Origin: a virus | Taxonomy: Duplodnaviria; Heunggongvirae; Uroviricota; Caudoviricetes | Virus record (IMG/VR): IMGVR_UViG_2548876962_000012 | Direction: 5' to 3' (one strand) | Length of the DNA stretch: 31,871 bases | In this document: positions 1 to 31,871 of the stretch, piece by piece | Layout: every line of letters begins with the position of its first letter | Numbering within the stretch: the first letter of the stretch is position 1 | Program-made: the position numbers and the translations under genes | The notes under the pieces: generated by a model | What the model was told of the DNA's origin: nothing | What the model saw: only the letters and a program-made list of their open reading frames with translations | Databases searched by the model: none

Positions 1-219
1 TTACATCCACATAATTTGCTGCCCTGACGGCAACGGGTGCGGTCTTACGGCGTGGACTTCTCCCGGCTTCACAATGTATCGCTGTACCGACTCATAAGTG
101 ATGAACGTGGCGCTGCAATTCACGTTCTGGCACTGGTGATAACGCTCTTTTGTCGTGTCAGTGATATAGCGGCTTGTACGCGCATGTGCGGCATGCTGGC
201 ATAAAGGACAATGAAACAT
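1..219 (-). CDS. ogr: Ogr late-gene transcriptional activator (zinc finger), 72 aa
   Basis: Translation MFHCPLCQHAAHARTSRYITDTTKERYHQCQNVNCSATF with a C-x2-C...C-x4-C zinc-finger pattern; ATG at 217-219; stop at 1-3. The 93-aa track ORF is an upstream in-frame extension. Confidence 0.9.
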   Translation of the reverse strand: MFHCPLCQHAAHARTSRYITDTTKERYHQCQNVNCSATFITYESVQRYIVKPGEVHAVRPHPLPSGQQIMWM

Positions 220-300
220 CGCGAGCACCTCTTCCGGTTTTGTTGATGGTGCCATTTTAGTTAATTTGCCCTTATAAAACAAACAGATAAATAAAACACA

Positions 301-1464
301 TCACTCATTACCTTCTGTTTCGTACTCCACATCAGAAAGCCTGACCTCAAGCTCTAAGGACGTCGTGAAGCCGCTATTATTCAGAAAATGTGTCACCTTA
401 GCGATGGTCCAGTCCTGCTCGTCTATGACGCGCTTAAAGCCTGACACTTTGACCGGCGTTTCCGTGTAAATATCTGCACGACCGGTAGCCAGGCTGATGG
501 AGAACTCCGCTACGCCCCGTTGCAGTTTATCCCACTTCGCCTGAGCGGCGCGCATGGCCTGCGCTTTCGTGGCATATACCGTGGTCAGGGCAAAAACATT
601 GTCAGCCTCACCGGCCATGTATTCACCTTCGCGCGCTTCCGGTACTTTTGGCGCTTTCTTCTGCGTGACCGGTTTCGCTTTCGGGTGCTCCAGTGCGCGC
701 AGGTGTTTCTCTTTCTTTTTGCGTTTCAGTTTTACCTTCTGCTTTTGTGGCTTCGGGTCTTTGGTGTGTAACCACTTTGCCGTTACGCCGGTGTAGGCTC
801 CGCGGTCAGCAATCGCAAAATGATGACGGTCGCCGTCGCTGCGGGTGATGGTAATCTGCGGGATTTTTTTACCGCTGGCCGTCACCCCCTGCCCCGCTTT
901 GAGAAACAGCAGTTTTCCCATTTTTACCGACACCTCGCCGCCGTTGCGTTCAGCAAGACGGGTCAGGAATTTCGCATCAGACTCCTGCGACTGGTCGATG
1001 TGCGGGATTTTAATTCCTGCCAGTGACGGCGCGACACTGGCTTCCAGCCTGTTACGGGAGGCAATCGCCTCAACAATCGCACCGAGCGTGGTGTCATGCC
1101 AGGAGCCTTCACGGCGGGAATTGAGCGTCCCGCGAAAATCTGCACTCCGGGCCCGGATGGTGACCACATCCGGCGCGCCCCGGTGTTCTACCTCATCAAC
1201 GGTGAATTTCCCTTTGCATACCAGGGCAAAACCTTTCCAGCCGATATACACCGTCAGGACAGCGCCACGAACCGGCAGCCCGACCTGCCCGTCGGCATCG
1301 TTCAGTTCAATATCAAGCTGATCAGCCTCAAAGCCCCGGTTATCCGTCAGGGTCATGCTCATCAGACGCTCACTGATATTGCCGGTAATATCCCTGCTGT
1401 CGAGCATCAGCATGTAATCCGGCGTCAGCGTACTGCCTGCATCAAATGTCAGCGTATCCAGCAT
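301..1464 (-). CDS. D: Tail protein gpD (late control gene D), 387 aa
   Basis: 387-aa ORF at the P2 D position, immediately upstream of ogr; ATG start; start overlaps the U stop. Confidence 0.9.
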   Translation of the reverse strand: MLDTLTFDAGSTLTPDYMLMLDSRDITGNISERLMSMTLTDNRGFEADQLDIELNDADGQVGLPVRGAVLTVYIGWKGFALVCKGKFTVDEVEHRGAPDVVTIRARSADFRGTLNSRREGSWHDTTLGAIVEAIASRNRLEASVAPSLAGIKIPHIDQSQESDAKFLTRLAERNGGEVSVKMGKLLFLKAGQGVTASGKKIPQITITRSDGDRHHFAIADRGAYTGVTAKWLHTKDPKPQKQKVKLKRKKKEKHLRALEHPKAKPVTQKKAPKVPEAREGEYMAGEADNVFALTTVYATKAQAMRAAQAKWDKLQRGVAEFSISLATGRADIYTETPVKVSGFKRVIDEQDWTIAKVTHFLNNSGFTTSLELEVRLSDVEYETEGNE

Positions 1465-1943
1465 TATCCCGCCCCCGTCATACCCGTGAATTTAGTTGCC
1501 ATACTGCCCGCCTTACCGATGAGCGATTCCGCCTGTTTACCGATATCGCCATAAAGCGCGGCCAGTGATTCATCAACGCGGGTAAGTGACAGCGTAAAAT
1601 CAATTTTCCGGGGTGTGCCGTCTGCAAAGAAAAGACTCCCTGTTTCACTCACCCTGCTGATGACATACATGCCGTAAATCATGCCGGTGCCATCCAGCAA
1701 CGGCCACGCCCGGCCTTCCTCTGCCATCAGCCTGAGCGTGGTCATCGTCAGCTTTCCGCCGGTCAGTTCGGGATAAAGCACACCGGCAAGCGTGATGTTT
1801 TCCTCGCCAACGCCGAGAAACTGGTAGGCATCCCGTTTACCGATACGGGAATTTGACGGCCAGCGATAATCAGATTCACGCTGCATGGTCTGGTGTGGCA
1901 ACGTCTGGCGCATAAAAACAAACATACCTAACGCGAGCATCAT
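1464..1943 (-). CDS. U: Tail protein gpU, 159 aa
   Basis: 159-aa ORF between T and D; length and position match P2 U. Confidence 0.88.
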   Translation of the reverse strand: MMLALGMFVFMRQTLPHQTMQRESDYRWPSNSRIGKRDAYQFLGVGEENITLAGVLYPELTGGKLTMTTLRLMAEEGRAWPLLDGTGMIYGMYVISRVSETGSLFFADGTPRKIDFTLSLTRVDESLAALYGDIGKQAESLIGKAGSMATKFTGMTGAG

Positions 1944-1957
1944 TTTTCGTCACCTCC

Positions 1958-4405
1958 TTAACCGTCATGCATCATGCTGGCACGGGCGCGCGCACGTTTA
2001 TCCCGCTCGTATTTTTCGAGCGCATCCTGTAACTGGCGGTCAAGCTGTGTCCCCGGCGCAGTACCGCCCGTCAGGTTGATGTGATATTCGTTTTTACTCT
2101 GGTCCACATAAGAGCGACCAGCCGGTGCCGTGACCGGCTGATAAGCCTGATAGCCTGCATAAGAGCTGGTCGCCGGAATATAACCGCCGGTGCCATACGT
2201 GGCGACATGAGTCCTTGCGGCGGTCTGGTCAAGTGTGTCTGACTCTTTGTTGATAACACCGAGTTTTTCCAGTACCCAGTCAATACCGCTGCGCAGTTTG
2301 TTGAACGCATTAAGCGGCAGCATCAGCGCGTCAGCCAGTGCCTGCCCGAACATGACGCCCGTGTCACGGCAACGGTTCAGGGTGTCCTGGGTGGCTTTAA
2401 CCGGGGCAATCAGGTTTTTAAACCACTGCCACGCGGCCTGTAACTTTTCACCCAGCCAGTCAAACAGCGGCTTAAGTGGCGTGAACAGTTCCCCCACCGG
2501 CGCAAATGCCGCTTTCAGCCCTTCAACCACACCGCCAAAGAATGCGCTGACAGGCTCCCAGTATTTACGGATAAGTAACGCCCCGGCGACAATAGCGGCC
2601 ACCACAGCCACAACCGGCCAGCTAATCGCCCCGATGGCGGTCATAACAGCACTGCCAACCGTCGTGAAGATTGCCCCCATTGCGCCTGCTGCCGCGATGA
2701 TGGCATTGATGCCGGTGATAACCGGCCAGGCTACGAGGCCAATGGCACCAATGATGCCAGTCAGCGCCAGTGCACCACCGGCAATAATGCCGATGGTTGA
2801 CGCCAGTGATTTGTTTTTCTGGATCCAGCCGTCGAGTTTTAACACATACTTTGTGGCCGTCTGCGTGAGCTTACGCAGTGCGCCTTCCTGCTGGTCAAAC
2901 AGGTCAGTCCCCACCGCCTCATAAGCGGACTGAAACTCCTTAAAGTCACCGCCGAGGTTGTCCTGCATGATATTTACCAGCTCTGCGGTCTTTCCGTCAG
3001 AGGCTTTAAACGCAGCGGTCAGTTTGTCCAGCTTTCCGGTTGAGGCGGCAGTCATCAGCACGGCGGCGGCTGAACTGGCCTCCTCCCCGAAAATGGTTTT
3101 CATGTATTCAGCCTGCTGGGCAGTACCGAGCCGGTTTTTCTCAAAACTGGCCTGCATTTCTTTCAGAATGGTAAATATTGGCCGGGTGTTTCCCTTACTG
3201 TCTGAGGTTTTCACACCAAGCTCTTTCAGTGCATCCCATGCTTTTCCCGTCGGTGCCTGCAGGCGGCTTAACACGGCACGGCTTCCCGTCCCCGCCATTG
3301 AACCGGTAATTTTTGCATCATGCAGTGCACCGACCATTGCGGCGGTTTCTTCAATGCTGACACCGGCATTTTTTGCCACAGGTGCGGCATAGGTCAGCGC
3401 ATCGCTCATGCCGTCAAAATCGGCGGCGGTTTTGTTCATCGTCATGGAGAGAACATCCCCGATATGAGCGACTTTATCGTTTGAAAGCTGAAAGGCGGAT
3501 TTCATCCCCATCAGCAGGGCGGCGTTTTCTTCCATCGTGCGGCGGTTCGCCAGCGCCATGTTCAGCGTGACCGGCGTTGCCGCCTGAATGGCATCAACAT
3601 CCCCACCGGCTTTCGCAATGATAATCTGTGCACCGGCCGCATCATCCGCCGAGGCGGCGGTATTGTCGCCGAGCTGGCGCGCCTGTTTGCGTAGTGCGGC
3701 CATTTCGGTGGAGTCTTTTGCCACTCCGAGCACAGCCTGTAATTCTGAGTTTTTCTGCGCAAACTCATAACCGGGCATCAGCAGCTTAACTCCGGCCATC
3801 GTTCCCGCCGCCGCAATCCCCACACCGGCAGCGCCCACTGAGGCCATATTTCCGGCCAGTTCCTTGCCTGCCTGATAACGCTGTTTGACTGCGTTAAGTT
3901 TTGCCTGTTGCGCACTGACACGCGCCAGCGCGTCGCGCTGACGGTTAAGTTGTGCGGTGGTTTCACTGATACGGTTTTTCAGTCCCTGCTCATCATGTGC
4001 AAGATTGCGGGTATTAATTCCCACTGCGGCCAGTTCCCGCTGCTGGCGTTTAACGGAATCTGTCAGGCGGTTATATTTCGCCTGTAAGTCCTCCGCCGCA
4101 CGCTTTGCGGATTCCAGCACTTTCGCCTGAGCACGGGTCGGACGTTCAGTGTTTTTAAACTGTGTGGCAAGTGCTTCGGCTTCCTGCCGTGCCTTTTCAA
4201 GTGCATGACCAGTCACGGCAAGCTGTGCGCTGGTCTTGCGAAATCCCTCAATACGGGATGCGTGAGCATTCAGCTCGCGCAGTGATTTTTGTGTTTCCCG
4301 GATATCCCCCGACAGCGACTTACTCGCTGTGCGGATGGATTTAAACGGGCGGGATGCCTGGTCAACAGCCCTGAGCAATACCTGTAATTTTACATTGTTA
4401 CTCAT
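1958..4405 (-). CDS. T: Tail tape measure protein gpT, 815 aa
   Basis: 815-aa ORF with coiled-coil-rich N-terminal half and Gly/Ala-rich hydrophobic segments typical of tape measure proteins; position after E/E'. Confidence 0.9.
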   Translation of the reverse strand: MSNNVKLQVLLRAVDQASRPFKSIRTASKSLSGDIRETQKSLRELNAHASRIEGFRKTSAQLAVTGHALEKARQEAEALATQFKNTERPTRAQAKVLESAKRAAEDLQAKYNRLTDSVKRQQRELAAVGINTRNLAHDEQGLKNRISETTAQLNRQRDALARVSAQQAKLNAVKQRYQAGKELAGNMASVGAAGVGIAAAGTMAGVKLLMPGYEFAQKNSELQAVLGVAKDSTEMAALRKQARQLGDNTAASADDAAGAQIIIAKAGGDVDAIQAATPVTLNMALANRRTMEENAALLMGMKSAFQLSNDKVAHIGDVLSMTMNKTAADFDGMSDALTYAAPVAKNAGVSIEETAAMVGALHDAKITGSMAGTGSRAVLSRLQAPTGKAWDALKELGVKTSDSKGNTRPIFTILKEMQASFEKNRLGTAQQAEYMKTIFGEEASSAAAVLMTAASTGKLDKLTAAFKASDGKTAELVNIMQDNLGGDFKEFQSAYEAVGTDLFDQQEGALRKLTQTATKYVLKLDGWIQKNKSLASTIGIIAGGALALTGIIGAIGLVAWPVITGINAIIAAAGAMGAIFTTVGSAVMTAIGAISWPVVAVVAAIVAGALLIRKYWEPVSAFFGGVVEGLKAAFAPVGELFTPLKPLFDWLGEKLQAAWQWFKNLIAPVKATQDTLNRCRDTGVMFGQALADALMLPLNAFNKLRSGIDWVLEKLGVINKESDTLDQTAARTHVATYGTGGYIPATSSYAGYQAYQPVTAPAGRSYVDQSKNEYHINLTGGTAPGTQLDRQLQDALEKYERDKRARARASMMHDG

Positions 4406-4825
4406 TCGTGTTTCCGCTTCGCTGGAGCGCCTTTTCGCGCCATGTGATGAGTTCGGTCAGGCTCATGGGATACAGTTCTGATGGCGGCCAGTGAAATATC
4501 ACTGCCACATCCGCCATCAGGTCATCTACCGACAGATTTTTCGGAAACGTCACTGCACCGAGTTCGGCGACAAAAAACCGACCACCTTACCGGCCAGTTC
4601 CACAAGGTCAGGCAGTTCCAGCGCGGCGACTTCCTGCTCGGTCAGCATCGGTGCCGTCATGCGCGGCAGCACCTTAATAAGTGCATCGACTTCGGAGTGT
4701 GCGACCGAAGCCAGACTGACACCGCGAAGCGTCCCGGCATTAGGTTTCATCAGCGTGACCTGTTTGATAACCTGCTCACCACGTTTGACCGGATTTTCCA
4801 GGGTAATCACATTTTCTTTGTTCAT
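4398..4825 (-). CDS. E+E': gpE+E' programmed -1 frameshift product, about 142 aa
   Basis: Minus-strand slippery heptamer T6G (plus-strand a-run 4572-4577 plus 4571) near the 3' end of E. The -1 frame continues FFVAELGAVTFPKNLSVDDL...RSGNTNE to a TAA at 4398-4400 that overlaps the T start codon. Confidence 0.75.
4550..4825 (-). CDS. E: Tail assembly chaperone gpE, 91 aa
   Basis: 91-aa ORF between FII and T, ending ...GFLSPNSVQ; the slippery site lies in its last codons. Confidence 0.85.
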   Translation of the reverse strand: MNKENVITLENPVKRGEQVIKQVTLMKPNAGTLRGVSLASVAHSEVDALIKVLPRMTAPMLTEQEVAALELPDLVELAGKVVGFLSPNSVQ

Positions 4826-4881
4826 GGTTTTCTCACATCTGAATCGGGGTTAACCGGTCAGTCAGGCTGACCGGATGAAAA

Positions 4882-5400
4882 TCACAGGCCAATATTGCGG
4901 CGGTGTTGCTCCAGCCGGTCGACGCCGTTCACCTTCTCAATCATGTTGATGGTGTCAATTTCGACCAGCTCCTTACCGTCCATCGTCAGCCGGAAATAGG
5001 TGCAGACCACGGAGATTTTCGACTCGGTGTCTTCTCCCTGTTTACCCTCTCCGGTGTCGATTTCTTTCTGACGTCCACGCATGACCACTTCGACGGCCAC
5101 CGTTTCGCCGGTATCGTCGCGCTGGTAAGAGCCAGCAAAACGAATCGGCACGGCATCCACACCGGTTGCGGCGTAAAGCTCCCAGATAACCGAATCCGGG
5201 AAGCCCCCGAGCGACCACTCCATTGACAGCGCATCGTCATCAAGGCCGAGGTCTACCGGTGCGCTGCCGTTCATCCCCGCACCGCGATAGTTTTCGAGCT
5301 TACGGGTCAGTTTTGGCAGCGTGACGGACTTTGCGACGCCCTGATAGCTGTAGCCGTTCAGAAAGACGTTCATTAACTTGAGTTTGCGCGGCATTGCCAT
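4882..5400 (-). CDS. FII: Tail tube protein gpFII, 172 aa
   Basis: 172-aa ORF directly downstream of the sheath gene; P2 FII length and position. Confidence 0.9.
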   Translation of the reverse strand: MAMPRKLKLMNVFLNGYSYQGVAKSVTLPKLTRKLENYRGAGMNGSAPVDLGLDDDALSMEWSLGGFPDSVIWELYAATGVDAVPIRFAGSYQRDDTGETVAVEVVMRGRQKEIDTGEGKQGEDTESKISVVCTYFRLTMDGKELVEIDTINMIEKVNGVDRLEQHRRNIGL

Positions 5401-5412
5401 CGGTCAGGCTCC

Positions 5413-6603
5413 TTAATTGCTGTTAACCAAGGTGACCAGACTTGCCAGGTATCTTGAAGTAATACGCTGGCGCAGGGTCAGGTTTTCGAGGGGAGGCACC
5501 GGGGTATAGTCGTAGTCGATATACAGTTTTCCGGCCTTGAGGGTTTCCGCATCGTTGGATTCTTCACTGAACCAGCATGTGCCATCCACGATATAACCGT
5601 TGCTTTTCAGTTCGCGGAATTTGGCATTGATGCCATCAATGATGTCGCGAATCAGCGTTGCGGTGATGGGCTTATCAATAGCCCACATGTGCGCCTCAGC
5701 CATCGTGTCAGCCAGTACCTGCGCGGTGCGTGTGTAGCTTTCAAAGAGGAACAGTGGGTCATCGGAGCAGGTACGGTTACCCCAGAAACGGAAACCGTCG
5801 CGGCGAACCAGCGTTGTGACGCCTGCCTCGTTCAGCAGGTCAGCATCAGTGCCAGACTTCTGCAAATCCCAGAATACAGATGCGCTGATGCCGGTAACAC
5901 CGTTTACCCCGACGTTGGACAGCGTTTTATGCCAGCCCTGCTCCTGGTCGATTTTAGCGCGCAGCCCCAGCGCACGGGCGGTGGCATACGCGGTAGCGGT
6001 GGTACTGGTAACCGTATCCCATGCGAGGAAATCTGGCCAGATGACCATCAGCTCACGCTGGCTGAAATTCTGGCGGTAGGCTTTCACCTCGGAAATGGTT
6101 TTACAGCCCCATGCGCTGATATACCCGAATGCATTCAGTTCCTGGCATACCGATGCCAGTGCGACGGCAACCTCTTTGGTGTCCAGCCCCGGCACACCGA
6201 GAATGCGCGGTTTAACGCCGGTAACCGACTCAGCCCCCATCAGGGCTTTCAGTCCGGTGTACTGACCGTTTTCGTCGGTGGTGCCGATGATATTGGAAAC
6301 GGTCTGCGCGAGCTTCGTTTCCTCGTCGTCGCCGGTGCCGTCTTCCACACGCACAACAACGGTGACCGGTTTTGACTGGTCAGCGATGGCCTGCAACGAT
6401 GCCGCCAGCGTGCCTTTTTTACCGGCCTTTGCAATTGCGCTCTGCACATTGGTAATCAGCACAGGTTTATTGAGGGGGAAGGTTTCCGCATCCGCATCGC
6501 TGGCCGTGCAGACCATGCCGACAATGGCGGTGGATACGGTGGAAATGACGCGGGTGCCGTCGTTAATCTCCAGCACCTGCACGCCATGATGATAGTCGCT
6601 CAT
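5413..6603 (-). CDS. FI: Contractile tail sheath protein gpFI, 396 aa
   Basis: 396-aa ORF; P2 FI length and position at the head of the FI-FII-E-T-U-D operon. Confidence 0.9.
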   Translation of the reverse strand: MSDYHHGVQVLEINDGTRVISTVSTAIVGMVCTASDADAETFPLNKPVLITNVQSAIAKAGKKGTLAASLQAIADQSKPVTVVVRVEDGTGDDEETKLAQTVSNIIGTTDENGQYTGLKALMGAESVTGVKPRILGVPGLDTKEVAVALASVCQELNAFGYISAWGCKTISEVKAYRQNFSQRELMVIWPDFLAWDTVTSTTATAYATARALGLRAKIDQEQGWHKTLSNVGVNGVTGISASVFWDLQKSGTDADLLNEAGVTTLVRRDGFRFWGNRTCSDDPLFLFESYTRTAQVLADTMAEAHMWAIDKPITATLIRDIIDGINAKFRELKSNGYIVDGTCWFSEESNDAETLKAGKLYIDYDYTPVPPLENLTLRQRITSRYLASLVTLVNSN

Positions 6604-6697
6604 CCGTTTAACTCCGTGGTTAATGGGTGCAACTATTTTCTGTTGGGCAGTGCATGAGACGCTATTTGACCTGGCTGGTCAGTGGATGAAACAACAG

Positions 6698-6726
6698 ATA
6701 AAGAAAAGGCGGGCAATTCACCCGCC
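6698..6726 (-). terminator. Rho-independent terminator downstream of the HExxH cargo gene
   Basis: Minus strand reads GGCGGG-TGAATTG-CCCGCC followed by TTTTCTT (stem arms at 6708-6713 and 6721-6726). Confidence 0.5.
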
Positions 6727-6931
6727 TGTCCTGATTTGTACTCACTCATTTTCCGACTGACAATTTACTTAGCCCAAAAGCTATCAAATCTGACAGTCTG
6801 CTTCAGACAAAGAGCGGTCATTAAATGATAGAAGATTTTATTTCATTTTTGTGCCAGAAGCTGCCGCTCAGTAACTCCCGCAATAAATGGTGCGAAGAAT
6901 GAGCGTCTGGCGACCGAATTTCATTACCTTG

Positions 6932-7900
6932 TTATATGCCATTTTCAAGATCTGCGATTAGGTCAAAGCATAGCGATTTATAATCCTTTACGATCTTCGG
7001 CCGAATGGTTATTGAATGATATTTCAGCAACGCAAGGGCGAATGAGGAAAAATACAGCCAGAACCAGTCATCTTCCGGTAAATTGACATCTTGCACAGTC
7101 GCCGACCAACGCCCGTAAATGGGAGGATGAGTCTCTGAACCCGCGAGACGGTTTCTTCCTGTTGCGAAAAGGATAAAGGCGAATGCTAGAGCGATCCCCA
7201 TCATACGCTTCATCCTAACCTTTTCCGGGGGATACCCACTGCTTGCGGCGTACTCATCGATCTTGGATATCATCATATCCTTAGCGAACTGATCACACAG
7301 ATATTCTTCGTCCTTCGGGTCTTCCGGTGCATTTCCTTCAACTGAGAAAATTACGTGCTTCAGTTCATGTAAAAATACATATGCCGTAGCCATGCACATA
7401 AGATCATATACTGCAGCGCTCTCTGAATCTGACGGCCTACCCTTCTCAGGCTCAGGAATAGCCACTGGCCATTCAAAGTCGTCTTCATGAAATGCAGTGC
7501 TCAGGTCTTTCACTGCATCAAGTATCGACTTGAAGGCTTCATCTTCTGCTGCCTGATCTGGAATCTTGTTGATTTTGTTTATGTCGAGAGTGGCACCGCA
7601 TGATTTGAACAATTCAATCAACGAACAATAACAATGTAACGCCTGCATTCCCGCATAACTGAAAAGCCATATTTGACGCATTGATCTGCTGGTGTACTGG
7701 ATTGCGGAGAATCCTCCAGCATCTAAGTTAAATCCTTCGCGGTCACCAATCAGTCGGAACTGGGCATCATAATCGTTAGCGATAGATTCAATCTCTGATG
7801 CTCTCTCAGGAACAACACCGTCAAAAAGTTTTCGAACATTGTCTGTCGTTTCCACTAGTCCTCCTATGGCATATAAAAGTGCGTTATACCGGCCCCGCAA
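6932..7900 (-). CDS. Cargo protein with HExxH motif, putative zinc metallopeptidase, 322 aa (Z/fun position)
   Basis: AT-rich ORF between G and FI; HELKH at residues 178-182 followed by acidic residues; one hydrophobic segment (GIALAFAFILFATG); TTG start at 7900 preceded by a strong SD (AAGGAAG, 6-nt spacer); own downstream terminator. Confidence 0.6.
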   Translation of the reverse strand: MRGRYNALLYAIGGLVETTDNVRKLFDGVVPERASEIESIANDYDAQFRLIGDREGFNLDAGGFSAIQYTSRSMRQIWLFSYAGMQALHCYCSLIELFKSCGATLDINKINKIPDQAAEDEAFKSILDAVKDLSTAFHEDDFEWPVAIPEPEKGRPSDSESAAVYDLMCMATAYVFLHELKHVIFSVEGNAPEDPKDEEYLCDQFAKDMMISKIDEYAASSGYPPEKVRMKRMMGIALAFAFILFATGRNRLAGSETHPPIYGRWSATVQDVNLPEDDWFWLYFSSFALALLKYHSITIRPKIVKDYKSLCFDLIADLENGI

Positions 7901-8080
7901 GGTCGGCTTCCTTGCAAGCCAGATTACCTTGTAAGGTCAGAAAGTCCAATGACAACTTTATGTACGAAGCAGTAATTGAGCTACTACGTATAAATGACCG
8001 CTCCTGGCACAGAGCGGCCTCCCAGATTCGGCTTTACTCTGTGCCATAGATATGTAAGCTCCCACCAGAGCTCATACAAC

Positions 8081-8608
8081 TTATTGCGGCATTTCCGGCC
8101 ATTCAGGATTTGCAGGATCCACACGACTGACCAGAACGCTGTAGCGTTCCCATGTTTTAAGTCGGCTACGCTCCTCATCTGTTGCCATATTCAGCCTGAC
8201 AGCACGCTCCAGCGGCAAAATCACGGATTCAGCATCTGCAAGAAGTCTGGCTTTCCGATTTTCTGCCTGCTGCTGCAATTCCTCTGCCGTATAAATGCGT
8301 TTAATCACTTTGCCGTCCTTAAACATCCAGTTCCCTGAAATGTCCGCCCGTCGGTTAGCAGTAATATCCGCCACTTCAACAACACTTAATCCATCCGGTC
8401 TGATAGCTGTCACATCCTTTTCCACATAGTGGATGATATTATCTTTGTCGTACGCTATTTTTATCGTGTCATCAGCAAAATACTTTTGTTCTTCGTACCA
8501 GTTCTTACCATCTTCTGAAAAAAACCAGACAACATCAAAGTCCTTTGTCAATTGATATTGTTCAACCGTTTTTGGATTACCCGCCGAAATATTTTTTAAA
8601 TGCTGCAT
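8081..8608 (-). CDS. G: Tail fibre assembly chaperone gpG, 175 aa
   Basis: 175-aa ORF immediately downstream of H; length and position of P2 G. Confidence 0.85.
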
Positions 8609-8611
8609 AAA

Positions 8612-10861
8612 TTATACCTGCGCCACGTTATACCATGTCCCGTTAATGTATTTCTGCACCGGTCTGTAATATACGCCACCAATGTTATCGGCAGAGTTTG
8701 AGCCGGTATCCTGAACAATAATGCCGGTATATACGCAACCTGACGGAGCCTGATGCGTCCATGTAGTACCATTATTTGCTGGTTTATATGTAGATGCACC
8801 GCCCAGCCGCATGTCTCTCATATAACGTGAATCTGACTCAGTTTTGGTGTATGCACCAACATCTCCCGCTGAGGGTTTATGAGCAGTTGTATATAGTTGC
8901 GCCCATCCAGACCAGTTAGCATCTGTGGTATCTCGTCGGGAGCGAATATATGCCGGAGCATGAGCACCGCTGGTTCCACTCCAGCCAATAAGTAACTCAC
9001 CCTCTCCTACTGCGGTTACGCCAGTGAGATGAAGCACATTACCATAGGCTGTTGGGTAGCCATTGTTGTATGCCTCATACATCTGAACACCTGGTGTCCC
9101 CTTTACGCTCCCACCTAATGCAGTAACACGGTTTCTGGATACCAGTGTATTAATATTTATATCGGCAGAGCCATCAAATCTGACACCATTAATATTTCTT
9201 GCGTTCGCTAACTTCGTTGCTGTTGCAGCATTTCCTGAAAGGCTGGAAATAAATGGATGTGAACAGTAATAACCACGTCCATTTTTAAAATCCAGAATAG
9301 CCTGTGCGTTCGTGCTTTCTGTAGCGGGATTAGTTGCCCCCCACTTATATGTCGTCTGACCGACGACATAATCCTCTGTCGGAACAATAACCGTTAGCCC
9401 TTCCTCTGCAAGAATTTGTACAGGGAAAGCTCTGGCTTCAACATAAAAAACACTACATACATCATCATCTTTCAGGCTTGTAACAATGGAATGAATTGAA
9501 CGCTCATTAGTCTGATACGTCCAGAAATAACCTGCCGCATATGAACCACGATCAGTCCAGCCTCCGGGCATAACCATGCCATTAAACTCGCAGTTATTCA
9601 TTACATAATCGCTGTTATAACAACCAGTGGAAATAACGACGCGGGATGCCATTTCTCCTGAAAGGCTGGCAGCACGGCGAAAGATAACGGGATACCACTT
9701 CCCGGCAACGACATTTGCAGGGGCTGCAAACGAATACTTTCGCATTCCCTTTTTCTTATCCACTTCACCTTTGCTGTAAACATTAATGTTACTCAGGAAG
9801 CGTCCTTTATCAGGAATATCCGCACCGTTCTGATCTTTCTGAAGACGTTTTTCAGCATTGTCATAGGCAGACTTCACCGCTTTTGGTGTTGCGGCCAGCG
9901 TTTCAGAATCACTGTTGGTGGCGCTACTGAGCTGGACAAGCCCTTTTCGCGCCGTGGTGGCATCCTGTGCAGTGTATTTCCCGTTAGCAAGGTCATACGC
10001 GGCCTTTACCGCCTTTGGCGTTGCCGCAAGCATTTCAGAATCGCTGTTGGTGACGCTACTGAGCTGGACAAGACCTTTTCGCGCTGTGGTGGCGTCCTGT
10101 GCAGTGTATTTCCCGTTAGCAAGGTCATATGCTGCCTTTACCGCTTTCGGCGTTGCGGCGAGCGTTTCAGACGTGCTGTTAGTCGCACTACTGAGCTGAA
10201 CAAGGCCTTTTCGCGCGGTGGTAGCGTCCTGTGCGGTATATTTCCCGTTAGCAAGGTCATATGCGGCCTTAACCGCTTTCGGCGTTGCAGCCAGTGTTTC
10301 AGACGTGCTGTTGGTCGCACTGCTTAACTGAGTAAAACCTTTTGCGGTCAGCGAGGCGTCAGGGTGACGTCGTGACTGTTCATGTTCTGCAATTTTGTCA
10401 TCAACGTAATCCTGCGTTGCCATCACCGTTGTGGTGTCAATGGTCAGCTCCACTGAGGCCACACTGCTGACGATGATGACCATGCGGCAGGTCTGCGAAC
10501 GCCCTGAGCCTTCGGCAAGAGCTGGCTTATAACTTTCGGCCATGTTCGCCACGGCAATTAACGTTCCAGCATCATCGTACAGGCCAAGCTCACGCATCCA
10601 GAAACCGCCCACCTCCGGCGGAATAACCAGCTCTGCGATAATATAATTACTGTTTCGTTTGTCCTGGCTGATTTTGTTCAGCGCATGTCGCCAGACTTCG
10701 TGGATAAGCCCGGTCTGTCCGGCATCCGGGACAGGCAATTTACCACCGCCATCCCCGACGGCCATCGTGGTAATGTTGACCTTCCGCCCTCCCGGTGCGG
10801 TTGCCGCTGCCAGCTTTGCTGCACCGGCAGTGGTGATAACGGTTTTGAATTTTGTGCTCAT
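8612..10861 (-). CDS. H: Tail fibre protein gpH, 749 aa
   Basis: N-terminus MSTKFKTVITTAGAAKLAAA typical of P2-family H; four tandem 44-aa tail-fibre repeats; a variable C-terminal region. Confidence 0.9.
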   Translation of the reverse strand: MSTKFKTVITTAGAAKLAAATAPGGRKVNITTMAVGDGGGKLPVPDAGQTGLIHEVWRHALNKISQDKRNSNYIIAELVIPPEVGGFWMRELGLYDDAGTLIAVANMAESYKPALAEGSGRSQTCRMVIIVSSVASVELTIDTTTVMATQDYVDDKIAEHEQSRRHPDASLTAKGFTQLSSATNSTSETLAATPKAVKAAYDLANGKYTAQDATTARKGLVQLSSATNSTSETLAATPKAVKAAYDLANGKYTAQDATTARKGLVQLSSVTNSDSEMLAATPKAVKAAYDLANGKYTAQDATTARKGLVQLSSATNSDSETLAATPKAVKSAYDNAEKRLQKDQNGADIPDKGRFLSNINVYSKGEVDKKKGMRKYSFAAPANVVAGKWYPVIFRRAASLSGEMASRVVISTGCYNSDYVMNNCEFNGMVMPGGWTDRGSYAAGYFWTYQTNERSIHSIVTSLKDDDVCSVFYVEARAFPVQILAEEGLTVIVPTEDYVVGQTTYKWGATNPATESTNAQAILDFKNGRGYYCSHPFISSLSGNAATATKLANARNINGVRFDGSADININTLVSRNRVTALGGSVKGTPGVQMYEAYNNGYPTAYGNVLHLTGVTAVGEGELLIGWSGTSGAHAPAYIRSRRDTTDANWSGWAQLYTTAHKPSAGDVGAYTKTESDSRYMRDMRLGGASTYKPANNGTTWTHQAPSGCVYTGIIVQDTGSNSADNIGGVYYRPVQKYINGTWYNVAQV
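9850..10375. repeat. Four tandem 132-bp in-frame repeats inside gene H
   Basis: Period exactly 132 bp (landmark tttcaga at 9900, 10032, 10164, 10296); encoded 44-aa unit KGLVQLSSATNS(T/D)SETLAATPKAVKAAYDLANGKYTAQDATTAR. Confidence 0.85.
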
Positions 10862-10871
10862 TATTCCTCAC

Positions 10872-11402
10872 TTATCCGGGGTAAACCGTAATTACATCGC
10901 CGTCGTAAGCCACACCACCGGCGAACAGGTAGCCGGGAATGTCCCGGGTAATGTTCAGGCCAATAAGATGACGACTTGCAGGTTTGGCATCAGCAATAAG
11001 CCGTTCCATTTCCTGATACATTGCCTCTGTGATGCCACTTTCCAGTACACCAATATCAAGCCGGAAGGTGCCGGGCGGGTCACTGTTTTCCCACCACTCC
11101 GTCACGTTGATGAGATAGCCGAGCGGCTCCACCACGCGTCGGATTGCGCCGACAGTGCCTTTATGACAATGAATGAAATACGCATCGCGAATAACGGCGC
11201 GTTTTGTCGCTTCCGGCCACTTTTCATCCCACCTGTCGACCGAAAACGCCCACGCCAGCCACGGCAGCAGATTTGCCGGACAGGTGTCCGGGTTCCACAG
11301 CTCACGAATACTGACCGGCGTTTTTTCAATTTCCGCACAGGCTTTTGCGGCAGCAATTTCAAGCGGTGATGAGCCGGTCGGCAGCAGGCGCGAATCACTC
11401 AT
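10872..11402 (-). CDS. I: Baseplate assembly protein gpI, 176 aa
   Basis: 176-aa ORF between J and H; P2 I length and position. Confidence 0.85.
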   Translation of the reverse strand: MSDSRLLPTGSSPLEIAAAKACAEIEKTPVSIRELWNPDTCPANLLPWLAWAFSVDRWDEKWPEATKRAVIRDAYFIHCHKGTVGAIRRVVEPLGYLINVTEWWENSDPPGTFRLDIGVLESGITEAMYQEMERLIADAKPASRHLIGLNITRDIPGYLFAGGVAYDGDVITVYPG

Positions 11403-12303
11403 CCGAGCCTCCGGTCACGACGCGGTATTCGGTACAGAAAGACGCCTGCGTATTGTTGAGCACGATGTCGGCCAGTGGTGCGGCCAGCTCGACACGCTGC
11501 ACGCCTTCCACATGCAAAGCGGCATAAATGGCAGACAGACGGATGTCACGCCCCAGCCGGTGTTGTGCCGTGATGTACGCTTCCAGTTTTTTCACGGCAG
11601 CAGCGCGGATGGGTTCGCTTTCGGGGCCAGGGTAAAGGTAAAGCGTGGCGTTTATCTGGTATTCAACGATGGCGGCAGACTGCACGGTCACGCGGTCGGC
11701 CACTGGCCTGACGTCCTCGCCATTAAGGGCGTTACGCACCACAGCCAGCAGGTCTTCGGATGCGACACCGTTATTTTCACGTGACAGCACAGAGATGGTG
11801 ACACAGGCCGGAGACGGACTGGTGACAGAGATATCCGCGACACGCCCGTCGGCACTGCGGCCATGATACTGATAGGCTCCCACCGACCCGGCGACGCTTA
11901 AGCCTTCAAACGCCTGCTGAATACGCAGACGATAATCCGTGTCAGATTCCATCACTGCCGGTGTCGGCGGGATGGTCGAATCATCTGCCGGGGTGATAGT
12001 CAGGCGCGTGGTGTTGTAATTGGCACCAATCACATCAAGGTCATTACCGGCTGCACAGGCCAGCATCACCGCCCGTGCGGCCTCATTCACACGCTGACGC
12101 CAGATAAGCTCGCGATAAGCATTTTCCTCCAGCAGTTTGACGAGAGGCTCGGATTCCAGCGTCAGGGTACGGGCGACCGCCTCCTGCTGGTCTTCCGGGT
12201 AAAGGGAAATCAGTGTCGCCTTGCGTTCGGCAAGAATGGTTTCAAAGTCCAGCTCCTCGAGCACATCCGGTGCGGGTAGCTGGTTCAGGTCGATAATCGG
12301 CAT
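11395..12303 (-). CDS. J: Baseplate protein gpJ, 302 aa
   Basis: 302-aa ORF; P2 J length and position; overlaps the I start by 8 nt. Confidence 0.85.
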   Translation of the reverse strand: MPIIDLNQLPAPDVLEELDFETILAERKATLISLYPEDQQEAVARTLTLESEPLVKLLEENAYRELIWRQRVNEAARAVMLACAAGNDLDVIGANYNTTRLTITPADDSTIPPTPAVMESDTDYRLRIQQAFEGLSVAGSVGAYQYHGRSADGRVADISVTSPSPACVTISVLSRENNGVASEDLLAVVRNALNGEDVRPVADRVTVQSAAIVEYQINATLYLYPGPESEPIRAAAVKKLEAYITAQHRLGRDIRLSAIYAALHVEGVQRVELAAPLADIVLNNTQASFCTEYRVVTGGSDE

Positions 12304-12307
12304 GGTT

Positions 12308-12655
12308 TCAACTCACAGGGATGGTTAACGAAAGTGGCTGGCCGGTGTCGTTGTGCTGGCCGGTTAACGTGACCGTCATTCGCCCGTCAAAACTGCGCGC
12401 CGTGGTGACAGATGACAGGGTGACGCGGGGTTCCCATTTCAGTACCGCCATGTAACAGGCGACCTTAATCTGCAACTCAAGCGCCGGGGTCTGCGGCTGG
12501 TCAATCATTGACGCCAGCAACGAGCCGTAATCACGACGCATCACCCGTGAGCCGACCGGTGTGCGCAGGATATCGCCGATACTCTGGCTGATATGCTCAA
12601 GGTCAGTGACAGTCAGGCCATCACTGCGATTCATTCCGAGATAACGCGCTGTCAT
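12308..12655 (-). CDS. W: Baseplate wedge protein gpW, 115 aa
   Basis: 115-aa ORF; P2 W length; ATG start overlaps the V stop (ATGA). Confidence 0.85.
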   Translation of the reverse strand: MTARYLGMNRSDGLTVTDLEHISQSIGDILRTPVGSRVMRRDYGSLLASMIDQPQTPALELQIKVACYMAVLKWEPRVTLSSVTTARSFDGRMTVTLTGQHNDTGQPLSLTIPVS

Positions 12656-13293
12656 TTTGTCCCCTGTGTCCAGTTTTCTCCTGACTTAACACCACCGTGA
12701 CCGTGGTCATCCACCTGAACGCCGTTAGAAGTGAATTTCCCGTCGGTATGCTCGATGTTGCCGTGCATCTTCCCGCCCTTCTGCACTTCCAGCGTGCCGG
12801 TAGTCAGCTTGTTGGTGCAGACCACCTCCGGTGTGTCCAGGGTGATGCGAGTTGACGCTTTCACCATGACCACCGGCACCGTGGCGGTAACAGAATCAGA
12901 AGCCGTCACGCTGGCCGTTTTAATTCCGCTTGCCGTGAGCGCACTGGTTTCGGGTTCATACTCAATCACCGCCCCGTCAGGGAAACGGATGTACAGGGCA
13001 TCCGCCGACGCAGACGGCGCGGGGTTATCACCGGAATAAATCCCCGGCAGAACAAACGCCGTGTCGAGTTCGCCGCCCACGGACAGAATCAGCACCTGCT
13101 CCCCCACCGAAGGTGCCCACCATGTGCGTGAACGTCCGGCACGATGGGTCAGCCACTGAAGCCAGTCAGTGCACATGCCGCCGGTCTGCACACGGCAGCG
13201 ACCGGCTTTAAGGTTGGTTTCGACGACAAGGCCAGTACGAATCATGTTGCGCAGTGCGCGCGCGAGTTCCTGAATATTTGCGAGAGTGTTCAT
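12652..13293 (-). CDS. V: Baseplate spike protein gpV, about 213 aa
   Basis: Start assigned to the ATG at 13291-13293 (MNTLANIQELARAL); the longer track ORF begins at a TTG six codons upstream. Confidence 0.8.
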   Translation of the reverse strand: MNTLANIQELARALRNMIRTGLVVETNLKAGRCRVQTGGMCTDWLQWLTHRAGRSRTWWAPSVGEQVLILSVGGELDTAFVLPGIYSGDNPAPSASADALYIRFPDGAVIEYEPETSALTASGIKTASVTASDSVTATVPVVMVKASTRITLDTPEVVCTNKLTTGTLEVQKGGKMHGNIEHTDGKFTSNGVQVDDHGHGGVKSGENWTQGTK

Positions 13294-13376
13294 GCATGTG
13301 AGATTGCACAATATATAAAAGTTATGCTATCTGGATTCATTTGTAGAACCACCAGACAACATTCAAGGAGAGCGTA

Positions 13377-14162
13377 ATGGTCAGCTATAATGTGACTAAT
13401 GTGTGGGAGCTAATCGTCTTGTATCTTTTGGTCTTTGTAGTATTAGCATTTTTTAGCTTTGGTAAAAGTAACCTTATGAGGCTTATTGCACATTATTTCA
13501 AATTTGGATATTCAGATAAAAAATTAAAAAGACTGGACCGCGAGTGGCGCGACATTCAACTATTTAAAATAATTAACGGAATCAATGTATCAGGCATCAA
13601 AGATGTGAAAATGATACAGCAGGGGTTGATTGATGGAAAACTAAAAACATCGGATTTTTTCCTTACTCGCTTCTGGGGAGACATAACAGAACCGCCATGC
13701 ATCACAAAAACAATGAGTGCAGTCCTGGCCGGAATTCTTTATATTACCTTCGCATGTTGCATACACAACGAGCAATCTGCCATAGTAGAGGATGCCATAG
13801 CCATACCATATAAAAATATGATGTACCATGTTTATAATGACAAGGTTCTTTTGTTCTCCGACAATAAAACAGATAAGTTCTATAAAGCGTTTAGCATTGC
13901 CGATTGCAAGAGACTGCAGAACACTTTTGTAACAGACACACTTCCTGCAATCGCCTGCAATAAGCTCTTACAGCTAAACGAGGAGGACTCCGAATGGTTA
14001 AGTCAGGAGATTAAAGATAATAACAGCCACAGAAAAACATTATTAATAATATCCCTCGTCTATTTCACTTCAGGTCTGGTTATACTTCTGTCATATACAA
14101 AATTCCTTTACGCCAATAAAAAAGTTGTAGAATACAAATCATCAAATAAAAACCACTCATAA
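13377..14162 (+). CDS. Cargo membrane protein, three predicted TM helices, 261 aa (orf30 position, opposite strand)
   Basis: Very AT-rich ORF on the opposite strand to all flanking late genes; ATG with SD AAGGAG at 7-nt spacing; hydrophobic segments at the N-terminus, middle (MSAVLAGILYITFACCI) and C-terminus (LLIISLVYFTSGLVILLSY). Confidence 0.6.
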   Translation: MVSYNVTNVWELIVLYLLVFVVLAFFSFGKSNLMRLIAHYFKFGYSDKKLKRLDREWRDIQLFKIINGINVSGIKDVKMIQQGLIDGKLKTSDFFLTRFWGDITEPPCITKTMSAVLAGILYITFACCIHNEQSAIVEDAIAIPYKNMMYHVYNDKVLLFSDNKTDKFYKAFSIADCKRLQNTFVTDTLPAIACNKLLQLNEEDSEWLSQEIKDNNSHRKTLLIISLVYFTSGLVILLSYTKFLYANKKVVEYKSSNKNHS

Positions 14163-14168
14163 TTCTCT

Positions 14169-14203
14169 AAACATTGAGCGACCAGCACAGCCGCTCAATG
14201 TTT
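14169..14203. terminator. Hairpin between the convergent cargo membrane gene and gene S (possible bidirectional terminator)
   Basis: 12-bp perfect inverted repeat aaacattgagcg / cgctcaatgttt with an 11-nt loop, followed by TTTAATT on the plus strand. Confidence 0.45.
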
Positions 14204-14233
14204 AATTGCGCATCAGCCTCTGCCTAGATAAAA

Positions 14234-14686
14234 CTAACGCTCAAGGTGAGCCAGGATAATCTCTTCAATCATCTGCACATCCTCACCGGTAAAGCCGAGC
14301 AGAGGACGCGTCGGATAATCAATTTTCTTACCGTCTTTCCGGGTTTCTTCCGACAGACCGAACTGATGCACACTGGCGATTTTCGGTGACTTTCCGCCGT
14401 AAAACTCCATTGATGCCTGTTCCGGGCTGGCGCGGATATGCAAAAAACGACTGGTGATAAGTTTCGCAAACATTTTTCGCTTAACACGACCGGTCTTTTT
14501 TCTGGCGCTCTGCTGCTGGCGTGGTGCGTAGGGTGTGCCGTCCGGGGCTTTCTGTGCCATCACCCGGCGCTGCTGACTCTGCCGCAGATGTTTCGCCAGT
14601 TCGGTGCTCAGTCGCCGACGCCCTGATGGTGACAGTGATTCAATCAGCCCGGTCAGCCGGTCTTCAAAACGCTTAAACTCATTCAT
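14234..14686 (-). CDS. S: Tail completion protein gpS, 150 aa
   Basis: 150-aa ORF; P2 S length and position; overlaps the R stop. Confidence 0.85.
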   Translation of the reverse strand: MNEFKRFEDRLTGLIESLSPSGRRRLSTELAKHLRQSQQRRVMAQKAPDGTPYAPRQQQSARKKTGRVKRKMFAKLITSRFLHIRASPEQASMEFYGGKSPKIASVHQFGLSEETRKDGKKIDYPTRPLLGFTGEDVQMIEEIILAHLER

Positions 14687-15146
14687 CCCACTTGCTCACC
14701 AGTTCGCCATTGATATAAAGCTCCATCGGGCGGGTGACCGGCTCCGGCGGCGGAGGTTCCGGGATATTCTTCACATGCAGTGCGCCGTCCACCTCACTGA
14801 CCAGCGTGCGCTCGGTCAGCATCAGGCTGATGCTGATATCAAAGCTGCTGTCATTGTTGATGTCCGCATAAAACGTGAAGCCCTTTTTCTGGCCTTCGTC
14901 GGTGGTCATGATGTCGGGCTGATTTTCCCGCAGCCACGCCAGCACCGGCACGATGAGCAGGTCAAAATCACCGGTAAAGTCGGTCACAATGACATTGAGC
15001 GTGTAACGCTTTTCGAATGACAGCGACGTCGCCAGCGTGGAGGCAATACTCCCGTTATCCACGAATATCCGCAGCATCTCGGGACTGGTTTTCAGCACCG
15101 TGACGGCATCAGTCAGCGCCCTGCGCAGGCTGTCGGGTTTGAGCAT
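14679..15146 (-). CDS. R: Tail completion protein gpR, 155 aa
   Basis: 155-aa ORF; P2 R length and position. Confidence 0.85.
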   Translation of the reverse strand: MLKPDSLRRALTDAVTVLKTSPEMLRIFVDNGSIASTLATSLSFEKRYTLNVIVTDFTGDFDLLIVPVLAWLRENQPDIMTTDEGQKKGFTFYADINNDSSFDISISLMLTERTLVSEVDGALHVKNIPEPPPPEPVTRPMELYINGELVSKWDE

Positions 15147-15399
15147 CGTTTTCGTCCTGACAGTGTTTAATCATTTTTACCTGGCTGGCACAGCGTGCCA
15201 GCGCGTTCTCAAGCAGCCGGATATCGGCACTTAAATCGCCGTTCTTCTGCGGGTCACTGCCCGGCATCGGGCAAAGACTCACTTTCGGGCAGGCGTTGTG
15301 GACAATCACTGGCGTCTGCGCAGGCCGGGCGCTGGTGCAACCGGCGCACAGCATCAGGCAGGTCAGCACCGTACCAGCGGCGAAAATCTTCGTTTTCAT
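15109..15399 (-). CDS. lysC: LysC, Rz1-like outer-membrane lipoprotein spanin, 96 aa
   Basis: Starts MKTKIFAAGTVLTCLMLCAGCTS (signal peptide with lipobox-like LCAGC); lies in an alternate frame overlapping the 3' part of lysB and the start of R. Confidence 0.7.
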   Translation of the reverse strand: MKTKIFAAGTVLTCLMLCAGCTSARPAQTPVIVHNACPKVSLCPMPGSDPQKNGDLSADIRLLENALARCASQVKMIKHCQDENDAQTRQPAQGAD

Positions 15400-15679
15400 T
15401 GAGTAACCTCGTGATGGTTTTCTCGCGCTGTGCTTCACGCTTCGCGGCGTTCTCCAGTTCCTGACGCAGTGCCACCTGCGCCAGCTCGTTTTTGTCTGCC
15501 CTGGTGATGGCAACATGAAGCTGATTTTTCAGCATGGTGATGGTCGTCTGCTGTTCACTGGCGACGTTATTCGCCCTGTCCAGCGAGGCGCGCAGGCTGG
15601 CATTTTTGTGTTTCACCAGAAACAGACCGGCCACCGCCAGCGATAACAACACGACCAGCACAATCATCAGCTTTGACAT
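15254..15679 (-). CDS. lysB: LysB, Rz-like inner-membrane spanin, 141 aa
   Basis: N-terminal TM helix (LMIVLVVLLSLAVAGLFLV) followed by a coiled-coil region; 141 aa as in P2 LysB. Confidence 0.8.
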   Translation of the reverse strand: MSKLMIVLVVLLSLAVAGLFLVKHKNASLRASLDRANNVASEQQTTITMLKNQLHVAITRADKNELAQVALRQELENAAKREAQREKTITRLLNENEDFRRWYGADLPDAVRRLHQRPACADASDCPQRLPESESLPDAGQ

Positions 15680-16092
15680 AGTTCCCGCCCCTCAAGACGC
15701 TGACGACAGGCTTTACGTATCAGCCGGAAAAACAGCGACGCCACAAGATAAATCAGCGCGGTAAAAATCCACCCGGCAGCGACCAGCGAGATAAACGTCG
15801 CCACCATCACCACCAGAGCCGCCGCCCGTCTGCGCCACGGCACCGGCTGCAAAAACAGCGACGTGACAATCTTCACGGCCAGCGATTCCGGCGGCAGCTC
15901 CCGCCCGTAGAGTTCCAGCACATACTCCGTGGCATACACGCCGACACCACCGGCAACCACACAGATAACCGTCGCCAGAATCGCCCAGGTGGCGACAAAA
16001 CTGACGGCCACGCTCTGCGGGTAAATCAGGGACAGTGCCAGCATCAGCGCCAGCGACACGTTCAGCATCAGTGAAAGGGATAATTTCTTCAT
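15667..16092 (-). CDS. lysA: LysA, lysis-timing membrane protein, 141 aa
   Basis: Multi-TM 141-aa ORF between K and lysB; P2 lysA length and position. Confidence 0.8.
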   Translation of the reverse strand: MKKLSLSLMLNVSLALMLALSLIYPQSVAVSFVATWAILATVICVVAGGVGVYATEYVLELYGRELPPESLAVKIVTSLFLQPVPWRRRAAALVVMVATFISLVAAGWIFTALIYLVASLFFRLIRKACRQRLEGRELCQS

Positions 16093-16106
16093 GGTGTTTA
16101 CTCCGT

Positions 16107-16604
16107 TTAAGCCGGTACGCCGCCGGCGGTACGCCAGACGGTGACCAGTTTTTCCAGTGAATGCTCACGCTGACCGTAACCGGCACCCGGCAGGGACGCC
16201 CAGATATTGCGACAGCGTGAAATGGCGCGCTCAATGCGTCCCGCCCGGATGTCATCCAGTGCACCGCGTTCGCGGATCAACTGAATGGCGAGCCTGTCCT
16301 GTGACAACGGACTGAAATCCGGCAGGGCAAGCTGTTTGCGGTAGTGCGGCCAGAACAGGTAAAGCTGCTGATAGCGACCGGAGGCCGTGGATTTTTCACC
16401 GCAACGGTTAAACACCTTCGCCGGTCGGCCATGCGCGAACGGGTGGTCACTGTAGTCGGTGAAAATTTCCGGCTTTCCGTCCAGTCCGGTGACTATCACG
16501 TCATAGCCCCGGTTTTTCGTCAGCGGATGATTCGCCGTCCCTTCGGACACGGCCAGCATGTCGAGAAAGGCGGCGATATTCTGATGCGTGTTAATTACCG
16601 GCAT
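16107..16604 (-). CDS. K: Endolysin gpK, 165 aa
   Basis: 165-aa ORF following the holin; P2 K length and position; start overlaps the holin stop (TAATG). Confidence 0.88.
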   Translation of the reverse strand: MPVINTHQNIAAFLDMLAVSEGTANHPLTKNRGYDVIVTGLDGKPEIFTDYSDHPFAHGRPAKVFNRCGEKSTASGRYQQLYLFWPHYRKQLALPDFSPLSQDRLAIQLIRERGALDDIRAGRIERAISRCRNIWASLPGAGYGQREHSLEKLVTVWRTAGGVPA

Positions 16605-16885
16605 TACGGTTTCCCCCTGCCCTTAAAGCGGCGCTGAATGGCAATCTCAATCACCTGATAACCGGCGATACCCAGCATGGAACCGATGCCGCACACCGCA
16701 GGCAGTGACAGGTCAGGAAACTGCACCAGAACAACACCGGCAACCATCGAGACAAAACCGCCGAGCAACATGCGCCCGATAAACAGACGCGGGGTGATGG
16801 GTTCACCACCGGCAAGCACCTTGCCGACAACAATCAGCACCCCAATCATGAAAAGCGACAGGACGCTTTTTTCTTCTGCTGTCAT
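16604..16885 (-). CDS. Y: Holin gpY, 93 aa
   Basis: 93-aa ORF with hydrophobic TM segments and a charged C-terminus, immediately upstream of the endolysin. Confidence 0.85.
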   Translation of the reverse strand: MTAEEKSVLSLFMIGVLIVVGKVLAGGEPITPRLFIGRMLLGGFVSMVAGVVLVQFPDLSLPAVCGIGSMLGIAGYQVIEIAIQRRFKGRGKP

Positions 16886-16888
16886 GCG

Positions 16889-17092
16889 TTACTCCCACAG
16901 ATTGACAGTTTCAGCCACGGGCGCGGTCTGAACGTCGGGCAGTTCGACGGCGGTGCCGTGTGGCAGCACCGCACCCAGTTCAGCCAGTCCCGGATTTGCG
17001 GCGAGCACGGTCTCAACCACGCCCTCAGTGCGCCCGTAATACCGGACACAAATGGCGTCGAGCGTGTCGCCCTGTAGCGCAAAGGTCTTCAT
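16889..17092 (-). CDS. X: Tail protein gpX, 67 aa
   Basis: ATG at 17090-17092 (MKTFALQGDTLDAICVRYYG); overlaps the L stop; the longer track ORF is an upstream extension. Confidence 0.8.
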   Translation of the reverse strand: MKTFALQGDTLDAICVRYYGRTEGVVETVLAANPGLAELGAVLPHGTAVELPDVQTAPVAETVNLWE

Positions 17093-17601
17093 CAGATTTG
17101 ACTCACGATGCAGCGCGGCTTGTCCTGGATACGCGCCACCGCCCAGCGCATATCCCGCCACAGTTCATCAATGGTGCTGTCAATGCTGTCGGCCTTCTTG
17201 TCGCCTTTCGCACTGGCATCCACGCCGCGATAACGCTCATAAAGCGACGCGGTCGCCATCGCACACACGGCGCGCTCGTAGTAAAAAACTTTGATGCTTT
17301 CACCGTCGATGTCGTCCGCCGGAACGTCCGCCAGACGCGTAAAACCGGCGGCAATTTTCTGTTCGCGGTACTCGTACAGCTCCGCATTCGTCTCCGCCAT
17401 GCCTGACTTGATGGCCTCACGCAGACGGGCGGGGGCGACGGTCTGCTCAAGGCGCATACGTTCCCGGACGCGCTTCGGGTCGATATCGGGAAAAAAGAAC
17501 GTGTTTTTAATCACCGGCTCGTCGCCTGCCGGTTGCGGGATGACCACCGTACCCTCACCGGATACAGGAGCCTCCTTTCGCGGAATAATCAGCGTCATCA
17601 T
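17092..17601 (-). CDS. L: Capsid completion protein gpL, 169 aa
   Basis: Start taken at MMTLIIPRKE (ATG 17599-17601), giving 169 aa as in P2 L. Confidence 0.85.
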   Translation of the reverse strand: MMTLIIPRKEAPVSGEGTVVIPQPAGDEPVIKNTFFFPDIDPKRVRERMRLEQTVAPARLREAIKSGMAETNAELYEYREQKIAAGFTRLADVPADDIDGESIKVFYYERAVCAMATASLYERYRGVDASAKGDKKADSIDSTIDELWRDMRWAVARIQDKPRCIVSQI

Positions 17602-17700
17602 GACTACCTCTGAAAAGTCGGGCGGTGGACGCCGGTGCAGTGTCAGGTGATTCACCCGCACTGACCGGCGTGCCGCACTGGCGCGGGGCGCATTCGGTTG

Positions 17701-18438
17701 TTAACTGGCTTTCTTTTTCGGGCGTCCACGTTTTGCCGGTGTCACGCTCCGGGTCTTACGCGGGGCGCGGGTGACCGCTTTTGGCTCCGGCTTCGGTTTC
17801 AGCTCCCGCTCCAGTCGTTCAATCTCTTTTTTGACGCCTGCCTGACAGTCGAGCTGTGTCGCACGTTGCAGGTGCGCCAGCGCACCTGCGGCATCACCAG
17901 CGTCACGCAGAAACAGACCGGTGATTTTGTGCAGCTTTGCGCGCACTTCATCAGGCATATCAGCAGCGGCGGTCAGTTCAAGGGTGTCCATCAGCAGGCG
18001 GGTATCCACAGACTCACCGGCAGCGTGGGCGCGCATGGCCGCGAGCGCCACCTCCTCGGTGAACATGTACGGCGGGGTGCGGCGGTGTTTACCCGGCATG
18101 GTCAGACCGTACTTCAGGGCATAACGGGCAATCTCCAGCGCACCGGCAATATCGCCGGTATCCAGACGCCACAGCATGACCGTCATCAGAATGTCATCCT
18201 GTGCGCCTTTGCCCTGCTCCAGCACGCCGTTCACCCACGGCAACCAGAACGGCAGCAGTTCGCGCTTTTTCGCGGCCTTCAGCTCTTTTGAATAAATCGC
18301 TTTCAGTGTGCGCTGGTCTGCGGCGAGCTTAACCAGCATCTGCTCATAGACAGTTGCATGTCGCAGCGGGGCGGCTTCCCGCTGCGCGGTCATCGCTGCC
18401 GAGACCCGCATCATGTGGCGCTGTGCGGGACTCGTCAT
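17701..18438 (-). CDS. M: Terminase small subunit gpM, 245 aa
   Basis: 245-aa ORF between N and L with a basic C-terminus; P2 M position. Confidence 0.85.
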   Translation of the reverse strand: MTSPAQRHMMRVSAAMTAQREAAPLRHATVYEQMLVKLAADQRTLKAIYSKELKAAKKRELLPFWLPWVNGVLEQGKGAQDDILMTVMLWRLDTGDIAGALEIARYALKYGLTMPGKHRRTPPYMFTEEVALAAMRAHAAGESVDTRLLMDTLELTAAADMPDEVRAKLHKITGLFLRDAGDAAGALAHLQRATQLDCQAGVKKEIERLERELKPKPEPKAVTRAPRKTRSVTPAKRGRPKKKAS

Positions 18439-18441
18439 CAG

Positions 18442-19515
18442 TTACGCTCCCGGCTCTGCGGTCGCCTTAGCCGGTGTGGAGAAATCACCGACCTTGATTT
18501 TTTCCACCAGACAACCGGCGGCGTAGTCTTCCACCACGTAATCAATGTTCATTGACTCGTAGTTCTCCACGCGGTCGAGTTTCGGGTTTTCCACAATCAC
18601 GCGGCGATGGCTGTCATCCATGTAGTAGATGGACAGGTTTTCCAGCTTCGTGATGAGCATCGCATCCGCCGGGAAGTACGGGACGCGTACCGCCGGCAGG
18701 TTACCGATGCGTTTCTGACTGATGATGACGTCAGCGGCCAGCATTTCGCTGTTGTCCTGCTCTTTGTTGACGATGGGGAAATACTTGTCCGCCAGTAGCT
18801 GACGCCCCACAATCACCACAAGGTCAGGGTCTTCCTGATACCAAGGTTCAATCAGGTTGTTGGTCGCATCCATCACCAGTGCATCGAGGCTTACATAATC
18901 ACCGCCCTTACCCACGCGGATGACCTCAGAGGTGGTGCGGCCTTCCTCGTCAGTGACCTTGCTCATCACGCGCGCCGGGGCTTCATTGCGGTATTTCTGC
19001 AGCCAGCCGACTGCCACATCCTGCAGCATCGGATTGCTGCTGCGGTCAGAGGTTTCGGCACGCTTCACGCCGTTAAAACCGGCCATGATGAAATCAAGGG
19101 ACTGGCGTTTGATAATGGCGTTACGGATACGGAGCTGGAAATCCTGATAACGCGCCCACAGGTCCAGCGTTTTGTAGCGGATATAAAAATCGAAGTTAAT
19201 CTGGTCGCATTCGTACTTGTTTGACGCCAGCTTCGAGAAGTCCTTCGGCTGACGCTCGGTGCCACCGGCGGTGTCGGTGGTGCTGGCGATGGAGCCGGTG
19301 ACACCAATACCAATTTTTTCCCCTTTCATTTCGCTGACCGGCACAATGTTGATGCGGGTCAGAAAGTCAGAGGACTCCTGCATGGTGTTCATCAGGGTCT
19401 GGGTGACCGACGGTTCAACGGTGAATTTTTTCGACACATCACCGGCGTCGATGCCGTTCAGTTCGGCAACACGGGACAGGTAGGCATTAAATTTAAAGCG
19501 GGTTTCCTGGCGCAT
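18442..19515 (-). CDS. N: Major capsid protein gpN, 357 aa
   Basis: 357-aa ORF; P2 N length and position. Confidence 0.9.
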   Translation of the reverse strand: MRQETRFKFNAYLSRVAELNGIDAGDVSKKFTVEPSVTQTLMNTMQESSDFLTRINIVPVSEMKGEKIGIGVTGSIASTTDTAGGTERQPKDFSKLASNKYECDQINFDFYIRYKTLDLWARYQDFQLRIRNAIIKRQSLDFIMAGFNGVKRAETSDRSSNPMLQDVAVGWLQKYRNEAPARVMSKVTDEEGRTTSEVIRVGKGGDYVSLDALVMDATNNLIEPWYQEDPDLVVIVGRQLLADKYFPIVNKEQDNSEMLAADVIISQKRIGNLPAVRVPYFPADAMLITKLENLSIYYMDDSHRRVIVENPKLDRVENYESMNIDYVVEDYAAGCLVEKIKVGDFSTPAKATAEPGA

Positions 19516-19682
19516 AGTTTTTCCTGAAATTAAGGGTTAATCGTGAAGGTTTTTCCCGGACTGACTGACGCCGGTCAGCAGTTCGTCATCAGGGCGTCAC
19601 CGCCACCACCGGTGGCCTTGCTGCGGCGCTGCTGGGTCAGACTTTCGGTGTGGTCGAGACTGTTTTTCAGGCGGGTGAATGC

Positions 19683-20429
19683 CTAGCTGGTTTCATCCGC
19701 CCTGTCAGTCACCTCCTGCTTAAGAGCGGAAAAGGCAGTTTCCACCTCAGCGAGGCGCTGCTCAGTGGCGCTCAGTTTTTCCTGCACATGTTCAGCAACA
19801 GCGGTCACCGCTTCATGCACGTCATTCAGACGGGCGTCATCGCTGGCCTGTTTGCGGCCAAAAATGGATTTCACCTTTTCGGTCAGGGCGGTGAACACGG
19901 TTTCAGGCAGGTCTTCAAATTCCAGCTCAACAGGCGTTGCCACTGAAATCAGGTTTTCAGGGCTTAATTTGAAGCGGTTCAGGGGGTTGTGTTTTGCCGT
20001 GCGGCAGAATTCCAGGTATTCCGTGCCGAGGCTTGCCGGGTCATCGGTGACGGCCAGCCCCACCAGATAACATTTGCCGGTGTTGGCAAAGTTCGGCTGA
20101 ATTTCCATTGAGGTATAGACCTTCTGCGCGGCCTTGTTCATCGCGATAAGGTCATCGGTCGGGGTGATTTTCGCAAACAGCGCCCATTTGCCTTTCAGCG
20201 CCGAATCGTCGTCAATCTTTTCGGCCTTCAGTTCGACCACATCGCCATAACGCTTAAAAATACCGTCAGGCAGGATGCCGCGCAGATGTTCCAGGTTAAT
20301 GCGGCAACCATAGACACGCGGGTCAAAGGTTTCGGCCATTTCCTGAATATCCTGCGCACTGATGACACGCCCGTCACAGGTGTCACCCTCAACGCCGATA
20401 CGAAAGAATTTTGAGACTTTTTTTGCCAT
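19683..20429 (-). CDS. O: Capsid scaffold/protease gpO, truncated at codon 249 by an in-frame TAG (full-length frame would be 19575-20429, 284 aa)
   Basis: ATG at 20427-20429 (MAKKVSKFFRIGVEGD); TAG at 19683-19685; the same frame continues AFTRLKNSLDHTESLTQQRRSKATGGGGDALMTNC to a TGA at 19575-19577, which restores the P2 gpO length of 284 aa. Confidence 0.8.
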   Translation of the reverse strand: MAKKVSKFFRIGVEGDTCDGRVISAQDIQEMAETFDPRVYGCRINLEHLRGILPDGIFKRYGDVVELKAEKIDDDSALKGKWALFAKITPTDDLIAMNKAAQKVYTSMEIQPNFANTGKCYLVGLAVTDDPASLGTEYLEFCRTAKHNPLNRFKLSPENLISVATPVELEFEDLPETVFTALTEKVKSIFGRKQASDDARLNDVHEAVTAVAEHVQEKLSATEQRLAEVETAFSALKQEVTDRADETS

Positions 20430-20602
20430 TGTCAGGAGTCCTGAATAGTGATTAGAGGAGTCACATGTCGGCATCAGTTTCCCGACGATACGCATCCTTC
20501 GCCATCAGTCCCGGATGGCTTATCACTGACACAACAGCACCTTAGCGAATCGCGGGGCGCGACTCAGTAGCCTTGCCGTGTATTCATCACGGCGAGGTAT
20601 TC

Positions 20603-22375
20603 ATGACCATCACCACAGACACCACTCTTTTACACGACCCGCGTCGTCAGGCGGCGCTGCTGTACTGGCAGGGGTTTTCCGTGCCGCAGATTGCCGCCAT
20701 GTTGCAGATGAAACGCCCGACGGTGCAGAGCTGGAAACAGCGCGACGGCTGGGACAGCGTTGCCCCCATCAGCCGTGTCGAAATGAGCCTGGAAGCGCGG
20801 CTGACCCAGCTCATCATCAAACCGCAGAAAACCGGCGGTGACTTCAAGGAAATTGACCTGCTGGGACGCCAGATTGAACGACTGGCACGGGTCAACCGTT
20901 ACAGCCAGACCGGCAACGAGGCAGACCTTAATCCGAACATCGCTAACCGCAACAAAGGCGGGCGTCGCAAACCGAAAAAGAATTTTTTCAGTGACGAGGC
21001 CATCGAAAAGCTGGAGCAGATTTTCTTTGAGCAGTCTTTCGAATATCAGTTGCACTGGTATCGCGCCGGGCTTGAGCACCGCATCCGCGATATCCTGAAA
21101 TCCCGCCAGATTGGCGCGACGTTTTATTTTTCCCGCGAGGCGCTGCTGCGCGCCCTGAAAACCGGTCATAACCAGATTTTTCTGTCGGCCAGTAAAACGC
21201 AGGCGTATGTGTTCCGCGAATACATCATCGCCTTTGCCCGGCTGGTTGACGTTGACCTGACCGGTGACCCGATTGTCCTGGGCAATAACGGCGCAAAACT
21301 GATTTTTCTCGGCACCAACTCCAACACCGCACAGAGCCATAACGGCGACCTGTACGTCGATGAGATTTTCTGGATCCCGAATTTTCAGGTACTGCGTAAG
21401 GTGGCATCAGGTATGGCCTCACAGAGTCACCTGCGCTCGACCTATTTCTCCACCCCGTCCACGCTGGCGCACGACGCCTACCCGTTCTGGTCGGGTGAAC
21501 TGTTCAACCGGGGTCGCGCCAGCGCCGCCGAACGCGTGGAAATCGACGTCAGTCATAACGCCCTTGCCGGAGGTCTTCTCTGTGCGGACGGCCAGTGGCG
21601 GCAGATTGTCACCATTGAGGACGCGCTGAAAGGCGGCTGCACGCTGTTCGACATTGAGCAGCTCAAACGTGAAAACAGCGCCGACGATTTTAAAAACCTG
21701 TTCATGTGTGAATTTGTTGACGACAAAGCGTCGGTGTTCCCGTTCGAGGAGCTGCAACGCTGCATGGTCGACACGCTGGAAGAATGGGAAGACTATGCGC
21801 CGTTTGCCGCGAATCCGTTCGGCTCCCGCCCGGTATGGATTGGTTACGACCCGTCACACCGTGGCGACAGTGCCGGATGCGTGGTGCTGGCACCGCCGGT
21901 GGTGGCCGGTGGCAAATTCAGAATACTTGAGCGTCACCAGTGGAAAGGCATGGACTTTGCCACTCAGGCTGAATCCATCCGCAAACTCACCGAAAAATAC
22001 AACGTCGAATACATCGGTATTGATGCCACCGGCCTCGGTGTCGGCGTGTTCCAGCTCGTGCGCTCGTTCTATCCCGCCGCGCGCGACATCCGCTACACGC
22101 CGGAAATGAAAACCGCAATGGTGCTCAAGGCAAAAGACGTCATCCGCCGTGGCTGTCTGGAATATGACGTCAGCGCCACCGACATCACCAGCTCGTTTAT
22201 GGCTATCCGCAAGACCATGACCAGCAGCGGACGCAGCGCCACCTATGAGGCCAGCCGCAGCGAGGAAGCCAGCCACGCCGACCTCGCCTGGGCGACCATG
22301 CACGCCCTGTTAAATGAGCCACTCACCGCCGGTATCAGCACTCCGCTGACATCCACCATTCTGGAGTTTTACTGA
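20603..22375 (+). CDS. P: Terminase large subunit gpP, 590 aa
   Basis: ATG at 20603 with SD GAGGT; 590 aa as in P2 P; stop overlaps the Q start (TGATG). Confidence 0.9.
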   Translation: MTITTDTTLLHDPRRQAALLYWQGFSVPQIAAMLQMKRPTVQSWKQRDGWDSVAPISRVEMSLEARLTQLIIKPQKTGGDFKEIDLLGRQIERLARVNRYSQTGNEADLNPNIANRNKGGRRKPKKNFFSDEAIEKLEQIFFEQSFEYQLHWYRAGLEHRIRDILKSRQIGATFYFSREALLRALKTGHNQIFLSASKTQAYVFREYIIAFARLVDVDLTGDPIVLGNNGAKLIFLGTNSNTAQSHNGDLYVDEIFWIPNFQVLRKVASGMASQSHLRSTYFSTPSTLAHDAYPFWSGELFNRGRASAAERVEIDVSHNALAGGLLCADGQWRQIVTIEDALKGGCTLFDIEQLKRENSADDFKNLFMCEFVDDKASVFPFEELQRCMVDTLEEWEDYAPFAANPFGSRPVWIGYDPSHRGDSAGCVVLAPPVVAGGKFRILERHQWKGMDFATQAESIRKLTEKYNVEYIGIDATGLGVGVFQLVRSFYPAARDIRYTPEMKTAMVLKAKDVIRRGCLEYDVSATDITSSFMAIRKTMTSSGRSATYEASRSEEASHADLAWATMHALLNEPLTAGISTPLTSTILEFY

Positions 22376-23409
22376 TGAGCAAGAAAAAAGGGAAAACACC
22401 GCAACCTGCGGCAAAAACAATGACCGCCAGCGCCCCGAAAATGGAGGCATTCACCTTTGGTGAGCCGGTGTCGGTACTCGACCGCCGTGACATTCTGGAT
22501 TACGTCGAGTGCATCAGTAACGGCAGATGGTATGAGCCACCGGTCAGCTTTACCGGTCTGGCAAAAAGCCTGCGTGCTGCCGTGCATCACAGCTCACCGA
22601 TTTACGTCAAACGCAATATTCTGGCCTCGACATTTATCCCGCATCCGTGGCTTTCCCAGCAGGATTTCAGCCGCTTTGTGCTGGATTTTCTGGTGTTCGG
22701 TAATGCGTTTCTGGAAAAGCGTTACAGCACCACCGGTAAGGTCATCAGACTGGAAACCTCACCGGCAAAATATACCCGCCGTGGCGTGGAGGAGGATGTT
22801 TACTGGTGGGTGCCGTCCTTCAACGAGCCGACAGCCTTCGCGCCCGGCTCCGTGTTTCACCTGCTGGAGCCGGATATCAATCAGGAGCTGTACGGCCTGC
22901 CGGAATATCTCAGCGCCCTTAACTCTGCCTGGCTGAATGAATCAGCCACGCTGTTCCGCCGCAAGTATTACGAAAACGGCGCACATGCCGGATACATCAT
23001 GTACGTCACCGATGCCGTGCAGGATCGCAACGATATCGAAATGCTCCGCGAAAACATGGTGAAGTCGAAAGGCCGCAACAACTTTAAAAACCTGTTTCTC
23101 TATGCCCCACAGGGGAAAGCCGACGGCATTAAAATTATCCCGCTCAGTGAAGTGGCAACGAAGGACGATTTTTTTAATATCAAAAAAGCCAGCGCCGCTG
23201 ACCTGCTGGACGCGCACCGCATCCCCTTTCAGTTGATGGGCGGCAAGCCGGAGAACGTCGGGTCGCTGGGCGATATTGAGAAAGTGGCAAAGGTCTTTGT
23301 CCGCAATGAGCTTATCCCGCTACAGGACAGGATCCGCGAGATAAACGGCTGGCTCGGCCAGGAAGTCATCCGCTTTAAAAACTACTCACTGGACACTGAC
23401 AACAGCTGA
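22375..23409 (+). CDS. Q: Portal protein gpQ, 344 aa
   Basis: 344-aa ORF adjacent to cos; P2 Q length and position. Confidence 0.9.
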   Translation: MSKKKGKTPQPAAKTMTASAPKMEAFTFGEPVSVLDRRDILDYVECISNGRWYEPPVSFTGLAKSLRAAVHHSSPIYVKRNILASTFIPHPWLSQQDFSRFVLDFLVFGNAFLEKRYSTTGKVIRLETSPAKYTRRGVEEDVYWWVPSFNEPTAFAPGSVFHLLEPDINQELYGLPEYLSALNSAWLNESATLFRRKYYENGAHAGYIMYVTDAVQDRNDIEMLRENMVKSKGRNNFKNLFLYAPQGKADGIKIIPLSEVATKDDFFNIKKASAADLLDAHRIPFQLMGGKPENVGSLGDIEKVAKVFVRNELIPLQDRIREINGWLGQEVIRFKNYSLDTDNS

Positions 23410-23414
23410 ACATC

Positions 23415-23436
23415 GCCGCCTGCGGGCGGCTTTTTT
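23415..23436 (+). terminator. Rho-independent terminator after Q
   Basis: gccgcc-tgcg-ggcggc hairpin (23415-23430) followed by TTTTTT (23431-23436), 6 nt after the Q stop. Confidence 0.7.
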
Positions 23437-23579
23437 ACACCCCGTCATCACGCCCTCATACGCTCACCACCGCACAAAACACCCCGCAGACACACCAACG
23501 GCCCCGGCGAACAATCTAAACGCCATCACGACGCGCTCAGACGCTGAAAAAATAAAATCAGCACCACCGGCAGCGCGCA

Positions 23580-23598
23580 GTGCTTTCCCCGCCTCGCC
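23580..23598. other. cos: cos cohesive-end site (19 nt)
   Basis: gtgctttccccgcctcgcc is the reverse complement of GGCGAGGCGGGGAAAGCAC, the P2 cohesive-end sequence as I recall it; located next to Q as in P2. Confidence 0.7.
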
Positions 23599-23801
23599 TG
23601 CGCGCTTCATGGGGCGATTTTGATGCAGGTGCATGAGCTCTCTCAGACTGAACAAAAGCTAGCAACGCCCAAACAATCACGATGTCCAAAACGCATGCAT
23701 TTTCATGCAAGGAAGAGGATTATGTCGATACGTTAAAAAACTACCAAAGTAAATTATAAGCATACACTAACAACTCAAAAAAATGCCCTCCTCACAAATC
23801 A

Positions 23802-24254
23802 TTATGCTTCCTCTGTATTCATAAGTCTTAAAAGAATTTCTCCAGTGCTAGCATCAGACATTAGATCATTTAACGCTTTGATTAACGTTTCTTTATCTTT
23901 GCACCTAACATCCCGTTTGTTATAAGAAATCACACATGGATAACCATCTGATTCATTTATCTTCCAAACAGCAATGTTCTCTTTAACTTCTGTTTGCTCT
24001 CTCTTAGTTACGAACGATAGAGCTTCGTAATCGATGTAAGGGTTGATGTTTGTAATCGAACTCACAACGGCAGTAAGCGCTGTCTGATTAGGTGCGAGTT
24101 TTTTTTCACTCGTAACTTTCAAAAACACTCGCCCTTGACTAAGCTCCTTTACACTGTCACTTAAGTCACTGATAACACTAAAAATTTCTTCTTTATTTGA
24201 TCTTGCTTTTTTGGCTGCCTCTAACCCCACAGCTAATGAATTTTTGAAATCCAT
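23802..24254 (-). CDS. Cargo protein of unknown function, 150 aa, downstream partner of the EEP gene
   Basis: AT-rich ORF; ATG 4 nt after the EEP gene stop with a GAGAGG SD-like element; no TM segments or recognisable motifs. Confidence 0.6.
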   Translation of the reverse strand: MDFKNSLAVGLEAAKKARSNKEEIFSVISDLSDSVKELSQGRVFLKVTSEKKLAPNQTALTAVVSSITNINPYIDYEALSFVTKREQTEVKENIAVWKINESDGYPCVISYNKRDVRCKDKETLIKALNDLMSDASTGEILLRLMNTEEA

Positions 24255-24258
24255 TTTT

Positions 24259-25161
24259 TTAACCTCTCGTAATTACAGCGATAACAGGTAAATGATCAAA
24301 GTTAGTTTTTGGACTTGTCACCAAATTTTTAAAGACTTCATCGTTAATGATTTTAACCTCATCCTCCAAAAGATTCCAATCTCCACCAGAAATGAATGAA
24401 GAGGAGAAAATAATTTGATCAAATGTATGCCAACGGGTTACAGCACCGCCACTGTAATAATATGTCCCGTAAGTACTCAAATGATGATCTTCTGATGGAA
24501 AACTAATTGAAGCCCCCATAAAATTCCAAAAAGGGTTGTATAAAAAAATATCTTTTTTGACAACCAAGTCTCTATCCCTTGTTGCCCCTAAAGCATGTGT
24601 AATAGATTTATTAAAGGGATCGTCATTGTAATCACCTAAAAGAATAAAATACTTTCCTGACTTTTCCTCTATACATCTACTGATCGCTCCTCGCAAAGCT
24701 TTTCCTAATTCATATCGTTTTGGCATTTCTTCATTAGAATCATTACCTCTCATAGGCCAATGCGATATGTAGAAAAAAAAATGATCCCCACTATTATTAT
24801 GCATGAGCTGAACTTCTTGCCCGGCTCTTACCGCTCCTAACAATGACTGTTCAACAATACTTTTACTATCAATGTAAGTGAAAGTAGCTAGCTTTATAAG
24901 AATGCACATATCATGTTTTATGCTTCCTTCAGTGAAAGTCCCATCATATATTATGAACCCTTTCTCTGAGAAAATCTCCTCTAAAACCTTAATATCTGAT
25001 GGTGATATTTCTCCAAGACATAGAATATCAACATTATGACTCATCAAAATATTTGTTATAAGAGCAAATGCTACATCCAACTCTTCAGGAGTAGAACGAT
25101 CTCTTTTAACCGCAGGAGATATCCCCGTATTCCACCAAGCGATTGAAACAGCCTCACACAT
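24259..25161 (-). CDS. Cargo EEP-fold (endonuclease/exonuclease/phosphatase family) protein, 300 aa
   Basis: Very AT-rich ORF; ordered EEP signature motifs: WWNTG near the N-terminus, DILCLGE (the LCLQE-type motif), LLGDYNDD (GDxN), and FDHLPV (SDHxPV-type) at the C-terminus. Confidence 0.7.
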   Translation of the reverse strand: MCEAVSIAWWNTGISPAVKRDRSTPEELDVAFALITNILMSHNVDILCLGEISPSDIKVLEEIFSEKGFIIYDGTFTEGSIKHDMCILIKLATFTYIDSKSIVEQSLLGAVRAGQEVQLMHNNSGDHFFFYISHWPMRGNDSNEEMPKRYELGKALRGAISRCIEEKSGKYFILLGDYNDDPFNKSITHALGATRDRDLVVKKDIFLYNPFWNFMGASISFPSEDHHLSTYGTYYYSGGAVTRWHTFDQIIFSSSFISGGDWNLLEDEVKIINDEVFKNLVTSPKTNFDHLPVIAVITRG

Positions 25162-25185
25162 TCATTCATACCCAATTATTATCTA

Positions 25186-25207
25186 GATGATATTACTGAT
25201 GATATTA
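25186..25207. promoter_or_regulatory. Perfect 10-bp direct repeat (gatgatatta x2, 2-bp spacer) in the promoter region of the cargo operon
   Basis: Copies at 25186-25195 and 25198-25207, 25 bp upstream of the EEP gene start, in the A / cargo intergenic region. Confidence 0.4.
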
Positions 25208-25278
25208 TTTCCGAAATCAAATAAACACAACTCTTATCTTGACATGATTTGCTGTTTAATATTTAGAAATAAAACCGG

Positions 25279-27552
25279 TTACTTCTCAGAAAACCCTGGC
25301 CATCCCTTATCGGTCGCATAAATGAACTTTTTGTTACCGTAAAGCACCGCTGCCCCACGAGCCAGCGCGTCGAGCTCCCATCGCTGCGGCCTGATACCGC
25401 TCTGAGCAAGGTCAACGCGGATACGGGTAATTTGCATTCGTTCCGACCGGGTCAGTCTGGCCGATGGTGCCATTTCATGCTGTTTTAACGGGCTTCCGTT
25501 TCTTTGCTGACGGTTTGGCGTTCTCCGGTCGTGTTTTAATGCACCCCTGAGCGCCCTCACGACCTCCGGTTCATTCCATTCAATAACACCGTCATCAACC
25601 AGATTAAGCACAGCTGCGGCGTGCTCAGAAGGTGTGGGAGCCGGTAACGAAGTATCACCACCTGTGAGCTTTCCACAGTTATTGACAGGACTCCGAGGCG
25701 CGGCGATGCCGCTTTTTAAAGTCAAAGGCTCAACGACCGGAACTTTCGGCACAATGCGCCAGTCCGTCGTTCTGGTGATATGAATATGACGCGCGCCGAG
25801 ATGCGGCGCGTAAATGCCGACCACTCTCTCGACTTCTTCCTCGTACTCGTTAACGTCATCCGACGGGCTACGGGCGACCCTGACAGTCTGACGATCGCGC
25901 GGGACATTTGCCCCACCCTGCGCGCTGATATACAACGCAAAATCACCACTGTCTGCGGCGGCGCGTGCAGCCTCGACGCGCTCGTCAAACTCATCAGCAA
26001 TGCTGACGCCGCGCGGCAATTTGCGTAGTTCACGGTAAGCCCCCATTGTCGGCAGACCAACCGTTTTAAATTGCGGGATGCGCCACGTTGACGCCCATGC
26101 AGTAACAGCCGCGGCAGTATCTTTCAGAGGTCTGCCGGTATCGTTATCGAGCTGACCATCCAGTGCATAGCCGTCGATGTTTTTTGAGATGTATTTCGCG
26201 ATATACCCCGCAGCACCGCCCCGATTAAGGTGTTTTGCCTGAAAACGGTTTCGCGCGGCTCCTCTTTCGTCGCCATCCTCTTTGAGCGCATAGCGACGCA
26301 TGATTTCGATAATCTGGTTACGCTGGCGCGGATTACAAAAAAGCATCATATGCCAGTGCGGCGTTCCGTCGTGGTGTGGCTCGACGACACGCAAACCGTA
26401 GACCTGTAAATCATTATCCTTGAATGCCGTGCGCATCAGGCTCCAGATACGGCAGAGATAACGCTGCGCATCCTTTGGATTAAATGCCTCATCGTTCCAG
26501 CCGTGATTTAGCTGGACGGTTTTACTTTCGCCTTTTCTGACCTGACGTGTCGGATGATACTTTGACGGCGCGGTCAGCGTGATAAACATCCCCACATCAC
26601 CCTCTGCTGCGGCGTAACGCTCAATACCGGCGATGGTGTTCATCAGCTCCATCCGGCGAATTTCAGGATTAGAAATACTGCCCATCACCTTACTGATAAG
26701 GTCGATGCGCTCGCCGGTTTCCCTGTTTTCGAGGTCACACGATTTAAGAAATTCCAGATTTGCCTGGCGGCGTGCACGCACATCACGAATGGCATGTTTA
26801 CTGGCATAAGGAGAACGGTCTTTATTGACCTCCCCGACAGCTATCAGTAACGCTTCATGCCAGCGCATACGCTGACCTTTAAGCTGATGAGTCCACCACT
26901 CATCGTTAAACAGGCGGGCAATGGCAGAATATGCCTGCCTCGTGGTCATCTGTCTTTTACGGTATTTTTTCCAGTAGAGAGGGGAAATATTGAAAGCTCG
27001 TGCAGCGCCAGCAACATGACCATACAGGTGAGCCTGAGCCTCATCCGTAAACAGTGATTCTTTTTCGCCATGCGCATCCACCCAGGCATCGCTGAGTTCC
27101 TCATACATCATGAAAAGCTGCGATGAGATACGGGCGGCAAACTTTTTCAGCTCCTTGTCATTCATTCCCGGCAGGCGCGCATAGTGGTCACGCTCTGCCA
27201 GAAACAGCAACGACGCGTCGGTGTTCATTTCATGGCGCTGATTCACACGCTCAATGCGCGGCCATAAACGACGCTGAAAAGTGGATGTGAGGAAATAAAA
27301 CCCGTGCACCGGGCTTTTATTGCGCCGGATGTAGTCATAGCGTGAAGTAAACAGCGAGCGCAAAAAGTAAGGCAGGCGATTAATCGTGGATAAAACACCT
27401 TGCACCTGACGCATCTCGTCACGTGTAAGGGGTCTTTCGCGCCCGACGGCCTCGCGTGGCGCGTTCCAAGCATAAGCACCGGTAAACGTCTCACCGGTGC
27501 CTGCGGCAAATGCTGACGGAGGGACAAAACGCCCGGAGGCTTTAACGGCCAT
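25279..27552 (-). CDS. A: Replication initiation protein gpA (rolling-circle initiator), about 757 aa
   Basis: Large ORF at the P2 A position with paired catalytic-tyrosine-like motif (YIAKYISKN); start assigned to the ATG at 27550-27552 (MAVKASG) because the longer track ORF begins at a TTG at 27594. Confidence 0.85.
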   Translation of the reverse strand: MAVKASGRFVPPSAFAAGTGETFTGAYAWNAPREAVGRERPLTRDEMRQVQGVLSTINRLPYFLRSLFTSRYDYIRRNKSPVHGFYFLTSTFQRRLWPRIERVNQRHEMNTDASLLFLAERDHYARLPGMNDKELKKFAARISSQLFMMYEELSDAWVDAHGEKESLFTDEAQAHLYGHVAGAARAFNISPLYWKKYRKRQMTTRQAYSAIARLFNDEWWTHQLKGQRMRWHEALLIAVGEVNKDRSPYASKHAIRDVRARRQANLEFLKSCDLENRETGERIDLISKVMGSISNPEIRRMELMNTIAGIERYAAAEGDVGMFITLTAPSKYHPTRQVRKGESKTVQLNHGWNDEAFNPKDAQRYLCRIWSLMRTAFKDNDLQVYGLRVVEPHHDGTPHWHMMLFCNPRQRNQIIEIMRRYALKEDGDERGAARNRFQAKHLNRGGAAGYIAKYISKNIDGYALDGQLDNDTGRPLKDTAAAVTAWASTWRIPQFKTVGLPTMGAYRELRKLPRGVSIADEFDERVEAARAAADSGDFALYISAQGGANVPRDRQTVRVARSPSDDVNEYEEEVERVVGIYAPHLGARHIHITRTTDWRIVPKVPVVEPLTLKSGIAAPRSPVNNCGKLTGGDTSLPAPTPSEHAAAVLNLVDDGVIEWNEPEVVRALRGALKHDRRTPNRQQRNGSPLKQHEMAPSARLTRSERMQITRIRVDLAQSGIRPQRWELDALARGAAVLYGNKKFIYATDKGWPGFSEK

Positions 27553-27817
27553 ATGAGCCAAAAGCCTCTGAACAACGCTTGCTGAGTTGCTCAACCTGCG
27601 CGTTTAAATCAGCAAAAGACTTTGCGCTTCCGGTCAGAATATCGTGATGCATCAGGCCGGAAACGAGCTGGCTTAATTTCGGGTAATAACCAACCACCGC
27701 CAGCCATTCCTGACCGGCGTTTTTACCGCTTTCCGCTCTCTTTTTCTCGTGGAGAATAAACTGGAAGCTGTCACTGGTAACGACATAACGTTCGCCAATT
27801 TCAATACGAATACTCAT
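27542..27817 (-). CDS. Early-operon small protein, 91 aa, hypothetical
   Basis: ORF overlapping the A start by 11 nt and the upstream gene stop (ATGA); position of a P2 early-operon small ORF. Confidence 0.6.
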   Translation of the reverse strand: MSIRIEIGERYVVTSDSFQFILHEKKRAESGKNAGQEWLAVVGYYPKLSQLVSGLMHHDILTGSAKSFADLNAQVEQLSKRCSEAFGSYGR

Positions 27818-28038
27818 GCCGTTCTCCGGTAATGTTTGTTTTTTGCTTCAAAGACTGACTGACAGGAAACACAACGCGTGGCTGACGGATAAGCCGCACG
27901 ACGGGCAGCAGGTATTGGCGCGTCACACTCTTCGCAAACCAGCGCAGAAACACCGCAATGTTTTACCCTTGCCGCGTTAATCTGGCGCTCCAGTAATTCA
28001 GCCTGTTGTTCCTGAATAAAATCTACGTTGTCCGGCAT
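27814..28038 (-). CDS. TraR/DksA-type C4 zinc-finger protein, 74 aa
   Basis: CEEC ... CVSC four-cysteine motif with the spacing typical of the TraR/DksA family; early-operon position. Confidence 0.65.
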   Translation of the reverse strand: MPDNVDFIQEQQAELLERQINAARVKHCGVSALVCEECDAPIPAARRAAYPSATRCVSCQSVFEAKNKHYRRTA

Positions 28039-28328
28039 TACCAGTTCCTTTTGTCGTTCAGCTTCTTAAATTCATCAGCGCAATAGCTGGCGATTTCTGT
28101 CGTTAATTTTGTTAGTTCATCCACGGATGAAATTTGCTTATGAAATACAGCGCGTTTAACAAGTAAATTGACCACATCAGACAAGAGATTTAATTTATCC
28201 GCATAAATGGCTATAGTTGATTCCACCATATCCCCAGTGTTTTTATCGCGTTTAATATCAGCTAGCGACAAATCACCATTTTTCATGACTGAAATCTTCA
28301 GCCAGTTATTAAGCAATATATTTTTCAT
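28038..28328 (-). CDS. AT-rich early-operon hypothetical protein, 96 aa
   Basis: ORF with markedly lower GC than its neighbours; stop and start overlap the flanking genes. Confidence 0.55.
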   Translation of the reverse strand: MKNILLNNWLKISVMKNGDLSLADIKRDKNTGDMVESTIAIYADKLNLLSDVVNLLVKRAVFHKQISSVDELTKLTTEIASYCADEFKKLNDKRNW

Positions 28329-28570
28329 TCGCTATATGCCCTCTCCGCAGAATCAATCATTTCCCGGCCATTATCGGTAATACAGAAACCTTCTCTTGAT
28401 TTGGTCACAAGCCCCCATTTTCCCATTGCTATAAATGCTTTTTCCACACGACTAGGACAGGAGCGGAAGACATCGCTTGAAGGATGTAGTGGAGTCTTGT
28501 CATCTAATTTTTTAAGTAATGAAAGTTGATAATCTGTTAAGCGTTTCCTGAACCATTTTGTATTTGTCAT
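28325..28570 (-). CDS. Early-operon hypothetical protein, 81 aa
   Basis: Start taken at the ATG at 28568-28570 (MTNTKWF), preceded by an AGGGAAG SD-like element; the track ORF begins at a TTG two codons upstream. Confidence 0.55.
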   Translation of the reverse strand: MTNTKWFRKRLTDYQLSLLKKLDDKTPLHPSSDVFRSCPSRVEKAFIAMGKWGLVTKSREGFCITDNGREMIDSAERAYSE

Positions 28571-28584
28571 CTCCAACTTCCCTG

Positions 28585-28797
28585 TTATTTATTGAGTCCT
28601 AGATTATGGAATTTGGCAGACTCCTGACTGAGCAACTCGACTATCTCCACGCGGGATAACTCCGCCTTTGTGATGTGGCGAATCATGGCATCAAGATGAG
28701 ACGAAAAGCGCGTTGCTGCATCGACCTGTGCTTCGGTTCTGGCCTGTTGCAGCATTAATGCGTATTTACCGCACTGATTTTCAGAAACTGTATGCAT
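28585..28797 (-). CDS. Early-operon hypothetical protein, 70 aa
   Basis: ORF immediately downstream of B; ATG start. Confidence 0.55.
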
Positions 28798-28861
28798 GAC
28801 TTTCTCCAGGCAAAAAGAAGCCCCCGCACGATTAAGTGCGTTAAAAACTTTGGTTAATTAC

Positions 28862-29362
28862 TTAATGCAGATATTGCTCTGGTTTTACCGACGTCAGAAT
28901 TGTCGGTGCATATTCAAACAGACTAAATAATTCACGTAATGCACGGAATAAAGCATCACGCCAGTAACATGACTCTTCATTAATTCGCCAGTATGGCTGG
29001 TTAAATTCTTTTTCTGTCAGTCGTGCGTGCATAAATAAAGTACGGCGCTGACTGACAGTTAAAAAGCTAATATATGCATACTCACTTGCACCGACCTGAC
29101 GGCGTTTTGAGAATGCCCCACGCAATTCATCAATTGCACAAACCAGCCGTTCACGTTCGACGTCGTTCATTTCTTCAAAACGCATCGTTGCGTGACGCTG
29201 TTTTAACTGCGCATGAAAGCAAACCGTTAACCGTTCGCGCTCCATCATCTGATTATAATAATCACATGTATCCTGCCAGCGAGGGACGGCAAGATGCTTA
29301 CCAATTATCCGGCGCATAGCTGCTGGCTGTTTTTCAACGAGATTGAGCGTCATCACTGTCAT
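28862..29362 (-). CDS. B: Replication protein gpB, 166 aa
   Basis: 166-aa ORF; P2 B length and position; ATG overlaps the upstream gene stop. Confidence 0.85.
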   Translation of the reverse strand: MTVMTLNLVEKQPAAMRRIIGKHLAVPRWQDTCDYYNQMMERERLTVCFHAQLKQRHATMRFEEMNDVERERLVCAIDELRGAFSKRRQVGASEYAYISFLTVSQRRTLFMHARLTEKEFNQPYWRINEESCYWRDALFRALRELFSLFEYAPTILTSVKPEQYLH

Positions 29363-29529
29363 TTCCAGACCCTCCGGCTTTTCAGAAAGGTCAGAGCCTT
29401 CTTTAACGGACTCTGTTTTTTGGTGCGGATAATGATTCCTTTGCGTCCCTTCCCGTGGGTGATGGTGAAGTCAATCGCCCTGGGGCTTTCGTTACGCAAT
29501 AACTGAGCAATACAACGAGGTTCCTGCAT
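29359..29529 (-). CDS. Small basic hypothetical protein, 56 aa
   Basis: Start taken at the internal ATG at 29527-29529 (MQEPRC), preceded by AGGAGG at 4-nt spacing; stop overlaps the B start. Confidence 0.5.
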   Translation of the reverse strand: MQEPRCIAQLLRNESPRAIDFTITHGKGRKGIIIRTKKQSPLKKALTFLKSRRVWK

Positions 29530-29646
29530 AACTCCTCCTGAAACAGAGCCGGTTTTTAGCCATGTCCGGCGCATGGTCTTGTGGTACTATCCAATTGCTT
29601 TCACTCCAAATGTAAGCAAGTAGTTCGTAACACAAGGAATAACGAC

Positions 29647-29823
29647 ATGAATGATTTAGAAAAAACCAAGTTTCTTTTTGAGCAGACCTGTTCAGTCATC
29701 GGTGGAGCACTTACTGAACAATCAAGAATGCCTCTCCCTGTAGAGGTACGCATCGAGCGGTTGTTTGATGCTGTTTACCCAGTTCTTGAACGAAAGCTCG
29801 AAGAAAAACTTGGGAAAAAATAA
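29647..29823 (+). CDS. Small antisense-oriented ORF inside the early operon, 58 aa
   Basis: ATG at 29647 with SD AAGGAA at 7-nt spacing; fills an otherwise non-coding 290-bp gap; its stop abuts the stop of the convergent minus-strand ORF (TAATTA). Confidence 0.35.
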   Translation: MNDLEKTKFLFEQTCSVIGGALTEQSRMPLPVEVRIERLFDAVYPVLERKLEEKLGKK

Positions 29824-30012
29824 TTATTTCTCGTGCTGGTAAAGAAAATCTAAAATTCCCGCGATACAGCTAATTTCTCTGCCGGACAATTGCTTACCTA
29901 AACGTCCGGCTTCTTGTTTCAGAAAGTCACCAGCCCTCACCGACAAATCCAGCATTTCTTGTGGCGTTAATGCCTCGTTATCTGCTGCAATAACACTCTG
30001 TTGTTTTCCCAT
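29824..30012 (-). CDS. Small hypothetical protein downstream of cox-like gene, 62 aa
   Basis: Start taken at the ATG at 30010-30012 (MGKQQSV), preceded by AGGAGG at 5-nt spacing. Confidence 0.5.
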   Translation of the reverse strand: MGKQQSVIAADNEALTPQEMLDLSVRAGDFLKQEAGRLGKQLSGREISCIAGILDFLYQHEK

Positions 30013-30022
30013 AATTACCTCC

Positions 30023-30379
30023 TTAGGCCGCGTGGCCATGTCTGGATTTGCTGTAACTTATGCGATTCTTCCAGTCATGCCATTCTGTCGGAGCTTCATC
30101 GACTAGTTGAGCTGCATATTTGTCCCACTCACGACGATTAATCCATAACTCAGCATGACCGCCCGGCTTTAACGGGTCTGTCATATAGAATGCTGGCAGC
30201 TTTCCAGCTCGTGCCATTTCAGCCACCGCACGAGGAGTCTTACCGATGTAAAGAGCAAAACCCTCTTTCGACAGTAAATCTGACGGATCCGCAGCCAACT
30301 TAATGGAATCACGCTTGTTTTTTTTAAGAGCAGAAACTTCTTGTCTTTTCTCGTCACAAATTTCAGATCCGACATTCAT
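30023..30379 (-). CDS. cox: Cox-like excisionase / early-operon regulator (HTH), 118 aa
   Basis: First gene of the early operon, divergent from C; segment YIGKTPRAVAEMARAGKLPAFYMTDP resembles the Cox-family HTH; ATG with GAGGA SD. Confidence 0.6.
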   Translation of the reverse strand: MNVGSEICDEKRQEVSALKKNKRDSIKLAADPSDLLSKEGFALYIGKTPRAVAEMARAGKLPAFYMTDPLKPGGHAELWINRREWDKYAAQLVDEAPTEWHDWKNRISYSKSRHGHAA

Positions 30380-30482
30380 TTTGCTATCCTCACATTGATG
30401 TCAGCGATCTAGAGCGATTTAGAGTCGTTAGATGCTGATAAATCATATCAACTATGCAAAAGAATACGAGGTTAGAGAATTT
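30380..30482. promoter_or_regulatory. Immunity switch region (divergent Pe/Pc promoters and operator)
   Basis: 103-bp intergenic region between the divergent cox-like and C genes; three imperfect direct repeats at about 10-bp phasing (tctagagcga / tttagagtcg / ttagatgctg). Confidence 0.5.
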
Positions 30483-30782
30483 ATGTCAACTGACACTAGC
30501 GAACGTTTGAAGCTTATCCGTGAGTCTGAACGTCTGAAAATGAAGGAGGTAGCTGAACTAGCTGGCATCAACTACACCACATATGCAGGTTATGAATCAG
30601 GTAAGGCTATGATGTCCCTAGAAAATGCTAAGAAGTTTTTTAAAGTAGAAAGGTTCAGAAAATACCGTGACTGGTTCATGTTTGATGAAACTGATCCAGC
30701 AGCTGGACAAATAGCCCCGGCTCTCGCACACATTGGGCAAGACTCAACAATCTTGCACCACTCAGACCAAAAGACTGGCTGA
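30483..30782 (+). CDS. C: Immunity repressor C, 99 aa
   Basis: Start taken at the ATG at 30483 (MSTDTSERLKLIRESERLKMKEVAELAGINYTTYAGYESG, HTH), giving 99 aa; C-terminus GQIAPALAHIGQ...SDQKTG resembles P2 C. Confidence 0.8.
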   Translation: MSTDTSERLKLIRESERLKMKEVAELAGINYTTYAGYESGKAMMSLENAKKFFKVERFRKYRDWFMFDETDPAAGQIAPALAHIGQDSTILHHSDQKTG

Positions 30783-30875
30783 CGATTTATTCAGCATATG
30801 TGTGCAGTAAATGTACGAAAGAAAATTGCATTAATTTTCAAGTAGTAGAAGTAAACAGCGTCATCGGAGGGCTTT

Positions 30876-31871
30876 ATGTCTATTAAAAAGCTCGATGATG
30901 GTCGTTATGAAGTGGACGTCAGACCGCAGGGTGCAGATGGAAAACGTATCAGGCGGAAATTTAAAACTAAAGGTGAAGCTCAGGCATTCGAACGTCATGT
31001 GCTGGTTAATTACCACAACAAAGAGTGGTTAGAGAAGCCAGCCGACCGCCGAACTCTTACAGAGTTGTTAGGCAGATGGTGGATATATCACGGAAAATCA
31101 CATGAGCGTGGAGATATTGAACGAGGGCGTTTAACGACAATAATCGCCAAATTTGCAGAAATGGGAGTGTCCAGAGCAGACCAGCTAACAAAGAAAACGA
31201 TAACTGATTATCGCGTTGTAATGATGAACGATGGTCTAAAACCAGCCAGCGTAAATCGGCATCTGGCAATAATGAGCGGGATGTTCACCAAGTTAATTGA
31301 CGCCGGTGAATACCACTCTCACAACCCGTTCCGTGAGGTTAAGCGGTTACGTGAAGCTGTTACGGAAATGGCTTTTTTGTCCAGTGAAGAGATTACGCGG
31401 CTGTTATCCATGCTTGATGGCGATGAATTAAATGCAACGCTGGTCTGCCTTTCTACTGGTGGACGTTGGAGTGAAGTGTCTAATTTAAAAGCTGAACACA
31501 TCATTAACCAGATGGTTACGTTTATGAAAACTAAAAACGGAAAGCGCAGGACAATTCCCGTTTCGCAGGACCTGATTAAACGGATCAAGACCAAAAATTC
31601 AGGCAGGCTTTTTAATGCCAGTTACTACAAAGTGCGCAACGCTCTCAGGGAAGTAAAACCCGATTTACCTGACGGACAGGCAGTGCATGTTTTGAGGCAT
31701 ACATTTGCCACACATTTTATAATGAATGGAGGTAACATAATCACATTGCAGCGCATCCTGGGTCATTCTAACATTCAGCAAACTATGACCTACGCACACT
31801 TTGCACCGGATTTCTTACAAGATGCAGTGACTCTTAACCCGGTGTCAGGAATGTCCATAATGCGTCCATAA
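30876..31871 (+). CDS. int: Tyrosine integrase, 331 aa
   Basis: N-terminus MSIKKLDDGRYEVDVRPQG as in P2-family Int; C-terminal catalytic region HVLRHTFATHF...LGHSNIQQTMTYAHF with the R, H-x-x-R and Y residues. Confidence 0.9.
   Translation: MSIKKLDDGRYEVDVRPQGADGKRIRRKFKTKGEAQAFERHVLVNYHNKEWLEKPADRRTLTELLGRWWIYHGKSHERGDIERGRLTTIIAKFAEMGVSRADQLTKKTITDYRVVMMNDGLKPASVNRHLAIMSGMFTKLIDAGEYHSHNPFREVKRLREAVTEMAFLSSEEITRLLSMLDGDELNATLVCLSTGGRWSEVSNLKAEHIINQMVTFMKTKNGKRRTIPVSQDLIKRIKTKNSGRLFNASYYKVRNALREVKPDLPDGQAVHVLRHTFATHFIMNGGNIITLQRILGHSNIQQTMTYAHFAPDFLQDAVTLNPVSGMSIMRP

Follow-up and report, generated by a model that had tools for sequence, protein, structure and literature searches.

The question raised by this locus was what is encoded by the long, AT-rich open reading frame (ORF) located between the tail fibre assembly gene and the tail sheath gene of a P2-like prophage. 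The whole stretch of DNA analysed (IMG/VR record IMGVR_UViG_2548876962_000012, 31,871 nucleotides), hereafter the window, was a P2-like prophage read on the minus strand: ogr came first and the integrase last, with the tail, baseplate, lysis, head, and early genes following one another in between. P2 gene G (tail fibre assembly, 8081–8608, minus strand) and P2 gene FI (tail sheath, 5413–6603, minus strand), assigned from the ORF list and the annotation, formed the upstream and downstream flanks of the slot, respectively. The spacer between them was 1,477 nt long and contained one long ORF. The GC content of the ORF and of the entire spacer was 0.45, compared with 0.56 in FI and 0.52 across the window. 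In blastn comparisons, homology to P2 and P2-EC46 extended to position 6803 and restarted at 7993–7998; together with the junction alignments, this defined a variable slot at 6804–7997 relative to these two backbones. With other P2-like prophages of E. coli, which carried different cargo, the homology reached 6822 and restarted at 8001, which defined the slot as 6823–8000. The slot corresponded to the fun(Z) position of the P2 record, and the fun locus is the second P2 defence hotspot described by Vassallo et al. (PMC9519451). The preliminary description had placed an AT-rich ORF at the Z/fun locus, flanked by G and FI, and the coordinates, the GC content, and the flanking genes were all borne out. 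The ORF shared the slot, the AT-rich composition, and the non-essential nature of Fun(Z) of P2 and other Z/fun cargo. Fun(Z), credited in the P2 record with blocking T5, is however an unrelated protein of 528 residues encoded on the opposite strand.

Two further AT-rich regions were observed elsewhere in the prophage. The tin/old slot (23802–25161, minus strand), the second P2 cargo slot, held a two-gene insert with a GC content of 0.35–0.42 between the portal gene Q (22375–23409) and the replication gene A (25279–27594). One of its genes encoded a 150-residue protein that matched neither Pfam nor PADLOC, and the other a 300-residue protein of the endonuclease/exonuclease/phosphatase family (PF19580, E 6.8e-16), likewise unmatched in PADLOC; the pair is a candidate for an unclassified defence system. 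An AT-rich ORF of 261 residues (13377–14162, plus strand), oriented against the late genes, had the baseplate gene V on one side and the tail-completion genes on the other, a position like that of orf30. It matched no Pfam or PADLOC model and is named "hypothetical" in RefSeq.

The preliminary description had regarded the ORF as an autonomous insert with its own start signals and terminator. The mobile unit was delimited by the blastn boundaries as a cassette of about 1.2 kb (6796–8015), composed of a 3′ untranslated stretch, the gene (hereafter lit), and a 5′ leader or regulatory stretch. A discrete cassette was thus confirmed, whereas the proposed start codon and the proposed terminator were not. 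The hairpin that had been taken for the terminator of the insert (6698–6726) was real; its form was that of an intrinsic terminator, and it was found by scanning at 6697–6727 (minus strand; AGGCGGGTGAATTGCCCGCCT followed by TTTCTTT). It was assigned to the P2 backbone because homology to the P2-type backbones continued to 6803 or 6822, and it was also present in P2, in P2-EC46, and in further P2-like prophages whose cargo differs. When the annotated activator site and transcription start of pF in P2 were mapped onto the window, the hairpin was located directly upstream of the F-operon promoter, just before the late-promoter region. It is the terminator or insulator of the slot itself, available to any cargo that occupies it. 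A second hairpin (7998–8017, minus strand), with the form CCGCTC-N8-GAGCGG followed by TCATTTAT on the minus strand, followed gene G and preceded lit. In the alignments it was kept at the end of the cassette in the plasmid and Pectobacterium copies, and it may act as a terminator or insulator. Long inverted repeats resembling transposon ends were rejected for the cassette; only an 11-nt pair was seen by eye, GAGCGGTCATT at 6812–6822 and AATGACCGCTC at 7993–8003, and other pairs were short and at chance level. The possibility that the cassette also holds a partner gene or a further small ORF was rejected, since none was conserved and no neighbour was common across contexts.

The mechanical ORF (6932–7900, minus strand) was 322 residues long when read from a TTG codon, for which a strong Shine–Dalgarno sequence had been claimed. 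The conserved start was found instead at GTG 7855, with an AGGAGG Shine–Dalgarno sequence (7860–7865, minus strand), read directly from the sequence, 4 nt before it. The AGGAGG and the start were kept in the plasmid, Pectobacterium, and Thiomonas copies, and ATAGGAGGACTA-GTG was conserved in the same copies, with TTG as the start codon in Pectobacterium. In the Pectobacterium and Thiomonas copies, in-frame stop codons preceded the conserved start, either at the position corresponding to the window TTG or downstream of it. These stops and the conserved AGGAGG-GTG ruled out TTG 7900. The start of the near-identical gene of E. coli SC487 in RefSeq fell at the position of window 7855, and 307 residues was the length of most full-length homologues found. 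Because of the homologue length, the RefSeq start, the conserved Shine–Dalgarno sequence and start, and the upstream stops, the gene was placed at 6932–7855 (minus strand), with GTG 7855 as the likely start codon and a product of 307 residues. No sigma-70 promoter was recognised by a consensus scan, and the candidates TATAAC and TTATAT, picked by eye upstream of the Shine–Dalgarno sequence, were too weak for a claim. Rfam matches in the 5′ and 3′ stretches were at chance level only.

The product was assigned to a family by profile comparison. Pfam PF10463 (Peptidase_U49), whose gathering score is 23.9, matched residues 143–269 of the 322-residue ORF with 33.7 bits. The PADLOC Lit model matched with an E value of 1.8e-14, and the NCBIfam model NF007238, "phage exclusion protein Lit", matched with an E value of 1.5e-67 and 228 bits over profile positions 5–304 of 309. 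A PHROG of unknown function also matched. The four profile libraries (Pfam, PADLOC, NCBIfam, and PHROG) agreed. The curated equivalog cut-off of NF007238 is 274 bits, which e14 Lit exceeded with 349.8 bits; at 228 bits, the window protein was therefore considered a member of the family and not an equivalog. The near-identical SC487 protein carries the RefSeq name "phage exclusion protein Lit family protein". BLASTP aligned the protein with e14 Lit at 24% identity (E 9e-12), with HELKH on HEISH, and hhalign aligned a profile of 56 homologues with e14 Lit at a probability of 97.6% over 225 columns. PF10463 was present in 65 of the 65 homologues found. The NCBIfam and hhalign matches indicated a single domain of about 300 residues, collinear with Lit over its full length.

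The resemblance to Lit (peptidase U49) had originally been a hypothesis, with a Pfam search for Peptidase_U49 or ImmA/IrrE-type families proposed as a check; the first family matched above threshold, and PADLOC, NCBIfam, and hhalign all spoke in favour of it. The ImmA/IrrE-type alternative found no profile match. Neither Peptidase_M78 (ImmA/IrrE, COG2856) nor Peptidase_M48 was matched in Pfam even at E values up to 10, no HTH repressor gene was adjacent to lit, and hhalign to the M48 peptidase YcaL gave a non-significant probability of 2%. Membership of M48 or ImmA/IrrE was accordingly rejected for lack of profile support.

The U49 family was small. Of the 1.84 billion cluster representatives (50% clustering) searched, 766 matched at E ≤ 1e-3; a stricter limit of E ≤ 1e-30 left 192, and among the 150 matches listed most were 300–320 residues long. 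Judged from these sequences, e14 Lit is an outlier, and the clade of the window protein forms the bulk of the U49 family representatives.

The zinc-binding and catalytic motif was predicted at HELKH, which had been noted at residues 178–182 of the 322-residue reading and was present there, corresponding to H163-E164-L-K-H167 of the 307-residue protein (codons 7355–7369, minus strand). It aligned with HEISH of e14 Lit (H160-E161-x-x-H164). The two histidines and the glutamate were invariant in 103 relatives that were 20–49% identical to the window protein; the alignment of these family members included e14 Lit and P2-EC46 ORF1. Such conservation of the motif is far beyond chance. The invariant residues of the 103 sequences were P16, E17, H163, E164, H167, E184, D188, R217, and R249 in the 307-residue numbering. 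Residues E184 and D188 belong to the segment E183-E184-Y-L-C187-D188 (codons 7292–7309, minus strand), on the helix that follows the one with HExxH. By analogy with the gluzincin architecture, E184 is a candidate third zinc ligand. Residue R249 closes the segment H243-P244...R249 (HPPIYGR; codons 7109–7129, minus strand), in which P244 was found in at least 90% of the sequences. The window copy was typical for members, with G66S as its sole departure from the 90% family consensus. One otherwise well conserved homologue, P0017 (68% identical), had HKLKH for HELKH, with the catalytic glutamate replaced by lysine; this may be a sequencing error or a variant that is naturally inactive.

The AlphaFold2 model built on the family alignment (pLDDT 95, pTM 0.93) was mostly helical, with a three-stranded sheet. 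The HExxH motif was located on a helix of residues 144–173, and residues E183, E184, and D188 on a helix of residues 180–196. The model was confident as judged by pLDDT and pTM, and its fold may be zincin-like. Searches of the PDB sequences with phmmer and with a profile yielded no relative of solved structure, and Foldseek gave nothing significant against the PDB and BFVD. The single hydrophobic segment that had been described was present at residues 213–233 of the 307-residue form. Its 19-residue Kyte–Doolittle mean was 1.5, and the corresponding helix (residues 210–231) lay within a stretch modelled at a block-mean pLDDT of at least 92; on these grounds a membrane protein was rejected. Early descriptions of e14 Lit placed it at the membrane, and a peripheral association with the membrane may occur.

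Among characterised proteins, the closest counterpart was Lit of e14, a defective prophage of E. coli K-12 (b1139; MEROPS/Pfam Peptidase U49). Both are single-domain proteins of about 300 residues, collinear throughout, with HExxH in equivalent positions and the EE..(A/C)D and HP...R motifs after it, and both are encoded by a prophage-borne single gene with no partner. They differed in sequence (about 24% identity; 228 bits for the window protein versus 349.8 for e14 Lit in the NCBIfam model) and in carrier, which is e14 in one case and the P2 Z/fun slot in the other. Within the same slot, the closest relative was ORF1 of the P2-EC46 Z region (AJ512680, CAD54901; 294–1295 of the record), which lies between G and FI of a P2-like phage and is annotated in GenBank just as "putative lysogenic conversion protein". 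It was Lit-like, with HEVRH aligned on HELKH, a BLASTP E value of 3e-26, and 82.9 bits with the NCBIfam Lit model, but it was only 25% identical to the window protein, was 333 residues long with extra insertions, and had a second ORF alongside. Therefore, a second, very different clade of the Lit family has occupied the same P2 slot.

The gene was found in two of 5,426 complete E. coli genomes, on the chromosome of SC487, in the same P2-like slot, and on one plasmid. In a collection of 50,697 phage records no record carried the gene, and the sole Lit-like match was the distant P2-EC46 ORF1. The SC487 prophage was the closest RefSeq prophage to the window, with a backbone identity of 98.0–98.8%. 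The cassettes of the two prophages were 99.9% identical, whereas their backbones differed by 1.2–2%; over the lit stretch, 2 of 1,501 bases differed. The sole coding difference in lit was E94K (window 7574–7576), inside the stretch of residues 62–94 in which replacements on the P2 lineage cluster. The tail-fibre gene H (8612–10861, minus strand) contained a unit of about 44 residues (…KGLVQLSSATNS.SETLAATPKAVKAAYDLANGKYTAQDATTAR…) repeated in tandem three to four times, and was 69 nt shorter in the window than in SC487. Because of the backbone identity, the window was regarded as a prophage distinct from, and closely related to, that of SC487.

Outside P2-like prophages, the cassette (6796 to 8008 or 8015) was 96.7–97.1% identical to one present in 411 plasmid records. 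Of these, 401 were from Klebsiella and most were conjugative; the plasmids examined in detail were of the IncF and IncHI types. The Klebsiella-type cassette of the IncF and IncHI plasmids (for example WP_223861284 and WP_023316418) shared this nucleotide identity along the leader and the 3′ stretch, together with the same start and Shine–Dalgarno sequence; it was unlike the window cassette in 18–20 amino-acid differences and in its position, divergent beside genes for a TerB-N protein, an ATPase, and a DEAD-helicase. A Pectobacterium parvum chromosome shared the stretch 6778–8017 at 90% identity, and a Thiomonas genome shared the coding part at 87%. A recent preprint reported that Lit occurs mostly on plasmids, with a homologue in a single P2-like prophage that was probably a recent acquisition (10.64898/2026.02.27.708500). 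The present searches independently reproduced that distribution, with plasmids as the main carriers and a P2-like prophage as a rare one.

The neighbours of lit on the plasmids were the TerB-N, ATPase, and DEAD-helicase trio, divergent from lit. The trio, observed at 9634–15455 of plasmid locus L002 and at 7634–13220 of loci L010 and L011, consisted of a protein with a TerB N-terminal domain, an ATP-binding protein, and a DEAD/DEAH helicase, and always adjoined lit; its composition presumably resembles that of the Shango defence system. Elsewhere, lit was found beside a HEPN gene, beside TniQ with integrases and MazEF, beside a type I restriction–modification system with a Schlafen-like ATPase, beside DUF2326/CTD10/HNH genes in an integrase-bounded island, and once beside the housekeeping men/pab genes. 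No neighbour gene was conserved in the seven contexts examined besides the P2-like slot. Since the neighbours differed everywhere, the gene was considered a stand-alone unit, located mostly in defence islands.

Beside the plasmid copies of lit, relics of the P2 backbone corresponding to window 6796–6822 and 8001–8015 were found. Pieces of the slot flanks also adjoined lit in Pectobacterium. In an integrase-bounded island of E. coli, the clearest relic, 76 nt long and 76% identical to window 8003–8078, was located upstream of the lit homologue and collinear with it. The relics were placed at 4709–4784 of the E. coli island (L012), at 8001–8027 and 9206–9213 of L002, and at about 7850–7866 and 9055–9099 of L005. 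Such relics outside P2 suggest that the cassette has trafficked through the P2 Z/fun slot.

Taken together, the gene very probably encodes a latent zinc metallopeptidase of the Lit/Peptidase U49 family, carried as a one-gene abortive-infection cassette in the Z/fun slot. Its membership of the family and its role as defence cargo are the firmest part of this interpretation and can be held with high confidence. Directly supported were the profile-level family membership, the intact frame, the invariant HExxH, E184, and D188, the discrete cassette, and the lack of a conserved partner; the cassette was also common to conjugative plasmids and defence islands. e14 Lit is a latent zinc protease, and the Gol peptide of the T4 major capsid protein gp23 binds domains II and III of EF-Tu (PMC3014915). 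e14 Lit then cuts EF-Tu between Gly59 and Ile60, so that translation stops and the infection is aborted (PMC3014915). By analogy with e14 Lit, the window protein would be present at a low level and inactive in the lysogen. On infection by another phage, a phage protein would create the substrate complex, and the protease would then cut EF-Tu or another essential translation factor. Translation would stop, and the infected cell would die or stall without phage release, by which sibling lysogens, and hence the prophage, would be protected. For this clade, EF-Tu as the specific target and a capsid protein as the specific trigger are tentative, with slightly less than an even chance of being correct. 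An identical substrate and trigger could not be assumed because of the identity of about 24% and the score below the equivalog cut-off, and the chance that both are the same as in e14 Lit would be no better than even. The searchable literature contained no phenotype data for this clade.

A first alternative is that the protein has the same fold and abortive logic as Lit and a different specificity: another phage protein would be sensed, a host factor other than EF-Tu at Gly59–Ile60 would be cut, or both, and transfer from plasmids would have been followed by a retuning of the P2 allele. Apart from the low identity and the sub-threshold score, the outlying position of e14 Lit, with the clade of the window protein as the bulk of about 190–770 representatives (50% clustering), is consistent with such a divergence, and so is the pattern of recent sequence change. 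The window and plasmid alleles were separated by 18–20 amino-acid differences and 5–7 silent ones. The dN/dS ratio of the window against the plasmid copies was 0.75–1.1, compared with 0.2–0.4 for deeper pairs. When polarised with outgroups, the P2 lineage had 12 non-synonymous and 3 synonymous derived changes, and residues 62–94 held 6 of the 12. However, these counts are small, the cluster was noticed only after the data had been seen, and part of the 62–94 stretch is variable across the family anyway; the excess of replacements may have arisen by relaxed constraint or by a retuning of specificity. Moreover, the protein was collinear with Lit from end to end, in its catalytic core as well as in overall length. 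This alternative is possible, though on balance unlikely.

A broader form of the same idea, which is a little more doubtful still, is that the clade of the window protein is the main body of U49 with a different trigger and/or substrate, that residues 62–94 are a retuned specificity surface, and that the P2 Z/fun slot serves as a shuttle. If this were true, the slot would export ready-made cassettes to other elements, such as the plasmids, Pectobacterium, and the E. coli island.

It is improbable that the gene is an unselected passenger drifting towards a pseudogene, with no present function for the lysogen. A dN/dS ratio near 1 on the recent branch, the lack of a recognisable promoter, and the great rarity of the gene in E. 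coli (2 of 5,426 genomes) would fit such a passenger. Nevertheless, the frame was intact at the modal length of 307 residues, all invariant residues were kept with one departure from the 90% consensus, and the Shine–Dalgarno sequence and the start were conserved. The cassette was also 99.9% identical between two prophages whose backbones were 1.2–2% apart.

The last alternative, a zincin with a non-defence role such as ImmA/IrrE-like repressor cleavage or M48-like membrane quality control ("lysogenic conversion"), is very improbable: its HExxH, ExxAD-like, and HPPxxxR motifs look like those of YcaL and it has one hydrophobic helix, but neither Peptidase_M48 nor Peptidase_M78 was matched in Pfam, hhalign to YcaL was not significant, the helix lay in a confidently modelled stretch, no HTH repressor gene was found beside lit in any context examined, and the genomic neighbourhoods were defence islands. 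The M48, M56, and M13 gluzincins (BepA, Ste24, YcaL, BlaR1, and neprilysin) showed no significant sequence or profile similarity to the window protein. The spacing from HExxH to the glutamate is 56 residues in YcaL and about 17 in the window protein, and the SHPPxxxR motif of YcaL resembles the HPPIYGR of the window protein. The resemblance to M48 was confined to motifs and fold.

Since the 1980s–90s, Lit has been a textbook example of a protease acting in abortive infection. The finding is already known in kind and in annotation and represents an ordinary if uncommon case. Little in it is new in kind, as Lit is known, the Z/fun slot is a described hotspot, annotation pipelines name the protein, and the 2026 preprint notes the lone P2-like Lit. 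Its value lies in a compact, intact, portable cassette from a large uncharacterised branch of Lit, about 24% identical to the sole studied member, for which near-identical plasmid alleles exist for comparison. Such a cassette could show whether capsid-sensing cleavage of EF-Tu is a family-wide property or is peculiar to e14 Lit.

Follow-up and report, generated by a model that had tools for sequence, protein, structure and literature searches.

Why does a phage tail fibre gene carry the same 44-residue segment four times in a row, how does the number of copies change, and what do the copies contribute to the fibre? We addressed these questions for gene H in a 31,871-nucleotide stretch of viral DNA (IMG/VR record IMGVR_UViG_2548876962_000012), the whole of which is referred to below as the window. 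The repeat as such is already known. It belongs to a long-catalogued, curated Pfam family, and a protein 100% identical to the 749-aa H product of the window (P0021) is public, standing for a cluster of 166 members on 16 contigs and carrying the annotation 'tail fiber protein' along with the domains PF12571 and PF03406. A literature search for PF03406 and phage tail fiber repeat returned no paper on unit copy-number variation in P2-like H genes, and in the P2 fibre-engineering literature examined the repeats are not discussed.

A repeat array in the tail fibre gene of a P2-like prophage

The whole window represents a P2-like prophage extending from gene D to the integrase, with tape measure, sheath, gpA and integrase genes present. 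Gene H occupies positions 8612..10861 on the minus strand and encodes 749 aa followed by a stop codon, as delineated by its open reading frame, one PF12571 and four PF03406 matches and alignment to P2 gpH and to H of P2_2H4. Directly upstream lies gene I, encoding a baseplate protein (10872..11402, minus strand; PF09684 Tail_P2_I, E = 9.7e-56), in the same order as in P2, while gene G, encoding the tail fibre assembly chaperone (8081..8608, minus strand; PF02413 Caudo_TAP, E = 1.1e-34), takes the position of P2 G. With Tail_P2_I and Baseplate_J upstream of H and the Caudo_TAP chaperone downstream, Pfam matches and the P2 annotation together identify the I-H-G arrangement of phage P2, and H resides at the P2-type late-operon position (V-W-J-I-H-G, then the Caudo_TAP chaperone).

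The N-terminal baseplate-attachment domain (aa 1-168; 10358..10861, minus strand) contains the PF12571 Phage_tail_fib domain expected of a P2-type gpH (Peduovirus) at aa 1-151 (E = 1.3e-58). The distal, receptor-binding module (aa 345-749; 8615..9829, minus strand) is non-repeated. The PF12571 N-terminus, the I-H-G order and the near-identity of the first ~240 residues to P2 gpH all bear out the sequence-only reading of this gene as tail fibre gene H with a product of 749 aa. Fibres of the P2 gpH type are trimers that attach to the core of LPS and depend on gpG for their assembly.

Between these two regions, four in-frame units of 132 nt (44 aa each) span positions 9830-10357, all on the minus strand. 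Unit 1 (aa 169-212; 10226..10357) bears its own N-terminal cap, ASLTAKGFTQ, and remains recognizable as unit 1 in other genomes and genera. Units 2 (aa 213-256; 10094..10225) and 3 (aa 257-300; 9962..10093) are internal and agree exactly, in register, over a tract of 35 nt; unit 2 is among the internal units that are gained or lost in relatives. In unit 4 (aa 301-344; 9830..9961), the repeat core leads into a cap (SAYDNAEKRLQKDQ) that is particular to the type of distal module, and this cap, together with the following NGADIP segment, aligns to aa 99-173 of the Mu tail fibre S. The 44 residues after unit 4 are unrelated to the units (25-31% identity).

The register, period and copy count, which had been read from the letters alone, were borne out by the analysis. 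A lag scan across the gene revealed periodicity at 132, 264 and 396 nt only; the best 60-nt windows gave 57, 54 and 48 matches at these lags and no more than 27 at neighboring lags. At lag 132, units 1-3 and units 2-4 agree at 317 of 396 positions (80%; binomial P ~1e-107), compared to an in-phase background of 26.9% with a maximum of 35%. Tandem Repeats Finder reported a single array (9860-10315; period 132, 3.5 copies, 87% consensus matches, no indels, score 653), and a scan of the whole window found no 132-nt periodicity elsewhere. At the protein level, the TPKAVK motif recurs at aa 193, 237, 281 and 325, i.e. at a spacing of 44 aa. The suggestion that the unit contains a conserved phage tail-fibre repeat motif is likewise confirmed, as PF03406 (Phage_fiber_2; profile length 42, gathering threshold 22 bits) matches in four stretches with a total of 261.3 bits (E = 2e-79), the best of which covers profile positions 1-41 of 42. 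Of the original placement of the array at 9850-10375, the start agrees with the self-similar span (9850-10345), but the end lies ~20-30 nt too far. The array is thus real and statistically unambiguous, and it resides in an ordinary P2-type H gene.

Divergence and selection among the repeat units

Pairwise, the units differ at 19-51 of their 132 DNA positions, with DNA identities of 81% for units 1 and 2, 86% for units 2 and 3, 73% for units 3 and 4 and 61% for units 1 and 4. At the protein level, units 1-3 differ from each other at 3-9 residues, and unit 4 shows 11-17 differences from the other units, with the divergence residing in its last third. The repeats had been described as near-perfect copies with only a few substitutions; this description fits the protein sequences of units 1-3 but not the DNA, in which the units are only 61-86% identical. 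Codon differences among units 1-3 are more often synonymous (12-13) than non-synonymous (3-9), and this synonymous excess implies that each unit has been under purifying selection. The longest exact in-register tracts measure 35 nt (units 2 and 3) and 26 nt (units 1 and 2). As a substrate for recombination this is modest, since 26-35 nt is close to the lower limit at which RecA-dependent exchange is efficient in Escherichia coli.

The divergence between units also bears on whether the count of four could be an assembly artefact, brought about by collapse or expansion of the repeats. Units that differ at this many positions can be placed even by short reads. Moreover, a single-piece match of 2250 nt, i.e. 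of the same length, with 97.2-98.6% identity was found in 41 of 5426 complete E. coli genomes, and the identical 749-aa protein represents the above-mentioned cluster of 166 sequences on 16 contigs. For practical purposes, an artefact of this kind is refuted.

Unit number among relatives

Besides these 41, two more of the complete E. coli genomes contain the gene, in a 2118-nt span with one unit fewer. A wider comparison of H repeat numbers across relatives, as had been proposed, showed that the number does vary, and that it does so in steps of exactly 44 aa (661, 705 and 749 aa). Among the best 120 of ~8000 homologues in the protein database, proteins whose distal 405 aa are at least 98% identical to the window's comprise, in the matches listed, at least 43 representatives of 749 aa (four units), at least 50 cluster representatives of 705 aa (three units) and at least eight of 661 aa (two units). 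Whole units therefore vary in number on an otherwise constant gene, for which the regions flanking the array show 98.4-99.4% DNA identity.

We also examined 80 IMG/VR loci in which the N-terminal domain is 98-100% identical to that of the window. Their H genes contain one, two, three, four or five units. For the most part this number goes with the kind of distal module that follows: one or two units precede the P2-type module (APLNSPALTGTP...), and three to five precede the NGADIP type. Within one distal cluster, 11 loci have four units and one (L041, 816 aa) has five. A five-unit H protein of 709 aa is also encoded in the complete genome NZ_CP041919. In other Enterobacterales, sampled with one genome per species, P2-type H genes with one to four units are found in Citrobacter, Salmonella, Buttiauxella, Scandinavium, Yokenella, Pluralibacter and other genera. 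P2-type H genes with a single unit are intact and of full length. Across 49 distinct architectures, proteins with more units are longer overall (rho 0.49), and there was no sign of length compensation, i.e. of more units being paired with a shorter distal module (Spearman rho -0.13, p = 0.37).

Junctions and time scale of copy-number change

Alleles that differ from the window in unit number but closely resemble it on both sides of the array were compared unit by unit. In a three-unit allele (locus L083; flanks 99.4% and 99.0% identical in DNA to the window), the first unit follows unit 1 and then unit 2 half by half and precedes counterparts of units 3 and 4, although diagnostic sites are few; for instance, the second half of the hybrid unit is assigned by six versus two differences. 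A two-unit allele (locus L085; flanks 98.4% and 99.1%) reads from unit 1 into unit 4, with the junction lying within sequence common to all units. Junctions were assigned by counting differences per quarter-unit, because painting of sites from sets of four-unit alleles proved too permissive. The junction within the hybrid of units 1 and 2 is suggestive of a mark left by out-of-register recombination. The three-unit alleles differ among themselves in unit sequence, and one of them carries a 4-residue in-frame deletion, suggesting that more than one event took place and that such events are probably recurrent. The window need not be the parent of the shorter alleles.

How often such events occur can be gauged from the relationships between units. 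Among E. coli P2-like phages, each unit is position-specific, with identities of 92-95% between orthologous units and of 61-89% between paralogous ones. This pattern indicates an array that is old and fairly stable, rather than a hot slippage tract, and it implies that the duplications are much older than the diversification of the E. coli P2-like phages. Together with the tracking of the distal module by unit number, position specificity further suggests that copy changes are infrequent. Some of the differences in copy number may have been imported with the array instead of originating by recombination inside the gene. We also considered a contingency locus, i.e. a hypermutable slippage tract, and rejected it, as the units are position-specific and diverged in DNA to the extent given above, and 41 of 43 near-identical genes from complete genomes have equal length.

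Between genera the relationship is reversed. Where multi-unit arrays were compared, internal units are 81-94% identical within an array, versus 63-79% identical to units of other genera, while the best match of unit 1 across genera is still unit 1. Paralogous internal units thus resemble each other more than their orthologs when genera are compared but not within the E. coli phages, which implies that homogenization is slow. Judged by these identities, the internal units have slowly evolved in concert, a pattern that unequal exchange or gene conversion leaves in the long term. The proposal that the repeats serve as substrates for unequal recombination is therefore supported by the two-, three- and four-unit alleles and, more tentatively, by the hybrid junction; the array, however, is older and more stable than the term 'near-perfect' had implied.

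Taken together, we favor a reading, to which we assign a probability of about three in four, in which the units are modules of the proximal shaft and occasional out-of-register homologous recombination gains or loses whole internal units. In the trimeric P2-type fibre, the units would serve as structural modules between the baseplate-plugging domain and the distal receptor-binding module, each being a PF03406 repeat maintained by purifying selection. The DNA identity between units, including the exact in-register tracts of 26-35 nt, would permit occasional out-of-register homologous recombination, either inside one gene or between the H genes of co-resident P2-like phages. Whole internal units would thereby be gained or lost, each event changing the fibre by exactly 44 residues, with the first unit and the capped last one remaining in place. 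Additional units presumably lengthen the shaft, and the agent would be homologous recombination of the RecA type or phage-mediated.

Possible roles of the repeat in the fibre

Part of the evidence invites a different emphasis. Reports that tail fibres evolve as mosaics, with exchange at motifs they share, go back to the 1990s, and the alignments indicate that the repeat unit is a conserved joint for the exchange of distal receptor-binding modules among P2-like, Mu-like and lambdoid fibres. A role of the repeat as a joint did not figure in the sequence-only reading. BLAST matches of related genes to window H break off in three places: at nt 594 and nt 858, directly behind the TPKAVK motifs of units 1 and 3, respectively, and at nt 1002-1059, where unit 4 ends and the NGADIP segment lies; the mosaic breakpoints thus fall in the repeats or at their edge. 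P2 gpH, in turn, departs from the window protein immediately past the TPKAVK of its second unit, and each type of distal module comes with its own cap in place of the last third of the final unit. The repeat could then be mainly a joint for module swaps, for which one copy is enough, with the extra copies being a largely neutral by-product. The tail fibre S of phage Mu, with its single unit (aa 112-155), the lambdoid Stf of E. coli AH01, in which a single unit precedes a homologue of the window's distal module, and the intact one-unit H genes of the P2 type all point in this direction. Single-unit fibres such as Mu S and the lambdoid Stf indeed imply that one unit suffices for a working joint, additional units being additions to the shaft. 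As the main account of the array, however, we regard this reading as possible but somewhat doubtful, since it leaves unexplained the purifying selection on each extra unit as well as the persistence of multi-unit arrays across genera. It is, moreover, compatible with the units being shaft modules and does not exclude it.

Alternatively, the units might be binding sites, the number of which sets a dosage, with the sheath (in a folded-up fibre), the chaperone for assembly or a glycan on the host surface as candidate partners. Indirect evidence comes from the strong conservation of the unit's protein sequence and from phage Mu, in the extended state of which the fibres dock along the sheath (PMC11915804). 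In Pfam, the protein matched PF03406 and PF12571 but no family with a binding or enzymatic function, and intact genes exist with any number of units from one to five. The parts of P2, Mu and P1 fibres that depend on chaperones and bind receptors are C-terminal, which also speaks against binding by the units, and we consider this reading very unlikely. That copy number could tune receptor reach or host range, as the sequence-only reading suggested, is a hypothesis. A further idea is that the array is a selectable length setting, such that alleles with two, three, four or five units on one receptor-binding module adsorb differently depending on the depth of the O-antigen or capsule. P2 chimeras engineered to differ greatly in fibre length still function (PMC9942202), which implies tolerance to changes in length but not tuning, and we think such a setting rather unlikely. 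If it did exist, the strong synonymous divergence between units would be maintained, keeping the setting stable against recombination.

Structural information on the unit is sparse. An AlphaFold2 monomer prediction for aa 148-407, based on a shallow alignment of 10 sequences, was unusable (pLDDT 47, pTM 0.29) and yielded no rise per unit. PDB sequence searches with the whole protein and with a profile of 13 units retrieved chains of the Mu tail fibre S as the only ones containing the unit; for the C-terminal part of window H, the PDB entries matched include Mu S and a short tail fibre. In the Mu virion structure, only the N-terminus of the fibre was built (PMC11915804), and a study from 2021 on the modelling of repeats still regarded the PF03406 fold as unsolved or ambiguous (PMC8078820).

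Implications

For basic knowledge, little depends on this array, and the practical value is modest. Nevertheless, one receptor-binding module is found naturally on shafts with two, three and four units, and P2-type fibres tolerate one to five units. Both points are useful for the design of engineered P2/P4 delivery particles and of R-type-pyocin-like fibres. The natural allele series in unit number also provides clean material for relating fibre length to adsorption.

Comparison with known systems

Changes in the length of a fibre gene by recombination between internal repeats have a counterpart in phage T4, for which Tetart et al. are said to have found in 1996 (J Mol Biol) that duplications in gp37 bounded by His boxes expand host range. 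The concept is the same, in that short motifs repeated within a fibre gene recombine and thereby give rise to an in-frame duplication. However, the T4 duplications reside in the distal tip of the adhesin, and their effect on host range has been shown, whereas the repeats of window H are proximal and known from sequence. A duplication of the gp37 type, bounded by GxHxH His boxes, was considered for window H and rejected, the 749-aa protein containing no G.H.H or H.H motif.

The shaft domains of the collagen-like fibre proteins EPclA/B, encoded by EHEC prophages, also vary by whole repeat periods, and EPclB contains a Pf2 (PF03406) repeat (PMC3368898). In these proteins, it is collagen (3-residue) and coiled-coil (7-residue) tracts that vary in length, not the number of PF03406 units.

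The lambdoid Stf of E. coli AH01 (WP_170879878.1, 1115 aa) carries one unit with the same cap as in the window, and the distal module behind this unit is a homologue of the window's. The proximal part of this Stf is unrelated to window H and consists of the N-terminal domain of lambdoid fibres and a stretch rich in Ala and Ser. The repeat HMM gave no match on this Stf, although the unit is plain by eye and by regular expression; the miss is probably an effect of the bias filter on the Ala/Ser-rich tract. In the Mu tail fibre S (gp49; PDB 5YVQ, 8JU3, 9KI1), the single unit leads into the same NGADIP segment as in the window. The C-terminal tip of Mu S is related to that of the window protein, while the N-terminal anchor is different, and the S gene resides on the invertible G segment (PMC11915804).

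The correspondence is more extensive in the P2-type fibres. P2 gpH (AF063097, 669 aa) shares with window H the V-W-J-I-H-G position, a near-identical N-terminal domain, a near-identical first unit and second-unit core, and the same C-terminal end (RPVQKYINGTWYNVAQV), but it has two units instead of four, and a different distal module (APLNSPALTGTP...) follows its second TPKAVK. The fibre of Peduovirus P2_2H4 / Escherichia phage 9W (LR595869, 748 aa), in contrast, has four units in the same register as the window and is 96.5% identical in DNA to window H over nt 1-1643 of the gene, with its distal module differing from the window's at ~aa 548-660.

Length variants of the tail fibre protein H and a module shared with a lambdoid fibre

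Among the proteins retrieved in a search with the 749-aa H of the window, P0120 (701 aa, annotated as Shigella dysenteriae) represents a three-unit allele, in which the second unit carries an in-frame deletion of four residues (VKAA). The length of H therefore also changes by less than a whole repeat unit. In the same search, the 749-aa protein that matches the query at every residue reached 1668 bits, and the 705-aa proteins with three units scored higher, at 1698 bits. This difference is probably an effect of the way HMMER scores repeated domains and biologically meaningless. The repeat array also encompasses a 94-aa ORF on the plus strand (9915-10199), antisense to H. Its translation is repetitive, and it is most simply explained as a by-product of the H repeats rather than as a gene.

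A homologue of the distal module of H is also found in a lambdoid side tail fibre of 1115 aa in E. coli AH01 (NZ_CP055251; positions 1126-4473 of locus L110), where it is joined to a single PF03406-type unit. This fibre thus provides a concrete example of one receptor-binding module common to P2-like and lambda-like prophages.

Candidate cargo genes and an opposite-strand ORF

Directly upstream of gene V, a 261-aa ORF (13377-14162, plus strand) lies on the strand opposite to the surrounding late genes. It had no match in Pfam or PADLOC; a 261-aa gene occupies the equivalent position in the related locus L083 and in a further locus, L084. Two adjoining minus-strand ORFs of 150 aa (23802-24254) and 300 aa (24259-25161) have the portal-side genes on one side and replication gene A on the other. 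The former lacked a match in Pfam or PADLOC, and the latter is a member of the endonuclease/exonuclease/phosphatase family. P2 carries tin/old at this location, so the two may represent uncharacterised cargo.

In the interval that separates the sheath gene from gene G, which encodes the tail fibre assembly chaperone, the window harbours a 322-aa ORF (6932-7900, minus strand) that matches Peptidase_U49 in Pfam (E = 3.8e-8) and the Lit model of PADLOC (E = 1.8e-14). Its product resembles an abortive-infection protease of the Lit type, which would be cargo of the prophage. Close relatives bear different cargo in this slot, after gene G: a GAPS4 pair (PDDEXK_GAPS4 and GAPS4b_N) in L083 (5832-7905), which has a three-unit H allele, and a 224-aa ORF, a 64-aa Caudo_TAP fragment and a RES-domain gene in L085 (5696-7986), which has a two-unit allele. 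The contents of this slot in the relatives of the window are consistent with a variable defence-gene hotspot. In P2, the slot corresponding to that of the 322-aa ORF is occupied by fun(Z).

Follow-up and report, generated by a model that had tools for sequence, protein, structure and literature searches.

An orf30 homologue at the V-S junction of a P2-like prophage encodes a predicted inner-membrane protein with a possible anti-phage role

Organization of the locus and identity of the gene

The window, that is, the whole stretch of 31,871 nucleotides analysed here (IMG/VR record IMGVR_UViG_2548876962_000012), was found to be a complete P2-like prophage which is colinear with P2 and reversed in orientation relative to the P2 record. 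Both ogr and int were located (Table 1), and nearly all of the P2 proteins are present in order. The genes for gpV and gpS are separated by an open reading frame on the other strand, which matches P2 orf30 in place and in strand. The initial annotation had described it as the sole plus strand gene of the late region, which does not hold, as portal gene Q and terminase gene P are on the plus strand too.

Table 1. Features of the orf30 locus and of the other regions of the window mentioned in the text
Feature	Position	Strand	Basis or remark
ogr	4-219		
Lit-like protein, 322 aa, Z/fun locus between tail genes G and FI	6932..7900	-	
Tail-fibre gene H	8612..10861	-	
Replaced C-terminal tip of gpV spike (residues 184-212)	12652..12740		
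gpV baseplate spike, left flank, divergent from orf30	12652..13293	-	tblastn with P2 gpV, 86% identity
V/orf30 divergent intergenic region, 83 bp	13294..13376	.	near-identical to P2 sequence
Whole low-GC orf30 module, 940 bp	13294..14233	.	comparison with Wphi, phage 899, R18C and P2, and GC profile
Late promoter pV (minus strand) and activator (Ogr) site	site ~13335-13362	-	homology to P2 10239-10266
Shine-Dalgarno sequence of orf30 homologue, AAGGAG	13365-13370		6 nt 5' of the ATG
orf30 homologue CDS	13377..14162	+	ATG start, 261 aa, 30 kDa, pI 9.0, predicted inner-membrane protein
Inverted repeat, 13-bp stem, between convergent orf30 and S	14168..14204	.	P2 annotation 9397-9433, putative O-operon terminator
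gpS tail completion protein, right flank, convergent with orf30	14234..14686	-	tblastn with P2 gpS, 96.7% identity
Portal gene Q and terminase gene P	20603-23403	+	
Two co-directional genes, old/tin locus between cos/Q and gene A	23802..25161	-	GC 0.35-0.37
Immunity/integration region	30074..31850		unlike the P2 type
int	30876-31850		

The gene is real. About 7% of random codons are expected to be stop codons at the base composition of the ORF, and therefore an open run of 261 codons is not a product of chance (probability of about 1e-8 by our own arithmetic). The canonical Shine-Dalgarno sequence and the strong AT-richness reported earlier were both recovered: the GC content of the gene is 0.363 in comparison to 0.58 for gpV, 0.53 for gpS and 0.516 for the whole window, and a 400-bp GC profile falls to 0.39-0.41 across 13201-14400 only.

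Comparison of the encoded protein with P2 Orf30 (AAD03281.1) has shown 210 of 261 residues to be identical (80%) over the full length and with no gaps (E = 5e-160), and the phrog_2407 profile is matched over positions 1-261 of 261 with an E-value of 3.8e-136. The gene is, virtually beyond doubt, the accessory gene orf30, here carried by a P2-like (Peduovirus) prophage. The initial annotation had placed the gene at the position of the P2 orf30 moron, which understated its identity, as it is orf30 itself; the homology search which it proposed has returned P2 Orf30 as the full-length match. The closest allele is found in Yersinia phage vB_YpM_46, with 99.4% nucleotide identity. The gene is thus already known, and our finding re-identifies a long-annotated, non-essential ORF of P2. 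Orf30 is listed as 'unknown' in PMC3091744, where the orf30 region is named, together with the Z and TO regions, among the sites of horizontally acquired genes in P2-like phages, and phage R18C carries a different ORF at the orf30 position (PMC6823313). No phenotype of Orf30 is reported in the searchable literature, though P2 is a classical model.

The homologue shares with P2 Orf30 its length of 261 amino acids, its low GC content, a near-identical upstream region and the downstream hairpin. It differs in its divergence: about 20% of amino acids in comparison to 0-4% for most of the neighbouring late proteins and 14% for gpV. Most of the late proteins around the gene are 93-100% identical to those of P2.

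Boundaries, promoters and terminator of the orf30 module

The limits of the low-GC module fall just after the V start codon and at the S stop codon, and everything in between differs from the phages of the Wphi type (Wphi and 899), in which an unrelated 66-bp V-S spacer takes the place of the 940-bp module. The module therefore brings its own version of pV. In the P2 record orf30 is closely preceded by the pV activator site and closely followed by the putative O-operon terminator. The corresponding hairpin of the window has a fold energy of -17.2 kcal/mol as plus strand RNA and -23.0 kcal/mol as minus strand RNA, with z-scores of -5.0 and -4.6, respectively. A clear downstream T-run is absent on the plus strand. 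The hairpin is positioned to act as a putative stop for both the orf30 and the S transcripts. A scan of the whole window against Rfam gave 0 hits.

The plus strand upstream of the gene gave no match in a sigma-70 scan, and visual inspection yielded no more than a weak extended -10 candidate (TTGCAC at 13304-13309, an 18-nt spacer and TGcTATCTG). In a strict search, the late-activator motif TGT-N12-ACA was not found near the gene. The only upstream space available for an orf30 promoter overlaps pV and its activator site. A divergent late promoter sharing this activator site was considered and rejected. The site lies only about 28 bp from the orf30 start codon, and that of the divergent pP/pO pair lies about 55 bp from each transcription start, so a geometry of the pP/pO type would put the start inside the ORF, upstream of the conserved first transmembrane helix.

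These observations bear on the possibility that Orf30 is an accessory of the lytic cycle which tunes events at the membrane, such as the timing of lysis, the exclusion of a secondary infection in the latent period or host takeover, and is dispensable in the laboratory. The lack of an obvious constitutive promoter in the scan would fit such a role, as would the long embedding of the gene between late operons beside pV in many genera and the existence of other non-essential membrane-acting late genes of P2, namely lysA, lysB and lysC. However, orf30 runs counter to the late operons on either side of it, and the position of the activator site speaks against late control in the way just described. 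With the distribution data given below, we regard this role as improbable.

Protein architecture and predicted structure

Three hydrophobic peaks of 19 residues each were found on the Kyte-Doolittle scale (9-27, 112-130 and 221-239), and transmembrane helices are predicted at about 9-28, 111-131 and 221-241, which bears out the three helices proposed in the initial annotation. An AlphaFold2 model built from a 29-sequence alignment (pLDDT 81.4, pTM 0.70) places helices at 6-28, 109-134 and 202-260, in agreement with the hydrophobic segments; a model from five close alleles only was useless (pLDDT 48). In the former model, loop 1 is helical, loop 2 forms a four-strand sheet with short helices, and residues 202-260 make one continuous helix of 59 residues.

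The layout is constant in all 29 aligned members of the family: a short uncharged N-terminus, TM1, loop 1, TM2, loop 2, an uncharged TM3 and a tail. Loop 1 has 82 residues (81 in one member) and is net positive in every member, and loop 2 has 80-91 residues and exactly two cysteines in every member; the C-terminal tail is net positive in most of them. Residues G68, G87, C194 and I212 are invariant, and C177, Q61, D76, N247 and K254 are nearly so. The best family motif, D-x-Q-L-F-[KR]-x3-G-[IV]-N-V-x4-D-A, is located in loop 1.

According to the positive-inside rule, basic loops are found on the cytoplasmic side of the membrane. Because of their positive charge, loop 1 and the tail would thus be cytoplasmic, which would leave the two-cysteine loop in the periplasm and the N-terminus outside. 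C177 and C194 are probably joined by a disulphide in this loop. Orf30 is accordingly described here as a predicted three-helix integral protein of the inner membrane.

Scans of the protein against Pfam, NCBIfam and PADLOC gave nothing significant and no enzymatic motif, as the initial annotation had supposed; among the PADLOC-DB v2 defence-protein models, 0 families matched at E < 1. A sequence search of the PDB returned chance hits only (E >= 0.16), and structure comparison of the AlphaFold2 model found no solved or viral predicted match beyond a generic helical or claudin-like layout. In claudin/TARP-type proteins, transmembrane helices are capped by an extracytoplasmic beta-sheet, and the likeness of the Orf30 model to them is generic only.

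Distribution of the Orf30 family

An exhaustive HMMER search of 1.84 billion representatives (E up to 1e-3) yielded 42 clusters, of which about 20 are full length (250-271 aa) at 18-33% identity; a word-indexed search found four close clusters only. The named members are all from Enterobacterales (Escherichia, Yersinia, Pectobacterium, Sodalis, Serratia and Pantoea) and are all annotated as 'hypothetical protein'. The phrog_2407 profile is matched by 29 of 29 aligned members.

A relation to Pfam DUF6216 (PF19723, 270 profile positions) is seen through the divergent members. The Sodalis protein P0024 matches it end to end with 28.9 bits, above the gathering threshold of 27.3, and P0034, P0006, P0046, P0031 and P0047 score below that cut-off; at E < 0.01, five of 23 family members match, colinear over the full length. 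The protein of the window and the other E. coli alleles gave no hit to DUF6216, even at E < 1 to 10. The relation thus appears to be distant and transitive only. DUF6216 is of the same length class as Orf30, and the Pfam family carries no functional information. In the text matched in 10.64898/2026.09.05.749240, DUF6216 occurs once, 'P2-like' four times and BL21 29 times, and this source may bear on orf30.

In Yersinia, Pectobacterium, Sodalis, Buttiauxella, Kosakonia, Pseudescherichia and an Enterobacter MAG, the homologues adjoin gpV and are encoded on the other strand in every case. When the prophage of the window is compared with its Yersinia, Pectobacterium, Sodalis and metagenomic relatives, the J, W, V, S and R proteins are 45-82% identical and the Orf30 homologues 22-33%. 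In the Pectobacterium locus (L025 4800-6440), an ORF6N-domain protein and two small ORFs are present beside the homologue.

The Pantoea and Serratia copies are located just downstream of an integrase gene, the Pantoea copy being at one end of a 186-like prophage; in Pantoea sp. S-LA4 (L003 8001-8777) the family member directly follows the integrase. Two standalone chromosomal copies have no recognisable prophage, P0051, which adjoins a LysE-family gene, and that of Pantoea sp. ARC270 (L006 8001-8777). The latter occupies the chromosomal site of S-LA4, with acetyltransferase and aroF neighbours and a 79-aa ORF upstream, and may be left after prophage loss or be part of an attachment-site flank.

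The two standalone copies would suit a lysogenic-conversion envelope factor with no role in phage defence, one serving, for example, stress tolerance, colicin or tailocin tolerance, or colonisation. The intactness of the gene in decayed prophages and the purifying selection on it, both described below, would suit such a factor as well. Against this, the family is tightly tied to P2-like prophages, always beside gpV, it is limited to the Enterobacterales which host such phages, and defence genes are found at the same junction in relatives. We consider an envelope factor of this kind unlikely.

Dispensability and selection

Among 5,426 complete E. coli genomes, 464 were found to have the orf30 gene and 1,024 an empty V-S junction; orf30 is absent from about two thirds of the E. 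coli relatives. Of the 464 copies, all but three (461) span 80% of the gene or more; their nucleotide identity is 85-100%, and is also given as mostly 80-90%. Among the phage records, 20 carry orf30; the junction is empty in about 55 and filled by other cargo in R18C. Viable relatives which lack the gene include Wphi and L-413C. A conserved structural or assembly component, which the initial annotation had set against its own proposal, is excluded, as Orf30 is labelled 'nonessential' in the P2 record (AF063097) and is absent in Wphi, L-413C and those of the phage records with an empty junction. It is near certain that orf30 is accessory, outside the virion and outside the essential lytic set, and that it is horizontally mobile low-GC cargo. 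It shows three traits of a moron: a distinct base composition (GC 0.36 in comparison to 0.53-0.58), presence or absence among colinear phages, and a putative terminator of its own in the hairpin described above. The absence of the gene from most of the E. coli relatives also counts against the accessory lytic role considered above.

The gene was found intact in two decayed prophages with an S or V pseudogene, those of E. coli ATCC 11303 and strain E22. In the former (L029, NZ_CP140008.1 1718881-1740873) all is lost between the portal and S fragments. Its retention in prophages which can no longer grow lytically is a further point against an accessory of the lytic cycle.

The dN/dS values by the Nei-Gojobori method for eight alleles were 0.44 for orf30, 0.17 for V, 0.14 for S and 0.10 for W. 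Within orf30 the value is 0.30 for both soluble loops, 0.26 for the tail and 0.7-1.2 for the transmembrane helices. The soluble parts of Orf30 are under purifying selection, and there is no hypervariable surface. Diversifying selection on the periplasmic loop was considered and rejected in view of its value; the transmembrane helices alone are relaxed.

A functionless selfish or relic ORF, hitch-hiking in a recombination hotspot, could account for the lack of any phenotype in the literature searched and for a dN/dS above the 0.10-0.17 of the neighbours. It is disfavoured by conservation and appears very improbable: the gene stays nearly complete in E. coli despite up to 15% nucleotide divergence, its loops are constrained, 261 codons at 36% GC cannot persist by chance, and the architecture, the loop length and the cysteine pair are kept down to about 20% identity across genera.

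The V-S junction in related prophages

Species-representative genomes provided 80 gpV loci (L030-L109) for a survey. In 22 of them nothing is inserted between S and V, in 34 the gap holds other low-GC cargo and in six the Orf30 family is present; the remaining 18 loci, in which S is not found within 5 kb, are suggestive of even larger insertions. The Orf30-family loci comprise five in the gap and one at a contig end, the gene always adjoining V and being divergent from it. The unrelated cargo fills gaps of 820-3,080 bp with a GC content of 0.32-0.48 in comparison to 0.52-0.63 in the flanks, is found on either strand and codes for proteins of 77-895 aa, most of it unannotated. PADLOC analysis of 49 of these other cargo proteins has shown matches to RT_V (7e-156), which is a defence-associated reverse transcriptase, PDC-S06 (9e-117), NsnA (3e-42), mad3 and PDC-M36A. 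With its varied low-GC cargo, defence genes included, the S-V junction therefore behaves like the known cargo hotspots of P2.

Two simpler views of the junction were rejected. The survey does not allow that it holds only the Orf30 family or nothing, and the R18C occupant (L012 936-1676), an ORF of 246 aa which shares the strand of the late genes and is unrelated to Orf30, is not an inverted family member, with an hhalign probability of 0.6%.

The hotspots of P2-like phages named in the passages matched in PMC9122126 and 10.1101/2024.10.15.618418 are those next to cos (old/tin), at Z/fun and at the tail protein/CI position; orf30 is unmentioned and the S/V junction is not among the hotspots in these matched passages.

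Possible function of Orf30

Our best guess, to which we give a probability of roughly 0.4, is that Orf30 is made by the prophage and has an envelope exclusion or abortive-infection role. This reading rests on the dispensability of the gene together with its conservation, on a membrane layout with a periplasmic domain, on the lack of catalytic motifs and on the company which the gene keeps. Orf30 made from the prophage would insert in the inner membrane with its N-terminus out, the basic helical domain of 82 residues facing the cytoplasm, the beta-rich domain of about 85 residues, probably disulphide-bonded through C177-C194, facing the periplasm, and the long TM3 helix ending in the basic cytoplasmic tail. 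Its action would be directed at incoming phages and take place at the envelope, either through a block of genome entry at the inner membrane (superinfection exclusion) or through a response to infection which compromises the membrane (abortive infection). The topology, the disulphide, the time of expression and the anti-phage activity are what we infer for Orf30 on these grounds.

T4 Imm, P22 SieA and HK97 gp15 are phage-encoded superinfection-exclusion proteins of the inner membrane, small and with no enzymatic domains, and HK97 gp15 is, like orf30, a moron lodged among tail genes. Orf30 differs from all three in size and in number of transmembrane helices, and sequence and fold searches detected no similarity of Orf30 to exclusion proteins. 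P2 old, tin and fun(Z) resemble orf30 as non-essential low-GC cargo at variable loci of P2 which is transcribed in the orf30 direction; they are soluble and have demonstrated targets in lambda, T-even phages and T5 (P2 record), whereas Orf30 is a predicted membrane protein.

For the anti-phage reading, both classical P2 hotspots of this prophage carry defence-type cargo. At the Z/fun locus, a Lit-like protein replaces P2 fun(Z); its matches to PADLOC Lit (1.8e-14) and Pfam Peptidase_U49 (3.8e-8) make it a candidate abortive-infection protease. At the old/tin locus, the first of the two low-GC genes encodes a 300-aa protein of the endonuclease/exonuclease/phosphatase family (Exo_endo_phos_3, 6.8e-16); the second, of 150 aa, has no hits, and neither gene has a PADLOC match. 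This pair is a candidate uncharacterised two-gene defence system. Guilt by association at a hotspot is weak evidence for a defence role; the cargo at the S-V junction is itself mostly unannotated, and the PADLOC screen covered just 49 proteins. Against the anti-phage reading stand the missing promoter match on the plus strand, the overlap of the upstream space with pV and its activator site, and the periplasmic loop, which gives no indication of diversifying selection.

The initial annotation had compared the gene with the membrane proteins of lysogenic conversion which act in superinfection exclusion or abortive infection. The part of this profile which stood is that of an accessory, non-structural gene in a low-GC module with a hairpin, at a junction which also receives defence genes; resemblance to known exclusion, abortive-infection or defence proteins was not found, nor was a convincing sigma-70 promoter. 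The searchable literature contains no report of orf30 transcription in lysogens or of a block of any phage by it. As a hypothesis, the anti-phage idea is reasonable and is modestly strengthened by the context.

A more specific form of abortive infection would have Orf30 lie inert in the membrane until a soluble domain senses infection; the protein would then oligomerise and depolarise or permeabilise the inner membrane, and the cell would die before phage release. A single gene with three transmembrane helices, one of them the 59-residue helix, and with no enzymatic domain would fit such an effector, its AT-richness would fit toxic cargo which is kept silenced, and abortive-infection-type cargo is seen at the S-V junction and elsewhere in the prophage (the defence-associated reverse transcriptase and Lit). 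However, PADLOC has shown no similarity to known membrane effectors of abortive infection, and a partner sensor gene is absent at the loci traced. A dedicated effector of this kind seems rather improbable. It overlaps with the envelope role preferred above, and sequence alone cannot separate the two.

Carried further, and more tentatively still, the envelope anti-phage reading raises the possibility that Orf30/phrog_2407 is an unrecognised single-gene anti-phage system of the inner membrane, with a fold which has no PDB counterpart, and that P2-like phages have an additional defence hotspot at the gpS/gpV junction. Among the genes of P2, the type phage of a very common prophage family, orf30 is one of the few with no function given in AF063097. 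If the proposal is true, Orf30 would add a compact single-gene family to the known defences, and the S/V junction would be one more place to mine for defence genes, with other and mostly unannotated cargo in 34 of the 80 loci.

Other variable loci of the prophage

Several further regions of the window depart from P2. In the tail-fibre gene H, the match to P2 gpH is limited to about the first 251 residues, and four tandem copies of a repeat of about 36 aa (…KGLVQLSSATNS[TD]SETLAATPKAVKAAYDLANGKYTAQDATTAR…) are present; the receptor-binding part of gene H and the assembly gene G (75% identity) differ from those of P2. The gpV spike has a replaced C-terminal tip, which reads …VQVDDHGHGGVKSGENWTQGTK in place of …KVLHTHKHPGDSGGTTGSPL in P2, and the rest of V is about 93% identical. 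In the immunity/integration region, C is 43%, cox 35% and int 53% identical to the P2 proteins; for replication genes A and B the identity is 96-99%. In E. coli ATCC 11303, the old/tin locus of the defective P2-like prophage is occupied by an 'ABC-three component system' and the Z locus by a glycosyltransferase.

Follow-up and report, generated by a model that had tools for sequence, protein, structure and literature searches.

The lysis cassette of a P2-like Escherichia coli prophage: a canonical module with overlapped spanin genes and a conserved non-consensus lipobox

Five closely packed frames on the minus strand of a viral DNA raise the question of whether they form a complete and intact lysis cassette, from the holin to a two-component spanin, and whether the last of them, lysC, encodes an outer-membrane lipoprotein. 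The DNA analysed here (31,871 nucleotides, the whole of which is called the window below) is a P2-like (Peduovirus) prophage of 31.9 kb bounded by ogr (4-219, minus strand) and the integrase gene (30876-31871, plus strand), with its late genes on the minus strand. In a DNA alignment, window positions 10136-23598 are 96.2% identical to positions 13459-1 of P2 (NC_001895), and the DNA around the lysis genes (15000-17000) is 98.0-98.6% identical to that of many P2-like phages, including L-413C and P2 itself. A P2-type late region from O to S is present in 1702 of 5426 complete E. coli genomes, about a third; the exact prophage is absent from the complete E. coli genomes of the collection searched, where the best match reaches 98.7%. 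Neither the orf30 homologue nor the pair of genes at the old/tin locus was matched by PADLOC. With a probability of about 0.95, the locus is the canonical lysis cassette of a P2-like (Peduovirus) E. coli prophage, transcribed late from the Ogr-activated promoter PO as part of the O-to-S operon. The genes with their family membership and overlaps, the conserved LysC signal, the promoter region and the activator gene are all present and intact.

Table 1. Genes, junctions and signals of the lysis region and of its operon (window coordinates)
Feature	Position	Strand	Size or spacing	Remarks
Y	16885-16604	minus	93 aa	
K	16604-16107	minus	165 aa	
lysA	16092-15667	minus	141 aa	
lysB	15679-15254	minus	141 aa	
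lysC	15399-15109	minus	96 aa	
R (tail gene)	15146-14679	minus	155 aa	
S	14686-14234	minus	150 aa	
L/X junction			1-nt overlap	
X/Y junction			3-nt gap	
Y/K junction			1-nt overlap	TAATG
K/lysA junction			14-nt gap	
lysA/lysB junction			13-nt overlap	
lysB/lysC junction			146-nt overlap	lysC in +1 frame
lysC/R junction	15109..15146	minus	38-nt overlap	3' end of lysC with start of R
R/S junction			8-nt overlap	
LysC signal peptide (residues 1-20) and predicted lipidated Cys21	15337..15399	minus		lipobox L-C-A-G followed by C
Late promoter PO region (Ogr activator site and transcription start)	20469..20539	minus		P2 features 3057-3087 and 3127
Hairpin inside lysC	15184..15202	minus		P2 8399-8417, "putative transcription attenuator" of the O operon
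Amber codon in scaffold/protease gene O	19685-19683	minus		TAG vs CAG in P2, codon 249 of 284

The initial annotation had placed a complete five-gene lysis cassette at 15109-16885, and this description holds: all five frames lie on the minus strand at the lengths known from P2, with neither a frameshift nor an internal stop codon, and the limits are exact: the lysC stop codon ends at 15109 and the start codon of Y begins at 16885. The names and functions given to the genes agree with the annotated P2 reference and with curated family models, and the TAATG at which Y and K share a nucleotide was likewise seen as described. An open frame alone is nevertheless weak evidence for a gene here, because spurious ORFs of 100-180 aa are frequent in this GC-rich region (for example, a 183-aa ORF at 15713-16264). 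The case for the individual genes therefore rests on homology and conservation.

For Y, the Pfam model PF04550 (Phage_holin_3_2) gives a full-length match (1-86) with 143.6 bits against a cut-off of 25 (E-value 2.6e-42), and the protein also falls into PHROG 175, a holin family. This model score goes together with the other features of the PF04550 holins, which are at least two hydrophobic segments (8-26 and 36-57), a charged C-terminus (the basic tail RRFKGRGKP) and a gene that adjoins the endolysin gene, in this case K. Only one residue, Q93P, separates Y from P2 gpY.

The endolysin K has no Pfam or NCBIfam match at the thresholds used, so that its identity had to be settled by a search of PDB sequences and by the PHROGs. 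The PDB search returned the lambda R "lysozyme" (1AM7/3D3D) with an E-value of about 1e-43 over residues 9-163, while PHROG 90 is an endolysin family and a homologue of K is named "glycoside hydrolase family 104" by PGAP. In the alignment, VSEGT of K is matched to WSEGT of lambda, which brings Glu21 of K opposite Glu19 of lambda R, the catalytic residue of the SEGT motif. Homology over the whole domain and the aligned SEGT motif point to K being an endolysin related to the lambda R lytic transglycosylase (GH104). The single difference from P2 gpK, R68C, lies in a stretch where K and lambda R diverge, and this exact variant is found on 126 contigs. A hydrophobic segment was looked for in K and none was found; the export of the enzyme should therefore depend on the holin.

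LysA scores 115 bits with NF038378 (cut-off 40), and PF28015 (LysA) matches an identical gene in L006. The protein is 95% identical to P2 LysA, with seven differences, and has hydrophobic stretches at 5-23, 28-46 and 92-125; for P2 LysA, four transmembrane domains have been reported (PMC3091744). LysA passes through the membrane several times, and its gene stands between the endolysin gene and those of the spanin. The label "endolysin" that LysA bears in RefSeq and in PHROG 162 is a mislabel. The P2 record describes lysA as "nonessential; affects timing of lysis", and the literature names the P2 protein an antiholin (PMC3091744).

According to the P2 annotation, the lysis genes belong to the O operon, which is transcribed from PO and runs from O through S. 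The PO region of the window has two mismatches to P2 in the 171 nt compared, none of them in the activator site, and the Ogr protein is 100% identical to that of P2. The hairpin inside lysC, GCTGGCACGCTGTGCCAGC, is identical to its P2 counterpart and has an 8-bp stem; the 56 nt around it have a predicted fold of -17.4 kcal/mol, no T run follows on its 3' side, and it may act as an attenuator. The terminator after S is also conserved with respect to P2.

The one lesion in this operon lies upstream, in gene O. It had been stated that the lysis module is intact despite a truncated O, and both parts are borne out: the lysis genes are whole, and O is interrupted by one amber codon, a single C-to-T change of CAG to TAG that leaves 248 of 284 residues. 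In gpO, residues 1-141 form the protease domain and residues 195-284 the C-terminal scaffolding domain, reported as an absolute requirement for the assembly of P2 procapsids (PMC7552001). The amber codon costs the scaffolding domain 36 of its 90 residues and leaves the protease domain in place. As the lysis genes lie downstream of O in the same operon, the amber codon could also lower their expression by transcriptional polarity. This opens the way to a reading in which the cassette is intact yet idle, with a prophage that is head-defective and dying and with lysis genes that are simply a part not yet decayed, possibly of reduced expression. Such a state is unlikely: the promoter, Ogr and every lysis gene are intact, of the 40 P2 proteins with a match in the window, O alone shows an unambiguous nonsense change (a stop codon also interrupts the match to orf81, which is only 74% identical and ambiguous), and the distance from the amber codon to the start codon of N is only 167 nt, which is probably short for strong polarity. 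The lesion looks recent because the truncated O protein occurs in only two assemblies, and other decay is absent. An idle cassette would moreover concern the activity of the genes and not their identity, and is compatible with the main reading, that of a canonical P2-type cassette.

The same lesion allows a further speculation. The prophage retains the protease domain of gpO together with a full set of genes for tail, packaging and lysis, for which reason it may be something other than plain debris: lacking the C-terminal scaffold of gpO, it might still bring about lysis and set free P2 tails without heads, in the manner of a tailocin, or only help satellites of the P4 type, whose external scaffold Sid can replace the scaffolding function of gpO in capsid assembly. 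This has very little probability.

The remaining two genes encode the spanin pair. LysB scores 170 bits with the equivalog model TIGR03495 (phage_LysB, cut-off 92.75), belongs to PHROG 89 (Rz-like spanin) and differs from P2 LysB at six positions. Its only hydrophobic segment is a transmembrane stretch near the N-terminus (4-22, mean hydropathy 3.12), which, together with the TIGR03495 match, identifies the protein as the inner-membrane spanin subunit. LysC scores 122 bits with the equivalog model NF038368 (P2_Rz1, cut-off 27) and 54.6 bits with PF23793 (LysC) in Pfam. With six differences it is 94% identical to P2 LysC, and three of them (P25R, P28Q and P34H) replace prolines just past the lipidation site; the exact protein is found on 65 contigs. 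In the periplasm, LysB has two cysteines (119 and 125), and mature LysC has four besides Cys21 (C37, C43, C70 and C80), which are conserved in 59-61 of 61 sequences. The P2 family has the same counts in the spanin table curated by Kongari et al. 2018, and both partners have periplasmic cysteines available for intermolecular disulfides.

The lipoprotein signal of LysC needs a closer look, as it is here that the formal evidence is divided. The N-terminus reads MKTKIFAAGTVLTCLMLCAG followed by CTS, and combines a basic N-region (Lys2 and Lys4), a hydrophobic core (5-17) and Cys21, which is preceded by Ala and Gly (positions -2 and -1) and has Thr at +2. Apart from R2K, with Lys here and Arg in P2, this is the signal of P2 LysC. 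It does not satisfy any of four lipobox patterns that were applied (PROSITE PS00013, G+LPPv2, the DOLOP consensus and one in CPT style), because position -3 is Cys, the sole deviation. Conservation speaks for the signal all the same. Among the 61 full-length LysC cluster representatives (63-97% identity), Cys21 is kept in 60, position -1 is Gly, Ala or Ser in all, position -4 is Leu in 60, position +2 is Thr in all, and the deviating Cys at -3 is itself present in 58, even though the lysB frame runs through this stretch as well. Under the sorting rule of E. coli, the lack of Asp at +2 predicts transport to the outer membrane.

If the failed patterns were taken at face value, LysC, with its non-consensus lipobox (Cys at -3), would stay unlipidated and would be secreted or tethered to the inner membrane, and would therefore not be an outer-membrane spanin subunit. 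That only one position deviates, and that this position is conserved alongside a near-invariant Cys21, makes this highly improbable. The discovery paper of lysC reportedly found that lysB and lysC of P2 complement lambda Rz/Rz1 mutants, which also counts against an unlipidated LysC. In the spanin table of Kongari et al. 2018, the P2-family member is entered with the signal MKTKIFAAGMVLTCLMLCAG, the lipobox LCAG and a mature start of CTS, so that LCAG followed by Cys is accepted there; the same authors list further non-consensus spanin lipoboxes, one of which, AWAC, was shown to be functional. In addition, the overlapped spanin system of P2 is described as experimentally tested (PMC6139136). 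Because conservation and the curated table agree on Cys21, failure of the patterns is not taken as a refutation. The lipobox proposed in the initial annotation is supported by the P2-like signal, the conserved cysteine and the curated entry, and strict patterns do not recognise it: the prediction of an outer-membrane lipoprotein signal on LysC is favourable in substance but formally inconclusive.

The description of where lysC lies relative to its neighbours needs correcting. The spanin genes had been called nested, which is wrong, since lysC begins inside lysB and ends 145 nt past its stop codon, and this makes the architecture "overlapped", as in P2. It had also been said that lysC lies in an alternate frame over the 3' half of lysB and the start of R; the alternate frame (+1) and the start of R are correct, whereas the "half" is in fact the last third (146 of 426 nt). 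A stretch of 107 nt of lysC lies outside both lysB and R, and lysB, lysC and R, one after the other, each use a frame of their own. The "overlapped" class has P2 as its type example and is set apart from the "embedded" class, to which lambda Rz/Rz1 belongs (PMC6139136). The five-gene module of P2 and the lysB/lysC/R overlap have already been described (PMC3091744), and PGAP notes the layout as "substantially overlapping although not fully embedded". The start of lysC was also considered in a longer version of 135 aa (ATG at 15516), which was rejected: the homologues of 96 aa lack its 39 extra residues, and it is the ATG at 15399 that is preceded by GAGG, 7 nt upstream, similar to the site that the spanin table gives for its P2-family member. 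That lysC is a chance frame in GC-rich DNA and no gene, as the numerous spurious ORFs nearby might suggest, is scarcely credible and, as far as sequence evidence reaches, refuted by the NF038368 match far above its cut-off, by the 170 LysC homologues that keep the signal, the cysteine pattern and the length, by this Shine-Dalgarno sequence and by the annotation of lysC in the P2 reference.

For the canonical cassette, expression, lipidation and lysis activity are expected from homology with P2 and lambda, and the same homology suggests how the five products would act. Holin Y would accumulate in the inner membrane and form holes at a set time, through which the soluble endolysin K, a putative lytic transglycosylase of the lambda R type, would reach and cut the cell wall. 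The multi-pass LysA, usually named the antiholin, would tune the timing. Disruption of the outer membrane would come last and would be brought about by LysB as inner-membrane anchor and LysC as outer-membrane lipoprotein, a two-component spanin whose second gene is placed in the "overlapped" layout typified by P2.

The genes, their order, their overlaps and their mechanism are all already known. As a textbook P2 lysis module the cassette has little discovery value, and the practical value of the finding lies in annotation. Pipelines often overlook lysC in its complete form of 96 aa, signal peptide included, or begin it too late, LysA frequently appears as an "endolysin", and the P2-family lipobox with Cys at -3 slips past strict pattern-based detection of lipoproteins. 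Only two points are of mild note: a conserved lipobox that departs from the consensus, and lysC starts that are often misannotated.

The closest known system is the Y-K-lysA-lysB-lysC cassette of P2 (NC_001895, 6716-8492), which has the same five genes in the same order and of the same lengths between X and R. The junctions are also the same (TAATG at Y/K, 13 nt at lysA/lysB, 146 nt at lysB/lysC and 38 nt at lysC/R), the last of them identical to the overlap between P2 lysC (8202-8492) and R (8455-8922), and the hairpin in lysC is shared. The lysis proteins are 94-99% identical to those of P2, with 1-7 amino-acid differences each; the differences are point substitutions only (one each in Y and K, seven in LysA and six each in LysB and LysC), and all of the variants in the window already circulate in E. 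coli. The Yersinia phage L-413C and other Peduovirus members (vB_YpM_22, P24C9 and 11W) show 98.2-98.6% DNA identity over the whole 2-kb query; the L-413C record leaves out lysC altogether, and in the record of PhiR44_1 only a 52-aa fragment from its 3' end is annotated. The more distant S-R-Rz/Rz1 cassette of lambda differs in several respects. Its Rz1 gene is fully embedded in Rz, whereas lysC runs past lysB into R, its holin and Y belong to different families, and it has no separate gene of the LysA type, the lambda antiholin being the product of a second start codon in S. The logic is nonetheless shared, as both cassettes combine a holin, a lytic transglycosylase and a two-component spanin, with K being homologous to lambda R.

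For lysC, annotation pipelines often place the start at Met16 (81 aa) or still later (52-57 aa), by which the signal peptide is lost, or leave the gene out altogether. Among 120 cluster representatives, the start lies at or near Met16 in 35, and the records L005, L002, L006 and L001 in the table provide examples of late-started or omitted lysC. A naming problem affects lysA (window 15667-16092), whose product is called an endolysin both by RefSeq phage records and by PHROG 162, the phage protein family to which it is assigned. LysA is a multi-pass membrane protein devoid of an enzyme domain; the label is an annotation error that has been widely propagated.

Features of the prophage window and lysC annotations in related records
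Feature	Record	Coordinates	Strand	Length	Remarks
Tail-fibre gene H	window	8612-10861	minus		
Gene O, scaffold/protease	window	20429-19575	minus		
Lit-related ORF	window	6932-7900	minus	322 aa	PADLOC Lit E 1.8e-14; Pfam Peptidase_U49 E 3.8e-8
P2 orf30 homologue	window	13377-14162	plus	261 aa	between S and V, opposite strand
Endonuclease/exonuclease/phosphatase-family protein	window	24259-25161	minus	300 aa	PF19580, PF03372
Protein at old/tin locus	window	23802-24254	minus	150 aa	no family match
lysC	L005	5552-5797			
lysC	L002	2734-2892			
lysC	L006	11163-11321			
lysC	L001				no lysC feature

Gene O carries a single mutation, CAG to TAG, which places an amber codon at position 249 of 284 (window 19683-19685, minus strand). 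Of the 40 proteins of phage P2 (NC_001895) with a match in the window, no other shows a clear nonsense change, and only two public assemblies contain this one. Head assembly should be blocked by it, with the tail, packaging and lysis genes unaffected.

Within tail-fibre gene H, a 132-nt unit is repeated 3.5 times in tandem (window 9860-10315, 87% matches) and encodes additional tail-fibre repeats. The H protein measures 749 aa as opposed to 669 aa in P2, and divergence from P2 is seen both in its C-terminal part and in gene G. The orf30 homologue, which has no match in Pfam or PADLOC, is only 80% identical to the P2 copy, whereas its neighbours for lysis and tail completion, all lying to one side, reach 94-100% and V, lying to the other, 86%.

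At the old/tin locus, a two-gene unit (window 23627-25351) substitutes for the P2 genes; neither of its proteins is matched by PADLOC, and the two may form an undescribed defence pair. The Z/fun locus, where P2 has a phage-exclusion gene, is likewise replaced (window 6803-7998); the gene in its place encodes a relative of the Lit protease and is an anti-phage cargo gene other than that of P2. Most of the late genes are more than 93% identical to P2, but in the cox, C and int region (window 30023-31871) identity falls to 53% for the integrase, 43% for repressor C and 35% for Cox; at such low identities, the prophage would be predicted to differ from P2 in both immunity and integration type.

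Follow-up and report, generated by a model that had tools for sequence, protein, structure and literature searches.

Gene O of phage P2, which encodes the capsid scaffold and maturation protease gpO, is, together with its counterpart in phage fiAA91-ss, the closest described relative of the locus analyzed here. The terminal cysteine of gpO is reportedly needed for correct assembly, and D19, H48, and S107 are said to make up its full catalytic triad. Classical genetic work on P2 yielded amber mutants of gene O, whose expected phenotype is the absence of heads in a non-suppressing host. Residues 1–141 of gpO constitute the protease, and residues 195–284 form an internal scaffold that is "absolutely required" if P2 procapsids are to assemble (PMC7552001). 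Viable P2 and viable P4 both need gpO, and the O(S107A) mutant is protease-deficient, supporting S107 as an active-site residue (PMC7552001). Amber hotspots at CCAGG were first described in lacI, and the passage of PMC11603525 that cites Coulondre et al. 1978 gives 5-methylcytosine (5mC) deamination at CCAGG as the classical cause of amber hotspots in E. coli.

We analyzed a stretch of 31,871 nucleotides (the window) that comprises a complete P2-family (Peduoviridae) prophage, extending from the ogr stop codon (position 1) to the int stop codon (31871). Its gene O resembles that of P2 in its 284-codon frame, in amino acid identity (98.9%), in possessing D19, H48, and S107, and in its place between the divergent P gene and N, but differs from the full-length gpO of P2 and of phage fiAA91-ss in having TAG at codon 249 and in the consequent loss of a conserved tail. 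With the lacI-type Dcm hotspots the locus shares a CCAGG whose internal C opens a CAG codon, and a C-to-T change from Gln to amber; those hotspots are known from selected laboratory mutants, whereas here the change is a fixed variant of a natural prophage at a presumably methylated site. With the classical P2 O ambers it shares an amber codon in O and differs in backbone, immunity, integration module, and natural host. Cryptic or defective P2-like prophages of E. coli offer a further likeness, as integrated elements with a lesion in an essential morphogenesis gene; relative to such prophages, which decay by point mutation and then deletion, the window represents the earliest stage, with one nonsense codon and the other late genes intact. 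The scaffold family, the P2-family prophage, and the Dcm-hotspot amber are all known kinds, and nothing at the locus falls outside them. We propose, with a probability of roughly 80%, that a spontaneous C-to-T change at a Dcm site made O amber in an otherwise intact prophage of a natural strain, as the first step of its decay.

Gene O and its amber codon

The ATG of gene O lies at 20429-20427 on the minus strand, and codon 249 is TAG (19685-19683, minus strand). Past this codon the frame continues through 35 sense codons to a TGA (19577-19575), and the ancestral gene comprised 284 sense positions plus a stop, equal in length to P2 gpO. A first-pass annotation, made from the letters of the window alone, had described a TAG at 19683-19685 as codon 249 of O, followed by 35 sense codons and a TGA at 19575-19577 in a frame of 284 amino acids, the P2 gpO length; frame reading agrees exactly on the position of the amber codon, and the frame together with the P2 alignment confirms the remainder. 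That alignment, against P2 O (AF063097), spans 855 nt without gaps and has CAG at P2 codon 249; downstream of this codon the two genes show two further differences (AAG/AAA and GGT/GGC), both synonymous. CAG (Gln) stands at codon 249 in P2 and in every relative examined, as was read directly in P2 and in a sister prophage, L008, from another E. coli (GCA_016998655.1), answering the question posed at first pass of whether related O genes carry a sense codon here. The features of the locus are as follows.

19575-20429, minus strand: ancestral O frame (capsid scaffold/maturation protease), 284 codons plus stop, interrupted (frame reading, P2 alignment, Pfam)
19686-20429, minus strand: surviving reading frame for gpO(1-248), with the protease domain including D19/H48/S107 and the start of the C-terminal scaffolding domain
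19683-19685, minus strand: amber TAG derived from CAG (Gln249); the plus strand has A at 19685 where relatives have G
19682-19686, minus strand: former Dcm site CCAGG, now CTAGG, the changed base being the internal cytosine (sequence comparison)
19575-19682, minus strand: orphaned last 35 codons and ancestral TGA, with 0 differences from the sister prophage
18442-19515, minus strand: N, which follows O in the operon and encodes the major capsid protein (357 aa, 99.4% identity to P2 gpN); intact
20603-22375, plus strand: P, large terminase gene, divergent, intact, 590 aa, 99.7% identical to P2 gpP
20430-20602, no strand assigned: probable divergent late promoter region in the O/P interval (homology to P2 annotation)

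Because the stretch beyond the TAG is identical to that of the sister prophage, the continuation of the frame reflects ancestry and not chance. The O locus is effectively a pseudogene, a member of the GPO family by descent whose product is truncated. The O/P promoter region is also identical in the window and the sister prophage; homology to P2 predicts the O-operon transcription start at ~20469 and an Ogr activator site at ~20509-20539, with coordinates carried over from the P2 record (window position = 23596 minus P2 position).

The prophage, its host, and its sister

The prophage adjoins pflB on contig AICB01000005.1 (180,807 bp) of the draft E. coli assembly GCA_000447065.2; window position 19685 falls at about 146,560 of this contig, which encodes the 248-aa O product (exact-protein match). 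The flank beyond ogr contains pflB, focA, ycaO, and serC and matches E. coli chromosomes with an identity of 99.8% or more; the ogr-pflB junction recurs in human, poultry, and river-water isolates. Because the flank is E. coli-like and the junction is found in natural isolates, we regard the window as an integrated prophage in a natural-type E. coli. The window ends coincide with the ogr and int stop codons, and attL and attR lie outside it.

The late genes follow the P2 order (Q P / O N M L X Y K lysABC R S, then V W J I H G / FI FII E T U D / ogr) and show 75–100% amino acid identity to P2 over their full length, with the exception of V (86% over 205 of 211 residues) and H. When all 42 P2 proteins were searched against the window by tblastn, all P2 essential genes were matched at full or near-full length, and O was the only essential gene with a stop inside its alignment. 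The one other in-alignment stop was in the nonessential orf81, for which the alignment extends upstream of the window's own 96-aa reading frame. A scripted check found the 23 other late genes and ogr to be single uninterrupted reading frames, bearing out the earlier statement that O alone among the structural genes is broken.

Although its late genes are ~96% identical to P2 at the DNA level, the element itself is not P2. Its integrase, C, and Cox proteins share 53%, 43%, and 35% amino acid identity, respectively, with those of P2, and tblastn found no match in the window for fun(Z), tin, old, or orf91 of P2, in place of which the element carries other cargo. The immunity and integration module (30015-31871) is not of the P2 type; its integrase is a widespread protein, and among relatives that share the integrase, the int side adjoins a radical-SAM gene. 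At the variable Z/fun locus of P2, a 322-aa reading frame (6932-7900, minus strand; 307 aa as called on AICB01000005.1) matches Peptidase_U49 and the PADLOC 'Lit' model (E = 1.8e-14), and on the basis of these matches we assign it as a Lit-like anti-phage protease cargo gene replacing fun(Z). The old/tin locus of P2, a position known as a hotspot for defence genes, is occupied by genes (23802-25161, minus strand) for a 300-aa Exo_endo_phos (PF03372) protein and a 150-aa protein without a family, neither of which had a PADLOC match. The tail-fibre gene H (8612-10861, minus strand) encodes 749 aa, compared to 669 in P2, is P2-like over its first 251 residues only, and contains an internal direct repeat (9860-10215 and 9992-10346, 86.5% identical).

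Many other assemblies encode exactly the tail-fibre protein found in the window, among them that of the sister prophage, whose O protein has 284 aa. Over window positions 1-20861, the two prophages differ by 4 mismatches in 20,861 nt (99.981% identity).

4266: T codon 47, Ala in the window and Gly in the sister prophage
4635: E codon 64, Gln in the window and Leu in the sister prophage
14164: intergenic
19685: O codon 249, TAG in the window and CAG in the sister prophage

With P2 as the outgroup, the O amber, the Gly47Ala change in T, and the change at 14164 are derived in the window lineage, and the E change is derived in the sister prophage. The T substitution (GGT to GCT) is specific to the window lineage relative to both the sister prophage and P2; the change at 14164 is a C-to-T just past the orf30 stop, ahead of a shared terminator hairpin; and none of the three derived differences of the window lineage is synonymous. 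With Gln249 restored, gpO is 100% identical to that of the isolated phage fiAA91-ss. The TAG allele is derived, private to the strain, and very recent, and of the two origins offered by the first-pass annotation, a very recent inactivation and a laboratory-style amber allele, it is the former that agrees with a 99.98% identical sister carrying CAG and a 284-aa O.

Distribution and origin of the codon-249 change

We searched the 1,602 O copies of 5,426 complete E. coli genomes, and a further 79 phage records, with a 59-mer centred on the TAG; none contained it exactly, and in both sets the closest sequences differed at one position. Exact 39- and 26-mers containing the TAG had 0 matches in collections of species-representative genomes, viruses, and metagenomes. 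The same stop in functional relatives, which had been named at first pass as the observation that would speak against inactivation, was therefore found in none of these O copies or phage records. Because no collection scanned gave a match, we conclude that the TAG does not circulate as an allele and is not a conserved signal for recoding. Conserved stop-codon read-through or recoding was considered as a separate candidate and rejected, the stop not being shared by relatives. A 90% cluster of short gpO proteins consists mostly of sequences that end at residues 230–240; most are labelled 'partial', they look like contig-edge fragments, and they do not serve to estimate how often O is truncated.

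The one other occurrence of the TAG allele is in the Logan assembly of SRR21142932, a second assembly of the same strain. The exact 248-aa product is listed under both NCBI and Logan, with a second carrying contig reported and grouped as a similar place. Two contigs alone carry the window-specific T variant, the NCBI contig and Logan SRR21142932_102, the latter being 100% identical to window positions 1-9992. The SRR21142932 reads are either an independent re-sequencing or the original set behind the NCBI assembly.

These data bear on the reading that codon 249 is CAG in the wild strain and that the TAG arose by mutation in culture or through faulty sequencing or assembly. Its source is a draft assembly, and the allele is a singleton known from one strain, as such an artefact would be; against this, the Logan assembly, built independently, encodes an identical 248-aa O and shares the window's bases at the remaining lineage-specific sites within 1-9992, and a random error would strike the hotspot base only ~0.2–0.7% of the time. 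Plain consensus error is unlikely because an assembly made from SRA reads reproduces the TAG allele, and we judge the artefact reading as a whole, culture-borne mutation included, to be improbable. Verification of the base call in reads, advised by the first-pass annotation, is partly answered by this agreement between assemblies.

The base that changed lies in a mutable context. The ancestral coding strand reads AGC CAG GCA and holds a CCAGG, in which C-to-T at the internal C gives CTAGG. The restored sequence of 31,871 bases has 37 CCWGG sites and hence 74 5mC positions (0.23% of bases), of which 19685 is one. Just one of the 82 possible stop-creating substitutions in O is of the Dcm type, namely the codon-249 change; across the late genes, Dcm-type changes account for 13 of 1,973 possible nonsense substitutions (0.66%) and for 2.9% when only the 447 transitions are considered. 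Most E. coli carry dcm, and Dcm sites would be expected to be methylated in this host. An origin by 5mC deamination at the Dcm site is probable rather than proven, because C-to-T changes also arise at unmethylated cytosines.

The tetramer CTAG is strongly depleted in the window (16 observed, ~124 expected from base composition), and the new CTAGG therefore makes one of the element's rarest tetramers. CCWGG occurs at about half its expectation (37 versus 68).

The truncated product and the fate of the prophage

With Gln249 restored, gpO matches Pfam PF05929 at 366.9 bits (curated cut-off 33.6) across residues 6–284 and the whole model (1–268 of 268); the family is also assigned to the 248-aa product as called, and an NCBIfam profile search returned no match for either form. 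In tblastn searches of the restored protein, alignments with relatives of ~42–45% identity reach residue 284. We aligned eight gpO homologues with identities down to 42%, from P2, 186, and Yersinia, Klebsiella, Ralstonia, Burkholderia, and Mannheimia phages. D19, H48, and S107 are invariant in all eight and are kept by the truncated product. L258, R269, G274, and T282 are also invariant, and all four fall in the lost 36 residues; the terminal Cys is present in seven of the eight, and C284 is encoded only past the TAG. Translation ends at residue 248, and the complete scaffolding domain (195–284) with its R...ATGG...T(D/N)C tail is absent from the product. The placement of the lost C-terminal segment in the scaffolding region, as first noted from the sequence, holds, since the 36 residues fall within the required domain 195–284.

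The truncated protein should still cleave and bind gpN yet fail as a scaffold, and the prophage should therefore yield no infectious particles. That it is probably defective in head assembly, as had been supposed at the outset, is supported by the family-invariant residues in the lost tail and by the requirement for domain 195–284 (PMC7552001). Re-initiation of translation downstream of the TAG was considered and rejected, the sole in-frame start codon there being the ATG at codon 281. Between the new O stop and the start of N lie 168 nt with a slight excess of C (31.5%, against 24.4% G), and one may speculate that Rho-type transcriptional polarity on N results from these ~168 untranslated nt.

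The prophage would stay viable if the TAG were suppressed, either by read-through or by an amber suppressor tRNA of the host. A supE-type, Gln-inserting suppressor would exactly undo the CAG-to-TAG change at the protein level, and the 35 codons downstream of the TAG are undamaged; an undamaged tail is, however, equally expected from recency, with 3 derived changes in 20.8 kb. We looked for a phage-borne suppressor tRNA in the window and found none, the window being without a tRNA gene. A literature search on natural amber suppressors gave nothing useful, and, to our knowledge, suppressors are absent from most natural E. coli isolates. Scaffold proteins are needed in stoichiometric amounts, and basal UAG read-through in E. 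coli is far lower. We consider suppression very doubtful.

It is equally hard to credit that the truncation is tolerated, such that gpO(1-248) acts as a scaffold and the prophage is fully functional. The product retains the entire protease domain and 54 residues of the 90-residue C-terminal domain, but the invariant L258, R269, G274, and T282 and the conserved terminal Cys are gone, residues 195–284 are required for assembly (PMC7552001), and no functional phage or other prophage in the collections searched has a stop here. As for a classical conditional-lethal P2 O mutant in a laboratory lysogen, to which the CAG-to-TAG change bears a resemblance and which was the other origin entertained at first pass, we reject it as extremely improbable because the backbone is not that of P2 and because the near-identical sister and the ogr-pflB junction place the element among natural isolates, and the TAG sits on a hotspot of spontaneous mutation.

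The course of events that we favor, a spontaneous Dcm-site mutation in a natural prophage, would have begun with deamination of the 5mC of CCAGG to T, escaping very-short-patch repair. Gln249 (CAG) of O is now an amber codon, and the product, gpO(1-248), keeps the serine-protease domain and lacks the last 36 scaffold residues. Without the tail, gpO would be unable to scaffold P2-size procapsids and infectious particles would be lost; the immunity, replication, tail, lysis, and cargo genes are still readable. On this account, the O amber is the first visible step of prophage decay.

A different outcome, which we regard as very improbable, is that gpO(1-248) leaves a helper that serves only satellites of the P4 type, which bring their own external scaffold Sid, or a keeper of tails, lysis, and Lit-like defence. 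gpO(1-248) retains the protease and a middle region thought to recruit the portal, and in the satellite-helper case it would lose internal-scaffold activity only, leaving a prophage without T=7 heads of its own. If true, a single hotspot mutation would turn a helper into a satellite-only or host-serving element.

For the preferred reading, decay begun by a Dcm-site mutation, the significance beyond annotation is small, and no long-standing question is opened. Annotation should record O as a pseudogene and treat the prophage, complete as it looks, as probably defective in head formation, which is a caution for scoring prophages as 'intact' by gene content alone. The locus offers a neat natural case of the textbook Dcm amber hotspot, and it shows inactivation at an early point, one base in a background 99.98% identical to an intact sister.

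Follow-up and report, generated by a model that had tools for sequence, protein, structure and literature searches.

Results

Two coupled genes in the gpA-cos slot of a P2-like prophage

The window analyzed here is a 31,871-nucleotide stretch of viral DNA (IMG/VR record IMGVR_UViG_2548876962_000012) from a P2-like prophage. In the slot between gpA and cos it carries two coupled minus-strand genes, one for an EEP-fold enzyme and one for a 150-residue partner. The features of the locus are:

20573-22375, plus strand: terminase, flank
22375-23409, plus strand: portal, flank
23580-23598, minus strand: P2-type cos, 19 nt (GGCGAGGCGGGGAAAGCAC), one border of the variable slot
23599-23801, minus strand: AT-rich insert tail from the partner stop to cos, delimited by composition and sequence
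23802-24254, minus strand: partner gene, 150 aa, ATG start, called as an open reading frame
24255-24267, minus strand: enzyme-partner junction, read directly from the sequence
24259-25161, minus strand: gene for the EEP-fold enzyme, the predicted effector, 300 aa, ATG start, called from the open reading frame and Pfam
25162-25278, minus strand: AT-rich spacer of 117 nt from the gpA stop to the enzyme start, candidate promoter region
25279-27594, minus strand: gpA replication endonuclease, the conserved flank opposite cos, 97% DNA identity to P2 gene A

The two reading frames and their spacing hold as first described in a sequence-only reading of this DNA: the enzyme gene ends in a TAA stop at 24259-24261, four nucleotides follow, and the partner ATG reads from 24254. 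A Shine-Dalgarno-like AGAGG box (24263-24267) lies within the 3' end of the enzyme gene, 8 nt 5' of the partner ATG. The same reading had called the genes co-translated; we keep its substance, in that the pair is co-transcribed and probably translationally coupled, and drop that term. Its description of the insert as strongly AT-rich is also accurate, with a GC content of 0.35-0.36 over the pair versus 0.52-0.59 in the flanking DNA.

The borders identify the slot as the one that holds old and tin in P2, as had been proposed. The 19-nt cos is 100% identical to cosR of P2 (AF063097) and occurs once in the window, with 0 chance matches expected; the gpA homologue, annotated as a replication endonuclease in locus L001, forms the other flank; and the equivalent P2 interval consists of orf91, tin and old. 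The pair is transcribed co-directionally with gene A, unlike P2 old and tin, which run towards A from a promoter near cos. Like the cargo of the P2 gpA-cos hotspot defined by Rousset et al. (2022), the two genes are non-core and lie between A and cos/portal, and such hotspot slots are known reservoirs of defence genes (PMC9122126). The same slot carries the pair in prophages of Escherichia, Enterobacter, Hafnia and Klebsiella.

An upstream alignment of the window with its nearest relatives (L140, L142 and L082) revealed a conserved ATAATATC box in the 117-nt spacer. A consensus scan of the spacer found no strong sigma-70 site, so its role as a promoter region is a candidate assignment from sequence; scan and alignment gave just the conserved AT-rich box, and a defined sigma-70 promoter upstream of the pair was dropped. 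No clear intrinsic terminator was present in 23599-23801. The locus had no Rfam match and no repeats, and on this ground we rejected a repeat array or an RNA antitoxin of the type III toxin-antitoxin kind.

The upstream gene encodes an EEP enzyme with an intact catalytic set

All four EEP motifs listed in the sequence-only reading are present, in order, in the translation of the 300-residue protein (WWNTG 9-13, DILCLGE 45-51, LLGDYNDD 173-180 and FDHLPV 288-293), and two Pfam families scored above their gathering cut-offs: PF19580 (E 6.8e-16, 58.6 bits versus 27) and PF03372 (E 4.4e-8, 33.6 bits versus 24.5). NCBIfam gave weak exoIII matches below threshold. An AlphaFold2 model (pLDDT 81, pTM 0.85) forms the four-layer alpha/beta sandwich, and the Foldseek check suggested earlier confirmed the EEP fold: 201 PDB entries matched at E<=1e-3, and the best 50 of the 201 are all EEP enzymes, headed by 3mpr, Nocturnin, TDP2, CNOT6L and ANGEL2. 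The TDP2, Nocturnin, CCR4-CNOT6L and ANGEL2 structures matched with probability 1.0 and TM-scores of 0.60-0.65 at only 13-16% sequence identity. They have the fold and the catalytic Asn, Glu, Asp-x-Asn, Asp and Asp-His in common with our enzyme, and Nocturnin was the sole match in a sequence search of the PDB (E 2.6e-4).

Across 53 diverse family members the catalytic and metal-binding residues E51, H134, D177, N179, D248, D289 and H290 are kept without exception, and N11 is kept in 52; W10, W135, Y208-N209-P210 and W212 are likewise invariant. A conserved family-specific loop (217-244, GTYYY...W), disordered in the AlphaFold2 model, sets the enzyme apart from TDP2, Nocturnin and CCR4, for which an obligate small partner is also not typical. 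On sequence and model, the 300-residue protein belongs to the EEP enzymes, has kept its full set of catalytic residues and is predicted to be an active, metal-dependent phosphoesterase. The solved folds nearest to it among the top matches (TDP2, Nocturnin, CCR4/CNOT6L and ANGEL2) all act on the ends of nucleic acids or on phosphate esters of nucleotides. Its target is therefore likely to be the end of a nucleic acid, an adduct between protein and DNA, or a cofactor of the nucleotide type, and not random duplex DNA.

The enzyme and its partner form an obligate, co-diverging unit

In 68 loci of the enzyme family, a same-strand open reading frame starts between -65 and +7 nt from the enzyme stop, the gap being mostly -8, -4, 0 or +1 nt (4 nt in the window). 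This frame encodes a partner homologue in 67 of the 68 loci; L016 is the single locus that lacks one, and L100 carries it. We also looked in the reverse direction, starting from five partners: one (P0292) had no gene on record, and immediately upstream of each of the four that gave a locus (P0173, P0290, P0272 and P0244) lies the gene for a PF19580 enzyme. Pairwise identities of enzyme and partner are correlated (r=0.84; Mantel test, 0/2000), and the partner evolves faster, with a mean identity of 26% versus 33% for the enzyme. Enzyme and partner are thus a strict, obligate unit, and conservation of the pair, raised earlier as a check, is what these loci display.

The partner was said to have no recognizable motif, and Pfam returned zero families at threshold for it. 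In particular, the HTH, RHH and AbrB DNA-binding families typical of type II antitoxins are absent in Pfam, and no conserved stretch of 7-10 residues was found. It is predicted to fold into a five-stranded sheet with one long helix on its N-terminal side and two helices on its C-terminal side, and it contains a GYPC motif; the structures that match it are generic alpha+beta sandwiches. The partner model was built on a 22-sequence enterobacterial alignment. The partner family comprises 627 clusters at 50% identity.

The pair is mobile and lies among defence genes

The two genes are the only ones common to the 62 contexts that we compared; the viral-contig collection used has a bias towards phages. 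Besides the gpA-cos slot, prophages carry the pair in integrase-adjacent or tail-end slots, a filamentous Vibrio prophage carries it, and 3.5-kb non-mobilizable ColE1-type plasmids of K. pneumoniae have it as their one and only cargo. It spans Proteobacteria and beyond, but in E. coli it is rare, being present in 1 of 5426 complete genomes. Two genes therefore suffice as a mobile unit carried by phages, plasmids and islands. Homology to a housekeeping EEP enzyme would have spoken against the earlier proposal; this family is not of that kind.

Defence genes are found around the pair in several settings. The equivalent slot of P2 carries tin and old, and a Lit-like protease occupies the other variable slot of the prophage in the window. 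Chromosomal copies of the pair adjoin DarT-DarG, a DinG/Csf4-type helicase and a helicase of the DpdF-like kind. The neighbours further include, without assignment to particular loci, a CBASS cyclase, a 2TM effector and AriA-like ATPases; several of the PADLOC matches among neighbours are to generic ATPase or helicase models.

The pair itself matches no system named in PADLOC as of 2023, as had been surmised. PADLOC-DB v2.0.0 (2023), whose models include OLD, Tin, PARIS and the PD-, HEC- and PDC- candidates, contained no family at E<=1 for the enzyme or the partner. At E<=0.01 it likewise contained no family for the divergent members from Pseudomonas and Vibrio, nor for the phage protein AB2_37 described below. 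The literature sources covered do not describe the pair, nor an EEP-fold toxin or a partner-fold antitoxin as a toxin-antitoxin family. It did not turn up in a peptide-motif search of the Rousset et al. (2022) supplements (PMC9122126), or in the supplements to a 2026 preprint on P2/P4 hotspots, which were searched by domain-name keywords only.

A group of Acinetobacter phages carries the partner alone

A shortened partner is encoded without the enzyme in 58 Acinetobacter (A. baumannii) phage records, nearly all 42-46 kb long (enzyme in 0 of 58). From their genus and genome length we take these phages to be virulent; temperate Acinetobacter phages carry both genes. Of the Acinetobacter prophage copies, the pair in PP359530 (43158-44487) has a split enzyme gene and that of MD-2021a is intact. 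The example from the Obolenskvirus IME-AB2, AB2_37, is a partner homologue on three counts: profile (E 5.7e-16), structure (Foldseek TMt 0.80) and its assignment to phrog_10179. Within the family it is divergent, and its similarity to the partner of Acinetobacter prophages does not exceed that to other partners, for which reason we rejected recent capture from Acinetobacter prophages. AB2_37 may have been captured as counter-defence, which is just one reading.

Discussion

A proposed model: a two-gene defence module

We favor, with moderate confidence, a model in which the pair is a self-contained, mobile, toxin-inhibitor-like defence module. We envision a scenario in which the cytoplasmic, metal-dependent EEP phosphoesterase of 300 residues acts as the effector and translational coupling ensures that the partner is made in step with it. 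The partner would bind the enzyme and keep it inactive, or gate it, until infection upsets the complex; the released enzyme would then halt phage replication and perhaps the cell too. The lone shortened partner of Obolenskvirus-type Acinetobacter phages would, in turn, keep the enzyme shut. The model draws on the conservation of the active site, the obligate pairing and the mobility of the two genes, together with their defence neighbourhood and the lone partner in Acinetobacter phages. Because the same pair recurs across defence islands, very small plasmids and numerous phages, we consider it a credible candidate for a new anti-phage system, the resistance phenotype being one that we infer.

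Several observations pull the other way. The pair is read co-directionally with gene A, and neither a clear promoter nor a clear terminator belongs to it, which makes its expression in the lysogen questionable. The distance of AB2_37 from other partners, the generic nature of the PADLOC neighbour models, the phage bias of the collection and the rarity of the pair in E. coli also count against the defence model.

The pair resembles known systems in part. Like P2 old and tin it is AT-rich, non-essential cargo between gene A and cos, and the P2 Old nuclease acts to exclude another phage. The two sets of genes nevertheless have opposite orientations, belong to different protein families and are not related in sequence. 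Old is of the ATPase-TOPRIM type and Tin is again unrelated; no connection between either of them and the pair emerged from PADLOC or Pfam. A parallel in organization is provided by type II toxin-antitoxin and abortive-infection pairs such as DarTG and RnlAB, which are likewise tight two-gene units on prophages, plasmids and islands. As in those systems, the genes are adjacent, co-oriented, coupled and inherited together, and an enzyme is accompanied by a small, faster-evolving cognate protein. They differ in that here the enzyme gene comes first and the partner lacks an HTH, RHH or AbrB domain. The stand-alone small protein in other phages is reminiscent of RnlAB and Dmd, the latter being an antitoxin against RnlA that phage T4 encodes.

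Alternative readings

The likeliest alternative is that the pair forms a nuclease of two subunits acting directly on incoming DNA, with the partner as a nucleic-acid-binding or targeting subunit and no cell suicide; we regard it as unlikely. In five prophage loci (L099, L103, L104, L107 and L124) the C-terminus of the partner is extended by a long tail of AAKP/KPAA repeats, and AAKP-type tails mediate non-specific DNA binding in AlgP, histone H1 and PhaF. These partners of 294-438 residues are not tandem duplications, since each consists of a single partner domain followed by the repeat tail. DNases exist among EEP enzymes, and strict pairing with co-divergence would suit any obligate complex. 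Most partners, however, have no basic tail at all and are slightly acidic (median pI 5.3), a value on which we also rejected a strongly acidic DNA mimic. By its top Foldseek matches the enzyme seems nearer to end-processing and nucleotide enzymes than to DNase I or ExoIII; no methyltransferase or similar self/non-self marker is linked to the pair; and the lone partner in other phages is harder to reconcile with a targeting subunit, except as a dominant-negative decoy.

A plain addiction module, which would stabilize its prophage or plasmid by post-segregational killing and have no anti-phage role, seems to us rather improbable. The tightly coupled two-gene layout, the spread over many unrelated mobile elements and the tiny ColE1-type plasmids with no other cargo are in keeping with such a module. 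Yet the pair occupies known defence-gene slots (PMC9122126), chromosomal copies adjoin DarTG, DinG-type and DpdF-like genes, and the partner-only Acinetobacter phages point to conflict between phage and host. Defence and addiction can, moreover, coexist.

We think it quite unlikely that the pair serves the phage itself, whether by TDP2-like removal of the 5'-phosphotyrosyl protein-DNA adducts that rolling-circle initiators like gpA leave behind or, as counter-defence, by destroying signalling nucleotides of host immunity or cofactors. The closest folds include TDP2 and Nocturnin, the pair follows gene A directly and co-directionally in P2-like phages, and it is also found in a filamentous phage with rolling-circle replication. 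But gpA is present in only 9 of the 62 contexts, and ColE1 plasmids and chromosomal islands carry the pair without such an initiator. Counter-defence would further predict the enzyme in other phages, and those carry the partner only.

A lysogenic-conversion toxin against eukaryotic cells is effectively refuted already. CdtB is an EEP-fold enzyme also found in P2 hotspots, and the hotspot contents tabulated in the supplement of Rousset et al. (2022; PMC9122126) include a cdt operon (CDtoxinA, CDtoxinA, Exo_endo_phos). But CdtB is a secreted protein that depends on CdtA and CdtC, whereas here the translations begin without a signal peptide (enzyme MCEAVSIAWW, partner MDFKNSLAVG), CdtA/CdtC lectin subunits are lacking, the partner has no CDtoxinA match in Pfam, and family members occur in free-living methanotrophs, Geobacter and marine bacteria.

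Implications

If the pair restricts phages, as our defence model proposes, a widespread system would be added to the defence catalogue. The chemistry at its target could also be new, because the sources searched describe no active role for an EEP enzyme in bacterial immunity. Taken furthest, the model would have an enzyme with chemistry new to bacterial immunity, either TDP2-like removal of 5'-phosphotyrosyl adducts or Nocturnin-like dephosphorylation of NADP(H) or nucleotides, curbed by a new family of small inhibitors or sensors that Obolenskvirus-type Acinetobacter phages counterfeit to escape. We judge this full version distinctly unlikely; under its TDP2-like option, the targets may be replication intermediates of rolling-circle or protein-primed invaders. 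The system is minimal, two genes in 1.36 kb that are found naturally on 3.5-kb plasmids, and its size and natural packaging make it easy to test. The P2 gpA-cos slot, for its part, still harbours unnamed cargo. If the pair does restrict phages, the partner-only gene of the 58 A. baumannii phage records would be a candidate for counter-defence, with a bearing on phage therapy of A. baumannii.

The pair at the P2 slot

The two AT-rich genes found between gene A and cos in this prophage belong to two unnamed protein families that are strictly linked and widespread. The sequence-only reading had called them a candidate anti-phage system in the old/tin slot, and the feature it described is real and accurately drawn. 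Both ORFs lie on the minus strand at exactly the coordinates it gave, in the interval where P2 carries orf91, tin and old.

Features of the gene A-cos interval in the window
25279-27594, replication gene A of P2, one flank of the pair
24259-25161, minus strand, enzyme ORF, 300 aa
23802-24254, minus strand, partner ORF, 150 aa
23580-23598, P2 cos, 19 nt, identical to P2 and unique in the window; the other flank, with portal and terminase genes beyond

The reported spacing of 4 nt between the enzyme stop codon and the partner ATG is present in the window sequence, and a ribosome-binding box, AGAGG, lies 8 nt before that ATG, within the 3' end of the enzyme gene. The strong AT-richness also holds, with a GC content of 0.35-0.36 in the pair versus 0.52-0.59 on either flank. 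A difference from P2 that had escaped mention is orientation: old and tin are transcribed from a near-cos promoter towards A, whereas the pair runs in the direction of A. Neither Old nor Tin is related to the pair. The same cassette, at 99.4% identity, is found in E. coli SC487 (L001; NZ_LR778149, 8905-10675), the only complete E. coli genome to carry it; the pair is rare in this species (1 of 5426 complete genomes). The terminase gene beside the SC487 cassette is annotated as frameshifted, and that prophage may be defective, with the cassette still intact.

The enzyme

As proposed earlier, the 300-aa protein belongs to the EEP (endonuclease/exonuclease/phosphatase) superfamily. It matches Pfam families PF19580 (6.8e-16) and PF03372 (4.4e-8) above threshold, and its translation contains all four motifs that had been singled out (WWNTG, DILCLGE, LLGDYNDD and FDHLPV). 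An AlphaFold model with 19 diverse homologues as input is confident (pLDDT 81, pTM 0.85) except for a conserved loop, residues 217-244. The 50 Foldseek matches listed from the PDB are EEP enzymes only, the best being 3mpr (an uncharacterised Bacteroides protein), Nocturnin, TDP2, CNOT6L and ANGEL2 (TM 0.60-0.65, 13-16% identity); a search by sequence alone returned Nocturnin as the sole solved relative (E 2.6e-4). The characterised enzymes among these nearest folds act on nucleic-acid ends or nucleotide phosphate esters. Among 53 diverse members, catalytic residue N11 is conserved in 52 and E51, H134, D177, N179, D248, D289 and H290 in all, and the family-specific residues W10, W135, Y208-N209-P210 and W212 are likewise conserved. 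This joint conservation leads us to predict that the enzyme is an active member of a distinct EEP branch. Inspection of the sequences revealed no signal peptide in either the enzyme or the partner.

Linkage and genomic contexts

With the enzyme as seed we collected 20 chromosomal and 47 viral-contig loci, each scoring at least 99 bits and separated by a clear gap from generic Bacteroidota EEP proteins, which scored at most 60 bits. In 68 of 68 loci, window and E. coli twin included, a same-strand ORF starts -65 to +7 nt from the enzyme stop, and in 67 this ORF is a partner homologue, that of L100 having been recovered by a six-frame check. The exception, L016 from Mitsuaria chitosanitabida (5959-6954), has a 1298-aa minus-strand ORF in place of the partner and may be a decayed copy of the pair. 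In the reverse direction, all four distant-clade partner representatives are directly preceded by a PF19580 protein of 291-316 aa. The co-occurrence that the sequence-only reading had left to be checked is thus conserved from either side. Pairwise identities of enzyme and partner are correlated (r=0.84 over 53 loci; 0 of 2000 Mantel permutations as high), with the partner diverging faster (mean identity 26% versus 33%). Among the family loci, neither a fused enzyme-partner protein nor partner swapping was seen.

Neighbour-ORF clustering of 62 non-redundant loci left the enzyme and partner as the only genes in common; P2-type terminase occurred at 13 of these loci, gpA at 9 and portal at 9. The order gpA-pair-cos-portal recurs in prophages of Enterobacter, Hafnia and Klebsiella (92%, 77% and 54% enzyme identity) and in viral contigs down to ~35% identity, the nearest ones always encoding 300 and 150 aa. 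At some loci the pair comes directly after an integrase and within a few kb of a CI-type repressor, and at others it follows tail-fibre or spike genes or a Dam methylase; in temperate Acinetobacter phages it adjoins the integrase. A 9.7-kb filamentous (inovirus-like) prophage of Vibrio cyclitrophicus (L137; PQ189352, 1774-3082) carries it as 299 + 132 aa in the accessory region, beside a putative regulator and an IS629-like transposase. In the collection from which this prophage comes, defence genes are reported to be enriched at variable loci (PMC11630473).

On 3.5-kb non-mobilizable ColE1-type plasmids the pair is the sole cargo. In a 3541-bp example from K. pneumoniae (L147; NZ_CP143506.1, 1262-2576), which otherwise holds only Rop and the replication region, the two genes (297 + 145 aa) overlap by 17 nt and have a GC content of 0.33 versus 0.49 for the backbone. 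The enzyme is present in 18 K. pneumoniae plasmid records of the collection, nearly all ~3.5 kb, and there are related plasmids of 3.0-3.3 kb in E. coli and Edwardsiella. The partner of E. coli pEC904 (L148, 3066 bp) is apparently frameshifted.

In a 6.9-Mb genome (L133; CP053747.1, 2272-5495), DarT, DarG (Macro) and the pair run head to tail; the collection index lists this partner sequence in 477 blocks, and the arrangement is therefore common in that species. At other chromosomal loci the pair directly follows a DinG/Csf4-type helicase (L008) or, in L010, is two genes away from a DpdF-like helicase. A pooled neighbour scan, across the loci as a whole, matched a CBASS cyclase, a 2TM effector and AriA-like ATPases, some of the PADLOC neighbour matches being to generic models. 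Altogether, these data show that the pair is a self-sufficient two-protein module, held together under strong selection, that moves among defence islands and the cargo slots of widely differing mobile elements.

The partner and its stand-alone homologues

The partner has no covering family in Pfam, NCBIfam or PADLOC and matches only two PHROGs, both of unknown function. When 1.84 billion cluster representatives were scanned in full, 627 proved to be relatives (E<=1e-3); of the 150 listed, almost all are stand-alone proteins with lengths of 137-196 aa. An N-terminal helix (G..AA..A..N..EI) and the motif GYPC...C.DK..LE..L..LL are conserved. At five integrase-adjacent prophage loci the partner bears an AAKP/KPAA-repeat C-terminal tail of 150-290 residues.

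Partners with an AAKP/KPAA tail
L099, 6911-7975
L103, 3736-4644
L104, 2084-2968
L107, 2585-3901
L124, 2651-3538

Tails of this type in AlgP, histone H1-like and PhaF proteins bind DNA non-specifically, an analogy that hints at partner action on or near DNA. In Hafnia P2-like prophages (L142, 5357-5536; L143, 1465-1644) the last 4 nt of the partner gene overlap an extra 59-aa ORF that is absent from the window.

In a viral structure library, the partner model significantly matched a single protein, which comes from Acinetobacter phage IME-AB2 (E 1e-4, TMt 0.80).

Partner homologue in IME-AB2
JX976549 (L139), 18290-18637, minus strand, AB2_37, 115 aa, stand-alone

AB2_37 belongs to a series of small hypothetical genes. 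The partner profile matches it across the N-terminal helix and C-terminal half (E 5.7e-16), and the window partner also matches its PHROG. IME-AB2 is classified in Obolenskvirus. AB2_37 has relatives in 58 records of Acinetobacter phages; nearly all of these are 42-46 kb long, and, given the genus, the phages are probably virulent. The enzyme is absent from all 58; in the phage collection it occurs only in temperate Acinetobacter phages, the Vibrio filamentous prophage and, as partial matches, two unannotated faecal phage contigs. A separate phage group has thus acquired the small component by itself, and AB2_37 is possibly a counter-defence gene. Since AB2_37 is an old, divergent family member with no special closeness to the Acinetobacter prophage partner, its reading as a captured inhibitor is a lead rather than a finding.

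Comparison with known systems

The sequence-only reading could not match the pair to a named system, and PADLOC-DB of 2023 gave no match for either window protein, their divergent relatives or AB2_37. The pair is outside every named system compared in that release, and later naming is possible. A search by peptide motif of the supplements to Rousset et al. (PMC9122126) gave no match, nor did a search for EEP-domain keywords in those of a 2026 hotspot preprint, and a full-text literature search found no publication on the pair. The sole mention of EEP in a defence context in the literature searched is an inactivated EEP domain present in some YprA-family helicases (PMC12458937). What is new in the pair is its effector fold and partner family, in a two-gene prophage-borne defence candidate.

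Discussion

The pair can be likened to the cargo of the P2 hotspot of Rousset et al. (PMC9122126) and to enzymatic toxin-antitoxin and abortive-infection pairs, with its own function inferred. With moderate confidence, we favor toxin-inhibitor-like defence as the simplest model. The partner would be produced in step with the enzyme, bind it and restrain it; infection would lift this restraint, and the freed enzyme would destroy a nucleic-acid end, adduct or nucleotide required for replication. This model has weak points: a promoter specific to the pair could not be demonstrated in the upstream region examined, the partner lacks an antitoxin-type DNA-binding domain, and generic models lie behind some of the PADLOC neighbour matches. 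The AAKP-repeat tails on five partners speak for its main rival, an obligate two-subunit nuclease with the partner as nucleic-acid binder, which we nonetheless consider unlikely. A pure addiction module seems less probable again, and we give slightly less credence still to an enzyme that serves the phage, for example as a gpA-adduct remover or signal degrader. A CdtB-like toxin reading is effectively excluded.

As a defence candidate, the pair is stronger than the sequence-only reading could know: it is a widespread, strictly linked unit that lives on mobile elements and in defence islands, and phages may have a counter-measure to it. The second variable slot of the prophage, the Z/fun position, with tail sheath gene FI on one side and tail-fibre assembly gene G on the other, is also occupied.

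Cargo at the Z/fun position in the window
6932-7900, minus strand, Lit-like protease, 322 aa

Its matches to the PADLOC Lit model (1.8e-14) and to Peptidase_U49 (3.8e-8) identify this protein as a Lit-like abortive-infection protease; it has the zinc-protease motif HELKH, and the GC content of its gene is ~0.44-0.47 versus 0.58 in the flank. Its presence is consistent with exclusion genes filling the cargo slots of this prophage. The early region contains a second AT-rich stretch (28000-28600, GC 0.38-0.39), upstream of the small ORFs of gene A.

Follow-up and report, generated by a model that had tools for sequence, protein, structure and literature searches.

The early operon in the window, by which we mean the whole 31,871-nt stretch of viral DNA that was analysed (IMG/VR record IMGVR_UViG_2548876962_000012), carries 493 bp at positions 29530-30022 that are extra DNA relative to phage P2. 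Megablast and alignment to P2 place this block after the cox stop and before the orf78 ATG, two points that lie 10 nt apart in P2. P2 is a textbook temperate phage whose early operon is viewed as a simple one-directional lytic transcript, and its known accessory hotspots are old/tin, Z/fun, and int-att. The features of the locus, in map order, are these:

28862 to 29362, minus strand: homologue of replication gene B (phrog_235, E 3e-104)
29359 to 29529, minus strand: homologue of P2 orf78, 56 aa (phrog_273, E 1.6e-40), part of the core early operon and outside the insert
29530 to 30022, no strand assigned: accessory insert, GC ~0.42 against 0.48-0.50 in the flanks
29560 to 29576, no strand assigned: CCATG-N7-CATGG inverted repeat, about -37 to -21 relative to the predicted orf58 promoter
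29582 to 29590, plus strand: predicted extended -10 sigma-70 promoter of orf58 (TGGTACTAT), from conservation of TGnTAnnnT
29597 to 29617, plus strand: 5'-terminal stem-loop of the predicted orf58 mRNA (GCTT...AAGC), from covariation across loci
29634 to 29639, plus strand: orf58 Shine-Dalgarno sequence AAGGAA with a 7-nt spacer, read from the sequence
29647 to 29823, plus strand: orf58, 58 aa, from dN/dS, phrog_14615 and AlphaFold
29824 to 30012, minus strand: orf62, 62 aa, directly after cox (ATG at 30012, stop at 29826-29824)
29881 to 29919, plus strand: predicted intrinsic terminator of the orf58 unit (GCCGGAC, 16-nt loop, GTCCGGC, then TTCTTGTTT)
30023 to 30379, minus strand: cox-like gene, 118 aa, first gene of the early operon (Pfam Phage_Cox, E 8.6e-29)

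A preliminary description of this DNA had correctly located the small reading frames, their Shine-Dalgarno sequences and spacer, and the abutting TAATTA stops, but it counted two extra minus-strand genes between cox and B. Of these two only orf62 is extra, since the 56-aa reading frame is P2 orf78; the other extra gene is orf58, on the plus strand. Homology searches with the three peptides, which that description had suggested, returned phrog_14615 for Orf58 (E 1e-37), phrog_12968 for Orf62 (E 1.5e-19), and phrog_273 for the 56-aa product. The 56-aa gene has an AGGAGG Shine-Dalgarno sequence at 29539-29534 and, like P2 orf78, belongs to the same family and lies directly upstream of B, which it overlaps by 4 nt. 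It is ~96-97% identical in nucleotide sequence to orf78 of P2 and L-413C, and it differs from the P2 gene only in the first 3-4 codons and the Shine-Dalgarno sequence, that is, at the insertion boundary. The orf78 family occupies 1,904 places in 1,669 E. coli genomes, and the B homologues of related loci fall in PF26815 (Phage_RepB).

The insert is a precise, accessory insertion amid conserved genes and is missing from near-identical relatives: P2, L-413C, and 70+ Peduovirus records match the sequence to either side of the junction but lack the block. Its base composition is also unlike that of its flanks, though the difference is modest (GC ~0.42 over 29500-29999, with 0.48-0.50 on either side). 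Yersinia phages vB_YpM_115/117 carry an identical insert, and it was found in 47 of 5,426 E. coli genomes; orf78 is present in 1,669 of these, making the carriers 47 of 1,669 orf78-bearing genomes. The module is too rare to be sampled among species-representative genomes, for which reason two scans of that set found no relative of Orf58 or Orf62. A second, unrelated convergent gene pair was found at the same cox/orf78 junction. The literature yielded no mention of the Orf58 or Orf62 proteins, of vB_YpM_115, or of any cox-orf78 insertion. MITE-like inverted repeats flanking orf58 (CTGAAACAGAGCCGG and CCGGCTTCTTGTTTCAG) were considered and rejected; a repeat search did not support them, and locus L019 lacks them. 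One locus, L031, was left out as an error-ridden contig.

The plus-strand gene orf58 lies antisense to the early operon, on the strand of C and int (the lysogenic strand), and its TAA abuts the stop of orf62 (TAATTA, 29821-29826). Among four alleles compared, dN/dS is 0.11-0.26, with dS saturated at 0.6-2.4; over the first 15 codons the window locus and L009 differ by seven synonymous and no non-synonymous changes, and the orf58 frame is the only one free of stops in all four. The minus strand across the gap has no frame that stays open in homologous loci; the preliminary description had called the gap non-coding on that strand. A profile search recovered a family of ~26 clusters, all full-length small proteins of 53-72 aa, seen here only in the early regions of Enterobacterales P2/186-like phages, with hosts that include E. 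coli, Enterobacter, Providencia, and Pectobacterium in addition to metagenomic sources. Homologues always map to the early region, on the strand opposite the early genes; the facing stops are separated by 0-21 nt or overlap by 4 nt, and relatives drawn from independent collections occupy the same genomic position in every case. Loci homologous to the orf58 locus also keep a Shine-Dalgarno motif of AAGGA/AGGAG type. Because of the low dN/dS and the constant position of its relatives, orf58 goes beyond what chance would produce, and it is very probably a real, independently signalled protein gene. Frameshifted variants (P0003 and P0004) do occur in assemblies, where orf62 shows no obvious loss.

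The preliminary description had pointed to the plus strand around 29580-29640 as the place to look for a promoter, and there is indeed a candidate there: an extended -10 at 29582-29590. All 11 diverged loci have TGnTAnnnT without variation, placed 38-72 nt from the ATG. A scan for canonical -35/-10 promoters and terminators detected neither signal of orf58, the promoter because it has no good -35 and the terminator because its loop exceeds 8 nt. Transcription is predicted to start at ~29597. Upstream, a repeat at the position of CCATG-N7-CATGG occurs in the same place in 10 of 11 loci, as four covarying sequence types. At the predicted +1, every orf58-family locus has a stem whose arm sequences differ (GCCTG/CAGGC, GCCTC/GAGGC, GCTTTTA/TAAAAGC, GCGCCCGT/ACGGGCGC). 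Control of orf58 by C is not evident: repeats resembling C operators are absent from its promoter, and a cluster lies at 30408-30428.

The predicted terminator lies within the codons of the 3' half of orf62 (-13.3 kcal/mol, z -2.4). Within 130 nt of the stop, 9 of 12 loci have a plus-strand hairpin followed by a T-rich tail, compared with 0-3.7% of shuffled sequences; on the minus strand none of the 12 has a terminator-type hairpin. The conserved terminator lies ~60-95 nt past the orf58 reading frame; among the loci with an orf62-family gene its offset is constant, and its stem takes three unrelated sequences. The hairpin loops, at 10-18 nt, are unusually long. Two or three loci (L009, L017, L026) fall short of the strict criterion, L017 having the hairpin with a poor T tract. 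A second hairpin to the left, GCCGG-N13-CCGGC, was rejected as a minus-strand terminator, the T-rich tail not being kept in L009, L016, and L019. Altogether, orf58 looks like an autonomous transcription unit, with its own promoter and its own terminator as conservation-based predictions and an RNA of ~320 nt running from ~29597 to 29919.

On the opposite strand, orf62 starts 10 nt past cox, has no promoter of its own, and has a Shine-Dalgarno sequence (AAGGAGG, 30024-30018) that overlaps the cox stop (30025-30023). Its dN/dS is 0.25-0.5, and homologues of 25-60% identity are convergent with orf58 in at least eight loci; the orf62 family provides the partner in the window locus and in L003, L006, L015, L017, L019, L020, and L028. 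All four IMG/VR contigs with orf62 also have orf58. That said, orf58 faces an unrelated gene of 132 aa in L009 and one of 103 aa in L016 and L033, and in L005 an unrelated plus-strand gene lies downstream of the same promoter segment. Nor do the two genes diverge in step: between BEN and L015, orf62 is 90% identical and orf58 only ~55%. The orf62 family is thus the usual, non-obligatory convergent partner of orf58, as judged from these comparisons, and since orf58 also occurs with unrelated partners, the data do not require a specific Orf58-Orf62 interaction. The two genes are not paralogues, a relationship ruled out by hhalign.

Database searches matched neither protein to a known family or fold. 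Pfam, NCBIfam, PADLOC, and PHROGs returned only PHROGs of unknown function or insignificant matches, both for Orf58 and Orf62 and for the alternative partners of 68, 198, 132, 103, 153, 61, 75, 57, and 65 aa. PADLOC-DB 2.0, searched for known defence systems, has no match to Orf58 or Orf62; the L006 partner gave two insignificant matches (E 0.014 and 0.028). AlphaFold predicts a two-helix hairpin for Orf58 (pLDDT 88, helices at residues 3-24 and 32-56) and, from a model built on two sequences, a helical hairpin with a disordered N-terminus for Orf62 (pLDDT 80). Profile searches of PDB sequences with either protein found nothing. Fold searches gave no match below E 0.8 for Orf58 in PDB and BFVD, and zero matches for Orf62 in PDB. 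A Rop-like four-helix bundle that binds RNA kissing complexes was considered and rejected, there being no PDB sequence match, no PDB fold match at E <0.8 for Orf58, and none for Orf62. With GRAVY values of -0.33 and -0.29, respectively, neither peptide is hydrophobic. Orf58 and Orf62, both predicted helical hairpins of ~60 aa, are most likely not enzymes but binding partners of some other protein, possibly of each other.

The explanation that we prefer is that the insert is an accessory module that moves among P2/186-like phages, in which a moron-like, lysogeny-oriented gene is interlocked with an early lytic gene and convergent transcription makes their expression reciprocal; taken as a whole, we hold this model to be somewhat better than an even bet. 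Because orf62 has no promoter of its own and follows cox so closely, the early promoter Pe would be expected to drive both it and cox at the onset of lytic growth. The orf58 unit would consist of an extended -10 that works independently of a -35, a stabilising 5' stem-loop, a Shine-Dalgarno sequence, 58 codons, and a terminator inside orf62. Since Pe is repressed in a lysogen, transcription of orf58 would go unopposed there and Orf58 would build up. Once Pe is derepressed, RNA polymerases would traverse the entire orf58 unit head-on and silence it through promoter occlusion, collisions between polymerases, and pairing of sense with antisense RNA, at the same time as Orf62 is made. The outcome would be a reciprocal pair of lysogenic and lytic genes. 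Convergent promoters are established to cause transcriptional interference in phage 186, between pR and pE (PMC7708051). Orf58 is probably a product of the dormant prophage and Orf62 one of lytic onset; the reciprocity of the two, drawn from expected timing and interference, stands at even chances, and direct antagonism between the proteins seems doubtful.

Several other readings of the locus deserve consideration. One is prophage defence with self-immunity, in which Orf58 would exclude superinfecting phages or P4-type satellites and the early protein encoded in the slot that faces it (Orf62, or one of the unrelated proteins of 103, 132, and 198 aa) would be an antidote made first on induction. 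This is in effect a specific functional version of the preferred explanation. The P2 genes old, tin, and fun are prophage-expressed conversion genes, and the orientation and autonomous predicted promoter of orf58 are typical of that class. Prophage defence-plus-self-immunity pairs also have precedent, BstA reportedly being one. The facing slot is variable, with a second, unrelated pair at the same junction, and the integrase-primase interval is reported to hold ~8% of P2 defence systems (PMC13586616). The reading is nonetheless unlikely, since no member has a functional match in PADLOC, Pfam, NCBIfam, or PHROGs, a 58-aa soluble predicted helical hairpin has no recognisable effector domain, and the family is rare. 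Another reading takes the plus-strand promoter as an antisense promoter of the establishment type, like 186 pE or lambda pRE. Its main role would be to transcribe back via cox to C and int, or simply to hold down leaky transcription from Pe into B and A, with the reading frame secondary. The promoter does lie ~800 bp downstream of Pe, convergent with it and aimed at cox, C, and int, much as 186 pE is convergent with pR (PMC7708051). This convergent geometry is all that is in common, however: transcription is predicted to terminate shortly past the reading frame, the good extended -10 carries no hint of activator dependence, Orf58 is under strong purifying selection, and most P2-like phages lysogenise without the module, all of which makes this reading highly improbable.

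The preliminary description had offered two further possibilities for the antisense gene, that it was a regulatory or toxin-antitoxin-like element or that the gap encoded an RNA. A regulatory role is plausible through convergent and antisense transcription. The toxin-antitoxin half, in which one small protein would be toxic and neutralised by the other or by the antisense RNA overlap, is without positive support and very unlikely. A small two-gene cassette, horizontally mobile and co-inherited, would suit an addiction system, as would the ~95-nt sense/antisense overlap at the 3' ends, which follows from the embedded terminator. That said, the genes are convergent rather than a co-transcribed operon and match no toxin-antitoxin, Pfam, NCBIfam, or PADLOC family, neither protein is predicted to have a DNA-binding antitoxin fold, and orf58 also occurs with unrelated partners, all of which speaks against this reading, the convergence and the lack of family matches against a type II system in particular. 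As for type I, neither peptide is membrane-like, both are predicted soluble hairpins, and the antisense transcript is protein-coding and under selection; moreover, the frameshifts in orf58 came with no obvious loss of orf62. A chance reading frame, or a gap that encodes only a non-coding RNA, might be suspected from the shortness of the frame, the moderately AT-rich region, and the structured elements at either end (the 5' stem-loop and 3' hairpin). Purifying selection on the plus frame, together with an Rfam scan of 28800-30900 that gave zero matches, argues that the gap is not merely RNA-encoding. Considering in addition the stops in all other frames, the full-length proteins recovered by profile search, and the conserved Shine-Dalgarno sequence, this reading has next to no chance of being right, the substitution pattern having effectively refuted it.

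If the preferred explanation holds, orf58, with a conserved predicted promoter and terminator set against the early operon, would represent an additional place and mode of accessory-gene carriage, possibly with an extra layer of lysogenic/lytic control or a benefit to the prophage host. Conservation of the arrangement extends beyond E. coli to Pectobacterium and Providencia, and two uncharacterised small-protein families, phrog_14615 and phrog_12968, gain a clear, testable expression model. Were the module phenotypically silent, it would be merely another pair of phage ORFans. A broader proposition, which we rate as a rather long shot, is that the cox/orf78 junction of P2/186-like phages is an unrecognised slot for interlocked convergent pairs, each combining a prophage-expressed small protein (such as Orf58) with an early lytic one (such as Orf62) to form a second switch between the lysogenic and lytic states, imposed by head-on transcription and a partner-embedded terminator. 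Such a pair might consist of an exclusion or defence factor and its early antidote; alternatively, Orf58 and Orf62 might form a protein-RNA circuit that works on the obligatory sense/antisense overlap.

Parts of this arrangement are reminiscent of known systems. As at the P22 immI sar antisense RNA and at cis-antisense or type I toxin-antitoxin loci, a promoter within an operon opposes it and the RNAs overlap. No evidence was found that the locus belongs to these classes, and it differs from sar and type I systems in that its antisense transcript is an mRNA under purifying selection and its products are predicted to be soluble, not hydrophobic. Closer to home, in the same phage family, 186 pR faces pE and pL, and P2 Pe faces Pc; here too a lysogeny-direction promoter opposes the early lytic promoter, and reciprocal expression by transcriptional interference is therefore to be expected. 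Unlike those switch promoters, the orf58 promoter lies ~800 bp from Pe, its transcript would terminate after ~320 nt without entering the repressor gene, and it expresses a conserved protein of its own from an extended -10, which would probably make it constitutive rather than CII-activated. With morons and the P2 conversion genes old, tin, and fun/Z, the orf58 unit shares a predicted promoter-gene-terminator organisation, absence from close relatives, GC below that of the flanks, and an orientation permitting expression from the repressed prophage. Orf58 matches no known conversion or defence protein. Its placement is also different: orf58 lies antisense within the early lytic operon, in the cox-orf78 interval and away from the known A-Q, tail-region, and int-att hotspots, and its predicted terminator falls among the codons of a lytic gene that is inherited with it.

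A P2-like (Peduovirus) control region occupies the right end of the window, with the following genes.

30876-31871, plus strand: int
30483-30782, plus strand: helix-turn-helix (HTH) immunity repressor gene C
30379-30023, minus strand: Cox-family gene (Pfam Phage_Cox, E 8.6e-29)
30012-29824, minus strand: orf62, 62 aa; AAGGAGG at 30024-30018, overlapping the cox stop
29647-29823, plus strand: orf58, 58 aa; AAGGAA 7 bases upstream
29529-29359, minus strand: orf78, 56 aa; AGGAGG at 29539-29534; 4-base overlap with the start of B
29362-28862, minus strand: gene B (phrog_235)

Every feature that the preliminary description had placed between cox and B is present, including the coordinates, the Shine-Dalgarno sequences and the abutting stop codons of orf58 and orf62 in TAATTA (29821-29826). 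Its view that these small genes are additions to the P2 plan holds for orf62 and orf58, but the 56-aa ORF is ordinary P2 orf78, with about 96-97% nucleotide identity to P2 and a match to phrog_273 at E 1.6e-40; the megablast match to this region (50,697 phage records, with P2 aligned separately) spans orf78 and B as annotated in L-413C. Homology searches with the other two peptides led to PHROGs of no assigned function, phrog_14615 for orf58 and phrog_12968 for orf62. In P2, 10 nt separate the cox stop from the orf78 ATG, and exactly there the window carries a 493-bp insert (29530-30022) that contains orf62 and orf58 and has a GC content of about 0.42, versus 0.48-0.50 in the flanks. On comparative grounds, the insert can be shown to hold two real genes, a unit reading in the lysogeny direction and a partner reading in the lytic direction that has no room for a promoter of its own.

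The coding status of orf58 was judged from four alleles (the window, BEN2908 [L003], L006 and L009), which gave dN/dS of 0.11-0.26 at dS of 0.6-2.4 (Nei-Gojobori); of the six frames, only the plus frame of orf58 lacks stops in every allele. This pattern marks orf58 as a real protein-coding gene and rules out a chance ORF as well as a gap that yields only non-coding RNA. The earlier suggestion that the gap might encode only an RNA is thus abandoned, and 28800-30900 has no Rfam match. An orf58 profile found 28 matches among 1.84 billion representative proteins, 26 of them free-standing proteins, 53-72 aa long, that align over their full length; the remaining two are long repetitive proteins, regarded as spurious. 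Family members share an N-terminal motif, M-x-x-E-E-K-x-x-F-L-F-x-Q-T-C, and a C-terminal motif, F-D-x-x-Y-x-x-L-E-x-K-L-x-E-K-L, around a variable middle. AlphaFold, given an 11-sequence alignment, confidently predicts a two-helix hairpin (pLDDT 88, helices 3-24 and 32-56); the fold has no significant match in PDB or BFVD, and the sequence has no relative in PDB and no match in Pfam, NCBIfam or PADLOC. The 3' end of the gene (29800-29823) contains A-runs (GAAGAAAAAC...GGGAAAAAATAA) at which some database proteins (P0003, P0004) are frameshifted (…LEKNSKK…), possibly through sequencing error or because the sites are prone to slippage.

The homologues of orf62 are 57-75 aa long with 25-60% identity, and dN/dS is 0.25-0.5. 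Its model, built from two sequences only, is also a helical hairpin (17-41, 44-61; pLDDT 80) with a disordered N-terminus, and PDB holds no match by fold or sequence. Direct comparison of the orf58 and orf62 families found them unrelated.

The predicted signals around orf58 are listed here, with their counterparts at homologous loci.

29560-29576: inverted repeat, CCATG-N7-CATGG, overlapping the orf58 promoter at its -35 region
29582-29590, plus strand: predicted extended -10 promoter, TGGTACTAT, the invariant TGnTAnnnT
29597-29617, plus strand: 5' stem-loop, arms GCTT / AAGC
29881-29910, plus strand: hairpin of the predicted terminator, GCCGGAC, a 16-nt loop and GTCCGGC, then TTCTTGTTT
L016: 5' stem-loop GCCTG / CAGGC
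L019: 5' stem-loop GCCTC / GAGGC; inverted repeat CCACG/CGTGG
L020: 5' stem-loop GCTTTTA / TAAAAGC
L026: 5' stem-loop GCCTGT / ACAGGC; inverted repeat CCGCG/CGCGG
L028: 5' stem-loop GCGCCCGT / ACGGGCGC; inverted repeat GCTGC/GCAGC

When the 150 nt preceding the ATG are aligned for 11 diverged loci, TGnTAnnnT is the only block that stays invariant; it lies 38-72 nt from the start codon. Its fixed bases coincide exactly with the defining positions of extended -10 sigma-70 promoters, TG at -15/-14, T-12, A-11 and T-7. A canonical promoter scan missed this site because it has no good -35. Transcription is predicted to start near 29597, about 7 bases past the block, and in every orf58-family locus a stem-loop of differing arm sequence begins at the first base of the predicted transcript. 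Hairpins at the 5' terminus are classic mRNA stabilisers, and by analogy this one may stabilise the orf58 message.

At the other end, a uniform search for terminators covered the 130 nt after the stop and asked for a stem of 6 bp or more that includes 4 or more GC pairs, a loop no longer than 20 nt, and 5 or more T among the 9 nt that follow. It found a site on the plus strand at 9 of 12 loci and on the minus strand at none of the 12; dinucleotide shuffles yield such a site in 0-3.7% of trials per locus. The window hairpin has a folding energy of -13.3 kcal/mol (z -2.4). At loci with an orf62 homologue as partner, the hairpin lies within the partner coding sequence at a shared offset (46-88 nt beyond the stop). 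Its stems there bear no relation to one another: the E. coli types have GCCGGAC, Pectobacterium (L019) has GGTCAGTG, and L028 has GGCCAGAAATA with a 10-nt loop and a TCTTCTTTT tail. L017 has a 12-bp hairpin at this position with a poor T tract, and the loops of these hairpins are long for intrinsic terminators. Since the predicted start is near 29597 and the predicted terminator ends near 29919, the RNA should be about 320 nt long, with roughly the final 95 nt lying antisense to orf62 in its 3' half. With promoter, 5' hairpin, Shine-Dalgarno sequence and terminator all conserved, orf58 bears the predicted signals of an autonomous transcription unit. Together with coding selection they support the proposal of an independently expressed antisense gene, and the predicted plus-strand promoter lies where one was sought.

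Upstream of the promoter, 10 of 11 loci carry an inverted repeat (5-6-bp arms, 5-9-nt spacer) that ends 3-5 nt before the promoter TG; there are four versions of it, and they covary. The repeat may fold as a hairpin in the transcript from the early lytic promoter (Pe) ahead of orf78, act as an insulating terminator on the plus strand, or serve as a co-evolving operator. A second, partly conserved repeat, GCCGG-N13-CCGGC (29548-29570), overlaps it.

Judging from the loci compared, the cox-orf78 junction is a slot for convergent gene pairs. E. coli 90-3040 (L005, NZ_CP027459.1; 1597-2402) has another pair exactly there, a 68-aa gene on the plus strand and a 198-aa gene on the minus strand, unrelated to orf58 and orf62 and without family matches for either protein. 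The orf58 promoter segment recurs at this locus, without a difference as far as the -10, and the pair has a plus-strand hairpin and T tract of its own (TGCGCCA...TGGCGCA TATTTTTCT). An IS2 occupies the junction in E. coli 2012C-4227. In Pectobacterium versatile (CP086369.1; 2663-3937), two consecutive convergent pairs, 75 aa minus with 70 aa plus and then 153 aa minus with 61 aa plus, lie between C and cox, so that an orf62-like gene, not cox, is the first to face the repressor.

Surveys of P2 accessory hotspots list A-Q (old/tin), tail (Z/fun) and int-att, tail protein-to-CI (bioRxiv 10.1101/2024.10.15.618418), as well as "integrase to primase", a generic interval reported to contain about 8% of P2 defence systems (PMC13586616). 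No description of the junction, orf58 or orf62 was found in these surveys (PMC13586616, PMC9122126, bioRxiv 10.1101/2024.10.15.618418, PMC3448106) or by accession. Elsewhere in the window, a 322-aa protein (6932-7900, minus strand; matching Peptidase_U49 as well as the "Lit" model of PADLOC, E 1.8e-14) is likely, from these matches, a Lit-like abortive-infection protease; it sits among tail-region genes in what resembles a Z/fun-type hotspot. Two accessory genes (23802-25161, minus strand) occupy an old/tin-type hotspot flanked by the portal gene (22375-23409) on one side and gene A (25279-27594) on the other, one encoding a 300-aa endonuclease/exonuclease/phosphatase-family protein (PF19580, E 6.8e-16) and the other a 150-aa protein without matches; neither fits a PADLOC model. 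A 261-aa ORF in the late region (13377-14162, plus strand), opposite in strand to its neighbours, has no match in Pfam or PADLOC.

Among isolated phages, the insert is identical only in Yersinia phages vB_YpM_115 and 117, where both genes are annotated as hypothetical. Of 5,426 complete E. coli genomes, 1,669 contain orf78 (1,904 places) and only 47 contain most of the insert, as two alleles (at least 95% and about 86% identity). Homologues of orf58 occur in E. coli, Enterobacter hormaechei, Providencia rettgeri, Pectobacterium versatile and metagenomes. The adjoining cox genes are of different types (87, 90, 91, 118 and 153 aa), so the module is independent of immunity type. Between the window (29500-29700) and BEN2908 (1468-1670), identity is complete from orf78 through the first 50 nt or so of orf58 and about 80-86% beyond, which indicates a recombination breakpoint within orf58.

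Convergent orf62 and orf58 homologues are found in the window, BEN2908, L006, L015, L017 (Enterobacter), L020/L021, L019 and L028; in IMG/VR, all four contigs with an orf62 relative also have orf58, and four of five with orf58 have orf62. To judge from the remaining loci, the pairing is not obligatory. The partner is an unrelated 132-aa protein in L009-L011, whose N-terminus is weakly similar to that of the 198-aa protein of L005 (E 3e-4, L009), a 103-aa protein in the Providencia-type loci L016 and L033, and in L026 a 65-aa protein that resembles orf62 in size and pattern without detectable homology. All told, the module is rare, uncharacterised and moron-like, with an unusual interlocked convergent architecture.

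Of the roles first proposed, a regulatory one is plausible. The toxin-antitoxin alternative is disfavoured: the geometry is convergent, the peptides are soluble and non-hydrophobic (GRAVY about -0.3), no toxin-antitoxin family signal was seen, orf58 swaps partners, and frameshifted orf58 variants occur in assemblies. The orientation, the location and the variability of the partner slot all fit with a defence gene paired with self-immunity, though homology lends this reading no support. An establishment promoter like pE or pRE is also disfavoured, given that the terminator is conserved, the promoter is of an activator-independent type and selection acts on the Orf58 protein.

We favour a unit opposed to early transcription. 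In a lysogen, C would repress Pe and leave the -35-independent orf58 promoter unopposed, so that Orf58 would be present; C-operator-like repeats cluster at 30408-30428, and none lies at the orf58 promoter. In that state, transcription of orf58 would also oppose leaky read-through from Pe into the replication genes. Once Pe, about 800 bp away, is derepressed, its polymerases would traverse the whole orf58 unit on their way to orf78, B and A, occluding the orf58 promoter and colliding with polymerases from it; the RNA from Pe would be fully complementary to the orf58 mRNA, and Orf62 would be made meanwhile. Because both products are modelled as small helical hairpins, the most economical activity to assume is that they bind a partner protein, and Orf58 and Orf62 could bind each other or a common target. 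In the sister phage 186, transcriptional interference between the convergent promoters pR and pE is established (PMC7708051), and the predicted orf58 promoter is likewise convergent with the early promoter.
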